Below are positions 1 to 64,000 of a DNA stretch of 64,000 nt, in pieces. How positions within the stretch are numbered: position 1 is the stretch's first letter; the number at the start of each line of letters is the position of its first letter. A model generated the notes under the pieces. The model saw only the letters and a list, made by a program, of their open reading frames with translations, made no database searches and was not told the origin of the DNA. This DNA comes from Chloroflexota bacterium (GTDB taxonomy: Bacteria; Chloroflexota; Dehalococcoidia; Tepidiformales; Tepidiformaceae), in the NCBI GenBank assembly GCA_016234445.1, contig JACRBT010000008.1, positions 9,109-73,108 on the forward strand. The letters are read 5' to 3'. A program made the translations under genes and the position numbers.

Positions 1-733
1 TGTCGAGCATCTGGTCGGCTTCGTCGAGGACGGCGAAGCGTACGTGCGAGAGGGAAAGCGTCCCCCGGCGGATGTGGTCGATGACTCGCCCGGGCGTCCC
101 GACGACGACTTCAGCGCCGCGTTCGAGGGCGACCATGTCGCCGTGGAGGCTCTTGCCGCCGACGAGGCCGACGGTCGTGAAGCCGTAGAAGCGGCTGAGG
201 TGGTCGAGGACTTCCTTCACCTGGTTCGCGAGTTCGCGCGTGGGGACGAGGACAATGGCCTGGACCTGGCGGGTGCGAGGTTCGACCGCGAGCGCCAGCG
301 GCAGCCCGAAGGCGAGCGTCTTGCCGCTGCCCGTCTGGGCAAGGCCGACGAGGTCGTGGCCGTCGAGGAGCTTCGGCAATGCCTCTTCCTGGATGGGCGT
401 GGGGGTGTCGAAGCCGAGGGCCGCGATCGCCTGGAGGCCGGTTTCGTCCACACCGAGGGCGCGGAACGCTTCGGAGAGCGGCCCGACCGGGGCCGGAGCG
501 CGGCCGGGAGTCGCCGTCGGAGCCTGTTCGGTGACGGCGCCGTCTGGGTGGCTGCGGCCGCGGCCACCGCGCTTGCGGCGTCGCCGGGCGGGCGCCTCGC
601 CGGCGGCGGCGGGCGTGTGGAGGACGGGGGAGTGGTGGTGGTCCGGGGCATGTGGCGGGCGATGGCTCGCCGGGGCGGCACTGGCCGCGGACAGGACGGT
701 CGATGTGGGGGCGCCGGGTCCACCGGCGGGCAC
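1..733 (-). CDS. DEAD-box ATP-dependent RNA helicase, N-terminal part (gene continues past the window start)
   Basis: Own minus-strand translation in the frame open to position 1. It shows the Q-motif region GFDTPTPIQ, motif I AQTGSGKT, Ia PTRELA, Ib GTPGR and II DEAD. The only canonical in-frame start after the upstream stop (776-778) is GTG at 733. The gene is absent from the ORF track because it runs off the edge. Confidence 0.85.
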   Translation of the reverse strand, partial: MPAGGPGAPTSTVLSAASAAPASHRPPHAPDHHHSPVLHTPAAAGEAPARRRRKRGGRGRSHPDGAVTEQAPTATPGRAPAPVGPLSEAFRALGVDETGLQAIAALGFDTPTPIQEEALPKLLDGHDLVGLAQTGSGKTLAFGLPLALAVEPRTRQVQAIVLVPTRELANQVKEVLDHLSRFYGFTTVGLVGGKSLHGDMVALERGAEVVVGTPGRVIDHIRRGTLSLSHVRFAVLDEADQMLD

Positions 734-1037
734 GGGCTCATGCTCCGTGCGCTTACGTCTGAAGAAGAGCAGGGGTCAACCAAACCTTGGGAAAGATGTT
801 GCCAGGCGCCTTGCGAGGAGAAGGCAGCGCTTCGGTGGCGCGCGACCAGGCGGGCGCAAGAAGCCGCACGGGGACACCCTTTGGGCATCCGGGTTCCCGG
901 TGAGGGCCGGGGCCAGCGACTGGCTGGCGGAGTGGCTTCACAAACAACTCAACGTAAGCATAGCACACTGTTCGGCGTACTCATGCCAATGCCCCGGCCT
1001 CCCGCTTAGAATGGCCCCACACAACGGAGGTCAAGTC

Positions 1038-1943
1038 ATGGCGGAATACAACACCATCGTCTACGAAGTCGAACGCGGCCGCGCCCGCATCACCCTCAAT
1101 CGCCCTGAAAAACTGAACGCCCTCTCCGCCGAACTCCAGCGGGAACTGAACGACGCGCTCTGGGAGGCTGACAACGACCGCAACGTCCACGCCGTCATCC
1201 TCAAGGGCGCCGGGCGGGCCTTCAGCGCCGGCTACGACCTCACCCCCATGTCCCGTCCCCGGGCCGAGACTCCGCCGGGCGAAACCTACACCGCCGTCTA
1301 CCGCGGTGGCGCCACCTTCGACGACGACGCCTGGCAACTCGAACGCGGGCAGCGCCTTCGCATGGCCATCTTCGACATGCACAAGCCGGTCATCGCCCAG
1401 GTCCACGGCCATTGCATTGCCGGCGGCACCGACGTCGCCTTCCTCTGCGACATCGTCATCGCGGCCGAAAACGCCACCATCGGCTTCCCCCCGACCCGGG
1501 CCATGGGCGCTCCCCCCAACAACATGTGGATCTACAACTGCGGCCCCCAGTGGGCGAAACGGCTCCTCCTCACCGGCGACACCATCACCGGGGCCGAAGC
1601 CGCGAAGATCGGCCTCGTCCTCAAGGCCGTCCCGCCCGACATGCTCTCGGCCGAGGTCGAGGGCCTTGTCGACCGCATGGCGATGATCGACACCGAGCTC
1701 CTTTCCGCGAACAAGCGGATCGTGAACCTCCAGCTGGAGCTGATGGGCGCCCGCACCATCCAGCGCATGGCAGCCGAAAACGACGCCCGCGCCCACCTCG
1801 CCCCCAGCGTCCGCGAATTCGGCCGGATCGCCCGCGAACAGGGCCTCAAGGCCGCCCTCCACTGGCGCGACGACAAATTCGGCGACGGCCGTGCCCGGGT
1901 GGAAGGTCCCGAGACTCGCGACGAGAATGGCCGCTTGAAATGA
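1038..1943 (+). CDS. Enoyl-CoA hydratase/isomerase (crotonase) family protein
   Basis: ORF 240..1943 is over-extended. ATG 1038 is preceded by GGAGG. The translation reads MAEYNTIVYEVERGRARITLNRPEKLNAL, GAGRAFSAGYDL, HGHCIAGG, which is typical of the crotonase fold. Confidence 0.85.
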   Translation: MAEYNTIVYEVERGRARITLNRPEKLNALSAELQRELNDALWEADNDRNVHAVILKGAGRAFSAGYDLTPMSRPRAETPPGETYTAVYRGGATFDDDAWQLERGQRLRMAIFDMHKPVIAQVHGHCIAGGTDVAFLCDIVIAAENATIGFPPTRAMGAPPNNMWIYNCGPQWAKRLLLTGDTITGAEAAKIGLVLKAVPPDMLSAEVEGLVDRMAMIDTELLSANKRIVNLQLELMGARTIQRMAAENDARAHLAPSVREFGRIAREQGLKAALHWRDDKFGDGRARVEGPETRDENGRLK

Positions 1944-2566
1944 CGATCAAAGCGACCTCGTTCCTCTCCCTCGTCGCGATCTGGGCCGCCATGATCGCCG
2001 CCGTCGCGTTTGGCGACGCCCCCTGGTGGACACTGATCTTCGCCTTCCTCGCCTCCGGGGCTGTTGGCGTCGGGATGTGGCGGCGGCTTGGCGTCTCCCG
2101 CCTCATCGCGATCACGGGCACCTGGGTGACGACAGCCTGGGCCGTGGGCGCCGAACCGGACACCGGCTGGATCACCGTCTTCGCCTTCCTCACCACCGGC
2201 GCGATCGTCTACAGCCTCATGCGCCGCGACGCCATCGGCCTCGGCGCCGGGATCGCCTTCACCTGGCTCATCGTCGCCCTCGTCATCCTCGACAACGAAG
2301 GCGACGGCGCCTGGATCGCCGTCTTCGCCTTCCTCACCGCCGGGTCGCTTTCGAACAGCCGCAGCCGCCACATGAAGGGCCTCACGGCGATCCTCTGGTG
2401 GGGCATCGCCGGCGTCATCATGCTCGCCACCGACGGCTGGTTCTGGCTGGCCGTGCCCGCCTTCATCTTCACATCCGCCTCCTTCGGGTTCCGCGACTTC
2501 AGCTTCCCCCGCCGCATCGAATGGGACCTCCGCGAACGCGACGACGACGGCTACGTGGTGAAGTAA
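1940..2566 (+). CDS. Polytopic membrane protein with four internal repeats, function unknown
   Basis: ATG 1940 overlaps the upstream stop (ATGA). The protein is almost entirely hydrophobic. It repeats the motifs WWTLIFAFLASG, GWITVFAFLTTG, AWIAVFAFLTAG and FWLAVPAFIFTS. Confidence 0.6.
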   Translation: MTIKATSFLSLVAIWAAMIAAVAFGDAPWWTLIFAFLASGAVGVGMWRRLGVSRLIAITGTWVTTAWAVGAEPDTGWITVFAFLTTGAIVYSLMRRDAIGLGAGIAFTWLIVALVILDNEGDGAWIAVFAFLTAGSLSNSRSRHMKGLTAILWWGIAGVIMLATDGWFWLAVPAFIFTSASFGFRDFSFPRRIEWDLRERDDDGYVVK

Positions 2567-2572
2567 CATCGA

Positions 2573-2791
2573 GTGGTGACCCGGCGGCAGGACAACGTGG
2601 CGATGGACGACAGCGACGAGCCCAACCTCGGGCCGGACGAACGTGACCTCGACCTCATCGACGGCTCCTGGGAGCGCCGCTACTACGGCGGCCGCGTCAA
2701 ACACCGCGACTGGACCACCATCGGCGTCGGCCTCGGGTTGATGGCGCTCGCCGGGATGGTGCTCCCCATGCTCCTGGTCTTCCTCCGGTGA
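2573..2791 (+). CDS. Small hypothetical protein with one C-terminal TM helix
   Basis: 72-aa ORF with an acidic N-terminus and a C-terminal hydrophobic helix (IGVGLGLMALAGMVLPMLLVFL). Its stop overlaps the GTG start of the next gene (GTGA). Confidence 0.4.
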   Translation: MVTRRQDNVAMDDSDEPNLGPDERDLDLIDGSWERRYYGGRVKHRDWTTIGVGLGLMALAGMVLPMLLVFLR

Positions 2792-3408
2792 CGGCCCCGC
2801 TGGCCCTCGAAGGCAAGGTCGTCGCGATCATCGGCCGCGGCAGCGACTCCGACCGCGCCCTCGCGGTGGCCTGCGCCGAAGCCGGCGCCACGATCGCCCT
2901 CGCGACCCAGTCGCCCGCACCGGAACAGGACTTCGCGATGAACTCGATCGCGAACGAAGTCTGGGTCATCGGCCGCGACCACTTCGTCCGCGCCATGGAC
3001 GGCTCCGACCCGGCCGCGGTCGCCGCCTTCGCGGACGAAACCTGGGACCGCTTCCGCCGTTGCGACATCCTCATCTGCGCCCATGAAGCGATGACCACGG
3101 CACCCCTGGACGAACTCTCCGCCGACGAATGGGAGCCCTCCCTGCGGACGAACCTCACCGGCCCCTTCCTCGCCGCCCAGGCCTTCGGACGGCTGATGGA
3201 GCGCCAGGGCGGCGGCCAGGTCATCCTCCTCGCCCGCGACACGGCCGGGGCCGACGCCGCCTTCGAGGCCGCCATCGCCGGGCTCGCCGGGGTCGCGAAC
3301 GCGGTCAATCGCGCCTGGGGTGCGGCCGGCGTCCGCGCCCATCCCCTCCCCCCCGGCCCTCCCGGCGACGCGGGCGCGCCCATCCGCCAGGCGATCGCCG
3401 GCCCCTGA
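2788..3408 (+). CDS. SDR-fold (Rossmann) protein with degenerate catalytic residues
   Basis: LEGKVVAIIGRGSDSDRALA resembles the SDR nucleotide-binding turn. The position of YxxxK reads FEAAI, and no catalytic Ser is evident. Confidence 0.55.
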   Translation: MTAPLALEGKVVAIIGRGSDSDRALAVACAEAGATIALATQSPAPEQDFAMNSIANEVWVIGRDHFVRAMDGSDPAAVAAFADETWDRFRRCDILICAHEAMTTAPLDELSADEWEPSLRTNLTGPFLAAQAFGRLMERQGGGQVILLARDTAGADAAFEAAIAGLAGVANAVNRAWGAAGVRAHPLPPGPPGDAGAPIRQAIAGP

Positions 3409-3495
3409 CCCGGGTCGCGCACGCCCACCTGGTCGGCGGTGCGCCTACAGGCGGCTCTGCTATCATCCTCAATTCCAGCAAGGGATCGGGTTTTC

Positions 3496-4404
3496 ATGGA
3501 AGCAACCGCCGTCACTGTCCGCGTGCCCGCCACCAGCGCCAACCTCGGCGCCGGGTTCGATTGCCTTGGCCTCGCCCTCGACCTCTTCGCCTCGATCACG
3601 GTCACCTTCAGCGACTGCGAACAGCCCCCGACCGAAGACGTCGGCGAGAAGATGGTGCTCACCGCCATCCGCCAGACGTTCCTGCGACTGAACCAGCCCG
3701 GTCCCGTCGGCGTCCGCGCCCGCTACAACGTCGCCATCCCGCTCGGGCGGGGCCTTGGCGCCAGTGCCGTCGCGCGCGTGGCCGGCGCCCTCGCGGCGAA
3801 CGAGATCGCCGGCCGCCCGCTCGACGAAGACGCCTGCCTCGCCATCGCCAGCGACCTCGAGGGCCACGGCGACAACGCCTGCCCGGCGATGTTCGGAGGC
3901 CTGCAGGTCTGCGTCAGCGCAGGCGAAGGCCGCTACCTCCACGCCCCCTTCACCCACCCGGCCGGCGTCCAGATGGCCATCCTCGTCCCCGACCACTCGA
4001 TGGCAACCAAGGACGCCCGCAAGGTCTTGCCTGACAGCTACGGCAAGCCCGACGTCATCCACAACGTCGGCCGGGCGGCGCTCTTCGTCGCGGCGATGAA
4101 CGCGGGCCGGCTCGACCTCCTCGACGAGGCGACCCAGGACCGCGTCCACCAGCCCCAGCGCGCCGCCCTCTTCCCGCCCATGTTCGACATCTTCGCAGCG
4201 GCGAAGCGGGCCGGCGCCCACGCCGCCTGGCTCTCCGGCGCCGGCAGCTCGATCGCCGCCATCTGCCCGGAAGACGTCGCCCGCCCGGCCGCCTCGGCTA
4301 TGCTCGAAGAACTCCAGCACGCGGGGATGAGCGGCCGGTCGATGGTCACCCGCATCGCCAAAGACGGCGCCACGGTTTCGAAGGTGGAGCTGGTGGAGGC
4401 CTGA
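3496..4404 (+). CDS. thrB: Homoserine kinase
   Basis: VRVPATSANLGAGFDCLGLAL and the GHMP-kinase motif PLGRGLGASAV. ATG 3496 was chosen within ORF 3439..4404. Confidence 0.85.
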   Translation: MEATAVTVRVPATSANLGAGFDCLGLALDLFASITVTFSDCEQPPTEDVGEKMVLTAIRQTFLRLNQPGPVGVRARYNVAIPLGRGLGASAVARVAGALAANEIAGRPLDEDACLAIASDLEGHGDNACPAMFGGLQVCVSAGEGRYLHAPFTHPAGVQMAILVPDHSMATKDARKVLPDSYGKPDVIHNVGRAALFVAAMNAGRLDLLDEATQDRVHQPQRAALFPPMFDIFAAAKRAGAHAAWLSGAGSSIAAICPEDVARPAASAMLEELQHAGMSGRSMVTRIAKDGATVSKVELVEA

Positions 4405-4406
4405 CC

Positions 4407-4883
4407 ATGCCCCTCCGGCCCGCCATCGAAGCCGACCTCGACACCATCATCGAACTCATCCACGCCCTCGCCGAATACGAACGTGAGCCCGAGGCCGTCG
4501 TCCTCGACCGCGACTCGCTCCGCCGCCACCTCTTCGGCTCCCGCCCCTACGCCGAAGTCATCCTCGCCGAGACTGACGCAGGCGAAAGCGCCGGGTTCGC
4601 GCTCTTCTTCCACAACTTCAGCACCTGGCTGGGGCAGCCCGGGCTCTACCTCGAAGACCTCTTCGTCCGGCCCATCCATCGCGGCCGTGGCTATGGCAAG
4701 CTCCTCCTGGCCGAACTCGCGCGGCTGGCGGTCGAACGTGGCTGCGGCCGGGTCGAATGGTCCGTCCTCGACTGGAACGAGCCCTCGATCGCCTTCTACA
4801 AGGGCCTCGGCGCGCTCCCCATGGACGAATGGACCACCTACCGCCTGGCCGGCGACGCCCTCCGCCGCCTCGCGCGCGAATAG
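4407..4883 (+). CDS. GNAT family N-acetyltransferase (diamine acetyltransferase-like)
   Basis: 158 aa. The acetyl-CoA binding segment reads LFVRPIHRGRGYGKLLLAEL, with WNEPSIAFYKGLGA near the C-terminus. Confidence 0.8.
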   Translation: MPLRPAIEADLDTIIELIHALAEYEREPEAVVLDRDSLRRHLFGSRPYAEVILAETDAGESAGFALFFHNFSTWLGQPGLYLEDLFVRPIHRGRGYGKLLLAELARLAVERGCGRVEWSVLDWNEPSIAFYKGLGALPMDEWTTYRLAGDALRRLARE

Positions 4884-4896
4884 GACGGGCCGTGCC

Positions 4897-6276
4897 TCAG
4901 TGGGCTTCGCGCCAGGCCACTTCCCAGACCCGCACCGGCTCGTCCAGCCCCTTGAACTGCTGGAGACCCCGGTCGCTGAAGAGGTAGCCCTTCCCCGCGA
5001 CCAGCTCCCGCACGACGTTCGAAACCAGGATCTCCCCGCCCGCGGCCGAACTCGCGATCCGGGATGCCGTGATGACGGCCGCCCCGAAGAGGTCCCCGTC
5101 CTCCGCGATCGGCTCGCCGGCGTTGACGCCCACCCGCACCCGGAGGCTCTCCCAGCGCGGGTCGCCCGCCGCCGAGTCGCGGTTCAGGTCGGTGAGCGCA
5201 CGCTGGAGGGTGACGGCGCAGTCGATCGCCCGCTGCGCCGACCCGAACGAAGCCATGAAGCCGTCGCCCATCGTCTTCAACTCGGTCCCACCGTGCTGCT
5301 GGAGGGCTGACCGGGTGAGCCGCTCGTGTTCGCGGAGGACGTCGCGGCTGGCGGCGTCGCCGAGGCGCTGGACGAGGGCGGTGTGGCCTTCGACGTCGGT
5401 GAAGAGGATCGTCCGGAACTCTGGCTGGGCCGAAGCGGCAGCTGGGGCTGGCGTGGCGTCTGCGGGGGCTTCGCTCCAGTCCTCGCCGAAGAACTCGCCC
5501 ATCTTGCCGACCATCTCGTCTGTCGCGCCCTCCACGGGACTGCCGCCGACAAGGGCCAGCCGGGCATCTGGCATCGAGGCCACGAACCGCCGCACCGCAG
5601 CCTCCGGCGCCCATCCCGACGACTCCGTCCGGATGACCAGCACCGGGCAGCGGATCTGTTCGAGGTGCGGCTGGAGGTCCACGCCGAGCATCGCGTCGTA
5701 GATGCGGATCGCCGTCTCCGCCGTGACGCACTGCCGGAAGAACGCCGCATAGCGCGGGCCTTCTGCACGGCCCCAGCCGTACGTCTCCGCACTCAGGGCG
5801 TCGGTGAACATCCGGAAGTCCGCCTTGAGCATCTCCCGCCAGAGGTTCAGCCGCTCCAGGGGCATGAAGTCTTTTCCGCGGACGAAGGGGTTCACCGCGA
5901 CCAGCCGCTCGACCCGCTCCGGGTGCGCCGCCGCATAGGCGATGGCGGTCTGGTTGCCGTGCCCGCCCGCCAGGAGCGAAACCTTCTCCGCGCCGAGCTT
6001 CGCCACCACCGCTTCGAGGTCGCTCACCCGGGCTTCGAGCGAAAAGCCCGCAATGTCACGGTCGGAGAGCCCCGTACCCCGGCCGTCGAAGCGGACGAGC
6101 GTGCGGTAGTGGGAGAGGTGCTCGATACTCCGGCGGCGCTCAGGGTCGCCCCACTCGAGCTGGACGTGGTTGTCGGGCGGCGCCGGGACCGAGATCAGGA
6201 CGGGGCCGCTCCCCGACACCGCATAGGCGATGTGGGTGCCGTCGGCGGCGGTTGCGTAGGCGATCCGTGGCTCCAT
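4897..6276 (-). CDS. Alpha/beta-hydrolase-fold domain fused to a class III adenylate/guanylate cyclase domain
   Basis: The N-terminal half is alpha/beta-hydrolase-like (RFDGRGTGLSD, AAHPERVERLVAVNP). The C-terminal half has cyclase motifs ILFTDVEGHT, KTMGDGFMASF and GAAVITASRI. Confidence 0.8.
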   Translation of the reverse strand: MEPRIAYATAADGTHIAYAVSGSGPVLISVPAPPDNHVQLEWGDPERRRSIEHLSHYRTLVRFDGRGTGLSDRDIAGFSLEARVSDLEAVVAKLGAEKVSLLAGGHGNQTAIAYAAAHPERVERLVAVNPFVRGKDFMPLERLNLWREMLKADFRMFTDALSAETYGWGRAEGPRYAAFFRQCVTAETAIRIYDAMLGVDLQPHLEQIRCPVLVIRTESSGWAPEAAVRRFVASMPDARLALVGGSPVEGATDEMVGKMGEFFGEDWSEAPADATPAPAAASAQPEFRTILFTDVEGHTALVQRLGDAASRDVLREHERLTRSALQQHGGTELKTMGDGFMASFGSAQRAIDCAVTLQRALTDLNRDSAAGDPRWESLRVRVGVNAGEPIAEDGDLFGAAVITASRIASSAAGGEILVSNVVRELVAGKGYLFSDRGLQQFKGLDEPVRVWEVAWREAH

Positions 6277-6352
6277 TCGACTATTGTACGCACACGCCCG
6301 GGGGCGGATGTTGGCCGAACGTGGCCGCGGTCACCTTCCGGCGCCGTCGACG

Positions 6353-7240
6353 CTACTCGAAGCCGGGGGCCATCGCCAGGATGTTGAGGACGTAGAGCCG
6401 CGTCTCCGCATAGGGGCCGTAGCGCTCGACCGCGGCCAAGCCCTGGTAGTAGGCCGCGAGCGCCGTCCACTCGTCGCCGAAGTAGTCGATGTGGTGGCGA
6501 AGGACGGCCGCGCCCACCCGGGCGTTCCCCTCCACCGACCCCACCCAGTCCACGGATTCGCCCATCACCACTTCCTGCGCCCACTCGGCCGTCGCCGGCG
6601 TCAGTTGGAGCAGCCCCACCGCGCCCGCGTGGCTGACGACGTGCTGCTGCCAGCCGCTTTCCTGCCACGCCAGCGAGAGCAAGAGCTCCTCGCGGACGCC
6701 GAACTCCCATGCCGCCGCCCGCAGTGCCGCTTCCGCTTCCGCCTTCGTCACGCGGACGGCCGCTGGAGCGTTCGAGCCCCCGCCCCCGGCACTCCCCGGG
6801 ACCACCAGCAGCTCCCCGGCGTAGATCCGGTCGGGATCGTCGATCCCGTTGGCCGATGCGATCGCCGCCGCGCTCACGCCGTACTCCGAGGCGATGCCGC
6901 TCAGCGTTTCCGCCGCCGCCACCTGGTGATAGCGGTCCGCCGCTGCCGTTGGCGCCCCGCCCGCATAGGGCGCTGCCGTGATGACCAGCGACTCCCCCGC
7001 GAGGATCTGGTCCGGGTCGTCGAGGCCGTTCGCGCGCACGAGGTCGTCGACGCTCACCCCATACTCGAACGCGATCGCGGAAAGCGTGTCGCCCGGTTGG
7101 ACGACGTAGGGTGCGTCCGCCCGGGCCGTCCCCGGACCCGCCGAGATGACGACCGCCACCGCCACGCCCGCCAGCCGCGCAAGCCGCGGCCCAACAGTAC
7201 TTCTCACCTCTCCAAGATCGACGGCCGCGTCCCCGCTCAT
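6353..7240 (-). CDS. Secreted lytic transglycosylase with two LysM domains
   Basis: The real gene lies inside ORF 6353..8143. It has a signal-like segment LARLAGVAVAVVISAGPGTARA and two LysM repeats (YVVQPGDTLSAIAFEYGVSVDDLVRANGL; HQVAAAETLSGIASEYGVSAAAIASANGI). The SLT motif reads LSLAWQESGWQ...GAVGLLQL. Confidence 0.8.
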   Translation of the reverse strand: MSGDAAVDLGEVRSTVGPRLARLAGVAVAVVISAGPGTARADAPYVVQPGDTLSAIAFEYGVSVDDLVRANGLDDPDQILAGESLVITAAPYAGGAPTAAADRYHQVAAAETLSGIASEYGVSAAAIASANGIDDPDRIYAGELLVVPGSAGGGGSNAPAAVRVTKAEAEAALRAAAWEFGVREELLLSLAWQESGWQQHVVSHAGAVGLLQLTPATAEWAQEVVMGESVDWVGSVEGNARVGAAVLRHHIDYFGDEWTALAAYYQGLAAVERYGPYAETRLYVLNILAMAPGFE

Positions 7241-7300
7241 CACGTCCCGGGGGATCGCTGCCGTGCCCGTTGCGGCGGCGCCCCTGTACCATATTCCGCC

Positions 7301-8146
7301 ATGAGCAATCGCCGAATCCTCGCTGTCTATGGTCACCCCGATGACGAAGGCCAGGTCACCGGGACCCTCGCCCACTTCCTCGAGGCCGGGAGCCGCGTCA
7401 CCCTCGTCTGCGCCACGCGTGGCGAAGTCGGAGAAATCAGCGACCCCTCCCTGGGCACCGCCGAGACACTCGGCTATGTCCGCGAACTCGAACTTCGCGC
7501 CGCCATGGCCCAGATCGGCCTCGCCGACGTCCGCCTCCTGCCCTTCCGCGACAGCGGCATGGCCGGCACCCCCGAGAACGACGACCCCCGCTGCCTCCAC
7601 CAGGCACCCGCCGAGACCGTGGTCGAACAGCTCGTCGGGATCATCCGCGAAGTCCAGCCCCACTTCGTCTTCACCTGGGACCCGAACGGCGGCTACGGCC
7701 ACCCGGACCACATCGCCGTCCACAAGCACACCGTGGCCGCCTACGACGCCGCCGGGGACTCCCACGCCTTCCCCTACGTCGGCGAACCCTGGACCCCCGA
7801 GCGCCTCTACTGGGGCGCCTTCACGATGAAGCGCTTCGCCCGCATGTGGATGGAGATGGAAGAGCGCGGCCTTCTCCCCGAGCCGCTCGACCCCGAACGC
7901 CGCCTCCGCTTCGAAAACGCCATGAAGGAGCCGGACCCGGCCGTCCACGTCATCCACGACGTCGGCCACCACGTCGAGCGCAAGCGCGCCGCCGCGGGGA
8001 TGCACCGCAGCCAGTTCGGCGAAAACAGCATGTTCGCTCGCATCCCGGAAGACCTTCGCCAGCGCTTCTACGCGACCGAACAGTTCTTCCAGGCCCGGCC
8101 CGCCATCAGTGACCCCGCCGAACCGGTCCACGGTTTCGGCCACTGA
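7301..8146 (+). CDS. PIG-L/LmbE family deacetylase
   Basis: ATG 7301 within ORF 6284..8146. Motifs are ILAVYGHPDDE, TRGEVGE and GGYGHPDHIAVH. Confidence 0.8.
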   Translation: MSNRRILAVYGHPDDEGQVTGTLAHFLEAGSRVTLVCATRGEVGEISDPSLGTAETLGYVRELELRAAMAQIGLADVRLLPFRDSGMAGTPENDDPRCLHQAPAETVVEQLVGIIREVQPHFVFTWDPNGGYGHPDHIAVHKHTVAAYDAAGDSHAFPYVGEPWTPERLYWGAFTMKRFARMWMEMEERGLLPEPLDPERRLRFENAMKEPDPAVHVIHDVGHHVERKRAAAGMHRSQFGENSMFARIPEDLRQRFYATEQFFQARPAISDPAEPVHGFGH

Positions 8147-8159
8147 GGCATGGGTTCCG

Positions 8160-9359
8160 CTACGCTGCCAACGGCGCCGGCCGCAGCCGCCCGGAGAGTG
8201 CCAGCACGACCAGCCCCAGCGCCGCGACAGCCGCGCATGACGCCCCGAGGACGAACGGCGCCGAGACCGACACCTGGTCCCAGAGGATCCCGGCGGTGAT
8301 GCTCGCGGCCAGGGCGGCGATGCCGTTCACCCCCTGGAAGAGGCCCATCGCGCTCGACCGCGCGCTCTTCGGCACCATGTCCGCCACCAGCGCCTTCGAG
8401 ACGCCGTCGGTGAGGGCGATGTAGGCGCCGTAGATCATGAACAGCGGCCAGACGACCCCCTCCGACCCCGCCATCGCGAACCCGGCGTAGACCAGCGCGA
8501 AGACCACGTAGCCCGCCAGCATCACCCACACCCGCGGGACCCGGTCCGAGATGATCCCCGAGGGCAGGGAGAGCGCCGAGTAGACGACGTTGTAGGTCAC
8601 GTAGGCCAGCACCACCAGCGTCGTCGTCATCCCCAGGTCCTTCGACCGGAGGATGAGAAACGCGTCCGACGAGTTGCCCAGCATGAAGACGGTCGTCACG
8701 ATCAGCGCCAGCCAGAACGCCGCCGGGAGCTTGGGCGTCGGCAAGTGCGGGCCGGCCGCGGCGGGGTCGCCGTCAGGCTTTCGTTCGGGCAGCCAGCGCA
8801 GCACGAACACGGCCACGAACCCGGGCACCACCGCGAGGAGGATCACCATCCGCAGCGGCGCATCCGCCCAGAGGAAGACCAGTCCAATCAGCGGCCCAAA
8901 CACCGCGCCAAGGCTGTCCATCGAGCGGTGGAAGCCGAACACCCGGCCGCGGTGCTTCTCGTCCGTGAAGTCGGCGAGGAGCGCGTCGCGGGGGGCCGTC
9001 CGGATGCCCTTCCCGAAACGGTCCAGGGTCCGCCCGCCGAGCGCGACCCCCCAGGCCGGCGCGATCCCGAGCACCAGCTTCCCCAGCGCCGCCAGCGCGT
9101 ACCCCGCCACCACGAACGGTTTGCGCGCGTTCACGCGGTCCGACCAGCGCCCGGAGGCCAGCTTCGTCAGGTTCGCGGTGCCCTCGGCCACGCCTTCGGT
9201 GATCCCCACCGCGACCGCCGGCGCCCCCAGCGTCCCGGTGATGAAGAGCGGGATGATCGGATAGACCATCTCCCCCGAGAGGTCGGCGAAAAACGAGACG
9301 ACGCTCATGATCCAGACCGGCCGGGTGATCCCTTCGAGCCGCCGGTTTCGCAATCCCAC
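8160..9359 (-). CDS. MFS transporter
   Basis: 399 aa with about 12 hydrophobic helices and an MFS-like loop GRWSDRVNARKP. It starts directly after the stop of the upstream aminoacylase gene. Confidence 0.8.
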   Translation of the reverse strand: MGLRNRRLEGITRPVWIMSVVSFFADLSGEMVYPIIPLFITGTLGAPAVAVGITEGVAEGTANLTKLASGRWSDRVNARKPFVVAGYALAALGKLVLGIAPAWGVALGGRTLDRFGKGIRTAPRDALLADFTDEKHRGRVFGFHRSMDSLGAVFGPLIGLVFLWADAPLRMVILLAVVPGFVAVFVLRWLPERKPDGDPAAAGPHLPTPKLPAAFWLALIVTTVFMLGNSSDAFLILRSKDLGMTTTLVVLAYVTYNVVYSALSLPSGIISDRVPRVWVMLAGYVVFALVYAGFAMAGSEGVVWPLFMIYGAYIALTDGVSKALVADMVPKSARSSAMGLFQGVNGIAALAASITAGILWDQVSVSAPFVLGASCAAVAALGLVVLALSGRLRPAPLAA

Positions 9360-10874
9360 TCACATACCCCGGCGGAGCGCCCTGCCGGGCCGCGCGCCCG
9401 TATGGACGCCGGCGTCCGCCACCTGGACGCCGTTCACGAAGATCGCCCGGATGCCGTCCGGGAACTGGCAGGGGTCGTCGTAGGTGGCGCGGTCGCCGAT
9501 CGTCCCCGGGTCGAACACCACCAGGTCGGCGAAAGCCCCCTCCCTGACGAAGCCCCGGTCCTTGAGGCCGAACTTCACCGCCGGCATGCCCGTCATCTTG
9601 TGGACCGCCGTCGCCAGGCTGATGATCCCCTCGTCCCGGGCGTAGCGCCCCAGCACCCGCGGGAACGTCCCGTAGAGCCGGGGGTGCGGCTTGCTCCCGC
9701 CCGGAACCCCATCCGAGCCGATCATCGTCGTCGGGTGGGCCATCACCAACCGCACGTCGGCTTCGTCCATGGTTTCGATGACGACCGTCGTCCGCGCGCT
9801 CGCCTCCACCACCTTCTTCGCCGCGTCCTCGGCCGGCAGGTCGAAGAGGTCGGCCATCTCCCGGATCGACTTGCCTTCCCATCCGTGGTTCGCGGGGCAG
9901 AAGGCGATGTGCACCTTCGCGGGGTCCGCCCGACCGAGGCCGCCCTCCTCGCCGCGTTCGTTGAAGGCGTTGTTCTGCAGCACCGCGAAGAGCGAGGTGC
10001 TCCCGGCCGTGTACGGGTACTGGTCGGCCGTCACGTCCAGCCCTCGCGCTCGCGCCGCTTCGATCAGCCCGATCGACTCGCGCACCTTGCCCCAGTTGTC
10101 CGCGCCGCCCACCTTGTGGTGCGAAATCTCGACCGGCACGCCGCCCTCTTCGCCGACCCGGATTGCCTCGGCGACCGCCTCCAGGAGGTACTTGCCCTCG
10201 TTCCGCATGTGAGTCGCGTAGAGGCCGCGGCCGTCGAGCGCCCGGGCAAGCGCGATCACCTCCTCGGTGGCCGCGTACCGCCCCGGTTCGTAGATCAGGC
10301 CCGTCGAAAGGCCGACCGCGCCCGCCTCTATCCCTTCTTGCACGAAGGCCACCATCCGGGAAAGCTCCGCCGCGTCCGGCGCCCGTTCGGCGTTCCCAAG
10401 GACAGCCCGGCGGATGGTCCCGTGGCCGACGAGCGCGGCGATGTTCAGGCTCGGGCGGGTTGCGTCCACGCGCTCCAGGTAGCCCGCGTAGCCCTCCCAC
10501 GGCTCCATCTCCACTTCCGGCCCGATCGCCCGAAACATCGGCCGCGCCGCCTCAAACGGCGCCACCGCTGTCCCGCAGTTCCCGACGATGTCCGTGGTCA
10601 CCCCCTGCATCACTTTGCAGGGGTACTCTGGCTCCATCAGCACCGCCAGGTCGTCGTGCGAATGGACGTCGACGAAGCCCGGCGAAACCGCCAGCCCGGC
10701 GGCGTCGATCTCGTTCGCCCCCCGCCCGGGCACCTCCCCCACCGCGACGATCCGGTCGCCGCGCACAGCCACTTCCGCGCGCAGACCCGCGCTGCCGCTG
10801 CCGTCGAACACCATCCCCCCGCGGATCACCAGGTCGTAAGGTCCGCCCGCCGCCATGGTTGCCCTCCGCCGCAA
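9360..10874 (-). CDS. N-acyl-D-amino-acid deacylase (D-aminoacylase) family amidohydrolase
   Basis: DLVIRGGMVFDGSG and the metal motif SPGFVDVHSHDD, plus overall amidohydrolase organisation. An alternative start is ATG 10856. Confidence 0.8.
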   Translation of the reverse strand: MRRRATMAAGGPYDLVIRGGMVFDGSGSAGLRAEVAVRGDRIVAVGEVPGRGANEIDAAGLAVSPGFVDVHSHDDLAVLMEPEYPCKVMQGVTTDIVGNCGTAVAPFEAARPMFRAIGPEVEMEPWEGYAGYLERVDATRPSLNIAALVGHGTIRRAVLGNAERAPDAAELSRMVAFVQEGIEAGAVGLSTGLIYEPGRYAATEEVIALARALDGRGLYATHMRNEGKYLLEAVAEAIRVGEEGGVPVEISHHKVGGADNWGKVRESIGLIEAARARGLDVTADQYPYTAGSTSLFAVLQNNAFNERGEEGGLGRADPAKVHIAFCPANHGWEGKSIREMADLFDLPAEDAAKKVVEASARTTVVIETMDEADVRLVMAHPTTMIGSDGVPGGSKPHPRLYGTFPRVLGRYARDEGIISLATAVHKMTGMPAVKFGLKDRGFVREGAFADLVVFDPGTIGDRATYDDPCQFPDGIRAIFVNGVQVADAGVHTGARPGRALRRGM

Positions 10875-11060
10875 ACTCGCCCCGAACGGTGCGACCGCGA
10901 AGAGGCAGTGTCAAACGCAACCCTGCGGCGCCAGTCCGCTCTCCCCGCTCAGGCGATACCGCGCGAGCCAACTCGACCTGCAGCCGGAACATGCTCCCGC
11001 CCGTCCGCCTGCTGCCGGAAGCCGCGCCGCCGGCGCACCGCCCTCCCCGGCGGAGGGAGG

Positions 11061-12164
11061 CTAATCGCAGTAGTCGGTGAGGCCGACTTCGATGTACAGG
11101 CTCAAGAACGCCGACCAGTAGTACCAGCGGGAGGCGCAGTTCGACCAGTCGTAGTTGGCGTATCCGTTTTCAAAGGACATCTGCCAGATGGTGCCGCCGA
11201 TGGAGCCGCCATCATTCAGGGGATATCCAAGGTAGTACATACCGTCCTTGCCGGTCGCCCAGGGGTCCGTGTAGGGACCCAGCAGCCCGCGGCTCATGAA
11301 GACAGCAAAGCTCGACGACGAGTCCTTGAAGACCGCGTGCTCACCGTTGCCAGATCCTGTCCCCTTGAACGTCTGCACGCGCCCGGCCCGGCTCGCGCCG
11401 TTGACGTCGGTGAAATTGCACGGGTACCAGCCCGGCGTTGCCGACGACCCGCACGTCGTCGCCGGAGATCGACCCGGCGTCCAGGACGAAATGCTGGCGG
11501 TGGAGCCGACCACGTCCCACTTGCCCGCGGACCAGTACTTCTGCCGGATGGGGTCGTCGTAGACGATTGGGTTGGCCTCCGAGTAGCCTGCTGAACGGTT
11601 GTCTGAGGTACACGTTAGGCAGCCGCCGACCGGACAGTCCGCACCTCCGTTATCCCAACCAGTGTGGCTGTTCATCGTAAATGGGGCGCTTGTCGTCCCG
11701 GTGGTATTCGTATTCTTCTGGAAATGAACATGTATGCCGTCGCAACGACCGGTGCAGCCAGCCGTGCCGATCTGAAATCCCTGGGGTACGTTGGTTCCCG
11801 TAAACCCATTGCAAGTGACTAAATGAGCGTAGAGAGAGGATGTACTCCCGTGCGTGATACGCACAAAGTTTCCAAATGACGGGTCATCCGTGGTGCAGGT
11901 GGCGTATCCATCTGATGCCGCATAGACCAGCTGCGTCGGGCTCGGATCATATCGGACGTCTATTGCATAAAAGAGCCCGCTGGCTGACGTGTGGCTGGTG
12001 GCACCGTTCCAGCCCTGGCTCATTTTCCAGGCTACGTCTTTCGCCCATGGCCACCGGTAGAACTCCCACCGGTTGTTGTTGTGGTCGGCAAGAGAGGAAT
12101 CCGGGAGCCCGATGGCGATGATAAGCAGCCCAACGGCAAACGCGATTCTTCGCAGGGTGTTCAT
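11061..12164 (-). CDS. Secreted M23 (lysostaphin-type) metallopeptidase with a C-terminal LGFP-like putative wall-binding region
   Basis: Signal peptide MNTLRRIAFAVGLLIIAIG. M23 elements are SH..(x)..AIDV, SLYAHL and GIHVHF. The C-terminus carries YYLGYPL...GGTIWQMSFENG. The region is lower in GC than the flanks. Confidence 0.7.
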   Translation of the reverse strand: MNTLRRIAFAVGLLIIAIGLPDSSLADHNNNRWEFYRWPWAKDVAWKMSQGWNGATSHTSASGLFYAIDVRYDPSPTQLVYAASDGYATCTTDDPSFGNFVRITHGSTSSLYAHLVTCNGFTGTNVPQGFQIGTAGCTGRCDGIHVHFQKNTNTTGTTSAPFTMNSHTGWDNGGADCPVGGCLTCTSDNRSAGYSEANPIVYDDPIRQKYWSAGKWDVVGSTASISSWTPGRSPATTCGSSATPGWYPCNFTDVNGASRAGRVQTFKGTGSGNGEHAVFKDSSSSFAVFMSRGLLGPYTDPWATGKDGMYYLGYPLNDGGSIGGTIWQMSFENGYANYDWSNCASRWYYWSAFLSLYIEVGLTDYCD

Positions 12165-12892
12165 TTCAACGCGATCCCCGTGAGCAAGGCCATCGCTTCA
12201 GCAAGGGTCTTAAGGTCCGCGGGCAGCGCCACATGCACGGCGGCCACGAGATACCCGCCCCTTGGGCTTGGCGCCGAAACAAACAGCGTAAGGGCACCGA
12301 TTCCCGGGTCCAATCCGACACCGTCGCGGAACTGCGTGCCGATAATCTCAGCGTCGCGCCCACTGATGCTCCGGACGAACCGCACTTGATGGAACATCCC
12401 CGAGTCATCTCTGCCGACCGAGTAGGTCACCAGGGCGGTTTCGGTGCGGATGTCCGCCCACACGTCGCCCGGCGACGGTGAGAACTCCCCAGGAGTTGCC
12501 GGGAGGTTCGCAACCTTGAGCACCTTGGCGTAGTCACCGATAACCTTCTCGCCCAGGTAATCGTGCTGCTCCCGTGTCGTGACCGTCCATGACGCCGGGG
12601 CACGGACCGTGAGCTCACCCCGGGGGCCCGCGTAGGCCACCCATTCCTTCGTGTCCACCGGCGGCAGCGTCGCCGGGTCGAAACGTTCCGCAACGTCGAG
12701 CTTCGCGTCGTTCGCGACGGAGGTCGCGCTTGGGTTGGCGGTGACGCTGGCATCGCCCGCGGCGGCGGTGGGCGCTGCGCTCGGGCCCGTATCCGACAAC
12801 GGGCCGCTTGTGACCAGGATAATCCCGGTGGCCGTGGCGCCACCGAGAATTCCCGCAGTCGCGAGACCGACCATGAGCCATGAAGGAATCAT
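12161..12892 (-). CDS. Membrane-anchored hypothetical protein (N-terminal TM, extracytoplasmic domain)
   Basis: 243 aa. The N-terminal helix is WLMVGLATAGILGGATATGIILV, followed by an Ala/Ser/Thr linker. It overlaps the M23 gene start by 4 nt, suggesting an operon. Confidence 0.55.
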   Translation of the reverse strand: MIPSWLMVGLATAGILGGATATGIILVTSGPLSDTGPSAAPTAAAGDASVTANPSATSVANDAKLDVAERFDPATLPPVDTKEWVAYAGPRGELTVRAPASWTVTTREQHDYLGEKVIGDYAKVLKVANLPATPGEFSPSPGDVWADIRTETALVTYSVGRDDSGMFHQVRFVRSISGRDAEIIGTQFRDGVGLDPGIGALTLFVSAPSPRGGYLVAAVHVALPADLKTLAEAMALLTGIALK

Positions 12893-13055
12893 GATTTCGT
12901 CGCCTCCGTCTTGCTAGACGTTCTTCTGCACAGCCTGTGGGAAGTCATGGAACGAGTCTCGCCCCGGCGCGGCCGCCTGGCAATATGGACGTTTGTCACT
13001 ATGTACATTTCGCGCCACGTTGCTACCATGGCCGTCAGCGGGCGAGGAGAATGGG

Positions 13056-13289
13056 TTGACGGTGCAGCATTCCCGCAGGCACGACGGCACCCCGTGGCCG
13101 GTCGTGCCGTCGCGCTACCTCCCGGTCCTCCGCCTGCTCGCCCTCGGCCTGCCAAACAAGCAGATCGCCGCCCGTTCTGGACTTGCCGACGGCACCGTGC
13201 GCAACTACATCTCCCAGCTCATCGCCATCTTCGGAGTCGCCAACCGCACCCAGCTCGCGATCGAAGCCGAACACTATCTCGCTGCCTGA
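13056..13289 (+). CDS. Stand-alone LuxR/GerE-type HTH regulator
   Basis: The C-terminal part of ORF 12993..13289 reads LPVLRLLALGLPNKQIAARSGLADGTVRNYISQLIAIFGVANRTQLA. TTG 13056 is preceded by GAGGAG. The start is uncertain; the longest version begins at 12993. Confidence 0.7.
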   Translation: MTVQHSRRHDGTPWPVVPSRYLPVLRLLALGLPNKQIAARSGLADGTVRNYISQLIAIFGVANRTQLAIEAEHYLAA

Positions 13290-13311
13290 TCACCTGGCGT
13301 CTGTCGCTTGC

Positions 13312-14877
13312 CTACGGCCGGAAGCCGCGGCGCTTGGGGCCTAGCCGCGTCGCTTCGAGTTCGTAGGCAAGGCCCACCCATTCGCAGAGCAGCGGCCGCG
13401 TCTCCCGCGGGTCGATGATCTGCTCAATCCCGAACGTCTCCGCCGTCCGGAAGGGCGACCGCACCCGGTTCAGCTTCTCCTCCAGCTCCCGGCGCATCGC
13501 ATCCGGGTCCGGCGAGGCCGCGAGGTCGCGCTTGTAGGCCGCCTCGATCCCGCCTTCCACCGGCAGGCTGCCCCAGTCGCCGCTCGGCCAGGCGTAGCGC
13601 CAGTTCAGGCCGTCGGTGTTCGCGTGGGCGGCGCCCGCCACCCCAAACGCCCGCCGGATGAGGATGGTCACCCACGGCACCGTCGCCTGGAACACCGCCG
13701 CCATCGCGCTCGCCCCCTTGCGGATGGTCGCCGCCTTCTCCCCCGCCGTGCCGATGACGAACCCCGGCTGGTCGAGCAGGTTCACGGCCGGCAGGTGGAA
13801 GGTGTCGCAGAGGTCGACGAAGCGCGCCATCTTCTCGCTCCCGTCGGCCGTCAGCCCGCCGCCCCACTCGTAGGGGTCGTTCGAAATCACGCCCACCGGG
13901 TAGCCATCGAGCCGGGCGAACCCGGTGACCCCCGACCGTCCCCAGCCGCCACCGATTTCGAAGAACGAGCCCCGGTCGAAGATGGCGTCGATCACCTGGC
14001 GGACCTTGTAGGGCCGCCGCCGCTGCCGGGGGATGGCGCTCAGGAGCCATTCGTCCCGGCGCCCGGGGTCGTCCGTGGGCTCGGCCCGGGGTGGCTGCTG
14101 CCAGACGTTCTGGGGCATGTACGAAAGGAACTGGCGGACCTGGCGGAAGGCGTCCGCTTCGTCCTCGGCAAGGTTGTCGCAGACCCCGTTGTGGTAGTGA
14201 ATCTGGGCGCCGCCGAGCTCTTCCTTCGTGACCGTTTCGCCCATGCCCCGGGCGACCACCGGCGGCCCCGCGACGAACACCTGGGCCGTGTCCTTGACGA
14301 TGATCGACCAGTGTGAGGTGACCACCCGGGCAGCGCCGAGGCCCGCCGTGCTCCCCATCGCCGCCGACACGACCGGCACCTCGTTCAGCATCTCCACGAC
14401 CGTCGACCAGGCGGGGTTCGCCGGGACATAGGTCGCCCGCATCGTCTCCAGCGTCCGCACGCTGCCGCCACCCCCGGTGCCGTCCACGAGCCGGACGATC
14501 GGCAGCCGCATTTCGCGCGCCATCTTTTCGCCGTAGCTCTGCTTCCCGCCGATGGAGGCATCGGCCGCGCCGCCGCGGACCGTGAAGTCGTCGCCACCCA
14601 CCACCACCCGTCGCCCGTTGATCCGCCCCAGCCCCATGACGAAGTTCGCCGGGCGGATGGAGACCAGGTTCCCGTCCTCGTCGTATTCGGCCTTGCCGGC
14701 CAGCGCGCCCGTCTCCGCGAAGCTCCCTTCGTCGAGGAGACCGGCGATCCGCTCGCGCACGGTGAGCTTGCCGCCGTCGTGCTGGCGCTTCACGTTCTCT
14801 TCGCCGCCCATCAGTTCGGCCAGCTCCTGGCGGCGCTTCAGCTCCTCGATTTCGGGTTCCCAGACCATCCGCGTCAC
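13312..14877 (-). CDS. Acyl-CoA carboxylase carboxyltransferase (beta) subunit
   Basis: 521 aa. The translation reads KLTVRERIAGLLDEGSFAETG, GGDDFTVRGGAADAS and RLVDGTGGGGSV, which is typical of the carboxyltransferase family. Confidence 0.85.
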   Translation of the reverse strand: MTRMVWEPEIEELKRRQELAELMGGEENVKRQHDGGKLTVRERIAGLLDEGSFAETGALAGKAEYDEDGNLVSIRPANFVMGLGRINGRRVVVGGDDFTVRGGAADASIGGKQSYGEKMAREMRLPIVRLVDGTGGGGSVRTLETMRATYVPANPAWSTVVEMLNEVPVVSAAMGSTAGLGAARVVTSHWSIIVKDTAQVFVAGPPVVARGMGETVTKEELGGAQIHYHNGVCDNLAEDEADAFRQVRQFLSYMPQNVWQQPPRAEPTDDPGRRDEWLLSAIPRQRRRPYKVRQVIDAIFDRGSFFEIGGGWGRSGVTGFARLDGYPVGVISNDPYEWGGGLTADGSEKMARFVDLCDTFHLPAVNLLDQPGFVIGTAGEKAATIRKGASAMAAVFQATVPWVTILIRRAFGVAGAAHANTDGLNWRYAWPSGDWGSLPVEGGIEAAYKRDLAASPDPDAMRRELEEKLNRVRSPFRTAETFGIEQIIDPRETRPLLCEWVGLAYELEATRLGPKRRGFRP

Positions 14878-14964
14878 CCCTCGTCCGTTCGTTCGCAGGA
14901 GGGATGTTACGCCCGGCCGCCGCGCCGGTCGCGCGCGCTATACTGCGCTGCAGGAGTCGCCGCG

Positions 14965-15315
14965 ATGTCACCTCCACAGAAGAAACGCTCCTACACGTCC
15001 GACACCGTCTACGTCGACGCCTTCCTCAAAGGGCTGGAGGAAGGCAAGGCGGCCGCGGGCGACAGCGCCGCCCAGGCTCCTCCACGGCAGAAGCAGGCGC
15101 CCAACATCACCCAGACGCTGCGCCTGGTCTCGCTCCTCCGCCGCCAGCCGCTGCCCACGTCCGAGCTCTTCCACCTGAGCGAACTCGGCCTCGGGGAATT
15201 CGCCGCAGCCCTGGCGAGCCTGAAAGGGGAAGGGCTCGTGGAGGCCGCCCCCGCCGCCCAGGGCGCCGACGAGATCCTCTCCCTGACGCCTGCCGGGGCC
15301 GCACTCGTTTCCTAG
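14965..15315 (+). CDS. Small winged-helix-like hypothetical protein
   Basis: ATG 14965 within ORF 14779..15315. The C-terminal part is MarR-like (TSELFHLSELGLGEFAAALASLKGEGLVE). Confidence 0.45.
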   Translation: MSPPQKKRSYTSDTVYVDAFLKGLEEGKAAAGDSAAQAPPRQKQAPNITQTLRLVSLLRRQPLPTSELFHLSELGLGEFAAALASLKGEGLVEAAPAAQGADEILSLTPAGAALVS

Positions 15316-15324
15316 GAGCCGCGC

Positions 15325-15999
15325 ATGGACGCCTGGCCCGACTACACCGCCGTTACCGTCATCGGGCTGGCCGTCGGCGCCGCGGAGACGCTGACGCGGC
15401 ATCGCGGCCGCTCCTTCGACGTCCTCTGGTCGTGGTGGTCGGCCGTCTACATCCTCCTCAACGCCGCCATCTCCCTCGTCGCCCTCTTCGGGATCCGGCG
15501 GCTGGGCTGGGACTTCGGCCTCGACGACGGCTCCCCGGAGCGCTGGGCGCAGGTCTCCGCCGCCGGCTTCGGGGCGATGACCCTCCTCCGGTCGTCCGTC
15601 GTCCTGGCCCGGGAAGAGAGCGGCAACGACATCGGCATCGGGCCCGCCGGCATCGTCCAGATCGTCCTCGACCGGATCGACCACGCCATCGCCACCGAGC
15701 GCATCGAGGAAGTGGCCAGGCAGGCCCGCGAGCTGATGGCGGACGTCGACTACGAGAAGGCCCACAAGGACCTGCCCGTCCAGTGCGCCAACCTCCTCCT
15801 CGCCGACACCGGCGGCGCCCCCGGCGAAGAAGACATGGCCCGCATCGGCCGGACCGTCGGCCGCTGGGCCTCGCTCCCCGAACAGGCGCGCAAGGTCAAC
15901 CTCGGCATTTTCCTCATCGACGAATTCGGCGAAAAGATCGTCCGCCTCGCGAAGCAGGACCTGATGAAGGCAATCGGGAACGCCAGCCCCGAAGGCTGA
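15325..15999 (+). CDS. Hypothetical membrane protein (N-terminal TM helices, helical cytoplasmic C-terminal domain)
   Basis: 224 aa, starting 10 nt after the previous gene. Hydrophobic helices include AVTVIGLAVGAA and WWSAVYILLNAAISLVALFG. No catalytic motif was seen. Confidence 0.5.
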   Translation: MDAWPDYTAVTVIGLAVGAAETLTRHRGRSFDVLWSWWSAVYILLNAAISLVALFGIRRLGWDFGLDDGSPERWAQVSAAGFGAMTLLRSSVVLAREESGNDIGIGPAGIVQIVLDRIDHAIATERIEEVARQARELMADVDYEKAHKDLPVQCANLLLADTGGAPGEEDMARIGRTVGRWASLPEQARKVNLGIFLIDEFGEKIVRLAKQDLMKAIGNASPEG

Positions 16000-16018
16000 G
16001 TCCTCGCTGTCCCCCGCG

Positions 16019-16327
16019 CTACAGGTGGATCAACTCGGTCGCGACCTCCACCACTTCCGCGTCCAGCCGCCACTCTTCCACAGCCCGGGCAATCGCCTGC
16101 AATTGGCTGTCGGCGTGGCCGCTGTCGTTCGAAGCCACCACCGCCGCGATGGTCGCGCGGCCCGGCGTGTCGAGGTCGCCCACTTCCGCCACGGACGCGT
16201 TGAACCGCCCGCGCAGCCGCTCGACGACAGACTTCACGATCGAGCGCTTCTCCTTCAGCGTCTCCGCCGGCAACGCCAGCCGGACCGTCAGGACGCCGAT
16301 CGTCGTCGCCGGGCCGTCGCCGTTCAC
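16019..16327 (-). CDS. DUF503 (YlxP-like) protein
   Basis: 102 aa with IGVLTVRLALPAETLKEKRSIVKSVVERLRGRFNASVAEVGD, which is typical of DUF503. Confidence 0.7.
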   Translation of the reverse strand: MNGDGPATTIGVLTVRLALPAETLKEKRSIVKSVVERLRGRFNASVAEVGDLDTPGRATIAAVVASNDSGHADSQLQAIARAVEEWRLDAEVVEVATELIHL

Positions 16328-16929
16328 TGGCCCATGAAGGTCGCCCCATCGACCGGGGGTTCGCTCTCTTCCGGGAGCGGCGGGAGTTCCGCCGGGCTAC
16401 GAATCCCGAAGTGTTCGAGGAACTTCATCGTCGTGCGATAGAGCACCGGCCGGCCCGGGCCTTCACCGCGGCCGCTGTTGTCGATCAGGCCCCGCTGCTC
16501 GAGCGTCGCCACGAGGCGGTCGCTGTTCACGCCCCGGATGGCTTCGATCTCGGCCCGCGTGCAGGGCTGCTTGTAGGCGATGATCGTCAGCGTTTCGAGG
16601 GCCGCTCGTGTCAGCCGTTGCCCCGGCCCGGTGCCCAGCAGCGCTTCGATGAACGGCGCGTAGTCCGGGGCGGTGACCAACCGGTAGTGCCCGGCGTCTT
16701 CCACCAGCCGCAGCCCGCGCACTTCGTAGTCCGCCTTCAACTGGTCGATGGCCCGCCGCGCCGTCACTTCGCCCACGCCGGCCGCCCGGGCGAGGGCCGC
16801 CAGCGACTGGGGCTCCTCGGAGACGAACAGCATCGCCTCGATCACCCACGGCAGTTCGCCGGAAGGAGCCTTTCGCCGTTCGGGCTCAGCGCCCGCTGTC
16901 GCCTGTGCTTTCGTCACCTGTCCCTGCAT
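16324..16929 (-). CDS. scpB: Segregation and condensation protein B
   Basis: IEAMLFVSEEPQSL, LTRAALETLTIIAYKQPCTRAEIEAIRGVNSD and GRPVLYRTTMKFLEHFG. Confidence 0.85.
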   Translation of the reverse strand: MQGQVTKAQATAGAEPERRKAPSGELPWVIEAMLFVSEEPQSLAALARAAGVGEVTARRAIDQLKADYEVRGLRLVEDAGHYRLVTAPDYAPFIEALLGTGPGQRLTRAALETLTIIAYKQPCTRAEIEAIRGVNSDRLVATLEQRGLIDNSGRGEGPGRPVLYRTTMKFLEHFGIRSPAELPPLPEESEPPVDGATFMGQ

Positions 16930-17554
16930 CCCCCGTCGTGCTGGCCGCCGGCGGTTGGGCTTCCTGCTGGGGCTTCGTCCGCCCCACCAGGCCCGCGGGC
17001 CGCGCGCTCAGGTCATCGTAGCGGATTCGCACGGACGGTCGACGGATGTCCGCGACCCCCACCTGCTCGCTGAGCACCCGCCTGGTCGCCTCCGAAGCCG
17101 AAGCCGTCACCTGCGAAATCACCGCGCTCGCCTCGATCGCAAGGTCCAGGTCCGTCGCCACCGCTCCCTTTTCGAGCCGGACTGCGGGGATTGCCCTGCG
17201 AATGTCGGGCAGGCTTTCGAGTTCGTCGCGGATCAGCATCTCCATCGCCTCGGCCGTCACCTCCACGTAACCGCCGTCGGCCTGGCGCATGCGAAGACTG
17301 TCGCCCCGCCGCTTCCGCGCCGGCAGGAACGCCAGGATCAGCGTCAGCAGCCCCAGCAGCCCGATCGCCGCGAGGATGCCCGTGAAGACCCAGCGCTCGG
17401 CGTCGTGGGTGTCGATCAGCGCCTGGAGGTTGAAGTCGCGCACCTGGAGGTCGAGCTTGTCCTCGTCGTCCCAGGCCAGCAGGCCGAACCCCGCGGCGGC
17501 CGCCAGCAAGAGCAGGCTGTAGAACGCCAGCATTCCCCGGGTAAGGATGTTCAT
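16886..17554 (-). CDS. Membrane protein, possibly Asp23-associated anchor (AmaP)-like
   Basis: 222 aa with two N-terminal TM helices and a low-complexity acidic tail. The family assignment is tentative. It overlaps mtaB by 4 nt. Confidence 0.45.
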   Translation of the reverse strand: MNILTRGMLAFYSLLLLAAAAGFGLLAWDDEDKLDLQVRDFNLQALIDTHDAERWVFTGILAAIGLLGLLTLILAFLPARKRRGDSLRMRQADGGYVEVTAEAMEMLIRDELESLPDIRRAIPAVRLEKGAVATDLDLAIEASAVISQVTASASEATRRVLSEQVGVADIRRPSVRIRYDDLSARPAGLVGRTKPQQEAQPPAASTTGDAGTGDESTGDSGR

Positions 17555-18846
17555 CTCGCGTCACCCCCTTCGAGGATCCCCCGGACGCCGTCATGGTACA
17601 CCTCGCCGATCCGCACCGGCGTGATCCGGTTGCGAAGTTCCTCGCCGCCGTCCCCATAGACCGGGATGTAGTTGTCGGTGTGCCCGAAGGCCAGCGGCTG
17701 GCCGTCCACCTCGCGTTCGCCCTCCCAGAGCACCGCCCGGGACTCGCCCAGCGCCGCTTCCCGGAACGCCGTCGAGAGTTCGTCGCCCAGCGCGAGGAGC
17801 CGCCGCATCCGCTCCTGGCGGACCGGCGGCGGCACCTGCCCGGGCATCCGCGCCGCCGCCGTCCGCGACCGTTGCGAGTAGGGGAAACAGTGGAGCCGCG
17901 CGAACCCGGCTTCGCGGCAGAGCACCAGCGTCTCCTCGAACTGCTCGTCCGTCTCCCCGGGGAAGCCCGCGATGACGTCGGTCGTGATCGCCACCCCCGG
18001 CGCCGCCGCCCGGATCCGGTCGACGGCCCGCAGGTATTCCGCCGCCGTGTAGCGCCGCCGCATCGCCGCCAGCACCCCTTCGCTGCCCGACTGCAGCGCC
18101 AGGTGGAAGTGCGGCATCAGCCGGGGGTCGGACCAGAGCCCGAGGAGCGCCGGCGTGATGTCCTGGGGCTGGAGCGAACTGAACCGCAGCCGCGCCACGT
18201 CCGTGCCCTCCAGCACCCCGGCGATGAGGTCGTGCGGGCCGCGTGGGAGATCGAAGTCGCGGCCCCAGGCGCCAAGCTGCGTCCCCGTTATGACGACTTC
18301 GCGCGCGCCCGCCTCGACTGCCGCCTGGACCTCCGCCACGACCGCCGCCACCGGCCGCGACTGCTCCCGCCCGCGCGTCCGGGGGACGATGCAGAAGGCG
18401 CAGACATCGTTGCAGCCTTCCTGCGCCTTGATGAACGCCCGCGTGTGGAGCGCGCTCCCCCGGGCAACGTCCGCCCGCCGCGACCCCGGCCCGTCCAGTT
18501 TCCCGGCGAGGAAGCGCACGAGTTCCGCCTTGCCGTCGTCGCGAGTGCCCACGACGAGGTCCGCGCCGAGCGCCTCTACCGCTTCGAACCCGGCCGACTG
18601 GGGGAAGCAGCCTGTCACCGTGACGGCCGCCCCCGGGGACATCCGCCGCACCGAACGCACCAGCCGCCGTGACTTCTGGTCGGCCACGTGGGTCACGGAG
18701 CAGGTGTTCACGACGAACGCGTCCGCCTCGCACATGCGGTCCACCACGCGGTAGCCCGCCACGCGCAGTCCCCGCGCAATCTCTTCGCTGTCGGCAAGGT
18801 TCAGCTTGCAGCCGAGGGTGAGGATGGCCGCCACCGGTTGAGGCAT
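17551..18846 (-). CDS. mtaB: Radical-SAM tRNA methylthiotransferase (MiaB-like, MtaB type)
   Basis: The real gene lies inside ORF 17551..19620, with ATG at 18846. It shows the UPF0004 domain (TLGCKLNLADSE, NTCSVT), the radical-SAM cluster motif CNDVCAFC and a C-terminal TRAM-like region. Confidence 0.8.
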   Translation of the reverse strand: MPQPVAAILTLGCKLNLADSEEIARGLRVAGYRVVDRMCEADAFVVNTCSVTHVADQKSRRLVRSVRRMSPGAAVTVTGCFPQSAGFEAVEALGADLVVGTRDDGKAELVRFLAGKLDGPGSRRADVARGSALHTRAFIKAQEGCNDVCAFCIVPRTRGREQSRPVAAVVAEVQAAVEAGAREVVITGTQLGAWGRDFDLPRGPHDLIAGVLEGTDVARLRFSSLQPQDITPALLGLWSDPRLMPHFHLALQSGSEGVLAAMRRRYTAAEYLRAVDRIRAAAPGVAITTDVIAGFPGETDEQFEETLVLCREAGFARLHCFPYSQRSRTAAARMPGQVPPPVRQERMRRLLALGDELSTAFREAALGESRAVLWEGEREVDGQPLAFGHTDNYIPVYGDGGEELRNRITPVRIGEVYHDGVRGILEGGDAR

Positions 18847-18969
18847 CGCCCCGCGATCGTAGCAGCCGCCGGGCGCAAGAGCGTTCGCCGCCAGCAACTC
18901 CCTCCCCGCGGACGCGGCGATTTGGTAAGGTGGTTCGAAACCGCCCGTTTCGGGACTGGAGGGTTCGCA

Positions 18970-19371
18970 ATGACCCAGGACCTGCACGATGTCATGGACG
19001 AAATCGACGACAGGGGAGACCTCGTCGACAGCTTCCTCGGCGGGCTCGCCCGGCGCGTCGGCCTCAAGGCGGGCGCCCGCAACGTCTTCGGCGACCCGGT
19101 CGAACGCGACGGCGTCACGGTCATCCCCGTGGCGAAAGTGCGCTACGGCTTCGGCGGCGGCGCTGGCATGGGCGAAGGCGAAGACGGCGACGGGATGGGC
19201 CAGGGTGGCGGCGGCGGCGTGATGGCCAGCCCCATCGGCTTTATCGAAATCCGCCAGGGCGCCGCGACCTTCATGCCCATCCGCGACGCCAGCTCCGTTT
19301 GGCCGATGATCGTCGCCAGCGGCGTGGCCTCGTGGTTCGTCCTCCGCGGCCTCCGCGCCCTCTTCCGCTAG
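18970..19371 (+). CDS. YtfJ/GerW family (sporulation-associated) protein
   Basis: ATG 18970 within ORF 18688..19371. The translation has FGDPVERDGVTVIPVAKVRYGFGGGAG, a Gly-rich tract and PIGFIEI. Confidence 0.7.
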   Translation: MTQDLHDVMDEIDDRGDLVDSFLGGLARRVGLKAGARNVFGDPVERDGVTVIPVAKVRYGFGGGAGMGEGEDGDGMGQGGGGGVMASPIGFIEIRQGAATFMPIRDASSVWPMIVASGVASWFVLRGLRALFR

Positions 19372-19392
19372 CCGCTGTTCCACCCGCAGACG

Positions 19393-19442
19393 CCTCCCCC
19401 TCGCCCGCGAAGCGGGAGCAGGGGGCCGGGGGGTGAGGGGCC
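19393..19442. repeat. REP-like G/C-rich hairpin element, copy 1
   Basis: The sequence cctccccctcgcccgcgaagcgggagcagggggccggggggtgaggggcc forms an imperfect hairpin plus a GGGGTGAGGGGC tail. It is near-identical in layout to the copy at 53829-53875. Confidence 0.6.
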
Positions 19443-20230
19443 TACCCCCGCCGCACCGCGGCATCCAGCGGCCGCGACTCCTCGCGGTGCATCTCCCGCC
19501 AGAGCGCCAGCAATGCCTCGCCTTGCTTCTTGCCCATCCGGTGGTTGCCTTCGACGCCGGAGTGGAAACCGTCCGGGCCCCGGGGGGAGCGCTCCAGCTC
19601 ATCCGGGGGGCGGGGGCCATCCCGCCCGACGTAGGTCACGTGGAGGTCGTCGCAGAGCGCCTTGATCGGCCGGTGCACTTCCGAAGTCCGGCGATTCCTG
19701 CGGTCGAGCTGGGCGGCGGTCAACTCAGGCCGGGGGCGCTGGCCGGCCGGGCCGCTCACCAGCAGGCCGGCGTGTTCGTGCGCGATGATCCGGCGGATGA
19801 CCGTTTCCATGCAGGCCACCACCTCGCCCGGCTTGTAGTAGGTGTCCCCGCCGATCCGCCGCTCGATGACCTGGCGCAGCGACCGCCCGGGAGTGCTGGT
19901 GGCGACCACCGGCGTGTCCTGGGCCTTCCACCCCGCCCGGGCGATGTACTTGCCCACCAGGGGCACCCGCCGCTCAATCCGCAAAGGCACCGACTCATGC
20001 GTCCACCAGAAGACGTTGAGCTTGAGGTAGACGAGGTCCGGCTGGTACTCGTCCATCCATTCGTCGACCAGCCCCGGAAGCCTATCCGTGGGCCAGATCT
20101 TCTTTCGGACGGTCTGCACTTCCAGGCCGGTACCCTCGGCAAGGATGCGCTCGGCGACCGCCGCCGCCCGGTCCTCTTCGGGAACCCCGTCCGAGAACTC
20201 GTTACTGTTGCCAAGACGCAGCACTTTCAT
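19442..20230 (-). CDS. SGNH/GDSL-like hydrolase family protein (paralogue A)
   Basis: Block I reads LRLGNSN and the C-terminal block V reads DGFHSGVEGNH. It is colinear with the paralogue at 28167..28898. Confidence 0.6.
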   Translation of the reverse strand: MKVLRLGNSNEFSDGVPEEDRAAAVAERILAEGTGLEVQTVRKKIWPTDRLPGLVDEWMDEYQPDLVYLKLNVFWWTHESVPLRIERRVPLVGKYIARAGWKAQDTPVVATSTPGRSLRQVIERRIGGDTYYKPGEVVACMETVIRRIIAHEHAGLLVSGPAGQRPRPELTAAQLDRRNRRTSEVHRPIKALCDDLHVTYVGRDGPRPPDELERSPRGPDGFHSGVEGNHRMGKKQGEALLALWREMHREESRPLDAAVRRG

Positions 20231-20334
20231 GGTGTGGAAGCGTACCCCGGCGTTCGCATCGACGGAAGTAGTCTCTGCCCACTTTTCTTCGGACCACCAG
20301 CCGCCAGTCCTGTGCTGTTGTACCGTGGAACCAG

Positions 20335-21204
20335 ATGGAAGCTCACCCCGAAGAAGGCAGCCTTGTCTTCATCCTCGATGCCATTGGCCGCATCCTCCTC
20401 CAGCAGGGGGATGACCACACCCCGCCTGCCGGCTACGGCCGCTGGAACGTCCCCGGCGGCCATCGCGAACCCGGCGAGACCCCCGAGGAGACCGCCCGCC
20501 GCGAAATCGAAGAGGAGACCGGCCTCCGCCTCGACTCCCTCCGCTCCCTCGGCACGATCCCCGAGGGCGACGGCGGCTTCCCCATGCGGCTCCACCTCTT
20601 CGTCTCGGACGACATCGTCGAACCCGCCCACGTCCAGGTGAACGAAGGCCTCGACATGCGTTTCTGGCACCCGGACGAGGCCCCGGCGCTCCTCATGAGC
20701 CCCGTCACGCGCGGCATCTTCGACCGCTTCGTCGCCCACGGCGCCTACCGCCACACCCTCGCCCTCCGCGACGGCCCAACCGCCGCCGCCGCCGTCATCG
20801 AGATCGACCGCTGGGGCCGCATCCTCCTCCAGCTCCGCGACGACCACCCTGCGCCCTTCCCCTACCCGGGCCACTGGACCCTCCCCGGGGGCATGGTCGA
20901 ACCCGGCGAAGCCCCCGACGCCGCCGCCTTCCGCGAGTTCGAAGAGGAGACCGGCCACCTCCTCGACACCCTCCGCCTCTTCCGCACCTATTCCCGCGCC
21001 GACCTCCCGGCCCAGGACGTCCACCTCCAGCACGTTTACTACATCGACGCCGACCTGGAAGAAGACCGCCTCGACGTGAACGAAGGCCAGGCCTTCCGCT
21101 ACCACGCCCCGGCCGAGATCGAGGCGCTCCGGCTCACCCCCTACGCCCGGGCCATCATCGGCGACTTCCTCGGCAGCACCGCTTACCGCGCCATGTTCCA
21201 CTGA
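20335..21204 (+). CDS. Tandem-domain NUDIX hydrolase
   Basis: Two Nudix boxes are present: GGHREPGETPEETARREIEEETGL and GGMVEPGEAPDAAAFREFEEETGH. Confidence 0.8.
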   Translation: MEAHPEEGSLVFILDAIGRILLQQGDDHTPPAGYGRWNVPGGHREPGETPEETARREIEEETGLRLDSLRSLGTIPEGDGGFPMRLHLFVSDDIVEPAHVQVNEGLDMRFWHPDEAPALLMSPVTRGIFDRFVAHGAYRHTLALRDGPTAAAAVIEIDRWGRILLQLRDDHPAPFPYPGHWTLPGGMVEPGEAPDAAAFREFEEETGHLLDTLRLFRTYSRADLPAQDVHLQHVYYIDADLEEDRLDVNEGQAFRYHAPAEIEALRLTPYARAIIGDFLGSTAYRAMFH

Positions 21205-21236
21205 CGCCCTGCTTCCGCGGGCAGACACCGCGAACC

Positions 21237-21731
21237 TTAGAGGCTCGCCAGCGCCGGCGGCTCGGCGTCTTCCGGGGGCGCCACCTTCTCCAGCTGCACG
21301 ACCAGTGCCGAATGCGGATAGAAGCGGACCTTCAGGTAGTCGCCGGCCTTCACCTCGAGATGAAGCGGCGGGTCGACCCGGAAGATGTTCTTGGTCTCCA
21401 GCCGCACATAGTGGCTGCGGAGCACCAGCGAGTCGGTCCGCGACCAGCGCCGGAGCACGAACCCCGAGACCTCTCGCGTCCCTTCGATCAGGTCCAGGAT
21501 CGGCTGCATCGCCTGGAAGCCGACGAGAAACGACAGGAAGACAAGCACGCCGACCAGGAACCAGGTGGCGCCGTGCTCCGGGCCGGTCACGCGGTCATAC
21601 GTGAAGTAGAGCAAGGCCCCGAGCAGCACCAGCGCCGGCGGGCTCCAGATCGCGGCCGAGCGCAGCAGCCGCATGTGTGCCCGGCGTTCGCCTTCGGCCT
21701 GCGCCAGCAGCGGGTCGTCCTGCCATCTCAT
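21237..21731 (-). CDS. Hypothetical membrane protein
   Basis: 164 aa with two TM helices (PPALVLLGALLYFTY; WFLVGVLVFLSFLVGF) and a soluble C-terminal domain. It overlaps the upstream gene by 4 nt. Confidence 0.5.
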   Translation of the reverse strand: MRWQDDPLLAQAEGERRAHMRLLRSAAIWSPPALVLLGALLYFTYDRVTGPEHGATWFLVGVLVFLSFLVGFQAMQPILDLIEGTREVSGFVLRRWSRTDSLVLRSHYVRLETKNIFRVDPPLHLEVKAGDYLKVRFYPHSALVVQLEKVAPPEDAEPPALASL

Positions 21732-22288
21732 TGGGCGGCGGGGATCTTCAGCTCGGCGCCAATCGCGAGCGCGTTCGGGTTCAGCCCAGGGTTCAGGGCC
21801 ACGATCGCGTCAACCGTGGTGTTGAACTGCGTCGCAATGTCCGAGAGGGTGTCGCCCGCCTTCACCGTGTAGCTCCGGAGCCCGCCGGGCGTGGGCGAAA
21901 CGGCCGTCGGAGCCGCTGTCGGCGATCCCGGCACGGCCGTGCCCGCGGGCTGTGTCTGGGGCGTGGCCGTCTTCCCCGGCAGGACAATCCCCTGTCTCGT
22001 CGCTGTCGCCGTGGCCCCGAACGACGGCGTCGAGGTCGAGACCGTCCGCAGGGCGTCGTTGTGGCTCTTCGACTCCGGCGGCCGGACGAAGAGGAACACC
22101 GCCACGAAGGTCGCCGCCACCAGCGCCAGTATCGAGCCCCGGTACATCCTCGCCGAAGGCGCCACCGACTCGGGCGCCATGCAGCGAAGGCAGACGTCCT
22201 CGCCGTGCTCCGGGCAGTAAAGCCGCCCGCAGGTCGGGCACTCCTCCTCGGCGGGGCGTTCGCAGTAGTAGCAGGTGGGGTCGGCCAT
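21728..22288 (-). CDS. Zinc-ribbon / TM / LysM domain protein
   Basis: ATG 22288. The N-terminus reads CYYCERPAEEECPTCGRLYCPEHGEDVCLRC, followed by a TM helix, a Pro/Thr/Ala linker and a C-terminal LysM (YTVKAGDTLSDIATQFNTTVDAIVALNPGL). Confidence 0.7.
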   Translation of the reverse strand: MADPTCYYCERPAEEECPTCGRLYCPEHGEDVCLRCMAPESVAPSARMYRGSILALVAATFVAVFLFVRPPESKSHNDALRTVSTSTPSFGATATATRQGIVLPGKTATPQTQPAGTAVPGSPTAAPTAVSPTPGGLRSYTVKAGDTLSDIATQFNTTVDAIVALNPGLNPNALAIGAELKIPAAQ

Positions 22289-22422
22289 CTGGCCTACCGT
22301 ATCAGGGCGCCCCGGAGAGGGGAACAGCCAAAGGGAAAGAGCGGGCTTCTTCCGGGGTTCGCCACCGGCCATGCAACACTTTTGGGCCTTCCAACGTCAT
22401 TAGAGGTATGGGAGGTGTCCAC

Positions 22423-22602
22423 ATGCCCACCGTCGAACAAATCCCAGCCCGGCCACATGCCCACCACTGGCTCATTGAGGAAGCGAACGGCCCCCTGAGC
22501 ACGGGCGTCTGCAAGAGTTGCGGCGAACGCAAGGACTTCCGCAACTGGCTCCTGGAAACCGACTTCATCACCAACGAAGAGCGGCGCGCGACCGCGGCCT
22601 GA
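22423..22602 (+). CDS. Small hypothetical His/Cys-containing protein
   Basis: 59 aa. ATG 22423 is preceded by GGAGGTG. The translation contains HAHHWLIEEANGPLSTGVCKSCGERKDF. Confidence 0.45.
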   Translation: MPTVEQIPARPHAHHWLIEEANGPLSTGVCKSCGERKDFRNWLLETDFITNEERRATAA

Positions 22603-22605
22603 ACC

Positions 22606-24501
22606 CTACTTCGCGGCCGCGGCGGCCCCCGGCTGGAACTGCTGCTCGTAGAGCCGGGCATAGAGCCCGTCGCGCGCCAGCAGCTCCTGGTGGCTGCCCG
22701 ACTCCACCACCCGCCCGCCATCGATCACGACGATGATGTCCGCCGCCAGCACCGTGGAAAGCCGGTGGGCGATGGCGATGACCGTCCGCCCCCGGGTGAG
22801 GTGCTCCAGCGCGTCCTGGATCGCCCGCTCCGTCCGCGAGTCCACGCTTGAGGTCGCTTCGTCGAGGATGAGGATCGCCGGGTCCTTCAAGAGCGCCCGG
22901 GCGATCGCCACCCGCTGCTTTTCGCCGCCCGAAAGCCGGTAACCGCGTTCGCCCACGAGCGTGTCGTAGCCCCCTGGCAGCCCGGCGATGAAGTCGTGGA
23001 TGTTCGCCGCGCGCGTCGCCGCCTCGACCTCGTCGTCCGTCGCCTGCGGCCGCCCGTAGCGAATGTTCTCCCGGATCGTGTCGTGGAAGAGGAACGGCTC
23101 CTGGTTCACCATCCCGATGCAGGCGCCGAGCGAATCCAGGGTTACATCACGGATGTCGTGGCCGTCCACCGTCACCCTGCCGGAGTCGACGTCGTAGAGC
23201 CGCGGCACCAGGTACGCGGTCGTCGTCTTCCCCGCGCCCGAAGGCCCAACAAGCGCCGCGAATTGCCCCGGCGGCACGTCGAAGGAGACGTCCTTCAAGA
23301 CAGGCTGCCCGCGCAGGTACGCAAAGGAGACGTGTTCCAGCGTCACGTGGCCTTTCACGTCCGCCAGCGGCACCGCGCCCGGCCGGTCGCTGACCTCCTG
23401 CTCCATGTCCAGGTAGTCGAAAAGCCGTTCGAAGAGGGCAACCGAACTGAGGACCGTGACGTTGACGTTCATCAGCCCCGCCACGGGTTCGAACAGCCGC
23501 GTGAGTAGGGCCGCGAAGGCCACCACCGTCCCCGGCGAGGACTCGGCGCCGATGACCCGGTGGCCCCCGTACCAGTAGACGATAGCCGGCCCGATCGCGG
23601 CCACAATCCCCGTCGACATCCAGAACCAGCGGCCAACCATCGCCCGGCGGATGTTCAGCGCCCGGATCCGGGCGGCAGTCTCGTTGAAGCGGTCTGCCTC
23701 GTCGTCGGCCCGGCCGAACGTCTTCACCAGCAACGCCCCGCTGACCGACAGCGTCTCCTGCATCTGGGAATTGAGCGCCGCAATCTGCTCCTGCGACTCG
23801 CTCACGATCCCCCGCTGGATGTTCCCCACGTAGGTGGCCGGGATCAGGAAGAGCGGCAGGAAGGCGGTGCAGAACAGCGCCAGCTTCCAGTCCATCGCCA
23901 GCATGAGCGCGAACGTCGTCGTCGCCGTGATCAGGTTCCCGAAGATGCCCCCAAGTGACTCGCTCACCACCTGCTGGACCCCGCCGACGTCATTGCTGAC
24001 GCGGGAAAGGGTTTCGCCCGTGCGGTTCGCCGTGAACCAGCGCATCGACATGCCGCTGAGGTGGCGATAGAGCTCCCGCCGCAGCCGGTACATCACGTTC
24101 TGGCCGATGGTGTTGCTCTGGTAGGTCTGCAACACCCCCAGCAGCGCCCCGCCGAGCACCGTCGCCAGCATCACCGCGACCAGGATGTTCAGCTCCCGCC
24201 CGTCACCGTTCGGGAGGGAGTGGTCGATGATCCGCCGGATAACCAGCGGCGCCCCAAGCCCGGCCACGGAGGCCGCCAGGATCGTCGCCAGCAGGACCAC
24301 GACGCGAAAACGCTCCGGCCGGTGGAGTGCGAGTGCACGTTTGAGAGTTGGCCACGCCGGTCGCGTCGGGCGCGCCTTACGCCGTTCGGCCCGGGCCGCC
24401 CAGTGGTTCATCGCCATAGACGCTTCGATGGTACCCCCCGCGCCCCCCTCGGAGTAGCGGTTCCCCCACTCCCCCGTCCCGGGCGTAGAATGCCGCCCCA
24501 T
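22606..24501 (-). CDS. ABC exporter, fused permease/ATPase (MsbA/multidrug type)
   Basis: Six-TM N-terminal domain, Walker A GPSGAGKTT, signature LSGGEKQR and Walker B ILILDEATS. An alternative start is ATG 24417. Confidence 0.85.
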   Translation of the reverse strand: MGRHSTPGTGEWGNRYSEGGAGGTIEASMAMNHWAARAERRKARPTRPAWPTLKRALALHRPERFRVVVLLATILAASVAGLGAPLVIRRIIDHSLPNGDGRELNILVAVMLATVLGGALLGVLQTYQSNTIGQNVMYRLRRELYRHLSGMSMRWFTANRTGETLSRVSNDVGGVQQVVSESLGGIFGNLITATTTFALMLAMDWKLALFCTAFLPLFLIPATYVGNIQRGIVSESQEQIAALNSQMQETLSVSGALLVKTFGRADDEADRFNETAARIRALNIRRAMVGRWFWMSTGIVAAIGPAIVYWYGGHRVIGAESSPGTVVAFAALLTRLFEPVAGLMNVNVTVLSSVALFERLFDYLDMEQEVSDRPGAVPLADVKGHVTLEHVSFAYLRGQPVLKDVSFDVPPGQFAALVGPSGAGKTTTAYLVPRLYDVDSGRVTVDGHDIRDVTLDSLGACIGMVNQEPFLFHDTIRENIRYGRPQATDDEVEAATRAANIHDFIAGLPGGYDTLVGERGYRLSGGEKQRVAIARALLKDPAILILDEATSSVDSRTERAIQDALEHLTRGRTVIAIAHRLSTVLAADIIVVIDGGRVVESGSHQELLARDGLYARLYEQQFQPGAAAAAK

Positions 24502-26713
24502 GGACCTCCTCGCCGGTGAACCCTTTGCCGTCGCCTCCCACGGGCTCGCCGCCGCCTACGTGGCCTGGCTCCTCCGCCAATACGGCGCCGAAGTCGACCA
24601 CCAGTCGGCCCTCGACCCGTCGGCGGGTCCCGCCCTCTACCTCTGCGAAGGCGCCCGGCCCGATCCCGCGCCGAAGCCGGCCGGCGCCTCGCCGCTGATC
24701 ACCGACGCCCCCATTACGGCCGCGAACCGCGCCTGGCTCGAAGCCGAAGCCGCCCGCCGCCCCGTCACCTGGATCACCCCCTGGGGCCACACCACGGACT
24801 GGGCCGAACGCCCGGCCACGGACCTCATCGTCCACGCCGCCGGCGGCTGGATGTCGGGCGTCGGCGAACCCGGCCGCGAACCGATCGGCCCGCCCGGCGC
24901 CCAGGCCCAGTTCGCCGCGGGGCTCTTCGCCACCGTCCACGTCCTCTCCCCCGCCGGGAAGCTGCGCGGGCTCGCCAGCGTTTCGATCGCCGAAGCCGTC
25001 GCCGCCACCTGCATTTACGACGTCGTCGCCTTCCAGTACTACGGCAACGTCCGCCAGCGCGTCGGCAACCGCTACGCCGCCACTCAGCCGATGCTCACGA
25101 CTCTCCCCTGCAAGGACGGCTACGTCGGCATCCACGCCGCCCTCCACGCCCAGTGGGTGCGCGTCTGCCAACTCATCGGCCACCCGGAACTCGTCGCCGA
25201 CCCCCGTTTCGCCGACCCCGGCGAACGCGCCCGCAACATCGCCGCCCTCGACACCTACCTCCTCCCCTGGCTCGCAACCCGCACCCGCTGGGAGGCCTAC
25301 CACGAGCTCCAGGCAGCCCGGGTCCCCGCCTCCGCCCTGCCAACCGTCGACGAAGTGCTCGCGTCCCCGCAGCTGGCAGCCCGCGACGCCTGGCGCGAAG
25401 TGCCGGGTCCCGGTGGCCGCCCGATCCGCGTCCCCGGCCCCCCGGCGCGGGTCGAGCGCAGCCACGCACGCCCCGTCCCCGACCGCCCCGACGGCCCCTG
25501 GCGCCACGGCAGCCTCCGCGTCCTCGACCTCTCGATGGGCTGGGCCGGCCCCCTCGTCTCCCACATCCTCAGCTGCTACGGCGCCGACGTGATCAAGGTC
25601 GAAGGCCCCGGCCGGATCGACTGGTGGCGCGGCTCCCGGCCCCCCGGCGACGACCCCGCCAACGTCCTCCACGAACGCAGCCACGTCTTCAACACCGCCA
25701 ACCGCGGCAAACGCGGCATCACCCTCGACCTCACGTCCCCCGAAGGCCGCGCCATCGCCCTCCAGCTCGCCGACGCCGCCGACGTCGTCGTCGAGAACTT
25801 CCGCGCAGGGGTCCTCGAACGCCTCGGCCTCGGCTACGACGCCCTCTCCGAGCGCAACCCCGGCCTCATCCTCCTTCGCCAGCCGGGCTTCGGCGCGGGC
25901 GGCCCCGAAGGCAGCTACCAGGTCTTCGGCAACACCATCGAAGGCATGTCCGGCCTCACCGCGATCACGGGCTACGAAGACGGCCCCCCGCTGATGATGT
26001 CCAACGCCTTTGGCGACCCCGTCAGCGGCCTCAACGGCACCATCGCCGTCCTCGCCGCCCTTTCCGCGAAGGAACGCGACCACCACGGCGCCGCCATCGA
26101 AGCCGCCCAGATCGAAGGCTTCCTCCCGATGACCAGCGAAGCCCTGATCGCCCACCAGGTCTCCGGTGAGGTCCCCGCCCGCCGCGGCAACCGGCGTCCC
26201 CGCTCCGAACCCTCCGGCGCCTTCCGCTGCGCCGGCGACGACCGCTGGCTCGCCCTCGAAGTCCGCGACGGCGCCGACTGGGCCGCCCTCGCCAGCATTC
26301 TCGGCCAGCCCTGGGACACCGATGCCAGCCTGTCCACCGTCGAAGCCCGCGAAGCCCGGCGCTCCGAAATCCATGAAGCCGTCGAAGCCTGGACCTCTAC
26401 CCGCGACCGCGACGAAGCGGTAGAGATCCTGGTCGCGGCTGGCATCCCGGCGGCGCCCGTCAACGACGAATCGGACCAGCTGGCGTTCGGCCCCTTCGCC
26501 GAGATCGAATTCTTCGCCGGCAGCGAACGTGCCGTCGTCGGTTACCACCTCTACCCGTCGCTGCCCATCCTCACCGCCGCGGGCCGTCCCCAGCCGCCCT
26601 GCCCGGCGCCCCTGCTCGGCGAACACACGGCCGAAGTCCTCGCCGGGCTGGGGCTCACCGGCAGCGAGGTGGCGGCGCTCTCGGATTCAGGCATCGTCGC
26701 CATCCCGGCCTGA
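24500..26713 (+). CDS. Tandem fusion of two family III (CaiB/BaiF) CoA-transferase-like modules
   Basis: 737 aa. The C-terminal module has the canonical LRVLDLSMGWAGPLVSHILSCYGADVIKVE and GMSGLTAITGYEDGPP. The N-terminal module is divergent but colinear (GGWMSGVGEPGREP). Confidence 0.75.
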   Translation: MDLLAGEPFAVASHGLAAAYVAWLLRQYGAEVDHQSALDPSAGPALYLCEGARPDPAPKPAGASPLITDAPITAANRAWLEAEAARRPVTWITPWGHTTDWAERPATDLIVHAAGGWMSGVGEPGREPIGPPGAQAQFAAGLFATVHVLSPAGKLRGLASVSIAEAVAATCIYDVVAFQYYGNVRQRVGNRYAATQPMLTTLPCKDGYVGIHAALHAQWVRVCQLIGHPELVADPRFADPGERARNIAALDTYLLPWLATRTRWEAYHELQAARVPASALPTVDEVLASPQLAARDAWREVPGPGGRPIRVPGPPARVERSHARPVPDRPDGPWRHGSLRVLDLSMGWAGPLVSHILSCYGADVIKVEGPGRIDWWRGSRPPGDDPANVLHERSHVFNTANRGKRGITLDLTSPEGRAIALQLADAADVVVENFRAGVLERLGLGYDALSERNPGLILLRQPGFGAGGPEGSYQVFGNTIEGMSGLTAITGYEDGPPLMMSNAFGDPVSGLNGTIAVLAALSAKERDHHGAAIEAAQIEGFLPMTSEALIAHQVSGEVPARRGNRRPRSEPSGAFRCAGDDRWLALEVRDGADWAALASILGQPWDTDASLSTVEAREARRSEIHEAVEAWTSTRDRDEAVEILVAAGIPAAPVNDESDQLAFGPFAEIEFFAGSERAVVGYHLYPSLPILTAAGRPQPPCPAPLLGEHTAEVLAGLGLTGSEVAALSDSGIVAIPA

Positions 26714-26729
26714 CCCGGCCCACGAAGAA

Positions 26730-26751
26730 GGGGCTGACCGAAGCCAGCCCC
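26730..26751. terminator. GC-rich hairpin between convergent genes (possible bidirectional terminator)
   Basis: GGGGCTG-accgaagc-CAGCCCC, lying between the CoA-transferase stop (26713) and the PCuAC stop (26781). Confidence 0.4.
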
Positions 26752-26780
26752 CAGGAAAGCCTGTCCAGCCGCGCCGGGCG

Positions 26781-27308
26781 TCAGTTCATCGCCTCGATCT
26801 TCTTCACCGGGGCGGTGACTTCGATCTTCCCGGACTTCTCGAACGTCAGCGTCAGCTTCACCTGCTGGCCTTCCTTCAAAGGCGAGGCGAGGTTCATGAG
26901 CATGATGTGGTAGCCGCCCGGCTTCAGGACCAGTTCGCCGCCCGCCGGGATCTCCAGGGGCGCCTTCACCGCCTGCATCTTGGCCGTGCCGCCCTCCATC
27001 ACCATCTCGTGGACTTCCACCTTCGTGCTCACGTCCGCCGTGACCGAAAGCAGCCTGTCCGTGGCGTCGCCGGTGTTCTTCACCGTGAAATAGGCCGCGC
27101 TGACGTCGTTCGTCGTGTCCCGCGCCCGCGGGTCGATAATCTGGAGCTTCGCCACCTGGCCCTGTGTCGGGCTCGCCGCCACGGTTGGGCTCGCCGTCCC
27201 GGCGCCGTCCCCGTCATCGTCGTCGTCGTCACCGCACGCCACCAGGGCCACCGCCGCGACCGCCGCCACGCCCAGCATCACCAGGCCACTCCACCGTTTC
27301 CAGTCCAT
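26781..27308 (-). CDS. Copper chaperone PCu(A)C lipoprotein
   Basis: Lipobox LVAC followed by a poly-Asp linker. The copper motif reads VHEMVMEGGTAKMQ...GGYHIMLM. Confidence 0.8.
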   Translation of the reverse strand: MDWKRWSGLVMLGVAAVAAVALVACGDDDDDDGDGAGTASPTVAASPTQGQVAKLQIIDPRARDTTNDVSAAYFTVKNTGDATDRLLSVTADVSTKVEVHEMVMEGGTAKMQAVKAPLEIPAGGELVLKPGGYHIMLMNLASPLKEGQQVKLTLTFEKSGKIEVTAPVKKIEAMN

Positions 27309-27337
27309 GTTTCCCCCCCGAGGTTTTCTTCCAGGAT

Positions 27338-27979
27338 TTACTTCCAGGTTTCGTTGACGAGCATCGGGAGGTCATGCTTCCAGTCGTCCTGCGTGATCCC
27401 GAATGGGTACACAAGCCTGCCCGTGTTGTCCTTCGTATAGGCGATGGCATAGGCGGCGTGAGAGACCGCGTAGTTGCCCTCGCCAAGGTCGGTCCGCTGG
27501 GGCGTCCCCATCAGCAGCTGCTTCAGAAGGTCCGAGATCTGGCGGCTGTCGCCGGACAACCCGATGAAGGTCGTGTCGAAGTGGTCCAGCCACTTGCGGA
27601 TGACTTCCGGCGTGTCGCGGTCCGGGTCCGCCGTCGCGAACACCACCTTGATCTGCGACCGCTGCTTCTCGGTGAGGGTCTTCAGCACCTCGGAGATGTC
27701 GTACATCGTCGTCGGGCAGATGTCCGGGCAGTGCGTGTAGCCCACGTACAGGATCGTGAGGAAGCCCTCCGTGTCCTTGCGGATGTCGAAGGGCCTCCCC
27801 TCGGTGTCGGTGAGGACGAGGTCCGGTTTTTCGAAGAAGGGCGTGACCTGGGCGCCAAGATAGTCGTCGATGCTGGAGGCGCCGCCGCCCTCGTCGCCGT
27901 CGTCGCCGCCGCAAGCCGCGGCGGCGAAACCCGCCAGGGCCAAGAGGAGGAAGACAAGGCCCGGGCGGATAGTTCTCAT
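27338..27979 (-). CDS. SCO1/SenC copper-binding thioredoxin-like lipoprotein
   Basis: ATG 27979, lipobox AAAC and the CPDICP motif. It lies adjacent to PCuAC. Confidence 0.8.
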   Translation of the reverse strand: MRTIRPGLVFLLLALAGFAAAACGGDDGDEGGGASSIDDYLGAQVTPFFEKPDLVLTDTEGRPFDIRKDTEGFLTILYVGYTHCPDICPTTMYDISEVLKTLTEKQRSQIKVVFATADPDRDTPEVIRKWLDHFDTTFIGLSGDSRQISDLLKQLLMGTPQRTDLGEGNYAVSHAAYAIAYTKDNTGRLVYPFGITQDDWKHDLPMLVNETWK

Positions 27980-28166
27980 GCTCCCAAGGTACCCTGTCTG
28001 TGGCTGGCGCGCAGGACCAATGGGGTACTCAGAAGGGGCCGATCGGCCGTCGACGCCCGTCGAAAGCCGCTCCTTAACGTCGTCTGAACCGATTGTGCGA
28101 AAAAGCACAATAGGCTCGGCGCCGGCCGGGATTCGGCCTCCCGCCCACCCGCCGTATCATCGAACC

Positions 28167-28898
28167 GTGCGCATCCTCCATCTCGGCAACAGCAACGACG
28201 TCAACCCGCTCGTCCCCGAAGGCGAGCGCGCCCACGACGTCGCCGAAAGGACTATCACTGGCCTCACCGGGGAAGCCGTCGAGACGATCGCGCGGGTCAT
28301 CTGGCCCGCCGCCGAACTCCCCGGCATCGTCGCCGGCTGGCTCGAACGCTACGAACCGGACGTCGTCTTCCTCCGTATGTCGTCCTACTGGGTCACCTAC
28401 GAATCCGTCCCCCTGCGCGTCGAACGCCGCGGCGGCATCGTCGGGAGGGCCCTGGCGCGAGCCGGTTTCAAGGCCGGCGGCAACGCGACCGTTGCATCCA
28501 GTTCTCCCTTCCGCTTCGGCCGGCGGATGGCCGCCCGCAACGTCGGTGGCGACACGTTCTTCACCCCCGCCGAAGCCGCCGGGCACGTGAGCGACGTCCT
28601 CCGCCGGGTCCTCGCGCGCGAATCGGTCGTCGTCGCCGTGCGCGGGCCCCTCCACATCTTCAACTCCTCGGGGACGCCCGAAGGCCGCGAACGCTCCCGC
28701 CGCCGCCTCTTCGAATTCGACGCCCTTGTGGCCGAAGCCTGCCGCAACCTCCACGTCCCCTACGCCAGCGTTGCCGGCACCGCCACGCCCGACCTCCTCC
28801 TCCCGGACGAAGTCCACGAGAACGCCAAGGGCGCGCGCATCTTCGGCGAACTCGAAGGCCGCGCCGTCGCCGAAGCCTGGCTCGCCGCCCGCCGCTAA
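28167..28898 (+). CDS. SGNH/GDSL-like hydrolase family protein (paralogue B)
   Basis: GTG 28167 within ORF 27870..28898. It has ILHLGNSN and a C-terminal DEVHENAKG, and is colinear with 19442..20230. Confidence 0.6.
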   Translation: MRILHLGNSNDVNPLVPEGERAHDVAERTITGLTGEAVETIARVIWPAAELPGIVAGWLERYEPDVVFLRMSSYWVTYESVPLRVERRGGIVGRALARAGFKAGGNATVASSSPFRFGRRMAARNVGGDTFFTPAEAAGHVSDVLRRVLARESVVVAVRGPLHIFNSSGTPEGRERSRRRLFEFDALVAEACRNLHVPYASVAGTATPDLLLPDEVHENAKGARIFGELEGRAVAEAWLAARR

Positions 28899-28908
28899 CG
28901 AGAGCCGG

Positions 28909-29733
28909 CTACCCCATGCCCCAGCGGATCGCGTTCCGGAGCAGCGTCGCGTAGGCCGCCGTCTCCCACGGCCCCCGGAGCACCGGCGGCGTCTTGCCCT
29001 CCGGGTCCACGCTCACGTCCACGAACGGCTGACTGTTCGTCGCGGGCGTGTGGCAATGCCCGGGCGCGATGTAGGCCACGCCGCCCTCCCCGACCTCGCG
29101 TGTGTAGCCCAGTACCCGCGTCTTCCCATCGGCCTGGAGCGACGTGTCCTTGTCGTAGACGAAGCCGAAGCCCGGCGGCGAAGGGTCCGCGCCGACCGAG
29201 GCCGTCGTCAGCACCACCTCCGAGGCCGCCGGGTCCTGGACCTCGATCATGTAAAGCTCGTCCACGATCTCGAACGAGGGCGGGAGGTCCTTCGTCAGCG
29301 GGTGGGGCCGTTCGCTCACGTCCACCGTGAACTTCCGCACGGGCGGGTGGTTGATGAAGAAGCCCCCGAGGGTCTCGTGGAAGGAGCCCTTCAGCATCGC
29401 CCGGCGCCGCCCGCTTTCGCCGACGCGCACCGCCCGGCCACCGCTGGTGCCGTGGAGCCCGAGCCAGTGGCCGCCGTTCACCAGCCAGTCCCGGATGGCG
29501 CGATTCTGGTCCTCGTCCGGGAAGGGGCCGGCCGTGTAGGTGATCAGCAGCCGGCTGCGGTCGAGCCACTTGCCGACATCCGAGAAGTCGTTGCCGACGC
29601 TCGCCGGGACCTCCATCTCCGCGAGGAACTGGAGCAGCCGCAGCCGGGCGTAGTCGTGGTCGTGGCCCGCGGGCTGCCCCGGCGGGAACCCCCCGGTGAT
29701 GACGTGGGCGCGCGACGGCATGGCGTTCGGCAT
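28909..29733 (-). CDS. ThuA-like (class I glutamine-amidotransferase-like fold) protein
   Basis: ATG 29733 within ORF 28909..30090. Overall it resembles ThuA-domain proteins (LLITYTAG...WLVNGGHWLGLHG). The call is tentative. Confidence 0.5.
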   Translation of the reverse strand: MPNAMPSRAHVITGGFPPGQPAGHDHDYARLRLLQFLAEMEVPASVGNDFSDVGKWLDRSRLLITYTAGPFPDEDQNRAIRDWLVNGGHWLGLHGTSGGRAVRVGESGRRRAMLKGSFHETLGGFFINHPPVRKFTVDVSERPHPLTKDLPPSFEIVDELYMIEVQDPAASEVVLTTASVGADPSPPGFGFVYDKDTSLQADGKTRVLGYTREVGEGGVAYIAPGHCHTPATNSQPFVDVSVDPEGKTPPVLRGPWETAAYATLLRNAIRWGMG

Positions 29734-29792
29734 GGCTGGCCCTCCTGCGACCCGTAGCCTATCCCGCCCGCCGACCGCTGGAAAGCAGCGCC

Positions 29793-31088
29793 CTACCCCT
29801 GCGCCCCCACGACTCCCGCTGCCCGCATCGCCGCCACTTCGCCCGCGCCGAAGCCCACCTCCGCCAGGACCTCGTCCGTGTGCTCGTCGAGGATTGGTGG
29901 CTGCAGGCCGATCCGCGTCGGCGTCCGGTCCATCCGGAGCGCCGGCCCAAACGTCTTGTACGGCCCGAGCAACGGGTGCTCCATCTCCACGACGAAGCCG
30001 TTCTCCAGCAGCTGCGGGTCCTCCATCGCGTCCGGCGGGAAGTTCAGCCAGCCGCAGGGCACCCCGCCCGCCCGCAGCGTGGCGACCCACTCGTCCGTCG
30101 TCTTCGTCCGGAAAAGCGCCTCCACCTCCCGCACGAGCGCGACCAGCCGCGCGTGCGCGTCTTCGGCCCCGAGGTCGAACCCCGGCTGCGTGCGCGGGTC
30201 GACGATCCCCGTGACCGCCCGGAAGCGGGCGTTCAGCTGCGGGCTCAGGCAGCCCACGGAGACGAAGCCGTCCTTCGACTGGTAGTGCCGGAAGTAAATG
30301 TTGGCGAAGCCGCCGCGGGTGTAGTTCCGCTCCCAGATCGCGCGCTGCTCGTTAAAGTCGGCCCCGCGCGAACGGGCGGCGGCCATCTCCGCCCGGTAGT
30401 TCTCCGCCACCGGTGGGTCCGTCGCCCCGAACCAGCTCAGGAGCTGATGGCCCAGCGCCATCGCCGTCCCCAGCAGCGACGTCTCCACGCGCTGACCTTC
30501 GCCGGTCAGGTCACGATGCCGCAGGGCGGCGACGATCCCGAGGGCCGAGAACGCGCCCGTCCCCATGTCGTTGAAGGCCGGCCGGATGTTGATCGGCACC
30601 CCATCCCGCTCGCGCGCCGCCAGCACCGACGTCCCCGAGAGCGCCTGCACGACGACGTCGTAGCCCGGTTCGCCGCCGAGCGGGCCGTTCTTCCCCAGGG
30701 GAACGTGTTCGAGGTAGATCACCCGCGGGTTGATCGCCGCGAGGTCGTCGTAGCCCAGGCGGTAGCGCGGCAGGTCGGCCGGCTTCATCGAGACCATCAC
30801 GACATCGGCCCAGCCCACCAGCCGCTCGATCACCGGCCGGGCGTCCTCCCGCGTGACGTCGAGGCAGATCGTCCGCTTGCCCCGGTTCACGAGCGTGAAA
30901 CCCTTGCTTTCGCCCGGCAGGATCGGCTCCATCGTGTGGCGGATGCCGTCGCCCATGGGCGGCTCCACCTTGACGACGTCCGCCCCCATGTCGGCGAGCA
31001 GCACCCCCGCGAACGGGATCGCCAGCGCCTGGGCGATTTCCAGCACCCTCACGCCAGCCAGCGCCCCCGGCAGTTCGTTTTCGGTCAT
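29793..31088 (-). CDS. Family III CoA-transferase (CaiB/BaiF)
   Basis: LAGVRVLEIAQALAIPFAGVLLADMGADVVKVEPP and a catalytic Asp context GYDVVVQALSG. Confidence 0.85.
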   Translation of the reverse strand: MTENELPGALAGVRVLEIAQALAIPFAGVLLADMGADVVKVEPPMGDGIRHTMEPILPGESKGFTLVNRGKRTICLDVTREDARPVIERLVGWADVVMVSMKPADLPRYRLGYDDLAAINPRVIYLEHVPLGKNGPLGGEPGYDVVVQALSGTSVLAARERDGVPINIRPAFNDMGTGAFSALGIVAALRHRDLTGEGQRVETSLLGTAMALGHQLLSWFGATDPPVAENYRAEMAAARSRGADFNEQRAIWERNYTRGGFANIYFRHYQSKDGFVSVGCLSPQLNARFRAVTGIVDPRTQPGFDLGAEDAHARLVALVREVEALFRTKTTDEWVATLRAGGVPCGWLNFPPDAMEDPQLLENGFVVEMEHPLLGPYKTFGPALRMDRTPTRIGLQPPILDEHTDEVLAEVGFGAGEVAAMRAAGVVGAQG

Positions 31089-31128
31089 GGCGACCGAGCA
31101 TACAGGAGCGGTCGCCGTGATCGAAAAC

Positions 31129-31157
31129 GGGCCCCGTCCTGCTTGAGGACGAGGCCC
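31129..31157 (-). terminator. Hairpin followed by GTTTTCG downstream of the acyl-CoA dehydrogenase gene (terminator or attenuator)
   Basis: The minus strand reads GGGCCTCGTCCT-caagc-AGGACGGGGCCC then GTTTTCGATC. It lies between the ACAD stop (31188) and the CoA-transferase start (31088). Confidence 0.4.
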
Positions 31158-31187
31158 GCATCCGTGATTCCTCGTTCGCCTTCGCGG

Positions 31188-32363
31188 CTACCCCCGCGGC
31201 AGGCCCAGGCCGCGCGTCGCGACGATGCCGCGCTGGACTTCGCTCGTCCCCCCGGCGATGGTCGACGCCACCGTCTGGAGGTAGCTCCCGGAGGCCCGGG
31301 CCTTCATCGGCGCCGTCTTCGGGTCCCGAAGCTGACCGTGCGTCCCCAGCAGCTTCATCGCCGTCCGCGCGATCCGCTGGCTCAGTTCGGTGTTGAACAG
31401 CTTCGCGATCGAGGCCTCGTGGTTCGGGACCCGGCCCGAAGCCTGGAGCGTCACCACGTGGTAGCTCAGCATCTTCGCCGTCCCCGCCTCAATCCAGCGG
31501 TCCGCGAACTCCCCGCGCCAGGTCCGGGTACTGTTCACCACGGGCTCGTTTGCGTGCTCCTTCGCGTAGCGGATGTAGTACTCCAGCGTCTGGCGCTGCC
31601 CCACCGCATTGCCGATCATCGAGCGTTCGAAGTCGAGCGTCGTCGTGCCGATGTACCAGCCGCGGTTCACTTCGCCGAGGACGTTCCGCTGGGGCACCCG
31701 CACGTCTTCGAAGAAGACCTCGTTGAAGGCGTGGCCGTCGGCCATGTTGATGAGCGGCCGCACCGTGACGCCCGGTGACTTCATGTCCATGAGGAAGTAG
31801 GTGATCCCGCGATGCTTCGGCGCGTCCGGGTCGGTGCGGGCGAGCATGAACATCATGTCGGCCATGTGCGCGCCCGAGGTCCAGATCTTCTGGCCGTTGA
31901 TCACCCAGTCGTCGCCGTCGCGGACCGCGCGGGTCTGGAGCGAGGCGAGGTCCGAACCCGAACCCGGCTCGCTGTAGCCCTGGCACCAGCGCACCTCGCC
32001 GCGAAGGATGGCGCCCAGGTGCTCCTTCTTCTGGTCCTCGTTGCCGTGGATGATGATCGTCGGGCCGATCATGCTCGTGCCCATGCCGCCGGGGTTCATC
32101 ACCCGCGCCTCGGCGAACTCCTCGTTCAGGATGAACTGCTCCATCACCCCGAGGCCGGCGCCGCCGTACTCCTTCGGCCAGGCCGGGGCGATCCAGCCCT
32201 TCGCCGCGAGCTTGCCCCGCCACTGCTTGAACGCGGAACTCTCCGGGCCTTCTTCCATCGTTGGCGGCGCACCGTCGCCATCGGCGCCCGGCCGCTCGGC
32301 CTTGATGAACGAATGCACTTCCTTGCGCCACGCGCCCTGGGACTCCGTATCGCGAAACTCCAT
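31188..32363 (-). CDS. Acyl-CoA dehydrogenase
   Basis: 391 aa with CQGYSEPGSGSDLASL, INGQKIWTSG and a C-terminal GGTSEVQRGIVA. Confidence 0.85.
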   Translation of the reverse strand: MEFRDTESQGAWRKEVHSFIKAERPGADGDGAPPTMEEGPESSAFKQWRGKLAAKGWIAPAWPKEYGGAGLGVMEQFILNEEFAEARVMNPGGMGTSMIGPTIIIHGNEDQKKEHLGAILRGEVRWCQGYSEPGSGSDLASLQTRAVRDGDDWVINGQKIWTSGAHMADMMFMLARTDPDAPKHRGITYFLMDMKSPGVTVRPLINMADGHAFNEVFFEDVRVPQRNVLGEVNRGWYIGTTTLDFERSMIGNAVGQRQTLEYYIRYAKEHANEPVVNSTRTWRGEFADRWIEAGTAKMLSYHVVTLQASGRVPNHEASIAKLFNTELSQRIARTAMKLLGTHGQLRDPKTAPMKARASGSYLQTVASTIAGGTSEVQRGIVATRGLGLPRG

Positions 32364-32418
32364 GATTGCTCTCTCCGGTTCGAACTCGTTGCGCCGCCAC
32401 TATACCCTAACGCGAGCG

Positions 32419-32964
32419 TCAGTGTAGTGGTTCGGCGTTCGACGCCATCTCGCCCCCCCGGACCACGAACACGCGGCGGCATTCGCGGCCCTCCGCCATC
32501 GCACAGTGCGCCGGCGGCAGGGTGTCTTCGGCCAGCGGCAGCCCGAGCGCGTCGTGCCACCCCTGCACGCGGTCGAACACCGCGCAGTCGTAGCTCCCGG
32601 CGATCCCGGCCCGCTGGATGTTCTCCGCCACGAAGCAGCGGCTCACCGTCACCTCGTAGCTCCGTTCGTCGATGGCGCGCGTCGCCATCTCCATGAGCGG
32701 CGGCGCCACGTACAGTTGCCGGCCCGCCTCCAGGCAGTCGAGGAACTCCCCGACGCCAGAGACGGAGTCCTTGCCGAGCGCCCGCGCCAGCCGCCCGGTC
32801 TCCACCTGGCCGATCTCGCGGACGATCCGGCGGTTGAGCCGGTTCGCCGCCTCCATCCCGAACTCCCCGGCGACCGCGGCGAACCAGCGCGCGTCGTGGG
32901 AATACCACGTCTTCCGCAGCAGGTCCTCGCGTTCCCCGGGCGACAGCGTTCGCTCCCCGATCAT
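32419..32964 (-). CDS. Conserved hypothetical protein (operon partner of the TetR gene and ACAD)
   Basis: ATG 32964 overlaps the TetR stop (ATGA). 181 aa with several Cys (CLEAGR, SRCFVAEN, YDCAVFD, AHCAMAEGRECRR). No family could be assigned. Confidence 0.5.
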   Translation of the reverse strand: MIGERTLSPGEREDLLRKTWYSHDARWFAAVAGEFGMEAANRLNRRIVREIGQVETGRLARALGKDSVSGVGEFLDCLEAGRQLYVAPPLMEMATRAIDERSYEVTVSRCFVAENIQRAGIAGSYDCAVFDRVQGWHDALGLPLAEDTLPPAHCAMAEGRECRRVFVVRGGEMASNAEPLH

Positions 32965-33578
32965 CCCGAAACCTCCTTTGCGCGAATCGAGTCGAGGTAG
33001 AGCCTGCCCCATGCCTCTACCTTTTCGCGGTTGAGTTCGTCGTCCAGGCCAAGGTGGTGGACGAGGTCGAAGGTCAGGCCGATGGCCATGAAGTGCCACG
33101 CCGCGATCCGGGCGTCGATGTCGTCGCGGACCACCCCTGCCGCCTGGCCGGTCGCCAGCTGCCGTTCGAGCAGCCCGACGATGCCGGTGTAGTTCCCCGC
33201 GATCACCTCCCGGACCTCCGGGTCGGAGACGTCGCCGAGCGCCTGGAACCAGAGGCTGGCATAGGGCGCGCGCGTCTGGACGTGGTCGTAGTAGTCGAGG
33301 CCGACCTTCCAGGCCGCTTCGAGGGGGTCGCCGGACGTGGCCGCGGTGCCATTCCAGATCGCCTGGAGACGGGGACCGGCGTCCCGCAGCGCCGCGAGGT
33401 AGAGGTCGCGTTTGCTCGGGAAGTGGCGATAGATCGCCGAGGGCGCGACGCCCGCCGCCCGGGCGACGTCCTCCGCCCCCGCGTTGGCGTACCCCTCGGC
33501 GGCAAAGACCGCCTGCGCGCTCTCAAGGATCTCGCGCTTCCGTTCGTCCGCCGGCCGTTTCGCTGCTCGTTGCTTCAC
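32961..33578 (-). CDS. TetR/AcrR family transcriptional regulator
   Basis: The N-terminal HTH reads REILESAQAVFAAEGYANAGAEDVARAAGVAPSAIYRHFPSKRDLY. The start is GTG at 33578. Confidence 0.85.
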   Translation of the reverse strand: MKQRAAKRPADERKREILESAQAVFAAEGYANAGAEDVARAAGVAPSAIYRHFPSKRDLYLAALRDAGPRLQAIWNGTAATSGDPLEAAWKVGLDYYDHVQTRAPYASLWFQALGDVSDPEVREVIAGNYTGIVGLLERQLATGQAAGVVRDDIDARIAAWHFMAIGLTFDLVHHLGLDDELNREKVEAWGRLYLDSIRAKEVSG

Positions 33579-33585
33579 GTAGTGA

Positions 33586-33614
33586 ACAGTAATTCTCTAT
33601 TCTCTGCGTGTCAA
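33586..33614 (-). promoter_or_regulatory. Putative sigma-70-type promoter giving a leaderless or near-leaderless tetR transcript
   Basis: The minus strand reads TTGACA-17 nt-TACTGT, then 7 nt to the GTG start. It sits in a locally A/T-rich patch. Confidence 0.4.
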
Positions 33615-33640
33615 GGGCCGTGGTAGCGGCGGCCGTGCCT

Positions 33641-34078
33641 GGTAGCCGCGCCCGACCGTGGGCGCATCGCCGGGCGCACCGTTCGCCGTGCCACGACTGT
33701 GAAGGAGTGGTTCGTCGCCTGCCCACCATCTCCCGGGACTGGGCGCCAATGGCGCAGCGGCGCCGCCACCAGGGTGATGAGACCACCGCCGCCGCTCCTT
33801 CCCAGCGCGATCGGGCTGTGCCCGGTGTTGAGGGCAGGAACTCAGCGTTTGTTCCTTAGCAGTCGCGGTACGGATGGACGGCCCCGGCACGCAGGTAGCC
33901 GCGCCCCACCGGGGGCGCATCGCCGGGCGCACGGTTCGCCGTGCCACGACTGTGAAGGAGTGGTTCGTCGCCTGCCCGCCATCTATCGAGACCGGGAGCC
34001 AATGGCGCAGCGGCACCGCCACGAGGGCGATGGAGCCACCGACGCCGCTCCTTCCCAGTCGCGGTACGGACGGACGGC
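33641..34078 (+). repeat. Tandem duplication of a 165-nt structured intergenic element (possible ncRNA)
   Basis: Units 33641-33805 and 33894-34058 differ at 16 of 165 positions by hand alignment. A shared tail tcgcggtacgga(t/c)ggacgg occurs at 33862-33881 and 34059-34078. Unit 1 carries a 56-nt insertion containing the hairpin AGGAAC/GTTCCT. Confidence 0.7.
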
Positions 34079-34100
34079 GGGCGCGCCCCGCCCCCCTACC

Positions 34101-35768
34101 TCACCGCCAGGAGAACCCCTCCACCACGATCGCGCCGGTCGGGCAGGCGCCGAAACAGCGCCCGCAGCGGATGCACGCTTCGCCCTGGATCTGGTAGACC
34201 AGCACGTCGCCGATGCCCTCGATCTCGTGGACGTTGCCGCTTTCGTCGATCGCGACGCGCGAGATGCAGTCGGCGGGGCAGACGAGCGCGCAGGCCTGGC
34301 AGGCGGTGCACTTGTCGAAGATGACTTCCGGGACCAGCCCGCAGTAGAGGCAGCGGAGCCCTTCTGCCATCGCCGCGGCCTTCGTCAGAGGCGCCTCAAC
34401 CTCGTCGTCGAGCCCGAGGCCGTTCTTGCCGCCGCGCGCCCGGCGGACCTCGATCGAGGGTGCGCTCTCGACCGTCTGGAGCCCGGCGGGGTCGGATTCG
34501 GGCCAGCCGCCGTCCGGTGACCACGTCTCCCGGAGGTAGCGGTGGATCGCCTCGGCCGCGGTCTTCCCGTCGGCCACCGCCTCGATGATCGTCGAAGCCC
34601 CCCGGATGAAATCGCCGCCGGCGAAGACGCCCGGGACGGCGGTCATCATCGCCTCGTCCGTCTGCGGCGGCTTCTGGCCCAGGTTCGGGTCGACGCGCTC
34701 CGGGTCCGGCGCCTGCCCAAGCGCGAGGACCACCATGTCGGCTTCGAAGACGAATTCGCTCCCGGGGATCGGCACCGGCCGCGCCCGCCCCGACGAATCC
34801 TTCTCCCCCAGCCGGTTGCGGACGAACTCCATGCCCGCCGCCCGGCCGTCCGCCCCAGCCACGATCCGCATCGGCGAAACCAGGTACTCGATCCGGACAC
34901 CTTCGTGGAGGGTCTCGTCCAGCTCTTCGTCGTGGACCTCGGTCTCGCTCCGGGTGCGGCGGTAGAGCACAGTGACGGTCTCGGCGCCCAGGCGAAGGGC
35001 CGTCCGGGCGGCGTCCATCGCCGTGTAGCCGCCACCGATCACGGCAACGTGGCGGCCACACTCGGGGTGCCCACCAAGGTTCGCCTCCTCCAGGAACGGG
35101 AGCGCCTGGACCACGCCCGGGATGCGCGCGTTGAGGACGTCGAGGTCGTTCGGGCGCATCGCCCCGGCGGCGATGAAGACGGCGTGGTTGTCCCGCCGCA
35201 GCTGTTCCAGGGTCACGTCGGCGCCCACGCGGACGCCCGTCTTGATGGTCACGCCCAGCTCTTCGATGGCAGCGACGTCGCGGGCGATGGCGCCCTGGGC
35301 CAGCCGGAAGCGGGGCACGCCGAGCATCGCCATCCCGCCCGGTTCGGGCGCGGCTTCGAGGATGGTGACTTCGTGCCCGCGGAGTGCCAGCTCGTGCGCC
35401 GCGGAAAGCCCGGCCGGCCCCGCGCCGATGATCGCGACCCGGAGGCCGGTGGATGGCCCTGGCGCACCAGGCGCGGCGTGGTTCACGTAGCGGTCGCTGA
35501 GGAAGCGCTTCAGCTGGCGAATCCGGATGGGGCGGTCCATCTCCGCGCGGGTGCAGACGTCCTCGCAGGGGGCGCTGCAGGCCCGCCCGCAAATCGACGG
35601 CAGCGGGTTCGGCGCGCTGGCCGCCCGGAAGGCCTGTTCGAATCGGCCCTTCGCGGTGAGGGTGACATACGCCCGGGCGTCGGTGTGCACCGGGCAGGCG
35701 GCCTGGCAGGGGGCGGGATAGAGCTTCCCCCAGGCGGCGAGTTGTTCGTGGGCCTTGAGCTTCGGCAT
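34101..35768 (-). CDS. GltD-like NAD(P)H-dependent FAD oxidoreductase with N-terminal Fe-S region and C-terminal 2x[4Fe-4S] ferredoxin domain
   Basis: CQAACPVH..CGRACSAPCEDVC, dinucleotide folds VAIIGAGPAGLSAA and VAVIGGGYTAMDAA, and C-terminal CTACQACALVCP and CIRCGRCFGACP. ATG 35768. Confidence 0.8.
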   Translation of the reverse strand: MPKLKAHEQLAAWGKLYPAPCQAACPVHTDARAYVTLTAKGRFEQAFRAASAPNPLPSICGRACSAPCEDVCTRAEMDRPIRIRQLKRFLSDRYVNHAAPGAPGPSTGLRVAIIGAGPAGLSAAHELALRGHEVTILEAAPEPGGMAMLGVPRFRLAQGAIARDVAAIEELGVTIKTGVRVGADVTLEQLRRDNHAVFIAAGAMRPNDLDVLNARIPGVVQALPFLEEANLGGHPECGRHVAVIGGGYTAMDAARTALRLGAETVTVLYRRTRSETEVHDEELDETLHEGVRIEYLVSPMRIVAGADGRAAGMEFVRNRLGEKDSSGRARPVPIPGSEFVFEADMVVLALGQAPDPERVDPNLGQKPPQTDEAMMTAVPGVFAGGDFIRGASTIIEAVADGKTAAEAIHRYLRETWSPDGGWPESDPAGLQTVESAPSIEVRRARGGKNGLGLDDEVEAPLTKAAAMAEGLRCLYCGLVPEVIFDKCTACQACALVCPADCISRVAIDESGNVHEIEGIGDVLVYQIQGEACIRCGRCFGACPTGAIVVEGFSWR

Positions 35769-36173
35769 CGCGGCTGCCTCCATCCGCGGCACGCGCGACC
35801 ATCCCGGTCACGGGCTGCGCTGGGCGACAATCACCCCCGCCGCGCCCCCGCCGCTATGACGTAGATCACAGAGGGGCTCGCACCGGGGCGCTTGTGTCCA
35901 TCGTTCCCCGAAATGGGGGATACTGGTTCAAGCGCGCCAGCAACAGCTTGCCCGCCACGCCAACGCCGGTAGGCCAACGACGATGCCGAGAACCAAGAGA
36001 GCGAAAGCCACCGAGAGCCCCATCGCCCGCCGCCGCAAGAAGGGACGAAGGATCGCGGACGTCGTCGGGACGCTTCCGCCGCTCGACGTCCCGGTAGAGG
36101 AAATGGGCCGCATTGCCAGGGAAGACCGCATCCGCGAACTCCCCCGGATCGAGCCCTAAGGCGCCTGCTCAGC

Positions 36174-36228
36174 CTGAGTCCCCAGTCCCCAGTCCCAAGT
36201 CCTAAACCCTAAGTCCCAAGTCCTCGCC
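36174..36228. repeat. Tandem heptanucleotide (STRR-like) array, CCCAGTC/CCAAGTC type
   Basis: CTGAGTC CCCAGTC CCCAGTC CCAAGTC CTAAACC CTAAGTC CCAAGTC, abutting the dnaK stop codon (36229-36231). Confidence 0.85.
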
Positions 36229-38121
<1,893 letters not shown>

Positions 38122-38134
38122 GTGTTTCCTCCGG

Positions 38135-38305
38135 GAGCTATTAGCTCTTAGCTACTAGCCGTTAGTGTTTTGGAAGCTGTTAGCTGTTGGCTGTTAGCTC
38201 TTAGTGTTTTTGAAGCTGTTAGCCGTTAGCTATTAGTGCGCTCCGTTCGTCAGCCTGCGATTCATCTCACTCCACGTACTACTAATAGCTAACAGCTAAT
38301 AGCTA
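38135..38305. repeat. Heptamer (TTAGCTN/GCTGTTA) arrays in both orientations forming a long inverted repeat in the grpE-dnaK spacer
   Basis: The left arm 38214-38237 (agctgttagccgttagctattagt) pairs with 38281-38304 (actaatagctaacagctaatagct) at 22 of 24 positions. The loop is 43 nt. Confidence 0.8.
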
Positions 38306-38827
38306 TCAGCTGCCTCCCACGATTACCATCGCCGGACGGATGACCCGGTCGCCCACCATGTAGCCCTTCTGGGCCACGTAGAGGACCTTGCCTTCTTCGC
38401 CCGGCTGCTTGCCGACCGCTTCGTGGCGCGCCGGGTCGAAGGTCTCGCCCTCGGCCGGCACTTCCTTCACCTGCATCGACTCCAGCAGCTGGGCGAACTT
38501 GCGGTGGATGGCCACCACGCCCTGCACCCAGTTCAGCCCCGCCAGGTTCGCGTCGACCGTCGAAACCGCCCGGTCGAGGTCGTCGAACACGGGCAGGAGG
38601 TTGATGACGAGGGCCGCGTTGTAGAGCCGCGCCGTCTCCGAACGCTCCTGCTCCACCCGCCGCTTGAAGTTGATGAAGTCGGCCGTCGCGCGCTGCCAGT
38701 TCTTGTAGTACGTCTCCGCGAGTTCCTCCGCCGTCGGCTGCGGGTTGTCGGCCACGGGCTCTTCGCCGCCGCGCGGTTCCGCCGCCGAAGGTTCGTCCAC
38801 CGTGCTTTCGTCCTGGTTGCCTGCCAT
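38306..38827 (-). CDS. grpE: Nucleotide exchange factor GrpE
   Basis: YKNWQRATADFINFKRRVEQE and FDPARHEAV. ATG 38827; the longest ORF runs to 38842. Confidence 0.9.
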   Translation of the reverse strand: MAGNQDESTVDEPSAAEPRGGEEPVADNPQPTAEELAETYYKNWQRATADFINFKRRVEQERSETARLYNAALVINLLPVFDDLDRAVSTVDANLAGLNWVQGVVAIHRKFAQLLESMQVKEVPAEGETFDPARHEAVGKQPGEEGKVLYVAQKGYMVGDRVIRPAMVIVGGS

Positions 38828-38843
38828 GTGCCCTCCGCCCAAC

Positions 38844-39875
38844 TCAGTCTTCGCCGTAGTACTTGCGCATCAGTTCGGTCAGCACGTCCGCGACGTAGCG
38901 AACGTGGGCGACGCTTTCGCCGTAGGCCATCCGCGTCGGGCCAAGGACCCCGAGCACGCCGCCGGCGCCGCCCGGGGGGCCGTAGCGCGCCAGCACGAAG
39001 CTCATGTCCTGGTAGGGGCCGGCCTGGTTTTCGTCGCCGATGACGATCGCCACGTCGCCCGCGTCGACCGAGCCCGAGGGTATCGCCCCCCGGAGGCGAC
39101 GTTCGTCGACCGCTTCGAGCGTGTCGAGCATGCGGTCGCTGTCGCCGAACTCCGGCTGGCGGAGCATGTCGCGCACGCCTTCGACCACCGGCGCCTCGGA
39201 CACGATCGCCTGTTCGTGGAGCAGCATCTCGGCCACGGCCGCGACCACGATGGACTCGACCGCGCCGAGCGGTTCGGCCACCGTCTTCTGGCCCATCTCG
39301 GCCGCCATCTTCCCGCCGAACCCCGCGTTCAGACGCGAAGCCAGCCGCGTCAGCGCCTCCTGGTTCACCGGTGACGGGAACTCCAGCGTCTGCTGGTGGA
39401 CCGCCGTGTCGTTCGTCACCACCACGAGCAGCGCCCGGTTTTCGGCTAGTTCGACCAGTTGGAGCTGCTTCAGCCGGACTTCCCGGACCCGCGGCTGGGT
39501 GACCAGCGCCACGTTGTGGAGCGAATTCGCGAGCACGCTCGCCGCCAGCCCGACCCATTCCTCCAGTTGCCGCGCGCTCTGGTGGAACTGGTGGAGGATG
39601 GTCATCTGTTCGGTGCGGGAAAGGTCGCGTTCGGGCATGAGCGACGAGACGTAGTAGCGGTAGCCGCGGTGGCTGGGGATGCGACCGGCCGACGTGTGGG
39701 GGTGGGTGACCATCCCTTCGTCTTCGAGCGCCGCCATCTCGTTGCGGACGGTGGCGGGCGAAAGGCCGAGGGCATGCCGCGCCACGAGCGCCTGCGACCC
39801 GACTGGGGAGGCGCTATCGACGTAGTCGTCGACGATGAAGGCGAGGATGCGCGCGCGGCGCTCTGACAACGTCAT
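38844..39875 (-). CDS. hrcA: Heat-inducible transcription repressor HrcA
   Basis: LSERRARILAFIVDDYVDSASPVGSQALV and SPATVRNEMAALEDEG. ATG 39875; the track starts at TTG 39881. Confidence 0.9.
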   Translation of the reverse strand: MTLSERRARILAFIVDDYVDSASPVGSQALVARHALGLSPATVRNEMAALEDEGMVTHPHTSAGRIPSHRGYRYYVSSLMPERDLSRTEQMTILHQFHQSARQLEEWVGLAASVLANSLHNVALVTQPRVREVRLKQLQLVELAENRALLVVVTNDTAVHQQTLEFPSPVNQEALTRLASRLNAGFGGKMAAEMGQKTVAEPLGAVESIVVAAVAEMLLHEQAIVSEAPVVEGVRDMLRQPEFGDSDRMLDTLEAVDERRLRGAIPSGSVDAGDVAIVIGDENQAGPYQDMSFVLARYGPPGGAGGVLGVLGPTRMAYGESVAHVRYVADVLTELMRKYYGED

Positions 39876-39896
39876 TATCAACCCTGCAGGCCCACT

Positions 39897-39923
39897 CTAG
39901 CACTCCCCCATGGAGAGTGCCAG
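39897..39923 (-). promoter_or_regulatory. CIRCE operator (HrcA binding site) upstream of hrcA
   Basis: The minus strand reads CTGGCACTC-N9-GAGTGCTAG, against the consensus TTAGCACTC-N9-GAGTGCTAA. Confidence 0.8.
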
Positions 39924-40008
39924 CCGACCCCCTGCCACGATCGTAGGCGGCGGGCGAGAGGGGGTCAATGGGGGTTGGCAGCGAGGTCCCTCGGCGGGTC
40001 GCCGTTCG

Positions 40009-40512
40009 TCAGACCCAAGCCACGGCGAGAAGTGCGGTGTTGATCACCGCTAGCGCCACCGATGCCCAGAACATCGGCCTGACGGTAGCGGCGGGGATGA
40101 CCCCCCAGGTCCAAGCGCCATTGTAGTCTCCAGGACGCAGTCTTAAAGGCACATAAAAAATCCAGAAGACCACAGCGATCGTCAAGGCACCGACGAGCGC
40201 GAACGAGCCAACCAAGTGATCGAAGACCGACCGGTCTCCGGCTATCGGGGCCAGTGAAGCAACCACAGTAAGTAGCGGCCCAATGACGATAGCCGAGACG
40301 TCTGAACTGAATCTCGCAAATGCAACTACATCAGCTACGTAGTTCGGGCGATCCGCCACACGAATACTATTCCAGTAAGTCGGTGGGCCAGATCCTACAC
40401 GACTGGGTATTAGGTGAGAGCCCAGCCAGACCTGCGCCAACCCCTGAAGCAAGAACGGCACCACAATTGCGACGAGGGACGCCGCCACACCGTATGCCCT
40501 AAGTTCGCTCAA
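40009..40512 (-). CDS. Hypothetical small polytopic membrane protein (cassette gene 3)
   Basis: 167 aa with 4-5 hydrophobic helices. Its start overlaps the stop of the upstream gene by 4 nt. Low-GC codon usage. Confidence 0.55.
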   Translation of the reverse strand: MSELRAYGVAASLVAIVVPFLLQGLAQVWLGSHLIPSRVGSGPPTYWNSIRVADRPNYVADVVAFARFSSDVSAIVIGPLLTVVASLAPIAGDRSVFDHLVGSFALVGALTIAVVFWIFYVPLRLRPGDYNGAWTWGVIPAATVRPMFWASVALAVINTALLAVAWV

Positions 40513-40907
40513 CTGATGACGGCCCCCACGGTGTAAGAATCTTGGAATTGGCGCGACCTACCTGGCAACCTACGCCCCTTCGAGGTATATCTTGGCATTC
40601 CATAGAACTCAAATGCAGTGATTACTGTCACCCCGACGCTCGGCGACGAGCCGATAACCGTCACGGCGAAGTCACAGCTACCCCATTGGCCGGGACTGAT
40701 CTCGTCCGTCCTGCAAGGTGGCTCGAAGGCCAGAACGCTAGGACGACTTGACACACCGATCTCTATCGTCACCCGGTGAGACCGATGACTTTGATAACGC
40801 ACTTCGTGCTTCCGACCACTATCCCTAACTGTCATCGGTAGCGGCTGTGCTGGGTTCAAATGCAGCTCGTAGTCGAACTCTTCCTGCTTACCTTGCTTGC
40901 TAACCAC
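40509..40907 (-). CDS. Hypothetical protein (cassette gene 2)
   Basis: 132 aa with a beta-rich-looking sequence and no recognisable motif. There is a 14-nt gap to the upstream gene. Confidence 0.5.
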   Translation of the reverse strand: MVSKQGKQEEFDYELHLNPAQPLPMTVRDSGRKHEVRYQSHRSHRVTIEIGVSSRPSVLAFEPPCRTDEISPGQWGSCDFAVTVIGSSPSVGVTVITAFEFYGMPRYTSKGRRLPGRSRQFQDSYTVGAVIS

Positions 40908-40921
40908 TGGCCCCTCTCGCG

Positions 40922-41812
40922 CTAGCTAAGGATGGCGGCGTCGAACATCAGGCCAGCGGATGCCACGATTTCTGGCACTGCCTCCGCTCGTTCTACAGAG
41001 ACGTAGCCGGTTCCATCGCTGAACATGGTCACTTCGCCCGCGTCGGGCGCGGTGACATGGGCCGCAACGACATCGCCTCTCGCGAACCCTGGGGCATGCT
41101 CCACGATGTCACCTGCAAACTCGACCCATTGCCGCCTCCCTGCGCCCTCGGACTCGAAGAAAGCCGTGAGGCTATCATTTCGAACCTCCAAGGCCCATGG
41201 AACAAGGTTCGGGCCATAGCCCGCGCCCAGCCTTCTGGAGGCTGACAGCCGAGCTTCGACCGCCCTGGCAAAGGCGACCGGGTCTTGGAGCTCGCTGTCT
41301 GCCCATCCCATGGGCGAAGCATGCAGGGTCTTCCACGCGACGGCTTGAAAGCGAGATACGACTCTACGCGCCGGCGAAACGCAGCCGAGCAATAGACTAT
41401 CGTCAGCGAAGCGGCGTACGAACACCGCCGATTTAATCGTGGCGTCCGGCTTCGCCGCCACCCAGGGATTCACGGGGGGCTCGAGCGGATCGGTGATCTC
41501 GATGATACCGCCGGACGCCTTGGCGATCTCCGATTGGGGGAAGGCCTTCGCGGTTGCCTTCTGAACGTCCTCGAATGCCGTACGGGGGGGAATCCACGCA
41601 CAAGCAAATCGTAGCTCCGGGAGCCTTTCAGTCACTCTGGTGGCCCCGTTGGCTGCGCCGGCTGAACACGATATGCATCGCCGTCTACCCCGCTCCCACC
41701 CCAGGTGGGCTCTTGTGAATTCCGTCGCAATCTGACTTGGACGATGGCCAAGTATAATATCCGGCATCCCGCTGTCAACCACAAGCGCTCCGCGGCGCGG
41801 TTGACGGCGCAA
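40922..41812 (-). CDS. Hypothetical protein (cassette gene 1)
   Basis: 296 aa (alternative ATG 41767) with no recognisable motif. Low-GC region. Confidence 0.5.
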   Translation of the reverse strand: MRRQPRRGALVVDSGMPDIILGHRPSQIATEFTRAHLGWERGRRRCISCSAGAANGATRVTERLPELRFACAWIPPRTAFEDVQKATAKAFPQSEIAKASGGIIEITDPLEPPVNPWVAAKPDATIKSAVFVRRFADDSLLLGCVSPARRVVSRFQAVAWKTLHASPMGWADSELQDPVAFARAVEARLSASRRLGAGYGPNLVPWALEVRNDSLTAFFESEGAGRRQWVEFAGDIVEHAPGFARGDVVAAHVTAPDAGEVTMFSDGTGYVSVERAEAVPEIVASAGLMFDAAILS

Positions 41813-41891
41813 GATGCTCTTCTGTTATCTATCGGCGTTCGGCCCGCGCAAGCGTAGTGGGACCCGAGCCTGTCGAGGTATACTCCCGCCC

Positions 41892-42146
41892 ATGGCATCA
41901 GGACAAGCCCTCATCGACCTCTGCAAGCGGCACCTCGTCGAGACGATGCAGGCGCTTCCCGAGTGCGCTCCGGAAGGTCCCGGCCTCGGCCAGAAGGCGC
42001 TGGAGGAGGCAGCCGGTTTCGAGCTGAGTCTCCCCGAGTACGACGGTTACTTCACATGGTCGTTGCTCGTCGCGCTCACCATCGATGGCAAGGTCGAGGC
42101 GATCCAGCCCGGCAAGCGCAACAAGAAGTACCGGCTCGCCGGTTAG
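41892..42146 (+). CDS. Small hypothetical protein, possibly winged-helix
   Basis: ATG 41892 within ORF 41814..42146. 84 aa, divergent from the cassette. The C-terminus reads TWSLLVALTIDGKVEAIQPGKRNKKYRL. Confidence 0.45.
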   Translation: MASGQALIDLCKRHLVETMQALPECAPEGPGLGQKALEEAAGFELSLPEYDGYFTWSLLVALTIDGKVEAIQPGKRNKKYRLAG

Positions 42147-42156
42147 CCCCGCTTCG

Positions 42157-42191
42157 CCTCAGCCCTCAGTCCCCAGTCCTCGACCCTTCTC
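42157..42191. repeat. Tandem heptamers CCTCAGC/CCTCAGT/CCCCAGT
   Basis: cctcagc cctcagt ccccagt cctcgac ccttctc, starting 10 nt after the stop at 42146. Confidence 0.7.
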
Positions 42192-42219
42192 CTCCCAACT
42201 CCCGTACACTCGGGACACC

Positions 42220-42900
42220 GTGCCGACTCCTCCCCCCTCCCCCCCCGCTCCTCCCTCCATCGGCCTCCTCGGCGGCACCTTCGACCCGCCGCACATCGGC
42301 CACCTGGTGCTGGGGGAATGCGCGCGGGTGCAATTCGGCCTCGACAAGGTCATCTTCCTCCCCGCCGGCGACCCGTGGCGGAAGACAGGACTTAGGACTG
42401 AGGACTCAGGACTGAGGACTGAGATGCCTTCGCCGGCCGAGCACCGATTGGCGATGGTGCGGCTGGCGGTCGCCGGCAACCCCCACTTCGAAGTCGACGA
42501 CCGCGAGGTCCGCCGTCCCGGCCCCACCTACACCGTGGATACACTCGAGGAGTACCGAGTACCGAGTACCGAGTACCGAGTGGGGCCGGCGCTTGTCCTC
42601 ATCCTCGGGAGCGATGCGCTCGCCGACATGCCCAACTGGAAGGACCCCGACCGCATCCGCGCCCTCGCCACCCTCGCCGTCGCCCCCAAACCCGCCACCG
42701 CAGACGTGGACCCGGGACTCGGGACTCAGTACCCGGCACTCACCATCGACATGCCGCCGCTGGCCATCAGCTCGACCGTCATCCGCGCGCGCGTCGCCGC
42801 CGGCAAGCCCATCCGCTACCTCGTCCCCGAAGCGGTCGAAGCCTACATCCGCGAACACATGCTCTACGTGGGGGTGAAGCGCCAGCCGCCGGGGGTTTAG
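42220..42900 (+). CDS. nadD: Nicotinate-nucleotide adenylyltransferase, carrying three in-frame heptamer-repeat insertions
   Basis: IGLLGGTFDPPHIGH, FLPAGDPWRK, AEHRLAMVRLAV and ISSTVIRARVAAGK. A GTG 42220 start is proposed; the longest ORF begins at 42085. Confidence 0.85.
   Translation: MPTPPPSPPAPPSIGLLGGTFDPPHIGHLVLGECARVQFGLDKVIFLPAGDPWRKTGLRTEDSGLRTEMPSPAEHRLAMVRLAVAGNPHFEVDDREVRRPGPTYTVDTLEEYRVPSTEYRVGPALVLILGSDALADMPNWKDPDRIRALATLAVAPKPATADVDPGLGTQYPALTIDMPPLAISSTVIRARVAAGKPIRYLVPEAVEAYIREHMLYVGVKRQPPGV
42388..42422. repeat. Five tandem heptamers GGACT(T/G/C)A inside nadD
   Basis: ggactta ggactga ggactca ggactga ggactga, encoding GLRTEDSGLRTE. Confidence 0.85.
42550..42581. repeat. 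(GAGTACC)x4 plus a partial unit, inside nadD
   Basis: gagtacc x4 followed by gagt, encoding EYRVPSTEYRV. Confidence 0.85.
42714..42734. repeat. GGGACTC GGGACTC AGTACCC inside nadD
   Basis: Three heptamers (21 nt, 7 codons) encoding GLGTQYP. Confidence 0.7.
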
Positions 42901-42951
42901 CTGTTAGCTGTTAGCTGTTAGCTGTTAGCTGTTAGCTGTTAGCTGTTAGTT
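42895..42951. repeat. (GTTAGCT)n tandem heptamer array overlapping the nadD stop codon
   Basis: GTTTAGCT, then six perfect GTTAGCT units, then GTTAGTT. The nadD TAG (42898-42900) lies in the first unit. Confidence 0.9.
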
Positions 42952-42963
42952 GGGGACGGTCGC

Positions 42964-43230
42964 CTACGACCCCTTGTACACGTCCCCGCGTGGGCCGATC
43001 TCCGCGACATCCACGATTCGGACTTCGTCGTCCACGGAATAGAGGATTCGCAGCGAACCACACCGCGCTCGGCGCACACCATCCGTTCGGCCGTGCAGGG
43101 CAGGGAACTGCGGGGCGTAGGGGTCCTCGCAAATCTCAAGGATCTTCGCATGCACCAACCGGCGCCGCTTGGCATCGAGGCGGCCGAAGTAGCGCTCGGC
43201 TGCTCCGGAAACGCGGTAGCTGTAGTTCAA
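42964..43230 (-). CDS. RelE/ParE family type II toxin
   Basis: 88 aa with RARCGSLRILYSVDDEVRIVDVAEIGPRGDVY, typical of RelE/ParE. It overlaps the upstream antitoxin gene by 4 nt. Confidence 0.8.
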   Translation of the reverse strand: MNYSYRVSGAAERYFGRLDAKRRRLVHAKILEICEDPYAPQFPALHGRTDGVRRARCGSLRILYSVDDEVRIVDVAEIGPRGDVYKGS

Positions 43231-43439
43231 AGGTCGTACTTGCGCTCAAACTCTTCGCGCGTCACGAAGTCGCCGCGTTCCATCGCCGCCCTGGCCTCGA
43301 GGAGGCGCTCCTCCTCTTCGGAGGTCAGCGTGTCGTCGGCGCAAAGCCACTCCCACAGCGCCCGGAGCTCCTCCGGCGGCAGTTGCTCGATGTACTGGTG
43401 CAGGTCGGCCTTCAGCGAAGTGAGCTCGGCGGTGGTCAT
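43227..43439 (-). CDS. Putative antitoxin (addiction-module component)
   Basis: ATG 43439. 70 aa, helical and acidic (LKADLHQYIEQLPPEELRALWEWL...GDFVTREEFERKY). Translationally coupled to the toxin. Confidence 0.65.
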   Translation of the reverse strand: MTTAELTSLKADLHQYIEQLPPEELRALWEWLCADDTLTSEEEERLLEARAAMERGDFVTREEFERKYDL

Positions 43440-43576
43440 GCCCCCCAGTATACGCCAGCCCGATAGCCGGTGGCCGTCGGCCGACAGCCGATCGCCCCCG
43501 AGGGCTGTGCTACGATGGATCTCCACTTCCCCCGGGAGCCACTCCGTTCGCGTACGTACCGCTTCGCCATCCCTTC

Positions 43577-46500
43577 ATGGACCGCCTGCGGGAGCAGGTG
43601 TTGTTCGCTGCCGGGCCGATCGGCTCGAGCATCCTCGCCATGCGCCCGGGGCCGGACTACGGCGAGGTCGACGGCTGTAACGAATACCTCAACATCTCCG
43701 ACCCGGCGGCCCTCGAAGCCATCTTCCGCGGCTTCTACGCCGCCGGGGCCGACGCCGTCGATTCGGGTACGTTTGGGGCGAACGAAGTCGTCCTCGCCGA
43801 ATTCGGGCTCGCCGCCCGCACCCGCGAGCTCAACCGCGTCGCCGCGCAGCTTCTCGGGGCCGTCCGCGACGAGTTCAGCACCGCCGAGTGGCCCCGCTAC
43901 AGCTTCGGCACGATCGGCCCCGGCACCCGGCTTCCCACCCTCGGCCACGTCACCTGGGACGAACTCGTCCACAGCTACCGCGAACAGGCGCTCGGCCTCG
44001 TCGAAGGCGGGATCGACGTCCTCAAGGTCGAAACCTGCCAGGACCTCCTCCAGACGAAGGCCGCTCTCGCCGCGATCAGCGACGTCTTCGCCGAGACCGG
44101 CGCCCGCCTCCCCGTTATCGCCAGCGTCTCCGTCGAGACGAACGGCACCATGCTCCTCGGCTCCGACATCTCCAGCGCCCTGACCACCCTCGAAGCGATC
44201 GACATCGTCGACATCATCGGCCTCAACTGCTCCCTCGGGCCGGACCTGATGATGGAGCACGTCCGCTACCTCGGCGAACACTCGCGGCGGCCGGTGTTCG
44301 TCGGCCCGAACGCCGGGCTCCCGGAACTGGTCGACGGCGAGGCATGCTATCCCCTCAGCCCGGACGAATTCGCCCGCTACCAGTCGATCTTCGTGGACGA
44401 ATTCGGGATCAACGTCGTCGCCGGCTGCTGCGGCACCACCCCGGAGCACATGGCGGCCGCCATCAACGTGGTCGGCCGGCGCGCGCCGAAAGCCCGCCCA
44501 ACGAGCGGCTACGAACCGGGCTGCTCCTCGATCTATACGGCCGTCCCCTTCCGCCAGGAAACCTCCTTCCTCGTCGTCGGCGAACGCACGAACGCGACCG
44601 GCTCCCGCGCCTTCCGCGACCTCCTCCTCGCGGGCGACCTCGACGGCATGGTCGGCCTCGCCCGCGAACAGGCCGCCGAAGGGGCGCACGTCCTCGACGT
44701 CATGGTCGACTACGTCGGCCGCGACGGCGTCGCCGACATGGAGAAGGTGGCCGGCGCCTTCCGCACCCAGACGACCCTGCCTCTCATGTTCGACTCCACG
44801 GAGCCGCCGGTCATCGAAACCGCGCTCAAGCTCTACGGCGGCAAGGCGATCGTCAACTCCATCAACCTCGAAGACGGCGAGCGCAAGATCACCCGCGTCC
44901 TACCGCTGTTGAAGCGCTACGGGGCCGCCGCCGTCGCCCTCACCATCGACGAAGAGGGTCAGGCCCGGACCACCGAGTGGAAGCTCCGCGTTGCCCACCG
45001 CATCCACGACATCGCCGTGAACCGGTACGGCCTCGAACCTTCCGACCTCCTCTTCGACATGCTCACCTTCCCCCTCTCCGGCGGCCAGGAAGACCTTCGC
45101 GGCGACGCGATCGAGACCCTCAACGCCATCCGCCAGGTCAAGGCCGAACTCCCGGGGGTGAACACCATCCTCGGCGTCTCGAACTGCTCATTCGGGCTGA
45201 AGCCGGCCGCCCGGCGGGTGCTCAACTCCGTCTTCCTCCACGAGGCGATCGACCACGGCCTCGACGCCGCGATCATCAACGCCCGCCAGATCCTGCCCCT
45301 GAACCGCATCCCCGAACCCCAGCTTCTCGCCGCCCGCGACCTCATCTACGACCGCCGCCGGCCCGACTACGACCCCCTCCACCACTTCATCGGCCTCTTC
45401 GAAGGCGCCGAAGTCGAGAAGACCTCGAAGCCCGACCGCGCCAGCCTTCCGGTCGAGGAGCGCCTCAAGCAGCGGATCATCGACGGCGATCGCAAGGGCA
45501 TCGAAGCCGACCTCGACGAAGCCCTCTCCGGCCGCGGCGCCCTTGCCATCGTCAACGAGATCCTCCTCGACGGCATGCGCGTCGTGGGCGACCTCTTCGG
45601 CTCCGGGAAGATGCAGCTGCCGTTCGTCCTCCAGAGCGCCGAGACGATGAAGACCTCCGTCGCCTACCTCGAACCGCACATGGAGAAGGCCGAGGGCGCC
45701 GGCAAGGGCACGGTCGTGCTCGCCACCGTCCGCGGCGACGTCCATGACATCGGCAAGAACCTCGTCGACATCATCCTTTCGAACAACGGCTACACAGTGC
45801 ACAACATCGGGATCAAGCAGCCCATTGCCAACGTCATCGAAAAGGCGGCGGAGGTCGGGGCCGACGCGCTCGGGCTCAGCGGGCTGCTCGTCAAGAGCAC
45901 GGTCGTCATGCGCGAAGACCTCGAAGAGCTGAACGCCCGGGGGCTCGCGCGCTACCCGGTGCTCCTCGGCGGGGCCGCGCTCACGCGCAAGTACGTCGAA
46001 TCCGACCTCCGCGCGATCTACGACGGCAACGTCTTCTACTGCCAGGACGCGTTCGAGGGCCTTTCGACGATGGACCACGTGATGGCCGCCGTCCGCTCCG
46101 GCGAACCCCTGACGGCGCTCACGCGCGGCGCGAAGCCGGTCGAAGGCGGCGTTTACGACACCGTCCGGGCCACCGTCCCCGCTGCCGCGGCCCGCGCCGC
46201 CGAACGCGAGTACGTTCGCTCCGACGTCCGCCGCCTGGCCCCCGCCGAGATCCCGGTGCCGCCGTTCTGGGGCAGCCGCGTCGTCGCCGGCATCCCCCTG
46301 CGCGACGTCTTCCCGTGGGTGAACGAGACCGCCCTCTTCCGGGGCCAGTGGCAGTACCAGAAGGGCGAACGCAGCGACGGCGAATACGCCGCTTTCGTCG
46401 AAAACGAAGTGCGCCCCGTCTTCCGGCGCTGGCAGGACCGCGCCATCAAGGAGCAGCTCCTGGTGCCACAGGTGGCCTATGGCTACTTCCCCTGCATCGC

Positions 46501-47056
46501 CGAACAGAACGACCTCCTCGTCTGGCCCGGGTTCGAAAACGGCAAGCCGACTGGCGACCCCGTCCGCTTCCGTTTCCCCCGCCAGACCAGCGGCCGCCGC
46601 CTCTGCATCGCCGACTTCTTCCGCGACGATCCCGCCGCCGGCTACGACGTCGTGGGCCTCGACGTCGTCACCATGGGCCCGCGCGCGAGCGAGTTCGCCC
46701 AGGAGCTATTCAAGGCGAACGAATTCCGCGAATACCTCCACTTCCACGGGTTCGCGGTCGAAAGCACGGAGGGGCTGGCCGAATACTGGCATCGCCGCAT
46801 CCGGGAAGAACTCGGCATCGCCGGGGACGACAAGCCGACGGTGAAGGAGATCTTCGCCCAGGGCTACCGCGGCAGCCGCTACGCCTTCGGCTATCCCGCC
46901 TGCCCCGACCTCGAAGAGCAGGCCGGGATCGCGCAGCTGCTCGACCCGTCGCGGATCGGCTGCGAACTCAGCGAAACCTTCCAGTGGCACCCGGAGCAAT
47001 CGACCAGCGCGGTGATCGTCCACCACCCGGAGGCGCGCTACTTCGTCGTCCGGTAG
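43577..47056 (+). CDS. metH: Cobalamin-dependent methionine synthase
   Basis: 1159 aa with a homocysteine-binding domain, a pterin-binding domain, the B12-binding DxHxxG (GDVHDIGKN) and a C-terminal AdoMet activation domain. Confidence 0.95.
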   Translation: MDRLREQVLFAAGPIGSSILAMRPGPDYGEVDGCNEYLNISDPAALEAIFRGFYAAGADAVDSGTFGANEVVLAEFGLAARTRELNRVAAQLLGAVRDEFSTAEWPRYSFGTIGPGTRLPTLGHVTWDELVHSYREQALGLVEGGIDVLKVETCQDLLQTKAALAAISDVFAETGARLPVIASVSVETNGTMLLGSDISSALTTLEAIDIVDIIGLNCSLGPDLMMEHVRYLGEHSRRPVFVGPNAGLPELVDGEACYPLSPDEFARYQSIFVDEFGINVVAGCCGTTPEHMAAAINVVGRRAPKARPTSGYEPGCSSIYTAVPFRQETSFLVVGERTNATGSRAFRDLLLAGDLDGMVGLAREQAAEGAHVLDVMVDYVGRDGVADMEKVAGAFRTQTTLPLMFDSTEPPVIETALKLYGGKAIVNSINLEDGERKITRVLPLLKRYGAAAVALTIDEEGQARTTEWKLRVAHRIHDIAVNRYGLEPSDLLFDMLTFPLSGGQEDLRGDAIETLNAIRQVKAELPGVNTILGVSNCSFGLKPAARRVLNSVFLHEAIDHGLDAAIINARQILPLNRIPEPQLLAARDLIYDRRRPDYDPLHHFIGLFEGAEVEKTSKPDRASLPVEERLKQRIIDGDRKGIEADLDEALSGRGALAIVNEILLDGMRVVGDLFGSGKMQLPFVLQSAETMKTSVAYLEPHMEKAEGAGKGTVVLATVRGDVHDIGKNLVDIILSNNGYTVHNIGIKQPIANVIEKAAEVGADALGLSGLLVKSTVVMREDLEELNARGLARYPVLLGGAALTRKYVESDLRAIYDGNVFYCQDAFEGLSTMDHVMAAVRSGEPLTALTRGAKPVEGGVYDTVRATVPAAAARAAEREYVRSDVRRLAPAEIPVPPFWGSRVVAGIPLRDVFPWVNETALFRGQWQYQKGERSDGEYAAFVENEVRPVFRRWQDRAIKEQLLVPQVAYGYFPCIAEQNDLLVWPGFENGKPTGDPVRFRFPRQTSGRRLCIADFFRDDPAAGYDVVGLDVVTMGPRASEFAQELFKANEFREYLHFHGFAVESTEGLAEYWHRRIREELGIAGDDKPTVKEIFAQGYRGSRYAFGYPACPDLEEQAGIAQLLDPSRIGCELSETFQWHPEQSTSAVIVHHPEARYFVVR

Positions 47057-47063
47057 GGGCGGC

Positions 47064-47843
47064 TCAAGCCAGCCCGAAGAGCGCGTCGAGGCCGACGACC
47101 AGGTGGTCCAGCCCCATCACCGCCCGCGTCGCCGCGATCACCCCCGGCATGAAGGAGTCGCGGCCGGTGCTGTCATGGCGGATGGTCAGCGTCTGGCCGA
47201 TGCCGCCGAAGATGACTTCCTGGTGGGCGACCAGCCCCGGCAGCCGCACCGAGTGGATGGCGATGCCCCCGAGTTCGCCGCCGCGCGTCCCCGGGATCGT
47301 CTCTTTCTCCGTCGGCGGGTGGATGAAGGGCGCCTTGCGCTCGGCCCGCATCAGTTCGGCGGTGGTCTTCGCCGTGCCGCTGGGGGCGTCCACCTTTTGG
47401 TCGTGGTGCAGCTCGATGATCTCGGCGTTGTCGAAGAACCGGGCGGCCTGGCGGGCGAAGTGCATCATCAAGACGGCGCCGATGGCGAAGTTCGCGGCGA
47501 CGACCGCGCCAACCTTCCGCCCCCGCGACTCCGACTCCAGCCACCGCATGAACTCGGCCGGGAGCCCGGTCGTGCCGATCACCGGCCGCACACCGGCCGC
47601 CAGCGCCGCCTTCGCCAGGACAGGCGTCCAGGCCGCGTTCGTGAAGTCGATGACCGCGTCAGCCTTCGTCTCGGCGAAACACTGCCCGGCGTCGCGATAG
47701 AGCGGCAGCCCGGCAAAGGTGCCAGGCGCCGCCAGACCATCGACATAGGCGACGGGCGTCATGCCCTCTGCGGCAGCGACCGCTTCGCCGACCTGGCGGC
47801 CCATCTTCCCGGAACCGGAGACAACCACGCGTATCTCTGTCAT
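47064..47843 (-). CDS. dapB: 4-hydroxy-tetrahydrodipicolinate reductase
   Basis: ATG 47843 within ORF 47064..48863. Motifs are VVVSGSGKMGR and ELHHDQKVDAPSGTA. Confidence 0.9.
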   Translation of the reverse strand: MTEIRVVVSGSGKMGRQVGEAVAAAEGMTPVAYVDGLAAPGTFAGLPLYRDAGQCFAETKADAVIDFTNAAWTPVLAKAALAAGVRPVIGTTGLPAEFMRWLESESRGRKVGAVVAANFAIGAVLMMHFARQAARFFDNAEIIELHHDQKVDAPSGTAKTTAELMRAERKAPFIHPPTEKETIPGTRGGELGGIAIHSVRLPGLVAHQEVIFGGIGQTLTIRHDSTGRDSFMPGVIAATRAVMGLDHLVVGLDALFGLA

Positions 47844-47984
47844 CGTCCGCAGATTGTACAGGCAGCGCGCAAGGGGTGGATGGGGCGCGTTCCTCCCCGG
47901 CAACCCGCACATTCGCCCGCCGCGCCGCCGCTCGCTAGACTCGCCCCCAACAGGCACAGCCAAGACATCGTGGAGGGAATCAGC

Positions 47985-48800
47985 GTGGGAAAGCTTGATG
48001 GGAAGGTCGCGCTCGTCACGGGCGCGGCCTCGGGCAACGGCCGGGGCATGGCCATCCGCTTCGCCGAAGACGGCGCCGACGTGGTCATCGCCGACGTCGG
48101 CGACGCCGGGATGGCCGAGACCGCACGCCTCGTGAAGCAACAGGAACGCCAGGCACTCACGCAGCGCTGCGACGTCCGCAAGAAGGACGACGTCGACGCC
48201 CTGATCGCGGCCACCGTCGCGCGCTTTGGCCGCCTCGACGTCGCGGTCGCGAACGCGGGCGTGGTCGAAATGGGTTCGAACTGCCTGACCATGACCGAGG
48301 AGCAGTGGGACCGCACTATCGACATCAACCTCAAGGGCGTGTTCTTCACCCTCCAGGCGGCGGCGAACCAGATGGTCGCCCAGGGCAAGGGCGGCCGCCT
48401 CATCGCCATCTCCAGCATCATGGGCGAATGGGGCAGCGCCGGGACGCCGGCCTACTGCGCCAGCAAGGGCGGTGTGAAGCAGCTCGTGAAGTCGTTCGCG
48501 CTCGCCGTCGGTCCCTTCGGGATCACCTGCAACGCCATCGGCCCCGGCTTCATCGAAACCGCGATGACCTCGTTCATCCGCGAACTGCCGCTGATCAACG
48601 AGAACCTGGTGGACCACACCCCCGTGGGCCGTTTCGGCCAGCCGGACGAGGTGGCGGCGGTCGCCAGCTTCCTCGCCGGGGACGACGCCGCCTTCGTCAA
48701 CGGCACCACCATCTTCCCCGACGGCGGCATCCTCGCCGGCAACTACAGCGCCCGGATCAGCGCCCAGATGCAGGCGCTCGCGCAGGCGGCGGGCCAATGA
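47985..48800 (+). CDS. Short-chain dehydrogenase/reductase (classical SDR)
   Basis: GTG 47985 follows GGAGGGA. Motifs are TGAASGNGRG, NAGV, the catalytic YCASK and PGFIET. Confidence 0.85.
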   Translation: MGKLDGKVALVTGAASGNGRGMAIRFAEDGADVVIADVGDAGMAETARLVKQQERQALTQRCDVRKKDDVDALIAATVARFGRLDVAVANAGVVEMGSNCLTMTEEQWDRTIDINLKGVFFTLQAAANQMVAQGKGGRLIAISSIMGEWGSAGTPAYCASKGGVKQLVKSFALAVGPFGITCNAIGPGFIETAMTSFIRELPLINENLVDHTPVGRFGQPDEVAAVASFLAGDDAAFVNGTTIFPDGGILAGNYSARISAQMQALAQAAGQ

Positions 48801-49603
48801 CGACCGGCAGCGAACGCTACCCCTCGACCGGCAGCGCCGAGCTCTTCGGGCAATGGTGGTCACCGGCGGGCGAACCGAAAGCCGTCGTCGCCATCGTCCA
48901 CGGGTACGCCGAACACAGCGGCCGCTACGCCCAGGTCGCGGCTGACCTCAACACCGCCGGCTATGCCGTCGAAGCCCTCGACCTCCGCGGCCACGGCCAA
49001 TCGTCGGGCGAGCGGGTCTCGGTGCAGCGCTTCGAGGAGTTCCTCGACGACGTCGACGCCTTCCTCGGGCGGGTCCGGGGACGGCATCCCGGCCGCAGGC
49101 TCTTCCTTCTCGGGCACAGCATGGGCGGCGGCGTGGTGACCCTCTACACGATCCTCCGGAAGCCGCGGCTCGACGGCGTCCTCCTGAGCGGTGCGGCGCT
49201 GCTTTCGCGGCGCGAACCGCCCCCACCCGAAGCGGCGAGGCAGCCACGTGCGCCGCTGCCCGCCAGCGCCATCTCCCGCGACCCGGCGGTTGTCGCCGCC
49301 TACGAGAACGACCCCCTCGTCTACCGGGGTCCCGGGACCCCGGAGATGATGGCGGCCTTCGCCCCCGCGGGCGACATCGTCCAGGCGCGGATGGGCGAGA
49401 TCGCACTGCCGCTCCTGATCATGCACGGCACCGCCGACCTCCTCGTGCCCTACGGGGGGAGCGAACAGCTGATGGCGCGGGCAGCCTCGAAGGACAAGAC
49501 GCTGCGCCTCTACGAGGGCCTGTACCACGAGATCCTCAACGAACCCGAGCGCGGCCAGGTGCTCGCCGACGTCGTCGCCTGGCTCGACGCTCGCGCGGGG
49601 TGA
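48797..49603 (+). CDS. Alpha/beta hydrolase (lysophospholipase / monoacylglycerol lipase-like)
   Basis: ATG 48797 overlaps the SDR stop. Motifs are HGYAEHSGRY and the nucleophile elbow GHSMGG. Confidence 0.8.
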   Translation: MTTGSERYPSTGSAELFGQWWSPAGEPKAVVAIVHGYAEHSGRYAQVAADLNTAGYAVEALDLRGHGQSSGERVSVQRFEEFLDDVDAFLGRVRGRHPGRRLFLLGHSMGGGVVTLYTILRKPRLDGVLLSGAALLSRREPPPPEAARQPRAPLPASAISRDPAVVAAYENDPLVYRGPGTPEMMAAFAPAGDIVQARMGEIALPLLIMHGTADLLVPYGGSEQLMARAASKDKTLRLYEGLYHEILNEPERGQVLADVVAWLDARAG

Positions 49604-49607
49604 TGCG

Positions 49608-49814
49608 ATGAAAACCGACTTCTACGAGGCCGACGCCTTCAGCGGGAGCAAGGGCGAACACTACTGCACGATCGAGTCCGACTACCGCTGGGAGAAGGGC
49701 GACGAGGTCTGGATCGAGGCCGGCGGGCGGCGGGTGAAGCTGCGGATCACGTGGGTCAACGTCACCGTGAAGGACGGCGTCGTCAGCCGTGACCTCCTCG
49801 GCCTCAAGCTGTAG
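49608..49814 (+). CDS. Small hypothetical protein
   Basis: 68-aa ORF starting 4 nt after the upstream stop. No motif was seen. Confidence 0.35.
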   Translation: MKTDFYEADAFSGSKGEHYCTIESDYRWEKGDEVWIEAGGRRVKLRITWVNVTVKDGVVSRDLLGLKL

Positions 49815-49823
49815 CCGCCGGCC

Positions 49824-50291
49824 CTACCCGCCCGCGTCGATCGCCCGGTGGCCGCCCCAGCGCCCGACGATGATGTCGTCGTATTCGTCCGCGGTCTTCG
49901 CGACCGAGAGGACGACCCGCCGCAGGCCTTCGGGGGTGATCGCCTCGGCCGGCATGCAGTAGCTGAACCAGACATCCTGGTCTTCGTCGATCGAGAAGGC
50001 CCCGTAGAGCGCGCTGCTTTCGTTCGCCGCCAGGAGGAAGTGCATCAGGGCGTCGTCCACGCGGGGCTGCTGGACGACGATGGCGGCGACCCGGATGAAG
50101 GGCCGGTCCGAGCCGCCGAGGATGGAAATGCAGGTGGAGGCCGAACCTTCCTTCACCATCAGGCGGTCGCGAAACGCGGAAATCTCCCGCCCAAATGTCT
50201 CCGCCAGCCAATCGCGAAGGGCGCCAAGCTCCAGCTTGCCCCCGGCTACGTTCAGTTCCACAGCCACATTCCTCCCGGGCGGATGCCCCAT
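49824..50291 (-). CDS. YbjN-like / secretion-chaperone-like fold protein (tentative)
   Basis: 155 aa. The composition and the segment ALMHFLLAANESSALYGAFSIDEDQDVWF are reminiscent of YbjN-family proteins. Confidence 0.4.
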   Translation of the reverse strand: MGHPPGRNVAVELNVAGGKLELGALRDWLAETFGREISAFRDRLMVKEGSASTCISILGGSDRPFIRVAAIVVQQPRVDDALMHFLLAANESSALYGAFSIDEDQDVWFSYCMPAEAITPEGLRRVVLSVAKTADEYDDIIVGRWGGHRAIDAGG

Positions 50292-50321
50292 TCTACCCGC
50301 CCGCGCCCGCGGACGGCGCCG

Positions 50322-51362
50322 TCAGTCATCGTCGCCAGGCTCGGCGGGCGAACCGGGGCGTTTCGCCGGGATCTCCCGCGCCACTTCCCGCATCGTTTCG
50401 AGGACGCCGTTGTCGACGCCGTCGCGGGCGGCCCGGATGGCGCTGAAGATCGCCCTCGCGTTCGAACGGCCGTGGGCGATGACCGTGACCCCGTCGACCC
50501 CGAGCAACTGGGCGCCGCCGTATTCCGCGTAGTCCAGCCGCCGCTTCACCTTCCGCAGTTCGGACATGAGGATGAGGCCGGCGGCGCGGTTCCAGGGGGT
50601 CAATTCCACGGCCTTCCGGAGTTCGCCGAACATGAGCTCCGCCATGCCCTCCGCTGTCTTCAGGACGACGTTCCCGGTGAAGCCGTCCATCACGGCCACG
50701 TCACAGACGCCGCGCGTCAGGTCCTTGCCCTCGACGTTGCCGATGAAGTTGAGCTTCGAAGCCCGCAGCATCTGGTTCACTTCGATGACCAGCGTGTTGC
50801 CCTTCGTGTCCTCCTCGCCGATCGAGAGGAGGCCGACGCGCGGGCTCTCGACGTTGAACATCCGCCGCATGTAGGCCGAGCCCATGTGGGCGAACTGGAG
50901 CAGGTGGATCGGGCGGCACTCCGCATTCGCGCCCACGTCGAGGAAGATCGTGAGCCCGCCGTCGCCGGTCGGGAAGACGGTCGCCAGCGCCGGGCGGCCG
51001 ATGCCCTTGACCCGCCCGAGCGTCAGCAGCGCCGAAGCCATCGCGGCGCCTGTGTTGCCGGCGGTCACGAAGGCGTCAGCCTCGCCGTTCTTCACCATCC
51101 GTAGACCGACGTTGATCGAAGCGCCCGGCTTCGCGCGCACGGCGTCGGTCGGGTGTTCGTCCATCTCGATGACGTCGCGGGCGTCGACAACCCGGAGGCC
51201 GGGGTTCTCGGTCGTGCCCTTGAGTTCGCCGCGAATCGCCTCCACCCGCCCGACGAGGATCAGCTCCACGCCCAGCCCGCCGGCGGCCATCAGCGCGCCC
51301 GCGACGATCTCCCCGGGAGCGTTGTCGCCCCCCATCGCGTCGACGACGATGCGTGCGGTCAT
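50322..51362 (-). CDS. plsX: Phosphate acyltransferase PlsX
   Basis: IVVDAMGGDNAP, AFVTAGNTGA and GFTGNVVLKT. Confidence 0.9.
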   Translation of the reverse strand: MTARIVVDAMGGDNAPGEIVAGALMAAGGLGVELILVGRVEAIRGELKGTTENPGLRVVDARDVIEMDEHPTDAVRAKPGASINVGLRMVKNGEADAFVTAGNTGAAMASALLTLGRVKGIGRPALATVFPTGDGGLTIFLDVGANAECRPIHLLQFAHMGSAYMRRMFNVESPRVGLLSIGEEDTKGNTLVIEVNQMLRASKLNFIGNVEGKDLTRGVCDVAVMDGFTGNVVLKTAEGMAELMFGELRKAVELTPWNRAAGLILMSELRKVKRRLDYAEYGGAQLLGVDGVTVIAHGRSNARAIFSAIRAARDGVDNGVLETMREVAREIPAKRPGSPAEPGDDD

Positions 51363-52126
51363 GCCTCTGCCCTCCGAGCGATTACGATCATCCGCTCGCT
51401 GTCGTTCGTGAGCGGGCCAAGTTCATAGTCACCGTAGACATCCACCTGCGCCAGACCAGCCATCGCCAGGAGATATTCGGCTTCGAAGCGGTAGACGTAG
51501 CGAAGGAGGTGTTCGCTCGAAGCGCGGCGGACGATGCCGTCGGCGGCGGTCCGCTCATACGTGACGCGGAGCCGCCGGAGCTGCTCGCCGAGGTCGTCTT
51601 CGTGGACGTGCCAGGCATCCAGCTGTTCGCCCGATTCGAGTTCGCCCGAGAAGACCAGGAGGGGCTGGCCGTTCGTCGTGGGGTCCAGCCAGAGCGCCGG
51701 TCCGGGGAGGTCGAGCGCGAGCAGGCCGCTGAAGTGCAAGGCCGCGCCGAGCGACTGGAGCGTACGCACCTGGTCGTGGCCGGTTTCGTGATAGAGAAAG
51801 ACGTCGGCCGGGACGACCACCAGCCCGTAGTGGCCGGGTTCGAGCGCCAGGTCCACCGGCAACCCTTCGATGAAGCTCACGCCCTCGATGGCGTCGGCTT
51901 CGGCGCGCTCCCGGGCGACCGCGAGCATCGCCGGCGAGGGGTCGATCGCCACGACTTCGTGCCCCGCGCGGGCGAGTTCGAGGGCGATCCTGCCGGTCCC
52001 GGCGCCGACTTCGAGCACCGGCTGGTCGGTCCGGCCGGCGAAGGAGAGCCAGAGACCGATGTCGTCGCCCCCCCGGCCGTGGATCAGGTCGTAGTAGGCG
52101 GCGTCGACGGCGTATGGGTCTGGCAC
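51359..52126 (-). CDS. Class I SAM-dependent methyltransferase
   Basis: Motif I reads VLEVGAGTGRIALELARAG. It overlaps plsX by 4 nt. Confidence 0.8.
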   Translation of the reverse strand: MPDPYAVDAAYYDLIHGRGGDDIGLWLSFAGRTDQPVLEVGAGTGRIALELARAGHEVVAIDPSPAMLAVARERAEADAIEGVSFIEGLPVDLALEPGHYGLVVVPADVFLYHETGHDQVRTLQSLGAALHFSGLLALDLPGPALWLDPTTNGQPLLVFSGELESGEQLDAWHVHEDDLGEQLRRLRVTYERTAADGIVRRASSEHLLRYVYRFEAEYLLAMAGLAQVDVYGDYELGPLTNDSERMIVIARRAEA

Positions 52127-52170
52127 AACCGCCGATGCTAGGGAGCCACGGCCCCGGGGTCAACGCGAAG

Positions 52171-52194
52171 GGGGCCACTCGTCTGAGTGGCCCC
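52171..52194 (-). terminator. Hairpin downstream of rplA
   Basis: GGGGCCACTC-gtct-GAGTGGCCCC, 26 nt after the rplA stop. Confidence 0.5.
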
Positions 52195-52219
52195 TTCGGA
52201 GTTTGCGTCGTCGCGGCCG

Positions 52220-52933
52220 TCAGGCGCTGCGGAGCCCGAGAGTCTGGGCGAGGTCCAGGTGGATGCCCGGGCCCATCGTCGTCGTCAGCGTTGCGCTGCG
52301 GATGTACTGGCCCTTCGCTTCCCGGGGCTTGGCCGCGTTCACCGCTTCGATAAACGCGGTCAGGTTTTCCTTCAGCTTGTCGGTTTCGAAGCTGACCTTG
52401 CCGATCGGGACGTGGATGTTCGCCAGGCGGTCGAGCCGGAATTCGACGCGGCCCTGCTTGGCGTCCGCGACCGTCTTCGCGAGGTCCTCGGCGATCACGA
52501 CGGTGCCTGAACGCGGGTTCGGCATCAGGCCCCGGGGACCGAGGATGCGGCCGAGGCGGCCCACTTTGCCCATCATCTCGCGGGTGGCGATGGCGACGTC
52601 GAAGTCGGTCCAGCCGCCTTCGACCTGCTTGATCAGGTCGTCACTGCCGACAAAGTCGGCGCCGGCGTCGGTCGCGATCCGGACGGCTTCGCCTTCGGTG
52701 AAAACGAGGACGCGGAGGACCTTGCCCAGCCCGTTCGGGAGGACGGTGCTGCCGCGGATCTGCTGCTCCGCATGCCGCGGGTCGAGGCCCGTCTTGATGT
52801 GGAGCTCAACGGTTTCGTCGAACTTCGCCGGGTGGATCTCCCGCGCGAGCGTGAGAGCTTCGTCGACGGGGTAGAACTTCGACTTCTCCACCTTCGCGGC
52901 GGCTTCGAGGTAGCGCTTTCCCTTCTTCGGCAT
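52220..52933 (-). CDS. rplA: 50S ribosomal protein L1
   Basis: ATG 52933 within ORF 52220..53401. The N-terminus reads MPKKGKRYLEAAAKVEKSKFYPVDEAL, with GPRGLMPNP further in. Confidence 0.95.
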   Translation of the reverse strand: MPKKGKRYLEAAAKVEKSKFYPVDEALTLAREIHPAKFDETVELHIKTGLDPRHAEQQIRGSTVLPNGLGKVLRVLVFTEGEAVRIATDAGADFVGSDDLIKQVEGGWTDFDVAIATREMMGKVGRLGRILGPRGLMPNPRSGTVVIAEDLAKTVADAKQGRVEFRLDRLANIHVPIGKVSFETDKLKENLTAFIEAVNAAKPREAKGQYIRSATLTTTMGPGIHLDLAQTLGLRSA

Positions 52934-52935
52934 GG

Positions 52936-53358
52936 CTAAACGACCTCGATGCCCATGCTGCGGGCGGTGCCTTCGATGATCTTCATCGCCTCTTCGACGC
53001 TGTTCGCGTTGAGGTCGGGCATCTTCGTCTCGGCGATCTTCTTGAGGTCGCTCGCCTTCACCTTGCCGACTTTCGTCAGGCGAGGGCTGGCGCTGCCCTT
53101 GTCGATGCCGGCGGCCTTGCGGAGCATGTCGGCGGCCGGGGGGGTCTTGAGGACGAAGGTGAAGGAGCGGTCTTCGAAGATGGTCAGCTGGGCCGGGATG
53201 ATCTGGCCCACCATGTTCTGCGTGCGGGCGTTGTAGTCCTTGCAGAACTCCATGATGTTGACGCCGTGCTGGCCGAGGGCGGGGCCCACGGGCGGGGCCG
53301 GGTTCGCTTTCCCGGCCGGGAGTTGCAGTGTCACCACTGCCCGGACTTTCTTTGCCAA
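52936..53358 (-). CDS. rplK: 50S ribosomal protein L11
   Basis: [43 protein letters not shown]. Confidence 0.95.
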
Positions 53359-53488
53359 GGGGGATTCTCCGGTGCGTGCTAACGGTGCGCGCCAGGCGCA
53401 CCTCCGCGAGTACCCGCAGAGCGGGCCGAAGGTTCAGTATCGCAGGTCGAACGAGGAACGAGCAAAGAACGGCGGCTCCCCGCGCCGG

Positions 53489-53680
53489 TCAACTGTCCGA
53501 GGCAGCCTTGAGGGCTTCCTCCCGCTGGATCTCAAGCATGAGTTCGACCGCAGCGGTGAGGTTCTGGCGGACCTCCTCGATCGTTTCGCCCTGGCCGTTC
53601 GCGCCCGGGACCTCAGGGCAGTAGGCCCAGAAGCCGCCCTCGGCCGCCGGCTCAATGATGGCCGTAAACTCGTTCCTCAT
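53489..53680 (-). CDS. HicB-like (UPF0150) antitoxin-family protein, no cognate hicA found
   Basis: 63 aa with FTAIIEPAAEGGFWAYCPEVPGANGQGETIEEVRQNLTAAVEL, typical of the HicB N-terminal domain. Confidence 0.6.
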   Translation of the reverse strand: MRNEFTAIIEPAAEGGFWAYCPEVPGANGQGETIEEVRQNLTAAVELMLEIQREEALKAASDS

Positions 53681-53828
53681 ATCTGGATTCTACCAGCGGG
53701 TGAGAACCGCGGGGATTCCGGGCTTTCGTGCGCTCCTGGCCCTCGACCACCAACGCCACCGCCGACCGCGGCCCCGGACAAGTGCCCTTCCACCAACCGA
53801 CCTGGATGAAGCCCGTCAAACGCCCGCG

Positions 53829-53875
53829 TTCCCCTCGCCCACCGCAGTGGGAGAGGGGGCAGGGGGTGAGGGGCA
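53829..53875. repeat. REP-like G/C-rich hairpin element, copy 2
   Basis: ttcccctcgcccaccgcagtgggagagggggcagggggtgaggggca. The stem CCCCTCGCCCAC/GTGGGAGAGGGG has one mismatch, and the tail GGGGGTGAGGGGC matches copy 1. Confidence 0.6.
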
Positions 53876-53880
53876 CAGCT

Positions 53881-54300
53881 TCATGACTGTGCACCCCACC
53901 TCCACCCCACGACCCCCTCCGGCAGCAGGACGATGACCGGCAGCCCTTCCAGCGCCATCGCCGCGTACTGCGGGTAACGTGCCCGGAGCGCCACCAGCGC
54001 ACCCGGCAACCGGTCTCCGGCGGGTTCGACCGTCGCCCGGCAGTCGAACCGCACCCATGCCAGCCGCACCCAGTCCTCGTCGTAACGATCGACGAGCAGC
54101 GTCGCCCGCGGGTCGCGTTCGATGTCACGAACGCGGGCGAGCTTCCCGCCACGCTTCGGCTTCTCGTCGACGGCGATGACGATTTCACCGTCCACGAGCG
54201 CGTAGCAGACCGGCACCAGCCGCGGCCTCCCGTCCGCCGCGATCGTCCCGAGGCGCGCGACCCGGCATTCGTCCAACAACTCCGCCTGCCACGCTTCCAT
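53881..54300 (-). CDS. Pyridoxamine 5'-phosphate oxidase-fold protein (possibly F420-dependent class)
   Basis: ECRVARLGTIAADGRPRLVPVCYALVDGEIVIAVDEKPK and LLVDRYDEDW. ATG 54300; the longest ORF runs to 54327. Confidence 0.65.
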   Translation of the reverse strand: MEAWQAELLDECRVARLGTIAADGRPRLVPVCYALVDGEIVIAVDEKPKRGGKLARVRDIERDPRATLLVDRYDEDWVRLAWVRFDCRATVEPAGDRLPGALVALRARYPQYAAMALEGLPVIVLLPEGVVGWRWGAQS

Positions 54301-54340
54301 CGCCCCATAGTAGCCGCCCGCGGCCACCCTGCCCTATCGT

Positions 54341-55300
54341 TTGGCGATGGCCGACCTCATCGTCGCCGCCGACCTCGGCGGCACCCACCTCCGCGCCGCG
54401 CTTGTGACCGCCGATGGCCACGTCCTCAAGCGCGCGGACCACCACACCCCTCCCACCGCCACCCGCGACGAGATCGTCGGCGAGGTCTGCAACCTCATGA
54501 CCGCCGTCGCCGAGGGCGCCCCCGAACGGCCGCTCGGGGCCTGTGTCGCAACCGCCGGGCTGATCGACGCCGACCAGGGCAAGGTGATCATCGCGCCGAA
54601 CATCCCCGGCTTCCGCAACCTCGTCCTCACCGACCCCGTCGCCGCCCGGCTCGGCATCCCCGCCTACATCGAAAACGATGCCAGCGCGGCCGCCCTCGGC
54701 GAATTCCGCTTCGGCGCCGGGCGCGGCACCCGCCACCTGCTCCACGCCACCCTCGGCACCGGGATCGGCGGTGGCATCGTCATCGACGGGCGCCTCTACC
54801 GCGGGGCGAAGGGCCTCGCCGGGGAGATCGGTCACATCATCCTCGACCCGGCGGGGCCGGTGTGTAACTGCGGCTCGCGGGGCTGCCTGGAGGCGATGGT
54901 GAGCGGCGTCGCCTTCGCCGCCCGTGCCCGCTACCTGGCCTCGACCGGCAAGTCGGCGCGCCTGCGCGAGATCGCCGCCGGCCGCGAACCCGACGCCTCC
55001 GACCTCCACGCCGCGGCCCTCGCCGGGGACGCCTTCGCCGAAGCCGAGATCCGCCACGGCGGGCACCTCCTCGGGCTTGGGCTCGGGAGCCTGGTCAACG
55101 TCCTCAACCCCGACGCGGTCACGCTCAGCGGCGGCCTCCTGGGCATGGGGGCGATGCTGCTCGAACCGCTGCGCGAAGCGATGTACTCGCTCGCCTACGG
55201 CCCCGCCGCCGGCACCCTCATCCGCCTGAGCGAGCTCGGCGACGACGCCGGCATCCTCGGCGCGACGGCAGTGGCGCTGGAGCGCCTGGGCCGCGGTTAG
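54341..55300 (+). CDS. ROK family sugar kinase (glucokinase-like)
   Basis: ADLGGTHLR, ENDASAAALGE and the zinc motif CNCGSRGCLE. Confidence 0.85.
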   Translation: MAMADLIVAADLGGTHLRAALVTADGHVLKRADHHTPPTATRDEIVGEVCNLMTAVAEGAPERPLGACVATAGLIDADQGKVIIAPNIPGFRNLVLTDPVAARLGIPAYIENDASAAALGEFRFGAGRGTRHLLHATLGTGIGGGIVIDGRLYRGAKGLAGEIGHIILDPAGPVCNCGSRGCLEAMVSGVAFAARARYLASTGKSARLREIAAGREPDASDLHAAALAGDAFAEAEIRHGGHLLGLGLGSLVNVLNPDAVTLSGGLLGMGAMLLEPLREAMYSLAYGPAAGTLIRLSELGDDAGILGATAVALERLGRG

Positions 55301-55475
55301 GCGATCGGGGGAGCGCCTCAGTCGCCACCGGAGGCGCTGTTACTTCGTTCGCGCGTCGAAACTGCCCTTCCTGGAGACCGCGCCGAAGAGGTGGGCTTCA
55401 CAGGGCCCGGGGGAACTTCTACTTAACGATTTGCCTAGATTCTACCTTACGCTTACACTTCGGCGAGGAGGTGCC

Positions 55476-56141
55476 ATGGAGATGACCTTGGACCATTCGT
55501 TACGAAATCGCCGGTTCTTGGAGCGGTTCCCAGAGGACTTTCTGGCGGATGTCGTGAAGGCGCTCGTCGAACTCTACCCCGAGACATACGACGCAGCGCG
55601 CGAGTTTCCCCTTGCGTACGCTCGGTATCTCCGTCCCCACTTTCTAAGAACCAAGGCTGAACTGAGCTTCCTGGCGCTCGCTCAAAAGCATGCCGTTCCG
55701 GCGAGCACGAGTTTCAATAGCAGCTTGGACGCCCACGCCCTTGTTGCAGAGCCGCCCTTCGTCGGCACCCTCTCTCGCCTTCCTTATCGCAGGGCCGTTC
55801 CCAGGCGGGCGACGTTCCGGCGCATGTATGCGTCTTATCACTCGATGGCCCAGTACCCGCTGGCAGGGTTGGGCGATGGAGCGGTGCCGTTACAGATTGA
55901 CGAGGGGCCCGTTCCTGAGTATGTCATCTTTGGCCATGGCTCGGCCTCCCCCCACGCTCGGGACATCGCCTTCGTGGTGGTGAACTTTGTGGGGGCCACT
56001 GGTAGGTATGTCGGGCGCCCTATCGACCTCCTCAGCCAGTTCGGCGGCAGCGCGGCGCCGGTCGCTGAAGAGACGGTGCGCGACGTTCTAGGTATCGCGC
56101 CGAAAACACGCAGTCACGAGGAAGCCGTAGGGGGGAAATGA
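55476..56141 (+). CDS. Hypothetical protein (islet gene 1)
   Basis: ATG 55476 follows GAGGAGG. 221 aa with no recognisable motif. Its stop overlaps the start of the next gene (ATGA). Low GC. Confidence 0.5.
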   Translation: MEMTLDHSLRNRRFLERFPEDFLADVVKALVELYPETYDAAREFPLAYARYLRPHFLRTKAELSFLALAQKHAVPASTSFNSSLDAHALVAEPPFVGTLSRLPYRRAVPRRATFRRMYASYHSMAQYPLAGLGDGAVPLQIDEGPVPEYVIFGHGSASPHARDIAFVVVNFVGATGRYVGRPIDLLSQFGGSAAPVAEETVRDVLGIAPKTRSHEEAVGGK

Positions 56142-57292
56142 GACCCGGAACGCCTGGATTCGTTGGCTCGCGTCTGCGCGAGGCGCGTGAGGCCATGGGG
56201 TTGACGTCGGCCACCCTAGCCGACCTTGCCAACATCTCGCGCGCAGCGATCTCCCAGTTCGAGAACGGACACGCCACGCCCCACCCCGAGGTCGGGCGGA
56301 ACCTGGCGGAAATCCTCCACGTACGACCGGGCTACTTCCTGTTGCCGGCTCGCGCTGGAGCCTCCAACGTATTCTTCCGATCCCAAGCTTCCCTGACCCT
56401 TCGGGCGCGTCTCCGTGGATCACGGAAGATCGATCGGTTGGCCGACTTACTCGTGGCGCTGCGCGAGAGCCTTCGCCTGCCAGCGGTGAACTTCCCTCCG
56501 CCGTTCCCCGGGACCGATGATCCGCTCTTTCTTCAGGATGACTCTATCGAACAAGCGGCCCGGGAGACGAGGCGATTCTGGGGACTCGGAGAGGGACCGA
56601 TCTCTAACATCGTTTGGTTGTTGGAGAATAACGGTGCAGTTATTTCCAGAATGGACTTCCATGAGCGTCAAATGGACTCCTGGTCACAGTGGAAAGATAT
56701 CGACCAGATGCCTTTAATCGTTCTAAATAGCGATAAAGCCTCAGCTGTCCGCTCGCGCTTTGATGTCTCACACGAGCTCGGCCATCTGATTTTACATCGA
56801 TTTGTTCCGTCTGTCTACTGGAATACTGCGGATGCGGCCAAAATTAGGGAGCAACAGGCACACAGATTCGCGTCCGCGTTCCTCATGCCGGAAGACACCT
56901 TCGGCTCTGAGGTAGGCTTTCCTTCGCTTAATCGCTTCCTCGCGTTGAAGCCACGCTGGCGCACCTCAATAGCAAGTATGATAACGAGGACGGATGGGCT
57001 CGGGTTAATTACCGACGAGCACGCTAAGCGTCTCTGGCAGAGTCTCTCGCGGCGTCACTGGAGGACATGGGAACCACTTGACGATTCGATGGCACCGGAA
57101 CAGCCGCGCCTCTTACCGAGGGCATTCGCGGTTCTCCGTGAGATGGACCAGTTCGCTCCGGCACGCCTCGTTGACGAGGCCGAATTGAACCCTGAGGAGA
57201 TAGCCACACTGGCAATGCTGCCCCACGACTTCTTCGACGCGGGCGCCGTGAACATCATTCCCTTCCGACGCGGGCTATCCGACCACTCGTAG
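56138..57292 (+). CDS. Xre-type HTH fused to an ImmA/IrrE (COG2856) zinc metallopeptidase domain
   Basis: The N-terminal HTH reads LREAREAMGLTSATLADLANISRAAISQFENG. The HExxH motif reads SHELGHLILH, with a downstream AHRFASAFLMPE. Confidence 0.8.
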   Translation: MRPGTPGFVGSRLREAREAMGLTSATLADLANISRAAISQFENGHATPHPEVGRNLAEILHVRPGYFLLPARAGASNVFFRSQASLTLRARLRGSRKIDRLADLLVALRESLRLPAVNFPPPFPGTDDPLFLQDDSIEQAARETRRFWGLGEGPISNIVWLLENNGAVISRMDFHERQMDSWSQWKDIDQMPLIVLNSDKASAVRSRFDVSHELGHLILHRFVPSVYWNTADAAKIREQQAHRFASAFLMPEDTFGSEVGFPSLNRFLALKPRWRTSIASMITRTDGLGLITDEHAKRLWQSLSRRHWRTWEPLDDSMAPEQPRLLPRAFAVLREMDQFAPARLVDEAELNPEEIATLAMLPHDFFDAGAVNIIPFRRGLSDHS

Positions 57293-57380
57293 GTAGGGCA
57301 GGAGTCGTACCCAAAGAAGCGCTAGTGGCTGCTACCGTCCAGCCTTTCGGCGACCTCTGGGCGCGCGCCTTTCGTCCGAT

Positions 57381-57613
57381 ATGCAAGCGTAGCTCATACA
57401 TGGGGAGCCGTCGGCTCCTTATGCAAGTCTGGCCAGTATATGGAGCCGTCCGGGGTTCCTTAGACAAGTCTGGCCACCACATGGAGCCGTCCGGGGTTCC
57501 TTAGGCAAGTCTGGCCCACTCCATGGAGCCGTCCGGGGTTCCTTAGGCAAGTCTGGCCACTCCGTGGAGCCGTCCGGGGTTCCTTAGGCAAGTCTGGCCA
57601 CTCCGTGGAGCCG
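57381..57613 (+). repeat. Tandem array of five 40-42-nt hairpin-containing repeats plus degenerate flanking partial units
   Basis: Units start at 57401, 57441, 57482, 57524 and 57565. The consensus is TGGAGCCGTCCGGGGTTCCTTAGGCAAGTCTGGCCACTCCG. A partial unit lies at 57381-57400 and a truncated one begins at 57606. Confidence 0.9.
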
Positions 57614-57646
57614 CCGTACGGATGGGCGGCGGACGGCATCTGACCC

Positions 57647-58393
57647 CTACTTCGCCTCTGGCGACGGTCCGGGGGGTGTGTCGAAGGTGATCCGGCGGAA
57701 GGCCTCGCCGAAGCTGACGCCGGTGGTGGCGGCGGCCCCCCAGCGCGCCATCTGCTCGGCGAACTCGGCAATCCCGGGGTCGAGCTGGCTCGGGTGCGCG
57801 AGGAGAGCCTGCTGCTTCAGGGCCAGGGTCTCGCCGATGTCGACCACGACGTTCGGCTCCGCGGTCGCGCCCATCCAGAGCTGCGCCACCCTGTGCGGCT
57901 GGAGGCCATCGACCAGGAGCTCCGGGAATGTCAACCGGTCGCGGGCGCTGGGGAAGATCGCGTCGAGGGTCGCGTCGCCGCAGGCCCGGTGGTCCGGGTG
58001 GTTCGGGTAGTTGTCGCCGAGGAAGCGCGCGGTCGGGTCGAACGTCATCACGACTTCCGGCCGGTGAGTCCGGATGAGGCGGGTGAGGTCGCGCCGGAGC
58101 TCGAGGGTGTGCTGGAGGTAGCCGTCTTCGTAGCCCATGAAGACGTAGTCGCGGACGCCGAGGATGGCCCCGGCGGCGCGCTGCTCGGCCTCGCGGATGG
58201 TGGTCAGGCGCGACGGCGTCATCTCCGGGTCCTCGCTGCCCTTGTCGCCCTTCGTGATGACGACGTAGGTGACGTGTGTTCCGGCGGCGGCCCACTTCGC
58301 CACCGTCCCGGCGACCATGAACTCGGCGTCGTCAGGGTGGGCGACGACGACCATCGCGGAGGCGGGAGTGGATGTGTCGACAACTGCTGGCAT
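57647..58393 (-). CDS. PIG-L/LmbE family deacetylase (second copy)
   Basis: ATG 58393 within ORF 57647..58468. Motifs are VVVAHPDDAEF, TKGDKGS and NHPDHRACG. Confidence 0.8.
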   Translation of the reverse strand: MPAVVDTSTPASAMVVVAHPDDAEFMVAGTVAKWAAAGTHVTYVVITKGDKGSEDPEMTPSRLTTIREAEQRAAGAILGVRDYVFMGYEDGYLQHTLELRRDLTRLIRTHRPEVVMTFDPTARFLGDNYPNHPDHRACGDATLDAIFPSARDRLTFPELLVDGLQPHRVAQLWMGATAEPNVVVDIGETLALKQQALLAHPSQLDPGIAEFAEQMARWGAAATTGVSFGEAFRRITFDTPPGPSPEAK

Positions 58394-58487
58394 GGGTGGC
58401 TCCGTGAGGTAGGGGCGAAGGTGAAGTGGGGGCTGACGCGATCCAGAGAGGCCCGGCGATGCGGCCACGGGGGGCCGCGGCTATCGG

Positions 58488-59276
58488 CTAGAAGGTGCTG
58501 AAGTCGGGCTCGCGCTTTTCGAGGAAGGAGGCGACGCCTTCCCGGAATTCGGGGCTGGCGAGGCAGGCCTTCTGGTTCGCCCATTCGAAGGCGAGGTGGC
58601 GGTCGAGGGTGCTCGACTGGGCGTGCTGGAGGGCGCGGCGGGTGAAGGTGAGGGCGGTCGGCGGCTGCTTCGCGATTGTCGCCGCGAGCGCCATCGCTTC
58701 GTCGACGAGATTCGCGTGGGGGACGACTTTCGACACAATGCCGAGCGAAAGCGCCTCGTCGGCGGCGACCATCCGGCCCGTGAAGAACATCTCCGCCGCC
58801 TTCTCGGGGCCGACAAGACGGGGCAGGAACCACGAGAGGCCGAAGTCCGGGGCCAGCGCGCGCTTGATGAAAACGGTGCTGAAGCGCGCCTGTTCGCTCG
58901 CGATCCGGATGTCCATGCTCGATGCGAGGCCGAAGCCGCCGCCAACCGTGACGCCGTTGATAGCGGCGATGACGGGCTTGTCGCAGCCCCAGATGTTGAG
59001 GACCGTCCGCCCCGCGAACCCGAGGTCGTCGTTCGCGCGGAAGCGGGCGCCGCCCTCTTCGGAGCGGCCGTTGTTGGGCGCGAGGTCGGCGCCGGCGCAC
59101 CATGCCCGGCCCTCCCCGGTGATGACGAAGGCGCGGACGCGGTCGTCCATGCGGCCCTGGGTGATGGCCTCGGTCATCTCTTCGAGCATGGTCCCGCCCA
59201 TCGCGTTCATGCGTTCCGGGCGGTTGAAACGGATGAGCGTGACCCCACCCGTGGTTTCGATGATGCAGTCAGACAT
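58488..59276 (-). CDS. Enoyl-CoA hydratase/isomerase family protein
   Basis: TLIRFNRPERMNAM, EGRAWCAGADL and INGVTVGGGFGLA. ATG 59276; the longest ORF runs to 59324. Confidence 0.85.
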   Translation of the reverse strand: MSDCIIETTGGVTLIRFNRPERMNAMGGTMLEEMTEAITQGRMDDRVRAFVITGEGRAWCAGADLAPNNGRSEEGGARFRANDDLGFAGRTVLNIWGCDKPVIAAINGVTVGGGFGLASSMDIRIASEQARFSTVFIKRALAPDFGLSWFLPRLVGPEKAAEMFFTGRMVAADEALSLGIVSKVVPHANLVDEAMALAATIAKQPPTALTFTRRALQHAQSSTLDRHLAFEWANQKACLASPEFREGVASFLEKREPDFSTF

Positions 59277-59333
59277 GGCGGCCTCCGAGACAATCGCTTC
59301 GGACGATTCTACGCGAGCGCGCACCCCTGCCGC

Positions 59334-60899
59334 TCAAGCGTCGATCTTCACCGTCGTCATCGTGCTGCCCATCGGGCCGCTCACCCAGCCCTGGATGAAG
59401 ACGCCGAACTTGCCGGCTTCACCCCCCGCGACCACGAGCGTGATGTTCTCGTTCGCCCGGAACTTCGGGATGAGCGTGTCGAGTCCGAGGCGTTCGGCCG
59501 CCTCCGGGGGCAGGCCCTCGGCGCATTCGGCGTCGCGGACGAGTTCGCGCGCGGGCCGGAGCGTGGCCCGCTGGATCTGCTCGCGCACCTGGTCCTTCGT
59601 CCAGCCGTCCTTCGCGAAGGTGTCGACGTGCTCCGGCGGGACGACGACGACGATCTCCCCGTAGCCGTACTGCTTCGGGTGGCTGACGCCGGCGAGGACC
59701 ATGCCGTAGCTGTTCGCGAGGGAGCGGGCGTCCCGCGCGAGCTGGTCGACGAAGCCCGTGGGGGCGCCGCCGGCGAAGACGGTGACAGTGCTGTCGCCGG
59801 GTTCGAAGCCGCGTTCGACGTGAAGGGGCGGCCAGTTGCTCCGGGCTTCGTGTTCGGCGAAGCAGAAGGTGTACTTGCCCGGCTGGCCGAGGGCGGCGCG
59901 GTCGACTTCGCCGGGGCGGCCGCCACCGACGTTGCGGACGACGAGCTGGACCGCCCGGCCGATGGTCGCGTTGGCGCGGCTGCCCTGCCCGAGGCAGTTC
60001 ATCCGGTAGTTCATCCCGATGCGGTCGCGGATGGGGCCGTTGACGATGATGACCGGCGTCGGGAAGTGGGTAGTCGCGAGGACGCCGTGCATGTTGAACT
60101 GCTCGGCGGTGACGGCCTCGACGGCGGCGATGACGACCGGCAAGTACTCGGGCTTGCAGCCGGCCATGACGGCGTTGATCGCCACCTTCTCGACCGTGAC
60201 CGGGGCCAGGTTCGGGGGGACGAGGGCGAGCACCTCCTGGGGGTCGCGCTTCGTCCCGGCGAGCATGCGGAGGACGCGCTCGGGGGTTGGCGGCACGACC
60301 GGGAGCCCGTCCGTCAGGCCCTGGTCGAACATGAACTCGAAGACGTCGTCCGACTCGCCGACTTCGATCCGGCGGGCACGGATCGGGCTGCCCGCGGCCT
60401 CGGCGGCGAGGCGCTCGGCGATCCCCGGCTCCACCGACTTCGAGCCGCAGCCGGGGCGCCATTCCGGGAAGGCGGACCATTCGACGACCGGCGCCGGCGA
60501 CCGCGTGATCCCGATCAGCCGCTCGTAGAGGGCCAGCCAGTCGTTCTTGCCGAAGCCCACGAAGCGTTCCAGCTCGTTCCCGTCGCCGTCCGCGAGGATG
60601 ACGGTGGGGACCGTGTCGAGGTCGTAGCTGAAGGAGACTGCCAGCTTCGCGTCGTCGAGGACGGGCATCCCCGAGGAGATGCGCTCGCCGAAGACGGTGG
60701 GGCCCTCCGCGTCCTGGGTGATGACCCAGGTGTCCATCGCCTCGCCAAAGGCGCCGCCGGCCGCGTCGATGAGAGGCGCGGAGAGCGTGCAGGTGGGGCA
60801 GTCTTCCTTGACGAAGACGAGGAGCGCGTGGCGCCCGCTGGGGAAGGAGCGAGTTTCGCCGGTCGCGTCGGCCAGGGTGAAGGGTGGGAGGCTGGTCAT
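59334..60899 (-). CDS. Thioredoxin-like (CPTC) domain fused to a large uncharacterised domain
   Basis: The N-terminal TlpA/AhpC-like part reads ALLVFVKEDCPTCT. About 380 aa follow with conserved-looking blocks GLTDGLPVVPPTPERV and AINAVMAGCKPEYLPVV that I cannot assign. Confidence 0.6.
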   Translation of the reverse strand: MTSLPPFTLADATGETRSFPSGRHALLVFVKEDCPTCTLSAPLIDAAGGAFGEAMDTWVITQDAEGPTVFGERISSGMPVLDDAKLAVSFSYDLDTVPTVILADGDGNELERFVGFGKNDWLALYERLIGITRSPAPVVEWSAFPEWRPGCGSKSVEPGIAERLAAEAAGSPIRARRIEVGESDDVFEFMFDQGLTDGLPVVPPTPERVLRMLAGTKRDPQEVLALVPPNLAPVTVEKVAINAVMAGCKPEYLPVVIAAVEAVTAEQFNMHGVLATTHFPTPVIIVNGPIRDRIGMNYRMNCLGQGSRANATIGRAVQLVVRNVGGGRPGEVDRAALGQPGKYTFCFAEHEARSNWPPLHVERGFEPGDSTVTVFAGGAPTGFVDQLARDARSLANSYGMVLAGVSHPKQYGYGEIVVVVPPEHVDTFAKDGWTKDQVREQIQRATLRPARELVRDAECAEGLPPEAAERLGLDTLIPKFRANENITLVVAGGEAGKFGVFIQGWVSGPMGSTMTTVKIDA

Positions 60900-60947
60900 G
60901 GGCCTGAGTCTACGCCCGATGGCCAGCCGTTACACCCGTCGCTCGCC

Positions 60948-61253
60948 TCAGTCCTTCGCGACGAGGGGGATGCGGAGCGCGGCCCCCACCGTCTTCACGA
61001 CGCCGCCAAGGAGGCCAGCGTCGAGGGAAAAGAAGGGGCCGCCCCCGGACTTCCCATCCGAGGTCCCGAAGAAGGGCTGGCCGATGACGCCTTCGAGGGC
61101 GAACTGGCCACCCGTGCTGCGGGCGCCGCCGCCGCTGGGGCCGCTGACGTGCGCGTCGAAGATGCCGCCCTGCTGGGCGAGGGCATAGGCGACCATCGCC
61201 GCCGCGAGTACGACCGCGAGTCCGCCGGCCGCGAGCCGGGGCCGCGCGCTCAT
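60948..61253 (-). CDS. Small secreted Gly-rich hypothetical protein
   Basis: 101 aa with a signal/TM segment LAAGGLAVVLAAAMVAYALA. It overlaps the upstream gene by 4 nt. Confidence 0.45.
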   Translation of the reverse strand: MSARPRLAAGGLAVVLAAAMVAYALAQQGGIFDAHVSGPSGGGARSTGGQFALEGVIGQPFFGTSDGKSGGGPFFSLDAGLLGGVVKTVGAALRIPLVAKD

Positions 61254-62449
61254 TGGGTCAGGACCAGGACGTTGAACTTCTCGCCGACGACCATCGGCAG
61301 GCCGTCCAGCGACGTGATCACCCAGTGTTCGCCCGGCACCGCGCAGTCGTCGATCGCGTTGCTGTCGTAGTACACGCCGACCGCGCCCGGGTGCAGGGGG
61401 GCCCTCGGCGTCACGATCAGGATCGCGTCCGGGTTGTCGTTGGTGAGCGGGTTGTTGATGAGCGTCGTCCCGGCCGGGCAGCCATCGCCGCCGGCGACGG
61501 TGTGGACGAAGGCGGGAGCCTTCGCGCCAAGCACCCTGATCGCCCCGTCGAGCTGGACCGAGACGTCGCCGCGGAAGGCGCCGCCGGTGCCAGAGAACGA
61601 GCTCCCGACGACACCGGCGCCGCTGTCGCTGATGCCGTAGACGCCGGTGCCGGAGGTGGTTTCGCCATAGACGCCTGTGCCCGACGGGGTCTGCCCGTAG
61701 ACGCCGTAGCCGCTCCCGGCCTGGGTGCCCGAGACGCCCACACCGAGGCCCCCAGTCCCGTTGTTCACGCCGGCGACGCCGGCCGAAAAGCCCCCTGGGG
61801 CGGTGGACGAAATGACGCCCTTGATGGCGGCGGCACTGCCTGCCGTCGAATCACTCTGGCCGAAGAGAGCCGCGCCGGTCGCCGCCGCGTTGGTGTTCGT
61901 CACCGAGAAGACGTTGGTGGCGGCCGCCGCCGGGGAATTCGTGCCCGCGTACGGCAGGGCGATACCGGTGGCCGTCGTGGCCGTGCCGGCGTTCCTCGCG
62001 AAGAACGCATACGGCGTCGCCGTGATCGGCTGGCGCGGATTCAGGGGTGTGTAGGCGCCTGTGCTGGTCCCCAGGCGGACGGCTATCTCAAGCCAGCGGG
62101 CGTCGCCGGGGAAGGCGCCGGGACCGAAGTCCAGGCTCACGGTGAAGAGGCCGGCGCTGACGAAATGGTCGGAGACTTCCAGGGTTGGGGTCCCCGGTAC
62201 CTGGGAGCCCCCGAAATCTGCGTCATAGAGGATGAAGCGGAAGTCGTAAGGGCCTTGCGCCGGGGTGTCGTTCGTCGTCAGGCGCCCCTGGTAGGTGATG
62301 GCGTTGCCGAGGGCCGCGGCGGCGAAGACGTTGCCGCCGGCAGCCGCGCCCTCGCCTTCGCCATCGTCGCCAACGGCTGTGGCGATTGGCACTGCGCAGA
62401 GCACGGCAACGAGCCCCGCGATCGTCAGGATGAGACGTGGATGTCGCAT
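61250..62449 (-). CDS. Secreted Gly/Thr/Ser-rich repeat protein
   Basis: The probable start is ATG 62449 (MRHPRLILTIAGLVAVLCAV). It has ITYQGRL...GPYDFRFILYD, repeated GTGVYG/GYGVYG units and a distinct C-terminal domain. Confidence 0.6.
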   Translation of the reverse strand: MRHPRLILTIAGLVAVLCAVPIATAVGDDGEGEGAAAGGNVFAAAALGNAITYQGRLTTNDTPAQGPYDFRFILYDADFGGSQVPGTPTLEVSDHFVSAGLFTVSLDFGPGAFPGDARWLEIAVRLGTSTGAYTPLNPRQPITATPYAFFARNAGTATTATGIALPYAGTNSPAAAATNVFSVTNTNAAATGAALFGQSDSTAGSAAAIKGVISSTAPGGFSAGVAGVNNGTGGLGVGVSGTQAGSGYGVYGQTPSGTGVYGETTSGTGVYGISDSGAGVVGSSFSGTGGAFRGDVSVQLDGAIRVLGAKAPAFVHTVAGGDGCPAGTTLINNPLTNDNPDAILIVTPRAPLHPGAVGVYYDSNAIDDCAVPGEHWVITSLDGLPMVVGEKFNVLVLTQ

Positions 62450-62595
62450 TCCGGTTCCTCCTGGGAGTGCTTGAGGGGGCGCCGCCGCAAGTATAGCCCC
62501 ATCTGCCACCCACTCATTGACCCTTCACAGTCGGCGGCTTACGTTCGCCCTGCGCCCACGGGCGTCCCCCATCCCCGAGGAGAAAGGACGGTCCG

Positions 62596-63945
62596 ATGGC
62601 CGACGACGACGCCGCCCGCAACCTCCTCGACGATGCCCGCGAGCTCGTGGAAAGCGCGGAGTGGACCAAGTTCACCGCGCTCGTCACTTCCCTCCACCCT
62701 GCCGACCTCGTCAAATTCGTCCTCCTTCTGCGCGAGGAGGAACGCCGCGACGTCCTCGACCATCTCCCCACGGACGTCGTCGGCCAGCTCTTCGAATTCG
62801 TCGAAGACGACGAACTGCGCGACCTCATCCGGGGCGTCGGCGTGGAGGACCTCCCGGCCGTCCTCGAAGAGGTCGAAGACGACGTCGCGGCCGACGTCAT
62901 CCAGCAACTGGAGCCGGACGAACAGGAGGAGACTCTCGCCGCCCTCGACCGCGAAGAAGTGGCGGAACTGCTGCAATACGGCGACGAGTCGGCCGGCGGG
63001 CTCATGTCGCGGGGGTTCGTCGCACTCAACGAAGGGATCACCGTCCAGCAGGCGATCGACCACCTCCGGGTCCTTCGCCCGCCGACGGACCAGGCCTACT
63101 ACCTCTACGTCATCGACAGCGAACGGCACCTGCGGGGCACGGTCAGCATCCGCGACCTGATCGTCTCAGCGCCGCGGACCACGCTCGCCGAGATCACGCA
63201 GCACGACGTCCACGCCGTCGGGACCGGCACCGACCAGGAAGAAGCGGCGCGGACGCTGCAGAAGTACAACCTGATGGCCCTGCCGGTGGTCGACGAAGAG
63301 GGCCGGCTCGAAGGCGTCACCACCGCCGACGACCTGATCGACGTCCTCCAGGAAGAGGCGACCGAGGACATGTACCGCATGGCCGGCGTCTCCGAAGACG
63401 AACGCGTCTTCAGCGGGGTCGGGACGAGCGTCCGGCGGCGGCTGCCGTGGATGCTGGTGAACCTGGTGACCGCCTTCGCCGCCGCGGCGACGGTGAGCCT
63501 CTTCAGCGACACCCTCGGCCGGGCGACGATCCTCGCGGCGCTCATGCCCATCGTCGCCGGGCAAGGGGGAAACGCCGGGACCCAGACGGCGACGATCGCT
63601 GTGCGGAGCATCGCCCTCGGCGACCTCGACGTGGGGGACGTCGTCCGCGCCTGCCGCAAGGAGATCCAGGTCGGGATCGCGAACGGGCTGGCGGTGGGGT
63701 TGATCGCGGGGCTCGGGGCCTACGCCTGGAAGCAGAACGAGGTGCTTTCGCTGGTCCTGGGGACGGCGCTCTTCCTGAACATCTGCGCGGCAACGATGGG
63801 CGGCGTCCTCATCCCCCTGGGCCTGAAGTCGGTGCGAGTGGACCCGGCGCTGGCCGCGAACATCTTCGTAACGACGATCACCGACGTCCTCGGCTTCCTC
63901 TTCTTCCTCGGCCTGGCGTCGTTCGTGGTGGGGCGGATCGCCTAG
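62596..63945 (+). CDS. mgtE: Magnesium transporter MgtE
   Basis: Acidic MgtE N-domain, a CBS pair, and a TM domain with PIVAGQGGNAGTQ and ITDVLGFLFFLGLA. Confidence 0.9.
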   Translation: MADDDAARNLLDDARELVESAEWTKFTALVTSLHPADLVKFVLLLREEERRDVLDHLPTDVVGQLFEFVEDDELRDLIRGVGVEDLPAVLEEVEDDVAADVIQQLEPDEQEETLAALDREEVAELLQYGDESAGGLMSRGFVALNEGITVQQAIDHLRVLRPPTDQAYYLYVIDSERHLRGTVSIRDLIVSAPRTTLAEITQHDVHAVGTGTDQEEAARTLQKYNLMALPVVDEEGRLEGVTTADDLIDVLQEEATEDMYRMAGVSEDERVFSGVGTSVRRRLPWMLVNLVTAFAAAATVSLFSDTLGRATILAALMPIVAGQGGNAGTQTATIAVRSIALGDLDVGDVVRACRKEIQVGIANGLAVGLIAGLGAYAWKQNEVLSLVLGTALFLNICAATMGGVLIPLGLKSVRVDPALAANIFVTTITDVLGFLFFLGLASFVVGRIA

Positions 63946-63987
63946 GGGTACCGAGTCCCCAGTCCCGAGTCCCGAGTCCCGAGTCCC
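63946..63987. repeat. Tandem heptamers GAGTCCC/CAGTCCC directly after the mgtE stop
   Basis: ggggtac c gagtccc cagtccc gagtccc gagtccc gagtccc, beginning at the base after the TAG (63943-63945). Confidence 0.85.
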
Positions 63988-64000
63988 GTCCGCGCCCCGC

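Follow-up and report, generated by a model that had tools for sequence, protein, structure and literature searches.

A repeat-filled spacer upstream of a tetR gene in an uncultured Chloroflexota bacterium, probably a cluster of short dispersed palindromic repeats

The REPs and BIMEs of enterobacteria and pseudomonads consist of REP/iREP pairs that carry a 5' GTAG and are mobilised by RAYT/TnpA-REP. In the REPIN-RAYT system, the RAYT is a single-copy Y1 HUH transposase of the IS200/IS605-like type with repeats on its flanks. To our knowledge, repeats of the REP/REPIN type have been characterised almost only in the Proteobacteria. The units of REPs, BIMEs and REPINs measure 35-40 nt and form REP/iREP pairs with a linker (PMC3479197, PMC3116915), and a GTAG at the foot of the hairpin is the feature that defines a REP (PMC3479197). 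REPINs are doublets with spacers of 71-110 nt, which are less conserved yet keep their hairpins, with compensatory changes (PMC3116915), and REPs have been described as singlets, doublets, tandem arrays and one element inserted within another (PMC3116915, Bertels and Rainey 2011).

The locus considered here belongs to an uncultured groundwater bacterium, an Anaerolineae-like member of the Chloroflexota, and was analysed within a single 64-kb stretch of its DNA, hereafter the window. It is a spacer between two minus-strand genes, as an earlier sequence-only reading had it, and its repeat cluster starts directly upstream of the tetR -35 box. We regard it as probable that short palindromic repeats, dispersed in the genome and of the REP/BIME (REPIN-like) kind, form a cluster in this spacer.

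32961-33578, minus strand: tetR gene.
33586..33614, minus strand: tetR promoter patch (TTGACA, 17 nt, TACTGT), identified from the sequence.
33615..34100, no strand: spacer filled with repeats, from the tetR -35 box to the gltD-like Fer4/FAD oxidoreductase gene, whose stop codon is at 34101; delimited by ORF and Pfam assignments.
34101-35792, minus strand: FAD/4Fe-4S oxidoreductase gene (gltD-like), 563 amino acids, assigned by Pfam.

The sequence-only reading had described two 165-nt units in this spacer, and both were recovered in a gap-free alignment with 16 differences, together with a 20-nt tail common to the two (33863-33882 and 34059-34078, one mismatch). The GAAGGAG...CTCCTTC pairing that it had noted is present in both units, and the closing pair of the 5' hairpin is indeed G.U in unit 1 (33654/33659) and C-G in unit 2 (33907/33912). 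The insertion in unit 1 with its AGGAAC/GTTCCT hairpin was also found, though with a length of 57 nt as opposed to the 56 nt given earlier. The description of a structured repeat element upstream of the tetR promoter was essentially right, but the 165-nt unit is not the element, as the true repeats are arms of ~33 nt and a GTAG-hairpin module. The units are non-autonomous mosaics of these smaller modules, each being composed of a GTAG-hairpin module, a ~33-nt core arm, a 75-nt private spacer and an inverted tail arm.

33641..33805, plus strand: unit 1 as defined in the earlier reading, found by repeat search and tetR-linked in Logan contigs L009 and L010.
33894..34058, plus strand: unit 2 as defined in the earlier reading, 90% identical to unit 1.
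33713..33790, no strand: private spacer of unit 1, between core and tail arms, containing 13 of the 16 differences.
33966..34040, no strand: private spacer of unit 2, at a depth of about 60, equal to two copies.
33806..33862, plus strand: 57-nt insertion of unit 1 with the AGGAAC/GTTCCT hairpin, defined by alignment, its edges being imperfect 10-nt direct repeats (TCCTTCCCAG / TCCTTAGCAG).

Copy number was estimated from the Logan contigs of three groundwater metagenome runs (X1-X3) that hold the organism; summed contig depth over-counts overlapping short contigs, hence all values are approximate and only 'tens of copies' is claimed for the abundant modules. In these contigs the 75-nt middle of the units, from core to tail, has the depth of two copies only and is thus private to the locus. 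Both private spacers were present at full depth (contigs covering 33695-33849 and 33948-34400), and unit 2 from 33948 onwards is contiguous with the oxidoreductase gene in public contigs. The 57-nt insertion is multi-copy, with a depth of 93 against 24 at 33818-33854, and a second contig carries a copy with four mismatches.

The arms flanking the private spacers are far more numerous:

33679..33712, plus strand: core arm 1 (CCGTTCGCCGTGCCACGACTGTGAAGGAGTGG), from a dispersed family of high copy number (X1 depth 579, baseline 24; nhmmer E=8e-10).
33932..33965, plus strand: core arm 2, a high-copy segment with sharp bounds (summed depth about 2200, single-copy level about 25; 41 contigs, of which 28 match at >=99% identity).
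33787..33805, minus strand: tail arm 1a, the truncated outer part CCGCCGCTCCTTCCCAG, interrupted by the 57-nt insertion (alignment).
33850..33882, minus strand: tail arm 1b, variant GTTCCTTAGCAGTCGCGGTACGGATGGACGG (nhmmer E=5e-8).
34041..34077, minus strand: tail arm 2, an inverted core copy (nhmmer E=7e-10; depth about 600 against 28; 17 contigs).

The core was in excess of baseline by 35-47x in all three runs, reaching about 90x at the X1 peak, and the tail stood at about 20x the single-copy level, with sharp edges to the high-copy segments at 33933-33965 (core, equivalent to 33680-33712 in unit 1) and 34041-34070 (tail). Long contigs bearing an arm show the organism's own depth (24-29 in X1, 7-8 in X2), and their left flanks are diverse and unique. 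The sequence-only reading had set against its own proposal the case that the unit might be a fragment of a known mobile element or pseudogene; in substance a case of this kind was found, the unit being a patchwork of repeats dispersed in the genome. A search with a core 28-mer gave no match among the genome contigs searched.

In the arm alignment the tail proves to be the core in inverted orientation, and 27 of 33 columns agree (core CCGTTCG-CCGTGCCACGACTGTGAAGGAGTGG against CCGTCCGTCCGTACCGCGACTGGGAAGGAGCGG, the reverse complement of the tail), with conserved outer ends CCRCTCCTTC...GAAGGAGYGG. The long-range GAAGGAG/CTCCTTC helix results from the pairing of a core arm with an inverted tail arm. 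The core is much more abundant and better conserved than the tail, and its internal stem is of 4 bp only, with no GTAG. Elsewhere the arms occur singly, in tandem or as inverted pairs at other spacings, including abutted arms (33965 joined to 34041), tail-10 nt-core, tail-18 nt-tail, core-core tandems, and a core followed after about 14 nt by tail-like sequence; the linkers in other copies measure 4, 10, 14 and 18 nt.

The second building block, the GTAG-hairpin module, was located by scanning the whole 64-kb window for perfect hairpins of >=6 bp that are preceded by GTAG. Five sites were found, three of them in this 480-nt spacer, where the outermost two point at each other:

33642..33671, plus strand: REP-like module of GTAG and GC-rich hairpin (GTAGCCGCGCCC-GACCGT-GGGCGCATCGCC), from the scan.
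33895..33924, plus strand: second copy of the GTAG-hairpin module, with a 7-bp stem and C-G closing pair, from the scan.
34072..34099, minus strand: inverted GTAG and hairpin (GTAGGGGGGCGGGGCGCGCCCGCC), immediately past the stop codon of the oxidoreductase gene.

The module recurs at 58455-58484 of the window (minus strand) and, at other loci, in contigs of 1504/1507/2631 nt and 205 nt. The repeat copies in the spacer and at 58455-58484 are extragenic. The 58455-58484 copy (ATAGCCGCGGCC-CCCC-GTGGCCGCATCGCC, minus strand) is located 4 nt past the stop codon of a gene ending ...FLEKREPDFSTF, and resembles a REP serving as a terminator-like hairpin.

A 41-nt tandem array was also observed at 57416-57650, every unit of which begins with GTTCCTTAGGCAAGTC, the same start as that of tail arm 1b (GTTCCTTAGCAGTC, 33851-33864). 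The sequence past its last unit (57596-57650) aligns with tail arm 2 and its flank (34043-34099) with a score of 44 (shuffles of a similar pair average about 25), and the array looks related to the same modular repeat family.

A protein search of genome contigs with the oxidoreductase retrieved one relative only, an Anaerolineaceae MAG (L001) with 88% amino acid identity. The gene order hrcA, grpE, dnaK, oxidoreductase, acyl-CoA dehydrogenase and CoA transferase is common to L001 and the window. In L001 the acyl-CoA dehydrogenase (93% amino acid identity) comes directly after the oxidoreductase with a gap of about 40 nt (window 32419-34100 against L001 5662-5704), and the syntenic site holds neither the repeats nor tetR nor the DUF6125 gene. 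By this sequence comparison, tetR, the DUF6125 gene and the repeat cluster constitute an apparent insertion or deletion relative to L001. At six tetR orthologue loci (L011-L016, 67-75% amino acid identity) no element was found upstream; the upstream regions are short and unrelated, and about 21 nt at the tetR promoter alone are conserved (33584-33604, 95% conserved in L012). Being absent from L001 and from the six tetR orthologue loci, the repeat cluster is lineage-specific.

The central 20-mer of the arm, CCACGACTGTGAAGGAGTGG, was found in JGI metagenome contigs in three distinct contexts. In L003 and L005 it abuts a hairpin whose inner stem is unlike that of the window (p about 0.007 each), and the similarity of their 5' arms to the window tail is not significant (p 0.08 and 0.5); this evidence hints that the repeat family extends beyond this genome. 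In the L002 group the 20-mer forms the ribosome-binding region of a truncated DNA methylase frame and has no partner arm, and it is probably there by chance or as a solitary arm. In these contigs (L002, L004, L006, L007 and L008) CCACGACTGTGAAGGAGTGG follows a promoter-like TTGACT/TAGAAT pair and precedes the ATG of a truncated, short N6/N4 DNA methylase frame (e.g. L004 3150-3300), with an intact methylase gene beyond it. Searches of plasmid, phage and viral contig collections gave no match, and no transposase was noted within the 64-kb window.

The sequence-only reading had proposed a duplicated plus-strand ncRNA gene, in which the two units would be tandem small RNA genes antisense to the flanking genes, with a fold kept by compensatory substitutions. 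The fold itself speaks to some extent for this, as the plus-strand consensus structure is preserved better than under random placement of the substitutions (p 0.003-0.007), and two double changes on the plus strand (33654/33659 and 33725/33740) retain pairing against one on the minus strand. When substitutions were placed within their own regions the plus-strand values became p 0.017-0.077, with 0.27-0.45 on the minus strand, and p ranged over 0.1-0.45 in all tests of the minus strand; much of the unstratified plus-strand signal results from the substitutions avoiding the arms. What is observed is a weak, real-looking preference for keeping the plus-strand hairpin. The compensatory changes fared less well, because at least two double changes arise in about 7% of random placements of the same 16 substitutions, a count within chance, and one of the two pairs falls in the part of unit 2 without public contig support. 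The G.U pair behind the plus-strand assignment was confirmed, but RNAalifold consensus energies are near equal on the two strands (-70.65 kcal/mol on the plus and -70.6 kcal/mol on the minus), so the assignment rests on that single pair. Minimum free energies on both strands were no better than those of dinucleotide shuffles (z +0.10, -0.58, 0.00 and -0.61), and the Rfam search that had been suggested matched no family in Rfam 15, the best hit being CcsR1 at 18 bits against a gathering score of 65.3. In the region a sigma-70-like promoter is lacking and the one terminator-like site is weak; no RNA run contains the stretch, relatives lack the element, and the conserved parts are exactly the genome-dispersed arms, the remainder being private to the locus. 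Small RNA genes are accordingly a highly improbable explanation. Close to excluded is also a remnant of a decayed protein-coding gene that was duplicated along with the adjacent sequence, such as a plus-strand ferredoxin-like CxxCxxWxxxCP segment read with a +1 shift. Plus-strand frames do give CHDCEG and WFVACP one base apart (33688-33724), and 18 nt of the unit are the complement of the 3' end of the adjacent gene, where Fer4 is encoded (34140-34157), but the ferredoxin-like motif is part of the high-copy core arm, and elsewhere that arm is found between unique flanks. Six-frame Pfam searches (E up to 0.01) gave no match, in none of the frames do third positions take an excess of the 16 differences, and GC at codon positions 1/2/3 is about 0.7/0.65/0.7 here against 0.7/0.47/0.9 in the neighbouring genes; the ferredoxin-like spacing was judged to be chance, and the earlier observation that no ORF has a plausible composition was borne out, with no coding signature in any frame.

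Three other candidates were rejected. A CRISPR array alternates direct repeats of 28-37 nt, at regular intervals, with unique spacers about as long, whereas the arms here are inverted and irregularly spaced, are found within 1.5-5.5-kb contigs or at their ends, and matched no CRISPR-DR model. Integron attC sites follow a cassette gene as an imperfect palindrome that has the core sites R'' RYYYAAC and R' GTTRRRY at its two ends; inspection of the gene-sense sequence of 33900-34100 showed neither at the arm ends. No tRNA, tmRNA or tRNA-like sequence was found in the region with ARAGORN.

The claim of a tandem duplication concerns one further feature:

33878..33893, no strand: 16-nt junction between the unit 1 tail and unit 2 (ACGGCCCCGGCACGCA), without public contig support.

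Both private spacers and their links to tetR and to the oxidoreductase gene are real, but their adjacency has no independent support. Contig depth is zero at 33878-33889 in X1-X3, sampled words of 33852-33935 occur in no indexed run, and X1 holds only 67% of the sampled words of the region. The unit 1 contig (33684-33877 in X2; 3.4-5.1 kb across runs) continues after 33877 as GGGCGCGTGCGCAGGGTCAGGACCGGCCGA where the window has ACGGCCCCGGCACGCA, identically in all three runs, and 33820-33877 forms the start of a 3.9-5.1-kb contig with one mismatch. The first 54 nt of unit 2 (33894-33947) are absent at this locus from all three public runs, and 33894-33930 were matched by one contig only, from another locus with both flanks unrelated. 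The discrepancy at 33877/33878 is either a structural variant or an assembly difference, and the adjacency is either specific to the assembled strain or a join across repeats. On such an account, which we judge possible but rather doubtful, the tandem arrangement would be an assembly join or a one-strain variant, and unit 1 by tetR and the core-spacer-tail by the oxidoreductase would commonly be two dispersed copies several kilobases apart. Against a join, the flanks are syntenic neighbours in L001 (dnaK, oxidoreductase, acyl-CoA dehydrogenase, CoA transferase), so that the contig is no gross chimera; Logan contigs use 31-letter words and may take wrong turns at repeats; and an assembler cannot invent a 16-nt junction, which must therefore exist in some reads. 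Two further readings concern the nature of the family itself. A MITE family, in which the ~33-nt arms would be terminal inverted repeats for the DDE transposase of a parent IS and the window would hold two adjacent copies, would account for the inverted arms with their conserved outer ends and for the L003 and L005 contigs, where the same 20-mer abuts a hairpin with a different inner stem. It is nevertheless unlikely, as the copies have no common internal sequence or fixed length, some arms stand alone between unique flanks and others in direct tandem, no target-site duplication surrounds the elements of the window, L003 or L005, and plasmid and phage records gave no match. Quite improbable is an undescribed hairpin-guided mobile or recombinogenic family of Chloroflexota and other groundwater or soil bacteria, whose core arm (a variable hairpin, then the invariant CACGACTGTGAAGGAGTGG) would bracket variable gene cassettes; we count in its favour that the 20-mer abuts different hairpins in the two unrelated JGI contigs, that the tetR-DUF6125 pair between repeats is missing in a close relative, and that the public runs show another arrangement past the unit 1 tail.

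Beyond 33877, the public tetR-linked unit 1 contig was seen to extend 3-5 kb into sequence not present in the window. Its first letters, read on the minus strand, resemble the end of another gene (...GGTCCTGA).

The reading that we prefer, a cluster of REP/BIME-like repeats, would recognise two building blocks in the spacer, the ~33-nt arm in both orientations (core and tail) and the GTAG-hairpin module. A core and an inverted tail separated by a poorly conserved 75-nt spacer would form a long imperfect hairpin, and a segment of about 196 nt containing one such doublet would be present twice in the window. The two copies would have come to differ later, through 16 substitutions and a further repeat module that was inserted into one of them, and the helices of the sequence-only reading would be the inverted-repeat arms of a DNA family. 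The modules may have spread as hairpin-forming single-stranded DNA through a trans-acting tyrosine transposase of the RAYT/IS200 type, and arms recombining or slipping against each other may have enlarged the cluster. Once in place, the hairpins may incidentally terminate or stabilise transcripts of the oxidoreductase gene and shield the tetR promoter. That the hairpin is weakly preserved from one copy to the other is in keeping with compensatory changes reported for REPIN spacers (PMC3116915). Two observations count against simple membership: the core arm alone, in contrast to a classical REP, makes no convincing palindrome, and the inequality of core and tail in abundance and conservation is not predicted by a symmetric doublet model.

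The spacer is thus probably filled with ordinary repeat DNA of a kind already known, in an unusual host, and not with a new RNA gene. For annotation, it indicates that long 'structured' intergenic duplications in high-GC MAGs can be clusters of dispersed palindromic repeats, in which helices and apparent compensatory changes are properties of a DNA family and not of an RNA gene, and that assemblies spanning such clusters need checking. A clear REP/REPIN-type family with a sharply conserved 30-nt core in an Anaerolineae-like genome would widen the known range of these repeats and offer a handle for finding the enzyme that spreads them. Close relatives also differ in gene content at the point where the cluster lies, in keeping with a role of repeats as recombination substrates.

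Amongst known repeat systems, minisatellites or VNTRs such as the mycobacterial MIRU resemble the locus in having head-to-tail copies, here two with a period of 196-253 nt in one intergenic spacer, but the period here is made of genome-dispersed modules and the adjacency of the copies lacks independent support. Bacterial MITEs, such as Correia of Neisseria and RUP of Streptococcus pneumoniae, are likewise short, non-coding and intergenic, with terminal inverted repeats and possible transcript hairpins, but here there is neither a target-site duplication nor a uniform internal sequence or length, and solitary arms are common. The likeness to REPINs is closer and includes two inverted conserved arms of ~25-33 nt, a less conserved spacer of about 71-110 nt with its hairpin potential kept (here with 13 of the 16 differences in the spacer, and none of them breaking a pair of the consensus structure), compensatory changes in that spacer (here in a number within chance), and occurrence as singlets, doublets, ordered tandem arrays and element-in-element insertions. 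It differs in that the spacer here is private to the locus, whereas REPIN spacers are common to a near-identical population, and in that the two arm types are unequal in abundance and conservation. As for the REP/BIME class, the most abundant module here, the core arm, lacks a clear stem-loop and a GTAG, and the host is an uncultured member of the Chloroflexota; in common with it, the locus has modules of 30-40 nt in tens of copies (an approximate figure, from contig depth), inverted pairs with a linker (here of 27/33 identity and with 75-nt linkers), mosaic clusters, a GTAG at the foot of a GC-rich hairpin (33642, 33895 and, on the minus strand, 34099), and a position just past stop codons.

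Follow-up and report, generated by a model that had tools for sequence, protein, structure and literature searches.

In the relatives examined, the interval between orf84-nadD and hrcA-grpE-dnaK is a hotspot where restriction and anti-phage genes accumulate. In the genome studied here, it holds a ca. 1.9 kb segment (ca. 39976–41872 of the 64,000-nt stretch of Chloroflexota DNA that was analysed, hereafter the window) with an operon of three genes, orf1 to orf3, whose products are, judged by sequence comparison, strict ORFans. Horizontal acquisition of this segment into the hotspot is well supported, and it is plausible that it constitutes a new defence module, because it occupies the spot where relatives carry restriction or anti-phage genes. 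We put the probability that it acts against phages or mobile elements, as a module restricted to this lineage, at roughly 40 %.

A variable site between nadD and hrcA

The acquired segment has a G+C content of 0.601 (0.689 in the remainder of the window), and its ORFs have a GC3 of 0.60–0.69 versus 0.86–0.92 in dnaK, grpE, hrcA, nadD and metH. This agrees with a first description, made from the nucleotide sequence alone (the original prediction), of a low-GC cassette with codon endings unlike those of its flanks, whose hand-made G+C counts (97/180 and 40/60) were exact on recount. Both junctions coincide with conserved backbone promoters. On the left, alignments with the relatives lose similarity past the −35 region of the hrcA promoter (39940–39968, minus strand; TTGACC, 17 nt, TACGAT) which, with the CIRCE operator (39897–39923, minus strand), forms a border (39897–39968) conserved in all aligned relatives. 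On the right, similarity ends past the −10 box (TATACT, 41879–41884) of the 84-aa gene orf84 (41892–42146, plus strand), situated 7 nt before its ATG, an arrangement of the leaderless type. In the surroundings, HrcA, GrpE, a NadD-like cytidylyltransferase and a ParE toxin were confirmed, and the repeats to the right of the cassette were confirmed as heptamer tandem repeats.

Gene orf84 always adjoins nadD, and is 70–93 % identical beside it in relatives where the cargo is different or absent (L002, L003, L004, L006, L011 and L026–L029), one of them with an empty site. It also retains its conserved promoter regardless of the cargo. It is thus a backbone gene marking the right border, and not the regulator or member of the module that had been proposed. 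Its description as wHTH-like found no backing in Pfam, NCBIfam or PHROGs, where the protein had no match, nor in the PDB sequences, from which a six-sequence profile retrieved nothing.

The relatives compared were Tepidiformaceae and other Dehalococcoidia MAGs. None of the 23 related hrcA loci contained the cassette, nor did 4 additional loci, and neither its DNA nor its proteins showed similarity to the related loci; blastn and tblastx searches against the relatives for remnants of known cargo genes yielded only short compositional noise. Two relatives have empty sites, of 195 nt (L011) and 164 nt (L022), and orf84/nadD and hrcA flank ca. 0.16–5.1 kb of unrelated cargo in L002–L006, L008, L011, L021, L022, L024 and L026. 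Two Logan contigs (L001 and L025) were 100 % identical to the window and represent neither an independent copy nor a polymorphism. The absence of the cassette from relatives, the empty sites, the exact junctions and the foreign composition all bear out the idea of a horizontally acquired module in a housekeeping interval.

Restriction or defence genes occur at this site in 14 of the 24 relatives, which are 14/14 of the annotatable occupied sites; the other ten comprise two empty sites, six loci with a different synteny and two contigs that were too short. The cargo includes GmrSD (L002, L003, L026), DndB with HATPase_c_3 (L004), a C5 methylase accompanied by DUF4928+Vsr, MvaI/BcnI, PLD or HNH_2 partners (L006, L010, L012, L014) or by a PDC-M33A-like protein (L005), HNH proteins (L008, L009), McrBC (L018, L024) and a HATPase REase-like protein (L021). 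As in the window, the G+C content of this cargo is mostly lower (0.56–0.63 vs 0.61–0.69 for the respective loci). The locus thus combines conserved flanks and variable content with an enrichment in defence genes, the two tests for a core-gene-flanked defence hotspot.

Hotspots of this type, with many unknown genes among which there are real systems, have been documented, as with the core defence hotspots (cDHS) flanked by core genes in Pseudomonas aeruginosa (PMC10250203), and defence-island hotspots have been described in E. coli (PMC10121019). Like them, our locus has fixed core-gene flanks (orf84/nadD and hrcA) with a content that differs among relatives, a mostly lower G+C, mainly restriction and defence genes plus genes of unknown function, and many occupied sites without a mobility gene. 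It differs from them in being much smaller (ca. 0.16–5.1 kb, usually with one system per genome), in belonging to an uncultivated Chloroflexota lineage, in having no tRNA or tmRNA landing site, and in that its junctions coincide with two promoters.

There is no integrase or transposase among the cargo ORFs (ORF list and Pfam), the att-like or flanking repeats at the cargo are only of 10–17 nt and at chance level, and no tRNA gene was found in the whole window. Without integrase/transposase, flanking repeats or a tRNA target, the segment does not qualify as an integrative mobile element (prophage, ICE or IS) and, given the lack of an integrase and of flanking repeats, cargo turnover would probably proceed through homologous recombination within the conserved flanks. 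An Rfam search (E ≤ 1) over positions 38000–44000 gave nothing relevant.

Organization of the operon and its products

The ORF coordinates first listed (296, 132 and 167 aa on the minus strand, plus the divergent 84 aa) were correct, as were the 14-nt gap between orf1 and orf2 and the 4-nt overlap (TTGA) between orf2 and orf3. The cassette has its own sigma-70-type promoter (41751–41778, minus strand; TTGACA, 16 nt, TATACT) with 11/12 matches to the consensus; two promoter-like sites were found versus 0.5 expected, the second being the conserved promoter of hrcA. No terminator was identified between the stop codon of orf3 (40009) and the hrcA promoter (fold z-score +1.1), and there may therefore be read-through transcription into hrcA.

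The maximal ORF of orf1 reaches a TTG at 41812 and would code for 296 aa. However, the cassette promoter lies inside this ORF, implying a later start codon, and the extension (41636–41812) carries no coding signal (codon score −0.03; GC1/2/3 = 0.64/0.64/0.58). The length of 296 aa is then probably an over-extension, and orf1 (40922–41635, minus strand; NCBI MBI5948499.1) probably starts at the GTG at 41635, downstream of the near-consensus promoter, and codes for a soluble protein of 237 aa. Its codon log-odds of +0.094 per codon lies beyond the 99th percentile of the null ORFs. Gene orf2 (40509–40907, minus strand) codes for a hydrophilic protein of 132 aa, predicted to be all-beta, and its GTG is preceded at 3 nt by an SD-like sequence (GAGAGGGG) within the 14-nt gap behind the orf1 stop codon. 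Of the three genes it is the least certain to be coding, with a codon score (+0.029) inside the null range and indistinguishable from that of random ORFs.

The product of orf3 (40009–40512, minus strand) has 167 aa from a TTG that overlaps the stop codon of orf2 (TTGA), or 159 aa if it starts at the GTG at 40488. Four transmembrane (TM) helices were predicted (residues 8–26, 72–90, 100–118 and 147–165), as expected from its earlier description as a small polytopic membrane protein with four to five helices. Its GRAVY of 0.92 was attained by 0/5488 random ORFs, and at least three TM segments occurred in one of the 5488 null ORFs and four in none. The codon score (+0.063) is near the 95th percentile of random ORFs, and its coding strand is rich in T (AT skew).

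Non-overlapping ORFs on the same strand span 1794 of the 1897 nt of cargo (95 %), a tiling observed in 0/5000 composition-matched random sequences, or in 3/5000 with orf1 as 237 aa. This tiling, the four predicted helices of orf3 and the codon statistics for orf1 argue for real genes, with orf2 as the weaker case.

Searches for homologues and comparison with known systems

Searches with the three cassette proteins and the orf84 product in Pfam, NCBIfam, PADLOC and PHROGs (E ≤ 1) gave nothing beyond a match of orf2 to a PHROGs holin family (E = 0.45), which we attribute to chance. The lack of matches in PADLOC (PADLOC-DB v2, 5027 models) and of any catalytic motif is in line with the original prediction, which found no catalytic signature and no named system to assign the cassette to. 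Each ORF recovered only itself in a word-indexed search of 5.8 billion clusters, and an exhaustive search of 1.84 billion representatives by HMMER, with orf1 as the query, returned orf1 itself and P0004 (E = 9e-4), a repeat protein whose score was summed across repeats and which was rejected as a chance match. Neither tblastn of the three ORFs against phage and plasmid collections nor scans of viral contigs and metagenomes for the cassette proteins detected homologues, and a tblastn match to a histidine kinase (E = 0.5) was discarded. PDB sequence searches yielded only one match, of orf3 (E = 0.85), also due to chance. In all, there was no match to the three proteins in ca. 15 billion known sequences. 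The original prediction would have been abandoned if the three genes did not co-occur outside this genome and, taken literally, this is what was found, with no homologue of any of them. The lack of homologues in everything searched means that there is no co-occurrence and no conservation, and thus no evidence of selection.

Structure predictions by AF2 from single sequences were unreliable both for orf1 (pLDDT 37) and for orf2 (pLDDT 48, eight strands). Foldseek searches, proposed earlier as a check, returned only noise with the orf1 model and generic Ig-like sandwiches with that of orf2 (E ≥ 4.6e-3), which were not used for assigning a function; the orf2 product is, from its model, a probable beta-sandwich protein.

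Several small anti-phage operons combine a soluble protein with a small polytopic one, such as Kiwa (KwaA, with four TM helices, and KwaB), RexAB, and the variants of CBASS and retrons with TM effectors; KwaB is the DUF4868 partner of the KwaA-type protein. By analogy, the cassette would share with these systems the compact co-directional layout of soluble and ca. 4-TM proteins and a defence-rich region. Nevertheless, and in spite of the four helices of orf3, no match to KwaA, KwaB or DUF4868 was found in PADLOC or Pfam, and the cassette differs from all of these systems in its gene order, in the extra small beta-protein and in lacking recognisable sensor or enzymatic domains. Known defence systems are also usually widespread. 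The cassette is likewise similar to lineage-specific island ORFans in having no database homologue, an atypical composition and a location in a variable region, but in this case three ORFans form a single promoter-driven, translationally coupled operon, with one of them coding for a clear polytopic membrane protein, which argues against spurious ORFs.

Possible roles of the cassette

The suggestion that the cassette recalls abortive-infection or defence modules gained support from its location, at a site where relatives carry restriction and defence genes; its putative defence function is deduced from position and layout. In this reading, the cytoplasmic orf1 and orf2 products would sense infection or restrain the system and the small polytopic orf3 product would be a membrane-acting effector or anchor, leading to abortive infection or exclusion. 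From the positive-inside rule, the two larger, positively charged loops of orf3 (residues 27–71 and 119–146) are predicted to be cytoplasmic and could there make contact with the orf1 and orf2 products. A bolder version, which we propose tentatively and regard as somewhat doubtful, is a working anti-phage system assembled from three families without detectable relatives in ca. 15 billion sequences, with a soluble sensor pair controlling a 4-TM membrane effector. If true, it would exemplify immunity genes that are very young, or that evolve extremely fast, arising in a defence hotspot of an uncultivated Chloroflexota lineage.

The same promoter, codon scores, tiling and TM helices are equally expected from functional cargo unrelated to immunity that landed in a recombination-permissive site, be it a toxin or addiction module based on a membrane protein, a moron-like vestige of a mobile element (serving, for instance, superinfection exclusion) or a membrane function specific to the niche. 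We consider this unlikely, although the variable sites also hold non-defence genes, coding for a Fic/DOC protein (L009) and for HhH-GPD glycosylases, and there is a ParE toxin-antitoxin pair 0.8 kb from the cassette. No Pfam, toxin-antitoxin or phage family was matched, there is no integrase, att-like repeat or nearby tRNA gene, and every annotatable occupied site contains restriction or defence genes. As for a type II toxin-antitoxin module in particular, there are three genes, of 237, 132 and 167 aa, with no Pfam or NCBIfam match.

Slightly less likely still is that the insert is decaying or junk DNA, with part or all of its ORFs, orf2 above all, not expressed as proteins. This would account for the strict ORFan status, the null-range codon score of orf2 and the very low AF2 confidence. 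Additionally, 7 % of random sequences with the same composition contain a stop-free run of 237 codons or more, making ORF length alone weak evidence; the NCBI/PGAP annotation called orf1 alone, as 237 aa, omitting orf2 and orf3, and one of two runs of the Logan gene-caller skipped both genes on identical DNA. Against this, random ORFs or sequences do not readily reproduce the same-strand tiling, the codon score of orf1 or the four TM helices predicted in orf3, and the cassette has a near-perfect promoter, an SD-like sequence and start/stop coupling; also, no trace of a frameshifted known gene was found in any frame of the cargo (tblastx noise only). Finally, a role auxiliary to the hrcA-grpE-dnaK heat-shock operon, be it housekeeping or regulatory, with orf84 as regulator, suggested by the co-orientation of the cassette directly upstream of hrcA with no terminator between, is effectively refuted by the comparative data, because the cassette is of foreign composition and missing from every relative while hrcA-grpE-dnaK and orf84, with its own promoter, are conserved whatever the cargo, which in relatives faces either direction.

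For annotation purposes, orf84 should be treated as a backbone gene outside the cassette, and the membrane protein gene orf3 is lacking from the public MAG annotation. Should the cassette be inert, it would illustrate how far position-based inference can be stretched for ORFans. If, on the contrary, it proves to be an immune system, it would bring in three wholly new protein families, and its position in a hotspot would have revealed singletons that are overlooked by enrichment-based discovery, which needs many homologues. The locus itself is a clean, previously undescribed case of a defence hotspot flanked by core genes, from a Chloroflexota family that is uncultivated, and the site between the orf84-nadD and hrcA promoters could anchor the mining of new immune genes in this phylum.

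Genes and borders of the low-G+C cassette

The cassette next to hrcA comprises three minus-strand ORFs, orf1 (maximal ORF, 40922–41812, 296 aa), orf2 (40509–40907, 132 aa) and orf3 (40009–40512, 167 aa), with the plus-strand gene orf84 (41892–42146, 84 aa) diverging from them beside nadD (source: a 73-kb contig of a Chloroflexota MAG, NCBI locus tags HY875_). The ORF listing of the window reproduced exactly the four positions of the original prediction, and its 14-nt gap (orf1/orf2), 4-nt overlap (orf2/orf3) and hand counts of G+C (97/180 and 40/60) were equally accurate; the flanking HrcA, NadD-like cytidylyltransferase, CIRCE and ParE toxin were also confirmed, together with GrpE. The G+C content is 0.56–0.64 across the cassette region versus 0.68–0.71 in the flanks; GC3 is 0.69, 0.60 and 0.62 for orf1, orf2 and orf3, respectively, and 0.86–0.92 for dnaK, grpE, hrcA, nadD and metH. 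The left flank contains the CIRCE element (39897–39923) and the hrcA promoter (TTGACC-17-TACGAT, 39940–39968). Because similarity to related loci starts at the hrcA −35 region (CCCATTGACCC) and, on the orf84 side, reaches no further upstream than the −10 box (GGTATACT) that precedes the ATG by 7 nt, the cargo spans ca. 39976–41872. We found no integrase in this cargo, no flanking repeats above chance around it and no tRNA within the window.

A near-consensus sigma-70 promoter (TTGACA, 16 nt, TATACT; 11/12 matches) on the minus strand (41751–41778) falls within the maximal orf1, the first in-frame start 3′ of it being the GTG at 41635. The extension (41636–41812; GC1/2/3 of 0.64/0.64/0.58) shows no coding periodicity and has a negative codon score; thus, orf1 most likely encodes 237 aa, and not the 296 aa first proposed, after a 5′ UTR of ca. 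109 nt. Downstream of the orf3 stop, no terminator-like structure precedes the hrcA promoter (39935–40030), so that cassette transcription could possibly read through into the hrcA-grpE-dnaK operon.

Stop-free runs of at least 237 and 296 codons occurred in 7% and 1.2%, respectively, of first-order Markov sequences of cassette composition; ORF length by itself is not decisive at this composition, and tiling, the membrane pattern of orf3 and a codon model are stronger tests. Same-strand, non-overlapping ORFs of at least 120 aa span 1794 of the 1897 nt of cargo, which was matched by 0/5000 simulations (3/5000 with the conservative 237-aa orf1), and the opposite strand contains no ORF of this size. 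The orf3 product has four hydrophobic 19-residue windows with a Kyte-Doolittle mean of at least 2.0 (residues 8–26, 72–90, 100–118 and 147–165); three or more such segments appeared in one of 5488 random ORFs (at least 130 aa), none of which reached its GRAVY of 0.92. The codon model was trained on 13 Pfam-validated cargo genes of similar G+C from the same site in relatives, scoring +0.044 to +0.143 per codon (leave-one-out); random ORFs averaged −0.015 (SD 0.044, 99th percentile 0.085), and orf1 (237-aa form), orf3 and orf2 scored +0.094, +0.063 and +0.029. These three tests make orf1 and orf3 well supported as genes, and support for orf2 comes mainly from its placement. An SD-like sequence (GAGAGGGG) lies within the 14-nt spacer upstream of the orf2 GTG, its stop shares TTGA with the orf3 start, and AF2 predicts, at modest confidence, an all-beta fold for its product. 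Public gene calls mirror the same uncertainty: the NCBI annotation of the region is limited to orf84 and a 237-aa orf1, and of two gene-caller runs on identical DNA one called all three ORFs and the other orf1 alone.

The orf84/nadD-hrcA interval in related genomes

Identity between the window HrcA and its counterparts in Tepidiformaceae and other Dehalococcoidia MAGs is 95–62%. Scanning with HrcA, one genome per species, yielded 23 loci, none with relatives of orf1, orf2 or orf3 (tblastn, E ≤ 1e-3), and four more loci reached via orf84 also lacked them. Recognised restriction or defence genes occupy the site in 14 of 24 relatives, the others being empty (2), of different synteny (6) or on contigs too short to tell (2). 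The site contains GmrSD type IV restriction enzymes (L002, L003, L026), DndB with HATPase_c_3 (L004), McrBC (L018, L024), HNH proteins (L008, L009), a HATPase REase-like protein (L021), or a C5 methylase accompanied by HhH-GPD, a PDC-M33A-like ATPase and two unknowns (L005), DUF4928 and Vsr (L006), MvaI/BcnI (L010), a PLD-like protein (L012) or HNH_2 (L014). Spacing is just 195 nt between orf84 and hrcA in L011, and 164 nt between nadD and hrcA in L022. The G+C content of the relatives' cargo is mostly below that of their own locus (0.56–0.63 versus 0.61–0.69). On sequence comparison, the interval qualifies as a defence hotspot flanked by core genes, of the same kind as those described in Pseudomonas (PMC10250203).

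In L002 (5468–6055, plus strand) and L003 (5257–5898, plus strand), orf84 and the GmrSD gene are separated by a conserved Cys-/Trp-rich ORF (195–213 aa), although the GmrSD genes have opposite orientations; the L002 copy had no Pfam or PADLOC match, and the ORF may be a partner or an independent cargo gene. In L005, a co-directional trio on the minus strand (4499–7904) adjoins the C5 methylase and is another candidate system of mostly unassigned proteins; its first gene codes for a PDC-M33A-like protein of 639 aa, and the next two for unknown proteins (251 and 245 aa).

The orf84 product is 70–93% identical in relatives, with 37 invariant positions across six homologues and no family assignment, and its gene adjoins nadD in L002, L003, L004, L006 and L011. 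Its −10 box (TATACT) is only 7 nt from the ATG (41879–41894), leaving no space for an SD, which suggests a leaderless mRNA; box and start are kept in L002, L003 and L011 irrespective of the upstream cargo. The gene had been included in the cassette; its retention beside nadD in relatives that have no cassette, including L011 with its short interval, indicates that it is a backbone gene outside it.

Repeats and other low-G+C stretches of the window

Short tandem heptanucleotide arrays resembling cyanobacterial STRRs are numerous in the window (CCTCAGT, AGGACTG, GAGTACC, GGACTCG, TTAGCTG and others); they lie at 42157–42181, 42387–42423, 42550–42581, 42708–42727 and 42897–42949, and further at 36177–36223, 38136–38236 and 63951–63988. 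Three of them lie within the nadD frame without interrupting it and encode repeated peptides (GLRTEDSGLRTE and EYRVPSTEYRV, for instance), and one overlaps the nadD stop. A second low-G+C island (ca. 0.60; 55431–57292 and 57416–57613) encodes two proteins: one of 236 aa is unknown, and the other (384 aa) has, by eye, an N-terminal HTH of the XRE type and an ImmA/IrrE-like HExxH motif. A 41-nt tandem repeat (4.8 copies, 93% matches) comes immediately after. A third stretch (ca. 0.62; 11061–12892) contains two ORFs in the same orientation (367 and 243 aa), whose products, with N-terminal hydrophobic segments, may be secreted or cell-envelope proteins.

Possible function of the cassette

No domains were identified in the products of orf1, orf2 and orf3 (Pfam, NCBIfam, PADLOC, PHROGs), and no relatives among 5.8 billion clusters, PDB sequences, phage and plasmid collections, or viral and metagenome contigs. 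An exhaustive HMMER search with orf1 against 1.84 billion representatives gave no accepted relative, its single match (E = 9e-4) being rejected as a repeat-protein artefact. Confidence was low in the single-sequence AF2 models, with a pLDDT of 37 (orf1) and 48 (orf2); the Foldseek matches, which were discarded, amounted to noise in the case of orf1 and to generic Ig-like beta-sandwiches in that of orf2 (E ≥ 4.6e-3, TM ≤ 0.5). The sole further copies of the cassette are in two Logan contigs, 100% identical to the window.

These results firmly support that a foreign, promoter-equipped three-gene ORFan operon came to occupy the variable slot of a defence hotspot, by replacement or by filling it. 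From its position and layout, defence is the candidate function, with a probability of roughly 0.4. The same position and layout would make the orf3 product a membrane effector or anchor, its two larger, positively charged loops (residues 27–71 and 119–146) facing the cytoplasm according to the positive-inside rule, and those of orf1 and orf2 its cytoplasmic partners. The original prediction was to be abandoned if the three genes did not co-occur elsewhere, which is literally what we found, and confidence in a defence function is therefore limited. An accessory role of a different sort (addiction, exclusion or niche-related, for example) is an appreciably weaker explanation, non-functional DNA is slightly less probable still, and a heat-shock-linked role, next to hrcA, has very little probability. 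The cassette is a candidate defence system. Defence hotspots as such were already known; what is new is this particular hotspot and the three protein families of the cassette.

Follow-up and report, generated by a model that had tools for sequence, protein, structure and literature searches.

How can tandem arrays of 7-nt units lie within the gene of a housekeeping enzyme, and are they a genetic switch or tolerated repeat DNA? The question is raised by nadD, a housekeeping gene of NAD synthesis that is essential in bacteria where this has been examined, in an uncultured Dehalococcoidia/Tepidiformia-like lineage of Chloroflexota from a groundwater habitat. We analysed the gene in a 64-kb stretch of DNA, hereafter called the window, and compared it with its relatives.

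Period-7 arrays in and around nadD

The gene and the arrays that lie in it or beside it are the following.

42157..42181, + strand: array of the CCTCAGT family in the upstream spacer, detected by TRF
42220..42900, + strand: nadD coding sequence, 226 amino acids, GTG start codon at 42220
42387..42423, + strand: site 1 array, GGACTTA GGACTGA GGACTCA GGACTGA GGACTGA G, i.e. (GGACTNA) x5
42406..42408, + strand: codon TCA (Ser63) in the third unit of site 1, read from the sequence
42550..42581, + strand: site 2 array, (GAGTACC) x4.6, perfect
42708..42734, + strand: site 3 array, decayed, GGGACTC GGGACTC AGTACCC
42897..42949, + strand: 3' array, (TTAGCTG) x7.6, perfect, TRF score 106

For site 1, TRF reported a period of 7 with the unit AGGACTG, 5.3 copies and 90% matches; the array encodes residues 57-68, GLRTEDSGLRTE. 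Site 2 shows 100% matches with a score of 64 and encodes residues 111-121 (EYRVPSTEYRV). Site 3 was delimited by TRF at 42708-42727 (unit GGACTCG, 2.9 copies, 92% matches), and the range 42714-42734 given in a previous, sequence-only reading of this DNA takes in the variant unit AGTACCC; it encodes residues 166-172 (GLGTQYP). Taken alone, site 3 is borderline as an array. Two observations support it: its unit, reverse-complemented, is that of arrays found elsewhere in the window (36177 and 63951), and a 4.4-copy array, (GTACTCG) x4.4, occupies the same place in the closest relative, designated L001. The three in-frame arrays of nadD and their peptides, which the sequence-only reading had described, are thus borne out both by the sequence itself and by TRF. 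The 3' array also contributes to the gene, as the nadD stop codon TAG (42898-42900) comes from the first TTAGCTG unit. The unit of the CCTCAGT-family array upstream of nadD is that of site 1 in reverse complement, and the array has an orthologous counterpart in L001.

Nine period-7 arrays were detected by TRF in the window, six of them in spacers or over a stop codon. We scanned periods 4 to 12 for arrays with four or more units and a lag identity of 85% or above, which yielded six arrays at period 7 and none at each other period. The period-7 arrays are not a product of chance, and they are specific to this period. As proposed earlier, the nadD units belong to families of spacer arrays of the same window, as identified by TRF:

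36177 and 63951, inverted at 42708: AGTCCC(C/G) family
38136 and 42897, inverted at 38282: TTAGCTG family
42157, inverted at 42387: TCAGTCC family

The host gene is otherwise a canonical nadD, as had been claimed. The gene caller proposed a version of 271 residues starting at an ATG codon at 42085; in alignments, nadD homologues start approximately 13 residues ahead of the GGTFDPPH motif. The product scores 167.9 bits against the NCBIfam model NF000840 (cut-off 150) and thus passes the equivalog threshold, and it scores 149.6 bits against TIGR00482 (cut-off 112.45). It also matches the Pfam family CTP_transf_like and NadD sequences of the PDB, with E values down to 1.6e-36. Both NadD motifs are present, namely GGTFDPPHIGH, which contains the (H/T)xGH nucleotidyltransferase signature, and ISSTVIRAR, which corresponds to the C-terminal ISSTxxR motif, and the protein keeps every one of the 49 invariant columns of alignment A1, which comprises 23 sequences. 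The AlphaFold model (pLDDT 84.9) has a Rossmann-like NadD fold, the 50 top Foldseek matches listed all being solved NadD structures, with a best TM score of 0.92 normalised to the target length. Relative to L001, the core of the gene shows a dN/dS of 0.126 (148 core codons; dS = 0.46). The nadD gene is intact and its core is under purifying selection; based on its sequence, the enzyme probably stays active.

These features bear on whether the arrays might be assembly artefacts, or whether nadD might be decaying as a pseudogene while a second copy serves in its stead. The window is indeed a metagenome-assembled contig, and the Logan contigs that cover nadD, which stem from four runs of a single groundwater study, end within site 2 and within the 3' array. 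Nevertheless, an independent assembler gave sites 1 and 3 identically in all four runs, and arrays are present at the same nadD sites in MAGs of other studies. The open frame, the complete set of conserved motifs and the dN/dS of 0.13 are not those of a decaying gene, and we give almost no credence to this explanation.

Loop positions, reading frame and stop codons

According to the AlphaFold model, all three arrays are located in loops between secondary-structure elements. Site 1 lies in a loop without secondary structure between a strand (residues 43-48) and a helix (residues 72-84). Site 2 covers the end of helix 105-113 and continues into the loop ahead of strand 124-130, and site 3 is in the loop formed by residues 156-173. 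In blocks of 10 residues, the mean pLDDT is 53-63 where they cover site 1 (residues 51-70) or site 3 (57 for residues 161-170) and 75-82 at site 2.

The segment between the PxxK and HR motifs had been estimated to be some 10 residues longer than in B. subtilis NadD, and the extra length is real. Alignments with PDB NadD sequences show a 10-residue gap facing LRTEDSGLRT, and loop 1, between the conserved Lys and the HR motif, numbers 19 residues here versus exactly 9 in repeat-free relatives. The segment of site 2 is 5 residues above the 15-residue baseline of the relatives. We looked for the extra residues in repeat-free orthologues, whose possession of them had been named as evidence against insertions, and they are absent there. 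The term 'insertions' nonetheless holds only in part. The extra residues are real, but site 1 gained 30 nt net and site 2 gained 15 nt, figures not divisible by 7, which indicates that the original loops were partly replaced. As the length of the site 3 loop varies throughout the family, replacement or colonisation can be claimed at that site rather than a clean insertion.

In-frame stop codons are avoided in the nadD arrays. A perfect GGACTGA unit at the phase of the third unit of site 1 would produce a TGA stop codon, and TCA is found in its place. That the substitution affects exactly that unit points to selection for an open frame. In the relative L002, the unit of this phase is degenerate too, reading G GGC GCA. 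No phase of the GAGTACC unit contains a stop codon. Arrays of this unit and of TCAGTCC, which is stop-free too, are perfect or near-perfect, and TTAGCTG, which contains a stop codon, forms the array that ends nadD.

Phase-variable contingency loci typically have units of 1-5 nt, occasionally 7 nt, and occur in surface or restriction-modification genes of host-adapted bacteria. Like them, nadD harbours tandem tracts, of a unit length not divisible by three, in a coding region, so that a change by one unit breaks the frame; slippage at such a tract, site 2 being a perfect one of 4.6 copies, would switch nadD off and on in a subpopulation. The sequence-only reading had considered length variation of this kind, but it finds no support. 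Unlike contingency loci, nadD codes for a housekeeping enzyme under strong purifying selection in a free-living groundwater bacterium, and its arrays are short, two of the three being interrupted. The change from TGA to TCA suggests a permanently open frame, and the arrays that relatives have at these sites consist of other units and always keep the frame. Sites 1 and 3 showed no length heterogeneity, with one length each in the Logan contigs of the four runs, although contigs drop rare variants. As the contigs end inside site 2, the copy number of that array comes from the MAG assembly alone. Our search of sequencing runs found nadD in no RNA run. Altogether, we consider a contingency locus extremely improbable.

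Heptamer arrays in the nadD genes of relatives

We analysed the same loops in related genomes. Those with arrays were mostly obtained through individual protein look-ups. Among 13 genomes with a long loop 1, 11 show the strongest autocorrelation of the loop-1 DNA at lag 7, with values of 0.45-0.82 compared with ~0.3 elsewhere in the same coding sequence. At least 10 different loop-1 units occur in these 11 genomes, the units identified being GGACTGA, AGTCCTC, GTGCTGA/TCAGCAC, GTCCCNG, CTYAGYC, AGTCCCG, GAGTCCT, AGGCCCG, ACGAGCA, CCTCCCT and GCCAACA. The other two genomes, L172 and L173, have no period-7 signal in their long loop 1, and thus not every loop expansion can be traced to heptamers. 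Arrays were found at site 2 in the window, L001 and L169, and at site 3 in the window, L001, L083, L168, L170 and the distant L138. Several relatives also harbour arrays at the N- or C-terminal end of nadD. The presence of other heptamers in the same loops of many relatives makes this a feature of the whole lineage, which goes beyond the earlier observation on a single gene.

Of the 107 homologues scored, about half have a long loop 1, and a large sister clade has a 9-residue loop. The protein tree requires loop 1 to have switched between the short and long forms at least 6 times, and the long state appears to have been gained or lost several times. Based on these sequence comparisons, the NadD loops appear to be permissive hot-spots with fast turnover, in an enzyme whose core is strongly conserved.

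Array-bearing nadD genes belong to array-rich genomes. Strong period-7 arrays amount to 0.26 per kb in the flanks of array-bearing nadD loci; loci from other relatives, 490 kb in all, have 0.022 per kb. Inside the nadD genes of the relatives that we fetched, the density reaches 3.2 per kb, a value that is biased because these relatives were picked for their repeat-like loop peptides. Scans of 80 loci from genome contigs and 80 loci from metagenome contigs returned mostly distant relatives with few arrays in or beside nadD, namely L138 (site 3) and L098 and L132, which have upstream hairpins.

The units of the window and L001 differ at 1 to 3 of 7 positions or are reverse complements of each other, at a dS of 0.46, and the two genomes may have received their arrays from a shared ancestor or gained them independently. 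Site 1 might derive from an ancestral inverted pair like that of L002, whose left arm would survive in the window and whose right arm would survive in L001. Alternatively, the array could have diverged in place with homogenisation, at the same dS of 0.46; in the same orientation, 4 of 7 positions are shared by GGACTGA and a rotation of AGTCCTC.

Such inverted arrays could act as nucleic acids, pairing in mRNA or single-stranded DNA to modulate translation, stability or replication. In the window, the upstream array could pair with site 1, and site 2 with site 3. The former two pair in the minimum-energy and centroid folds of 42140-42440 (z = -2.4), and the latter two pair imperfectly (z = -1.9). 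In relatives, site 1 of L083 forms a near-perfect hairpin (z = -5.8), the two arms of site 1 of L002 pair as well (z = -3.7), and L170 combines CCTCCCT at site 1 with GGAGGGA at site 3. However, pairing is not conserved: all family arrays of the closest relative, L001, share one orientation, partners and positions change between genomes, and the z-scores in the window are modest. We thus regard a role of the arrays through pairing as very unlikely. Translational control by pairing of the upstream array with site 1 is further weakened by a likely promoter just upstream of the start codon. A -10-like box (TACAAT or TACACT) is found 6-12 nt upstream of the nadD start codon at 7 of 8 loci, which suggests that the nadD mRNA is leaderless and hence that the upstream array lies outside of the transcript.

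The repeat-encoded peptides might also be adaptive, for instance as flexible lids near the NaMN site or as interaction segments. In the alignment, site 1 is located between the invariant residues K55 and R76, and it adjoins the substrate-binding region of NadD structures. The frequency of the long loop 1 among the homologues would fit such a role. Nevertheless, conservation is lacking even between the peptides of the two closest genomes (GLRTEDSGLRTE versus SPQSSVLSPQSS), their sequence is set by the DNA unit, model confidence is low in these loops, and the sister clade works with a 9-residue loop. We find an adaptive role highly improbable. The arrays are translated as low-complexity loop peptides that are probably disordered, and these peptides would be neutral and functionless in themselves.

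Origin of the arrays and relation to known repeats

The different heptamers in the same loops of relatives indicate that the arrays are most likely tolerated repeat DNA rather than a genetic switch. The loop positions in the model, the intact gene and the shared spacer families agree with the invasion of surface loops by repeats, one of the two explanations put forward in the sequence-only reading. We consider it likely that the nadD arrays result from tolerated, recurrent colonisation of permissive loops by an STRR-like class of heptamers. Arrays would be seeded, most likely as copies of other arrays in either orientation, and would then lengthen and shorten through replication slippage. Within genes, selection would keep only in-frame, stop-free arrays in loops that tolerate insertions. 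In nadD, arrays would have entered three loops and the C-terminal end, partly replacing the original loop sequence. We infer this mechanism of copying and slippage, the copying step solely from the sharing of units. A stronger proposal is that the NadD loops are recurrent landing sites of an undescribed, active process of Chloroflexota that writes heptamer arrays in either orientation, often as inverted, hairpin-forming pairs, from a shared repertoire of units. This appears unlikely; if true, repeat invasion would be a regular source of new loops in the phylum rather than occasional slippage.

Mazel and colleagues reportedly described cyanobacterial STRR sequences in 1990. Heptameric repeats are also known as GGGGA(C/T)T in Nostoc and GGGAATC in Xanthomonas (PMC4692102), and heptanucleotide repeats are over-represented in prokaryotes according to Mrazek et al. 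2007, as summed up in PMC4679880. Repeats of this class occur in other large genomes rich in GC. The arrays described here resemble these heptameric SSR/STRR in their tandem 7-nt units and short lengths of ~3-8 copies. They are likewise dispersed, belong to few unit families, occur in both orientations and sometimes inverted, and are preferentially found in spacers, within a few bases of stop codons. The window unit AGTCCCC is even the complement of the Nostoc GGGGACT unit (PMC4692102). In contrast with STRR in the strict sense, the host is not cyanobacterial but belongs to the Chloroflexota, the closest source-named NadD homologues being those of Dehalococcoidia or Tepidiformaceae MAGs. Furthermore, published heptameric classes are reported as under-represented in protein-coding DNA, whereas three arrays are found here inside the loops of one essential enzyme and recur clade-wide. 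Our literature searches found no paper on heptanucleotide repeats in Chloroflexota.

In marine Beggiatoaceae, TAACTGA direct repeats are mainly intergenic, with a minority overlapping ORFs (MacGregor 2015, PMC4679880). Their stop-bearing unit necessarily closes the frame, as TTAGCTG does at the nadD stop codon. There, however, in-ORF copies are almost only found at protein ends and one unit dominates, whereas the nadD arrays comprise many units and occupy interior loops.

Rickettsia palindromic elements (RPE) are ~150 bp long with conserved sequences and encoded peptides, as summed up in PMC10969869. According to the same source, they share with the nadD arrays that noncoding repeat DNA enters unrelated housekeeping genes in frame and is translated compatibly with the fold. 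Hairpin-forming inverted arrays are a further resemblance, limited to site 1 of L083 and L002. Unlike RPE, the nadD arrays are 20-40-nt tandem arrays with a variable unit (20-37 nt for those of the window), and in contrast with both RPE and MITE they have no conserved element sequence, terminal inverted repeats or target-site duplication. We rejected a mobile element of the RPE/MITE type of ~100-150 bp, as the arrays are simple and their units vary by site and by genome.

For annotation, these arrays show that frame-breaking repeats of a noncoding type can persist inside an essential enzyme, provided that they are located in loops, contain no stop codons and have a total length that is a multiple of three. 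Low-complexity peptides such as SVLSPQS, GLRTED and EYRVPST in conserved proteins of these MAGs should be read in metagenomics as footprints of repeats and not as domains. With regard to phase variation, the nadD arrays give no pointer to a new regulatory switch. The repeated remodelling of three loops provides a natural map of the insertion-tolerant sites of NadD, an enzyme that is a drug target in pathogens. The nadD loops are also a tractable case for studying how heptamer arrays originate and spread.

Within the window, internal arrays occur in nadD only, which has 3 of the 9 arrays in 1% of the sequence, a distribution that simple random colonisation does not predict. This concentration may reflect local spread or something special about nadD. 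An Rfam scan of positions 41000-44000 gave no real match. In the source metagenome, 31-mers of the arrays are present at 20-100 times the depth of the unique flanks.

Heptamer arrays in and around nadD

The nadD gene of the window (42220-42900, + strand) matches the NCBIfam equivalog NF000840 at 167.9 bits (cut-off 150), TIGR00482 at 149.6 bits and Pfam CTP_transf_like, and solved NadD sequences align to its product with a best E of 1.6e-36. In an alignment of 23 sequences this product retains each of the 49 invariant columns, GGTFDPPHxGH and ISSTxIR among them. The AlphaFold model generated from 23 aligned sequences has a mean pLDDT of 84.9, and every top Foldseek match listed is a solved NadD structure, TM-scores reaching 0.92 when normalised to target length. 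Over 148 core codons shared with P0002, the NadD protein of the closest relative (locus L001), dS is 0.46, dN 0.058 and dN/dS 0.126, and the amino-acid changes that separate the two proteins are nearly all confined to repeat-bearing segments. The gene is thus intact. As homologues begin ~13 residues ahead of GGTFDPPH, GTG 42220 is the likelier start; the 271-residue product proposed by the gene caller (P0001), with ATG 42085 as its start, overlaps the gene upstream and runs across the upstream array. Seven of eight aligned nadD loci have a -10-like box (TACAAT or TACACT) 6-12 nt 5' of the start codon, which suggests a leaderless transcript without the upstream array.

Analyses with Tandem Repeats Finder and the protein model placed the arrays as follows.

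Arrays within and next to nadD of the window (mean pLDDT over 10-residue blocks)
Upstream array: 42157-42181, CCTCAGT
Site 1: 42387-42423 (+), AGGACTG, 5.3 copies, 90% matches; residues 57-68, loop between strand 43-48 and helix 72-84, mean pLDDT 53-63
Site 2: 42550-42581 (+), GAGTACC, 4.6 copies, 100% matches; residues 111-121, end of helix 105-113 and loop ahead of strand 124-130, mean pLDDT 75-82
Site 3: 42708-42727 (+), GGACTCG, 2.9 copies, 92% matches; residues 166-172, loop 156-173, mean pLDDT 57
3' array: 42897-42949, perfect (TTAGCTG) x7.6, between the stop codons of two convergent genes, nadD and one for a ParE-type toxin

The sequence-only reading had described the three internal arrays and their peptides correctly, and the model agrees with it in putting all three in or into loops. 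Its estimate of about ten extra residues before the HR motif also holds: the solved NadD sequences have a 10-residue gap facing LRTEDSGLRT, and loop 1, from the conserved Lys to the HR motif, has 19 residues in the window protein. Of 107 scorable homologues, 55 have a short loop 1, which is 12 residues long in three of them and exactly 9 in the others; these homologues do not carry the extra residues. Site 1 has gained a net 30 nt and site 2 a net 15 nt. Since neither is a multiple of 7, each array must also have replaced part of the original loop, so that the proposed insertions stand as extra residues at these two sites and not as plain insertions. Because the length of the site-3 loop differs throughout the family, we speak of colonisation there and not of lengthening.

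Directly downstream of nadD is a pair of overlapping genes (42964-43526, - strand): one for a ParE-family toxin (88 residues; Pfam PF05016, E=6.9e-07) and, sharing 4 nt with it, a 99-residue ORF that matched no family and is presumably the antitoxin gene.

Repeat families in the window and the community

Among arrays of at least four units with periods 4 to 12, the 64-kb window contains six of period 7 and none of any other period, which leaves chance as no explanation for the nadD arrays. Its nine period-7 arrays belong to four unit families, present in both orientations.

Unit families of the window
AGTCCC(C/G): 36177 and 63951; inverted at site 3
TTAGCTG: 38136 and the nadD stop; inverted at 38282
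TCAGTCC: upstream of nadD; inverted at site 1
GAGTACC: site 2

The units of sites 1 and 3 are therefore reverse complements of spacer families, as had been proposed. The AGTCCCC/AGTCCCG arrays (36177-36223 and 63951-63988) lie just past gene ends and have a G-rich strand with runs of 3-4 G; their unit is also the cyanobacterial STRR1 unit CCCCAGT. In the source metagenome, array 31-mers are 20-100 times as deep as the unique flanks, so that there must be many more copies in the groundwater community. Strong period-7 arrays occur at 0.26 per kb in the flanks of ten array-bearing nadD loci and at 0.022 per kb in comparison loci of other relatives (490 kb); the value of 3.2 per kb within array-bearing nadD genes is inflated, as repeat-like loop peptides were the reason for picking these loci. 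No other gene of the window has internal arrays, and local spread or a special tolerance may account for this. Arrays could be seeded either from existing ones, by copying, or from local sequence, by slippage.

Recurrence at the same loops in relatives

Thirteen relatives whose loop 1 is long were compared at the DNA level, their loci having been picked for repeat-like loop peptides. Autocorrelation of the loop-1 DNA is strongest at lag 7 in 11 of them (0.45-0.82), other windows of their coding sequences having a mean lag-7 value near 0.3, and unexpanded site-2 segments have ordinary codon periodicity. L172 and L173 gave no period-7 signal at loop 1, which reflects either decay of their arrays or a different origin of their long loops.

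Units at site 1 of nadD
Window: GGACTGA
L001: AGTCCTC x5
L002 (486-624): GGACTGA and TCAGTCC as inverted arms flanking a ~75-nt core, translated in frame
L083 (2173-2232): GTGCTGA x3 abutting TCAGCAC x3, an inverted pair translated in frame
L084: GTCCCNG
L086: CTYAGYC
L167: AGTCCCG
L168: GAGTCCT
L169: AGGCCCG
L170: ACGAGCA and CCTCCCT
L171: GCCAACA

Besides the window, site 2 carries arrays in L001 (TCAGTCC x3) and L169 (CAATCGT x5), and site 3 in L001 (GTACTCG x4.4), L083 and L168 (AAATCCA), L170 (GGAGGGA and CAATCGT) and the distant L138 (GAAGAGG x5.9). Terminal arrays, at the N- or C-terminal end of nadD, occur in L001, L083, L084, L086, L168 and L170. In L170 one unit family appears three times (76-104, 289-317 and 576-602), as CTCCTCC at the N terminus and site 1 and as its complement GGAGGGA at site 3, which suggests local spread within a gene. 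No period-7 arrays were found in nadD among 80 species representatives of the genome collection.

A maximum-likelihood tree of 120 homologues, computed with the loop columns left out, groups the window protein with P0002 (SH-aLRT support 98) and requires at least six changes between short and long loop 1, its deep branches being poorly resolved. The intact gene, the loop positions and the recurrence in relatives support the proposal of a repeat invasion tolerated in loops, and support its extension to the whole lineage.

Other arrangements were seen near nadD. In L169, a partial copy of its 5' end (1071-1346) precedes the intact gene (1501-2181), with a Phd/YefM antitoxin gene between them; the partial copy includes the site-1 array (GGCCCGG at 1200-1228, against AGGCCCG at 1653-1682 in the intact copy). 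The more distant L098 (125-192) and L132 (1354-1478) have inverted heptamer arrays immediately 5' of the start codon (CAGTAAA against ACTGTTC, and others), and the unit upstream of nadD in L086 (~1930-1985) is of 8 nt, not 7 (CGCCCAYT x6).

Reading frame, pairing and length variation

The codon phase of a heptamer array shifts from unit to unit and comes round again after 21 nt. One of the three phases of GGACTGA holds a TGA, and in the nadD frame this phase lands on the third site-1 unit; that unit is GGACTCA, giving TCA (Ser63, 42406-42408), and the array stops just short of the next unit due in the stop phase. The unit in the corresponding phase of L002 is likewise degenerate (G GGC GCA), and arrays of units that are stop-free, TCAGTCC in L001 and GAGTACC at site 2, are near-perfect or perfect. 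Such stop avoidance is to be expected of translated arrays in a gene that is needed, and at the sequence level selection on the frame appears visible in the array itself. The unit ending nadD, TTAGCTG, contains TAG: the nadD stop (42898-42900) falls in the opening unit of the 3' array, which shuts all three frames within 21 nt.

The inverted arrays might instead have been selected as RNA pairing structures. In folds of the window, site 1 is paired with the upstream array (z = -2.4) and site 3, imperfectly, with site 2 (z = -1.9); the L083 insert forms a near-perfect hairpin (z = -5.8), and the two L002 arms pair (z = -3.7). Nevertheless, the arrangement is not conserved, the L001 arrays of the family all having the same direction, and the likely leaderless transcript would leave out the upstream array. 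We therefore do not favour selected pairing and read the inverted arrays as a by-product of spread.

A contingency role, also raised from the sequence, is unlikely and found no support: nadD is a housekeeping gene, its tracts are short and interrupted, and a stop codon has been removed from the site-1 array. Length variants were judged from Logan contigs of four runs of one groundwater study (X1-X4), which lose rare variants; within that limit, contigs covering site 1 (X1, X2 and X4) and site 3 (X1 and X3) have zero differences. Contigs break within site 2 and the 3' array, where words are common to other loci. No nadD sequence was found in the RNA runs.

In many prokaryotes, no class of longer simple repeats is more abundant than the heptameric one (Mrazek et al. 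2007, as cited in PMC4679880). Published ones, including the Beggiatoaceae TAACTGA repeats, which occasionally overlap ORFs, nearly always at protein ends (PMC4679880), resemble the nadD arrays in unit length, dispersal and preference for gene ends. The AGTCCCC/AGTCCCG unit (36177, 63951) corresponds, on the opposite strand, to the GGGGACT repeats described in Nostoc (PMC4692102). In-frame tolerance is shared with the Rickettsia palindromic elements, the classic case of repeat DNA translated within housekeeping genes (PMC10969869). We found no paper on such repeats in Chloroflexota. The nadD arrays differ from the published systems in host phylum and in occupying interior loops of an essential enzyme and, unlike them, recur in the same loops as arrays of many different units.
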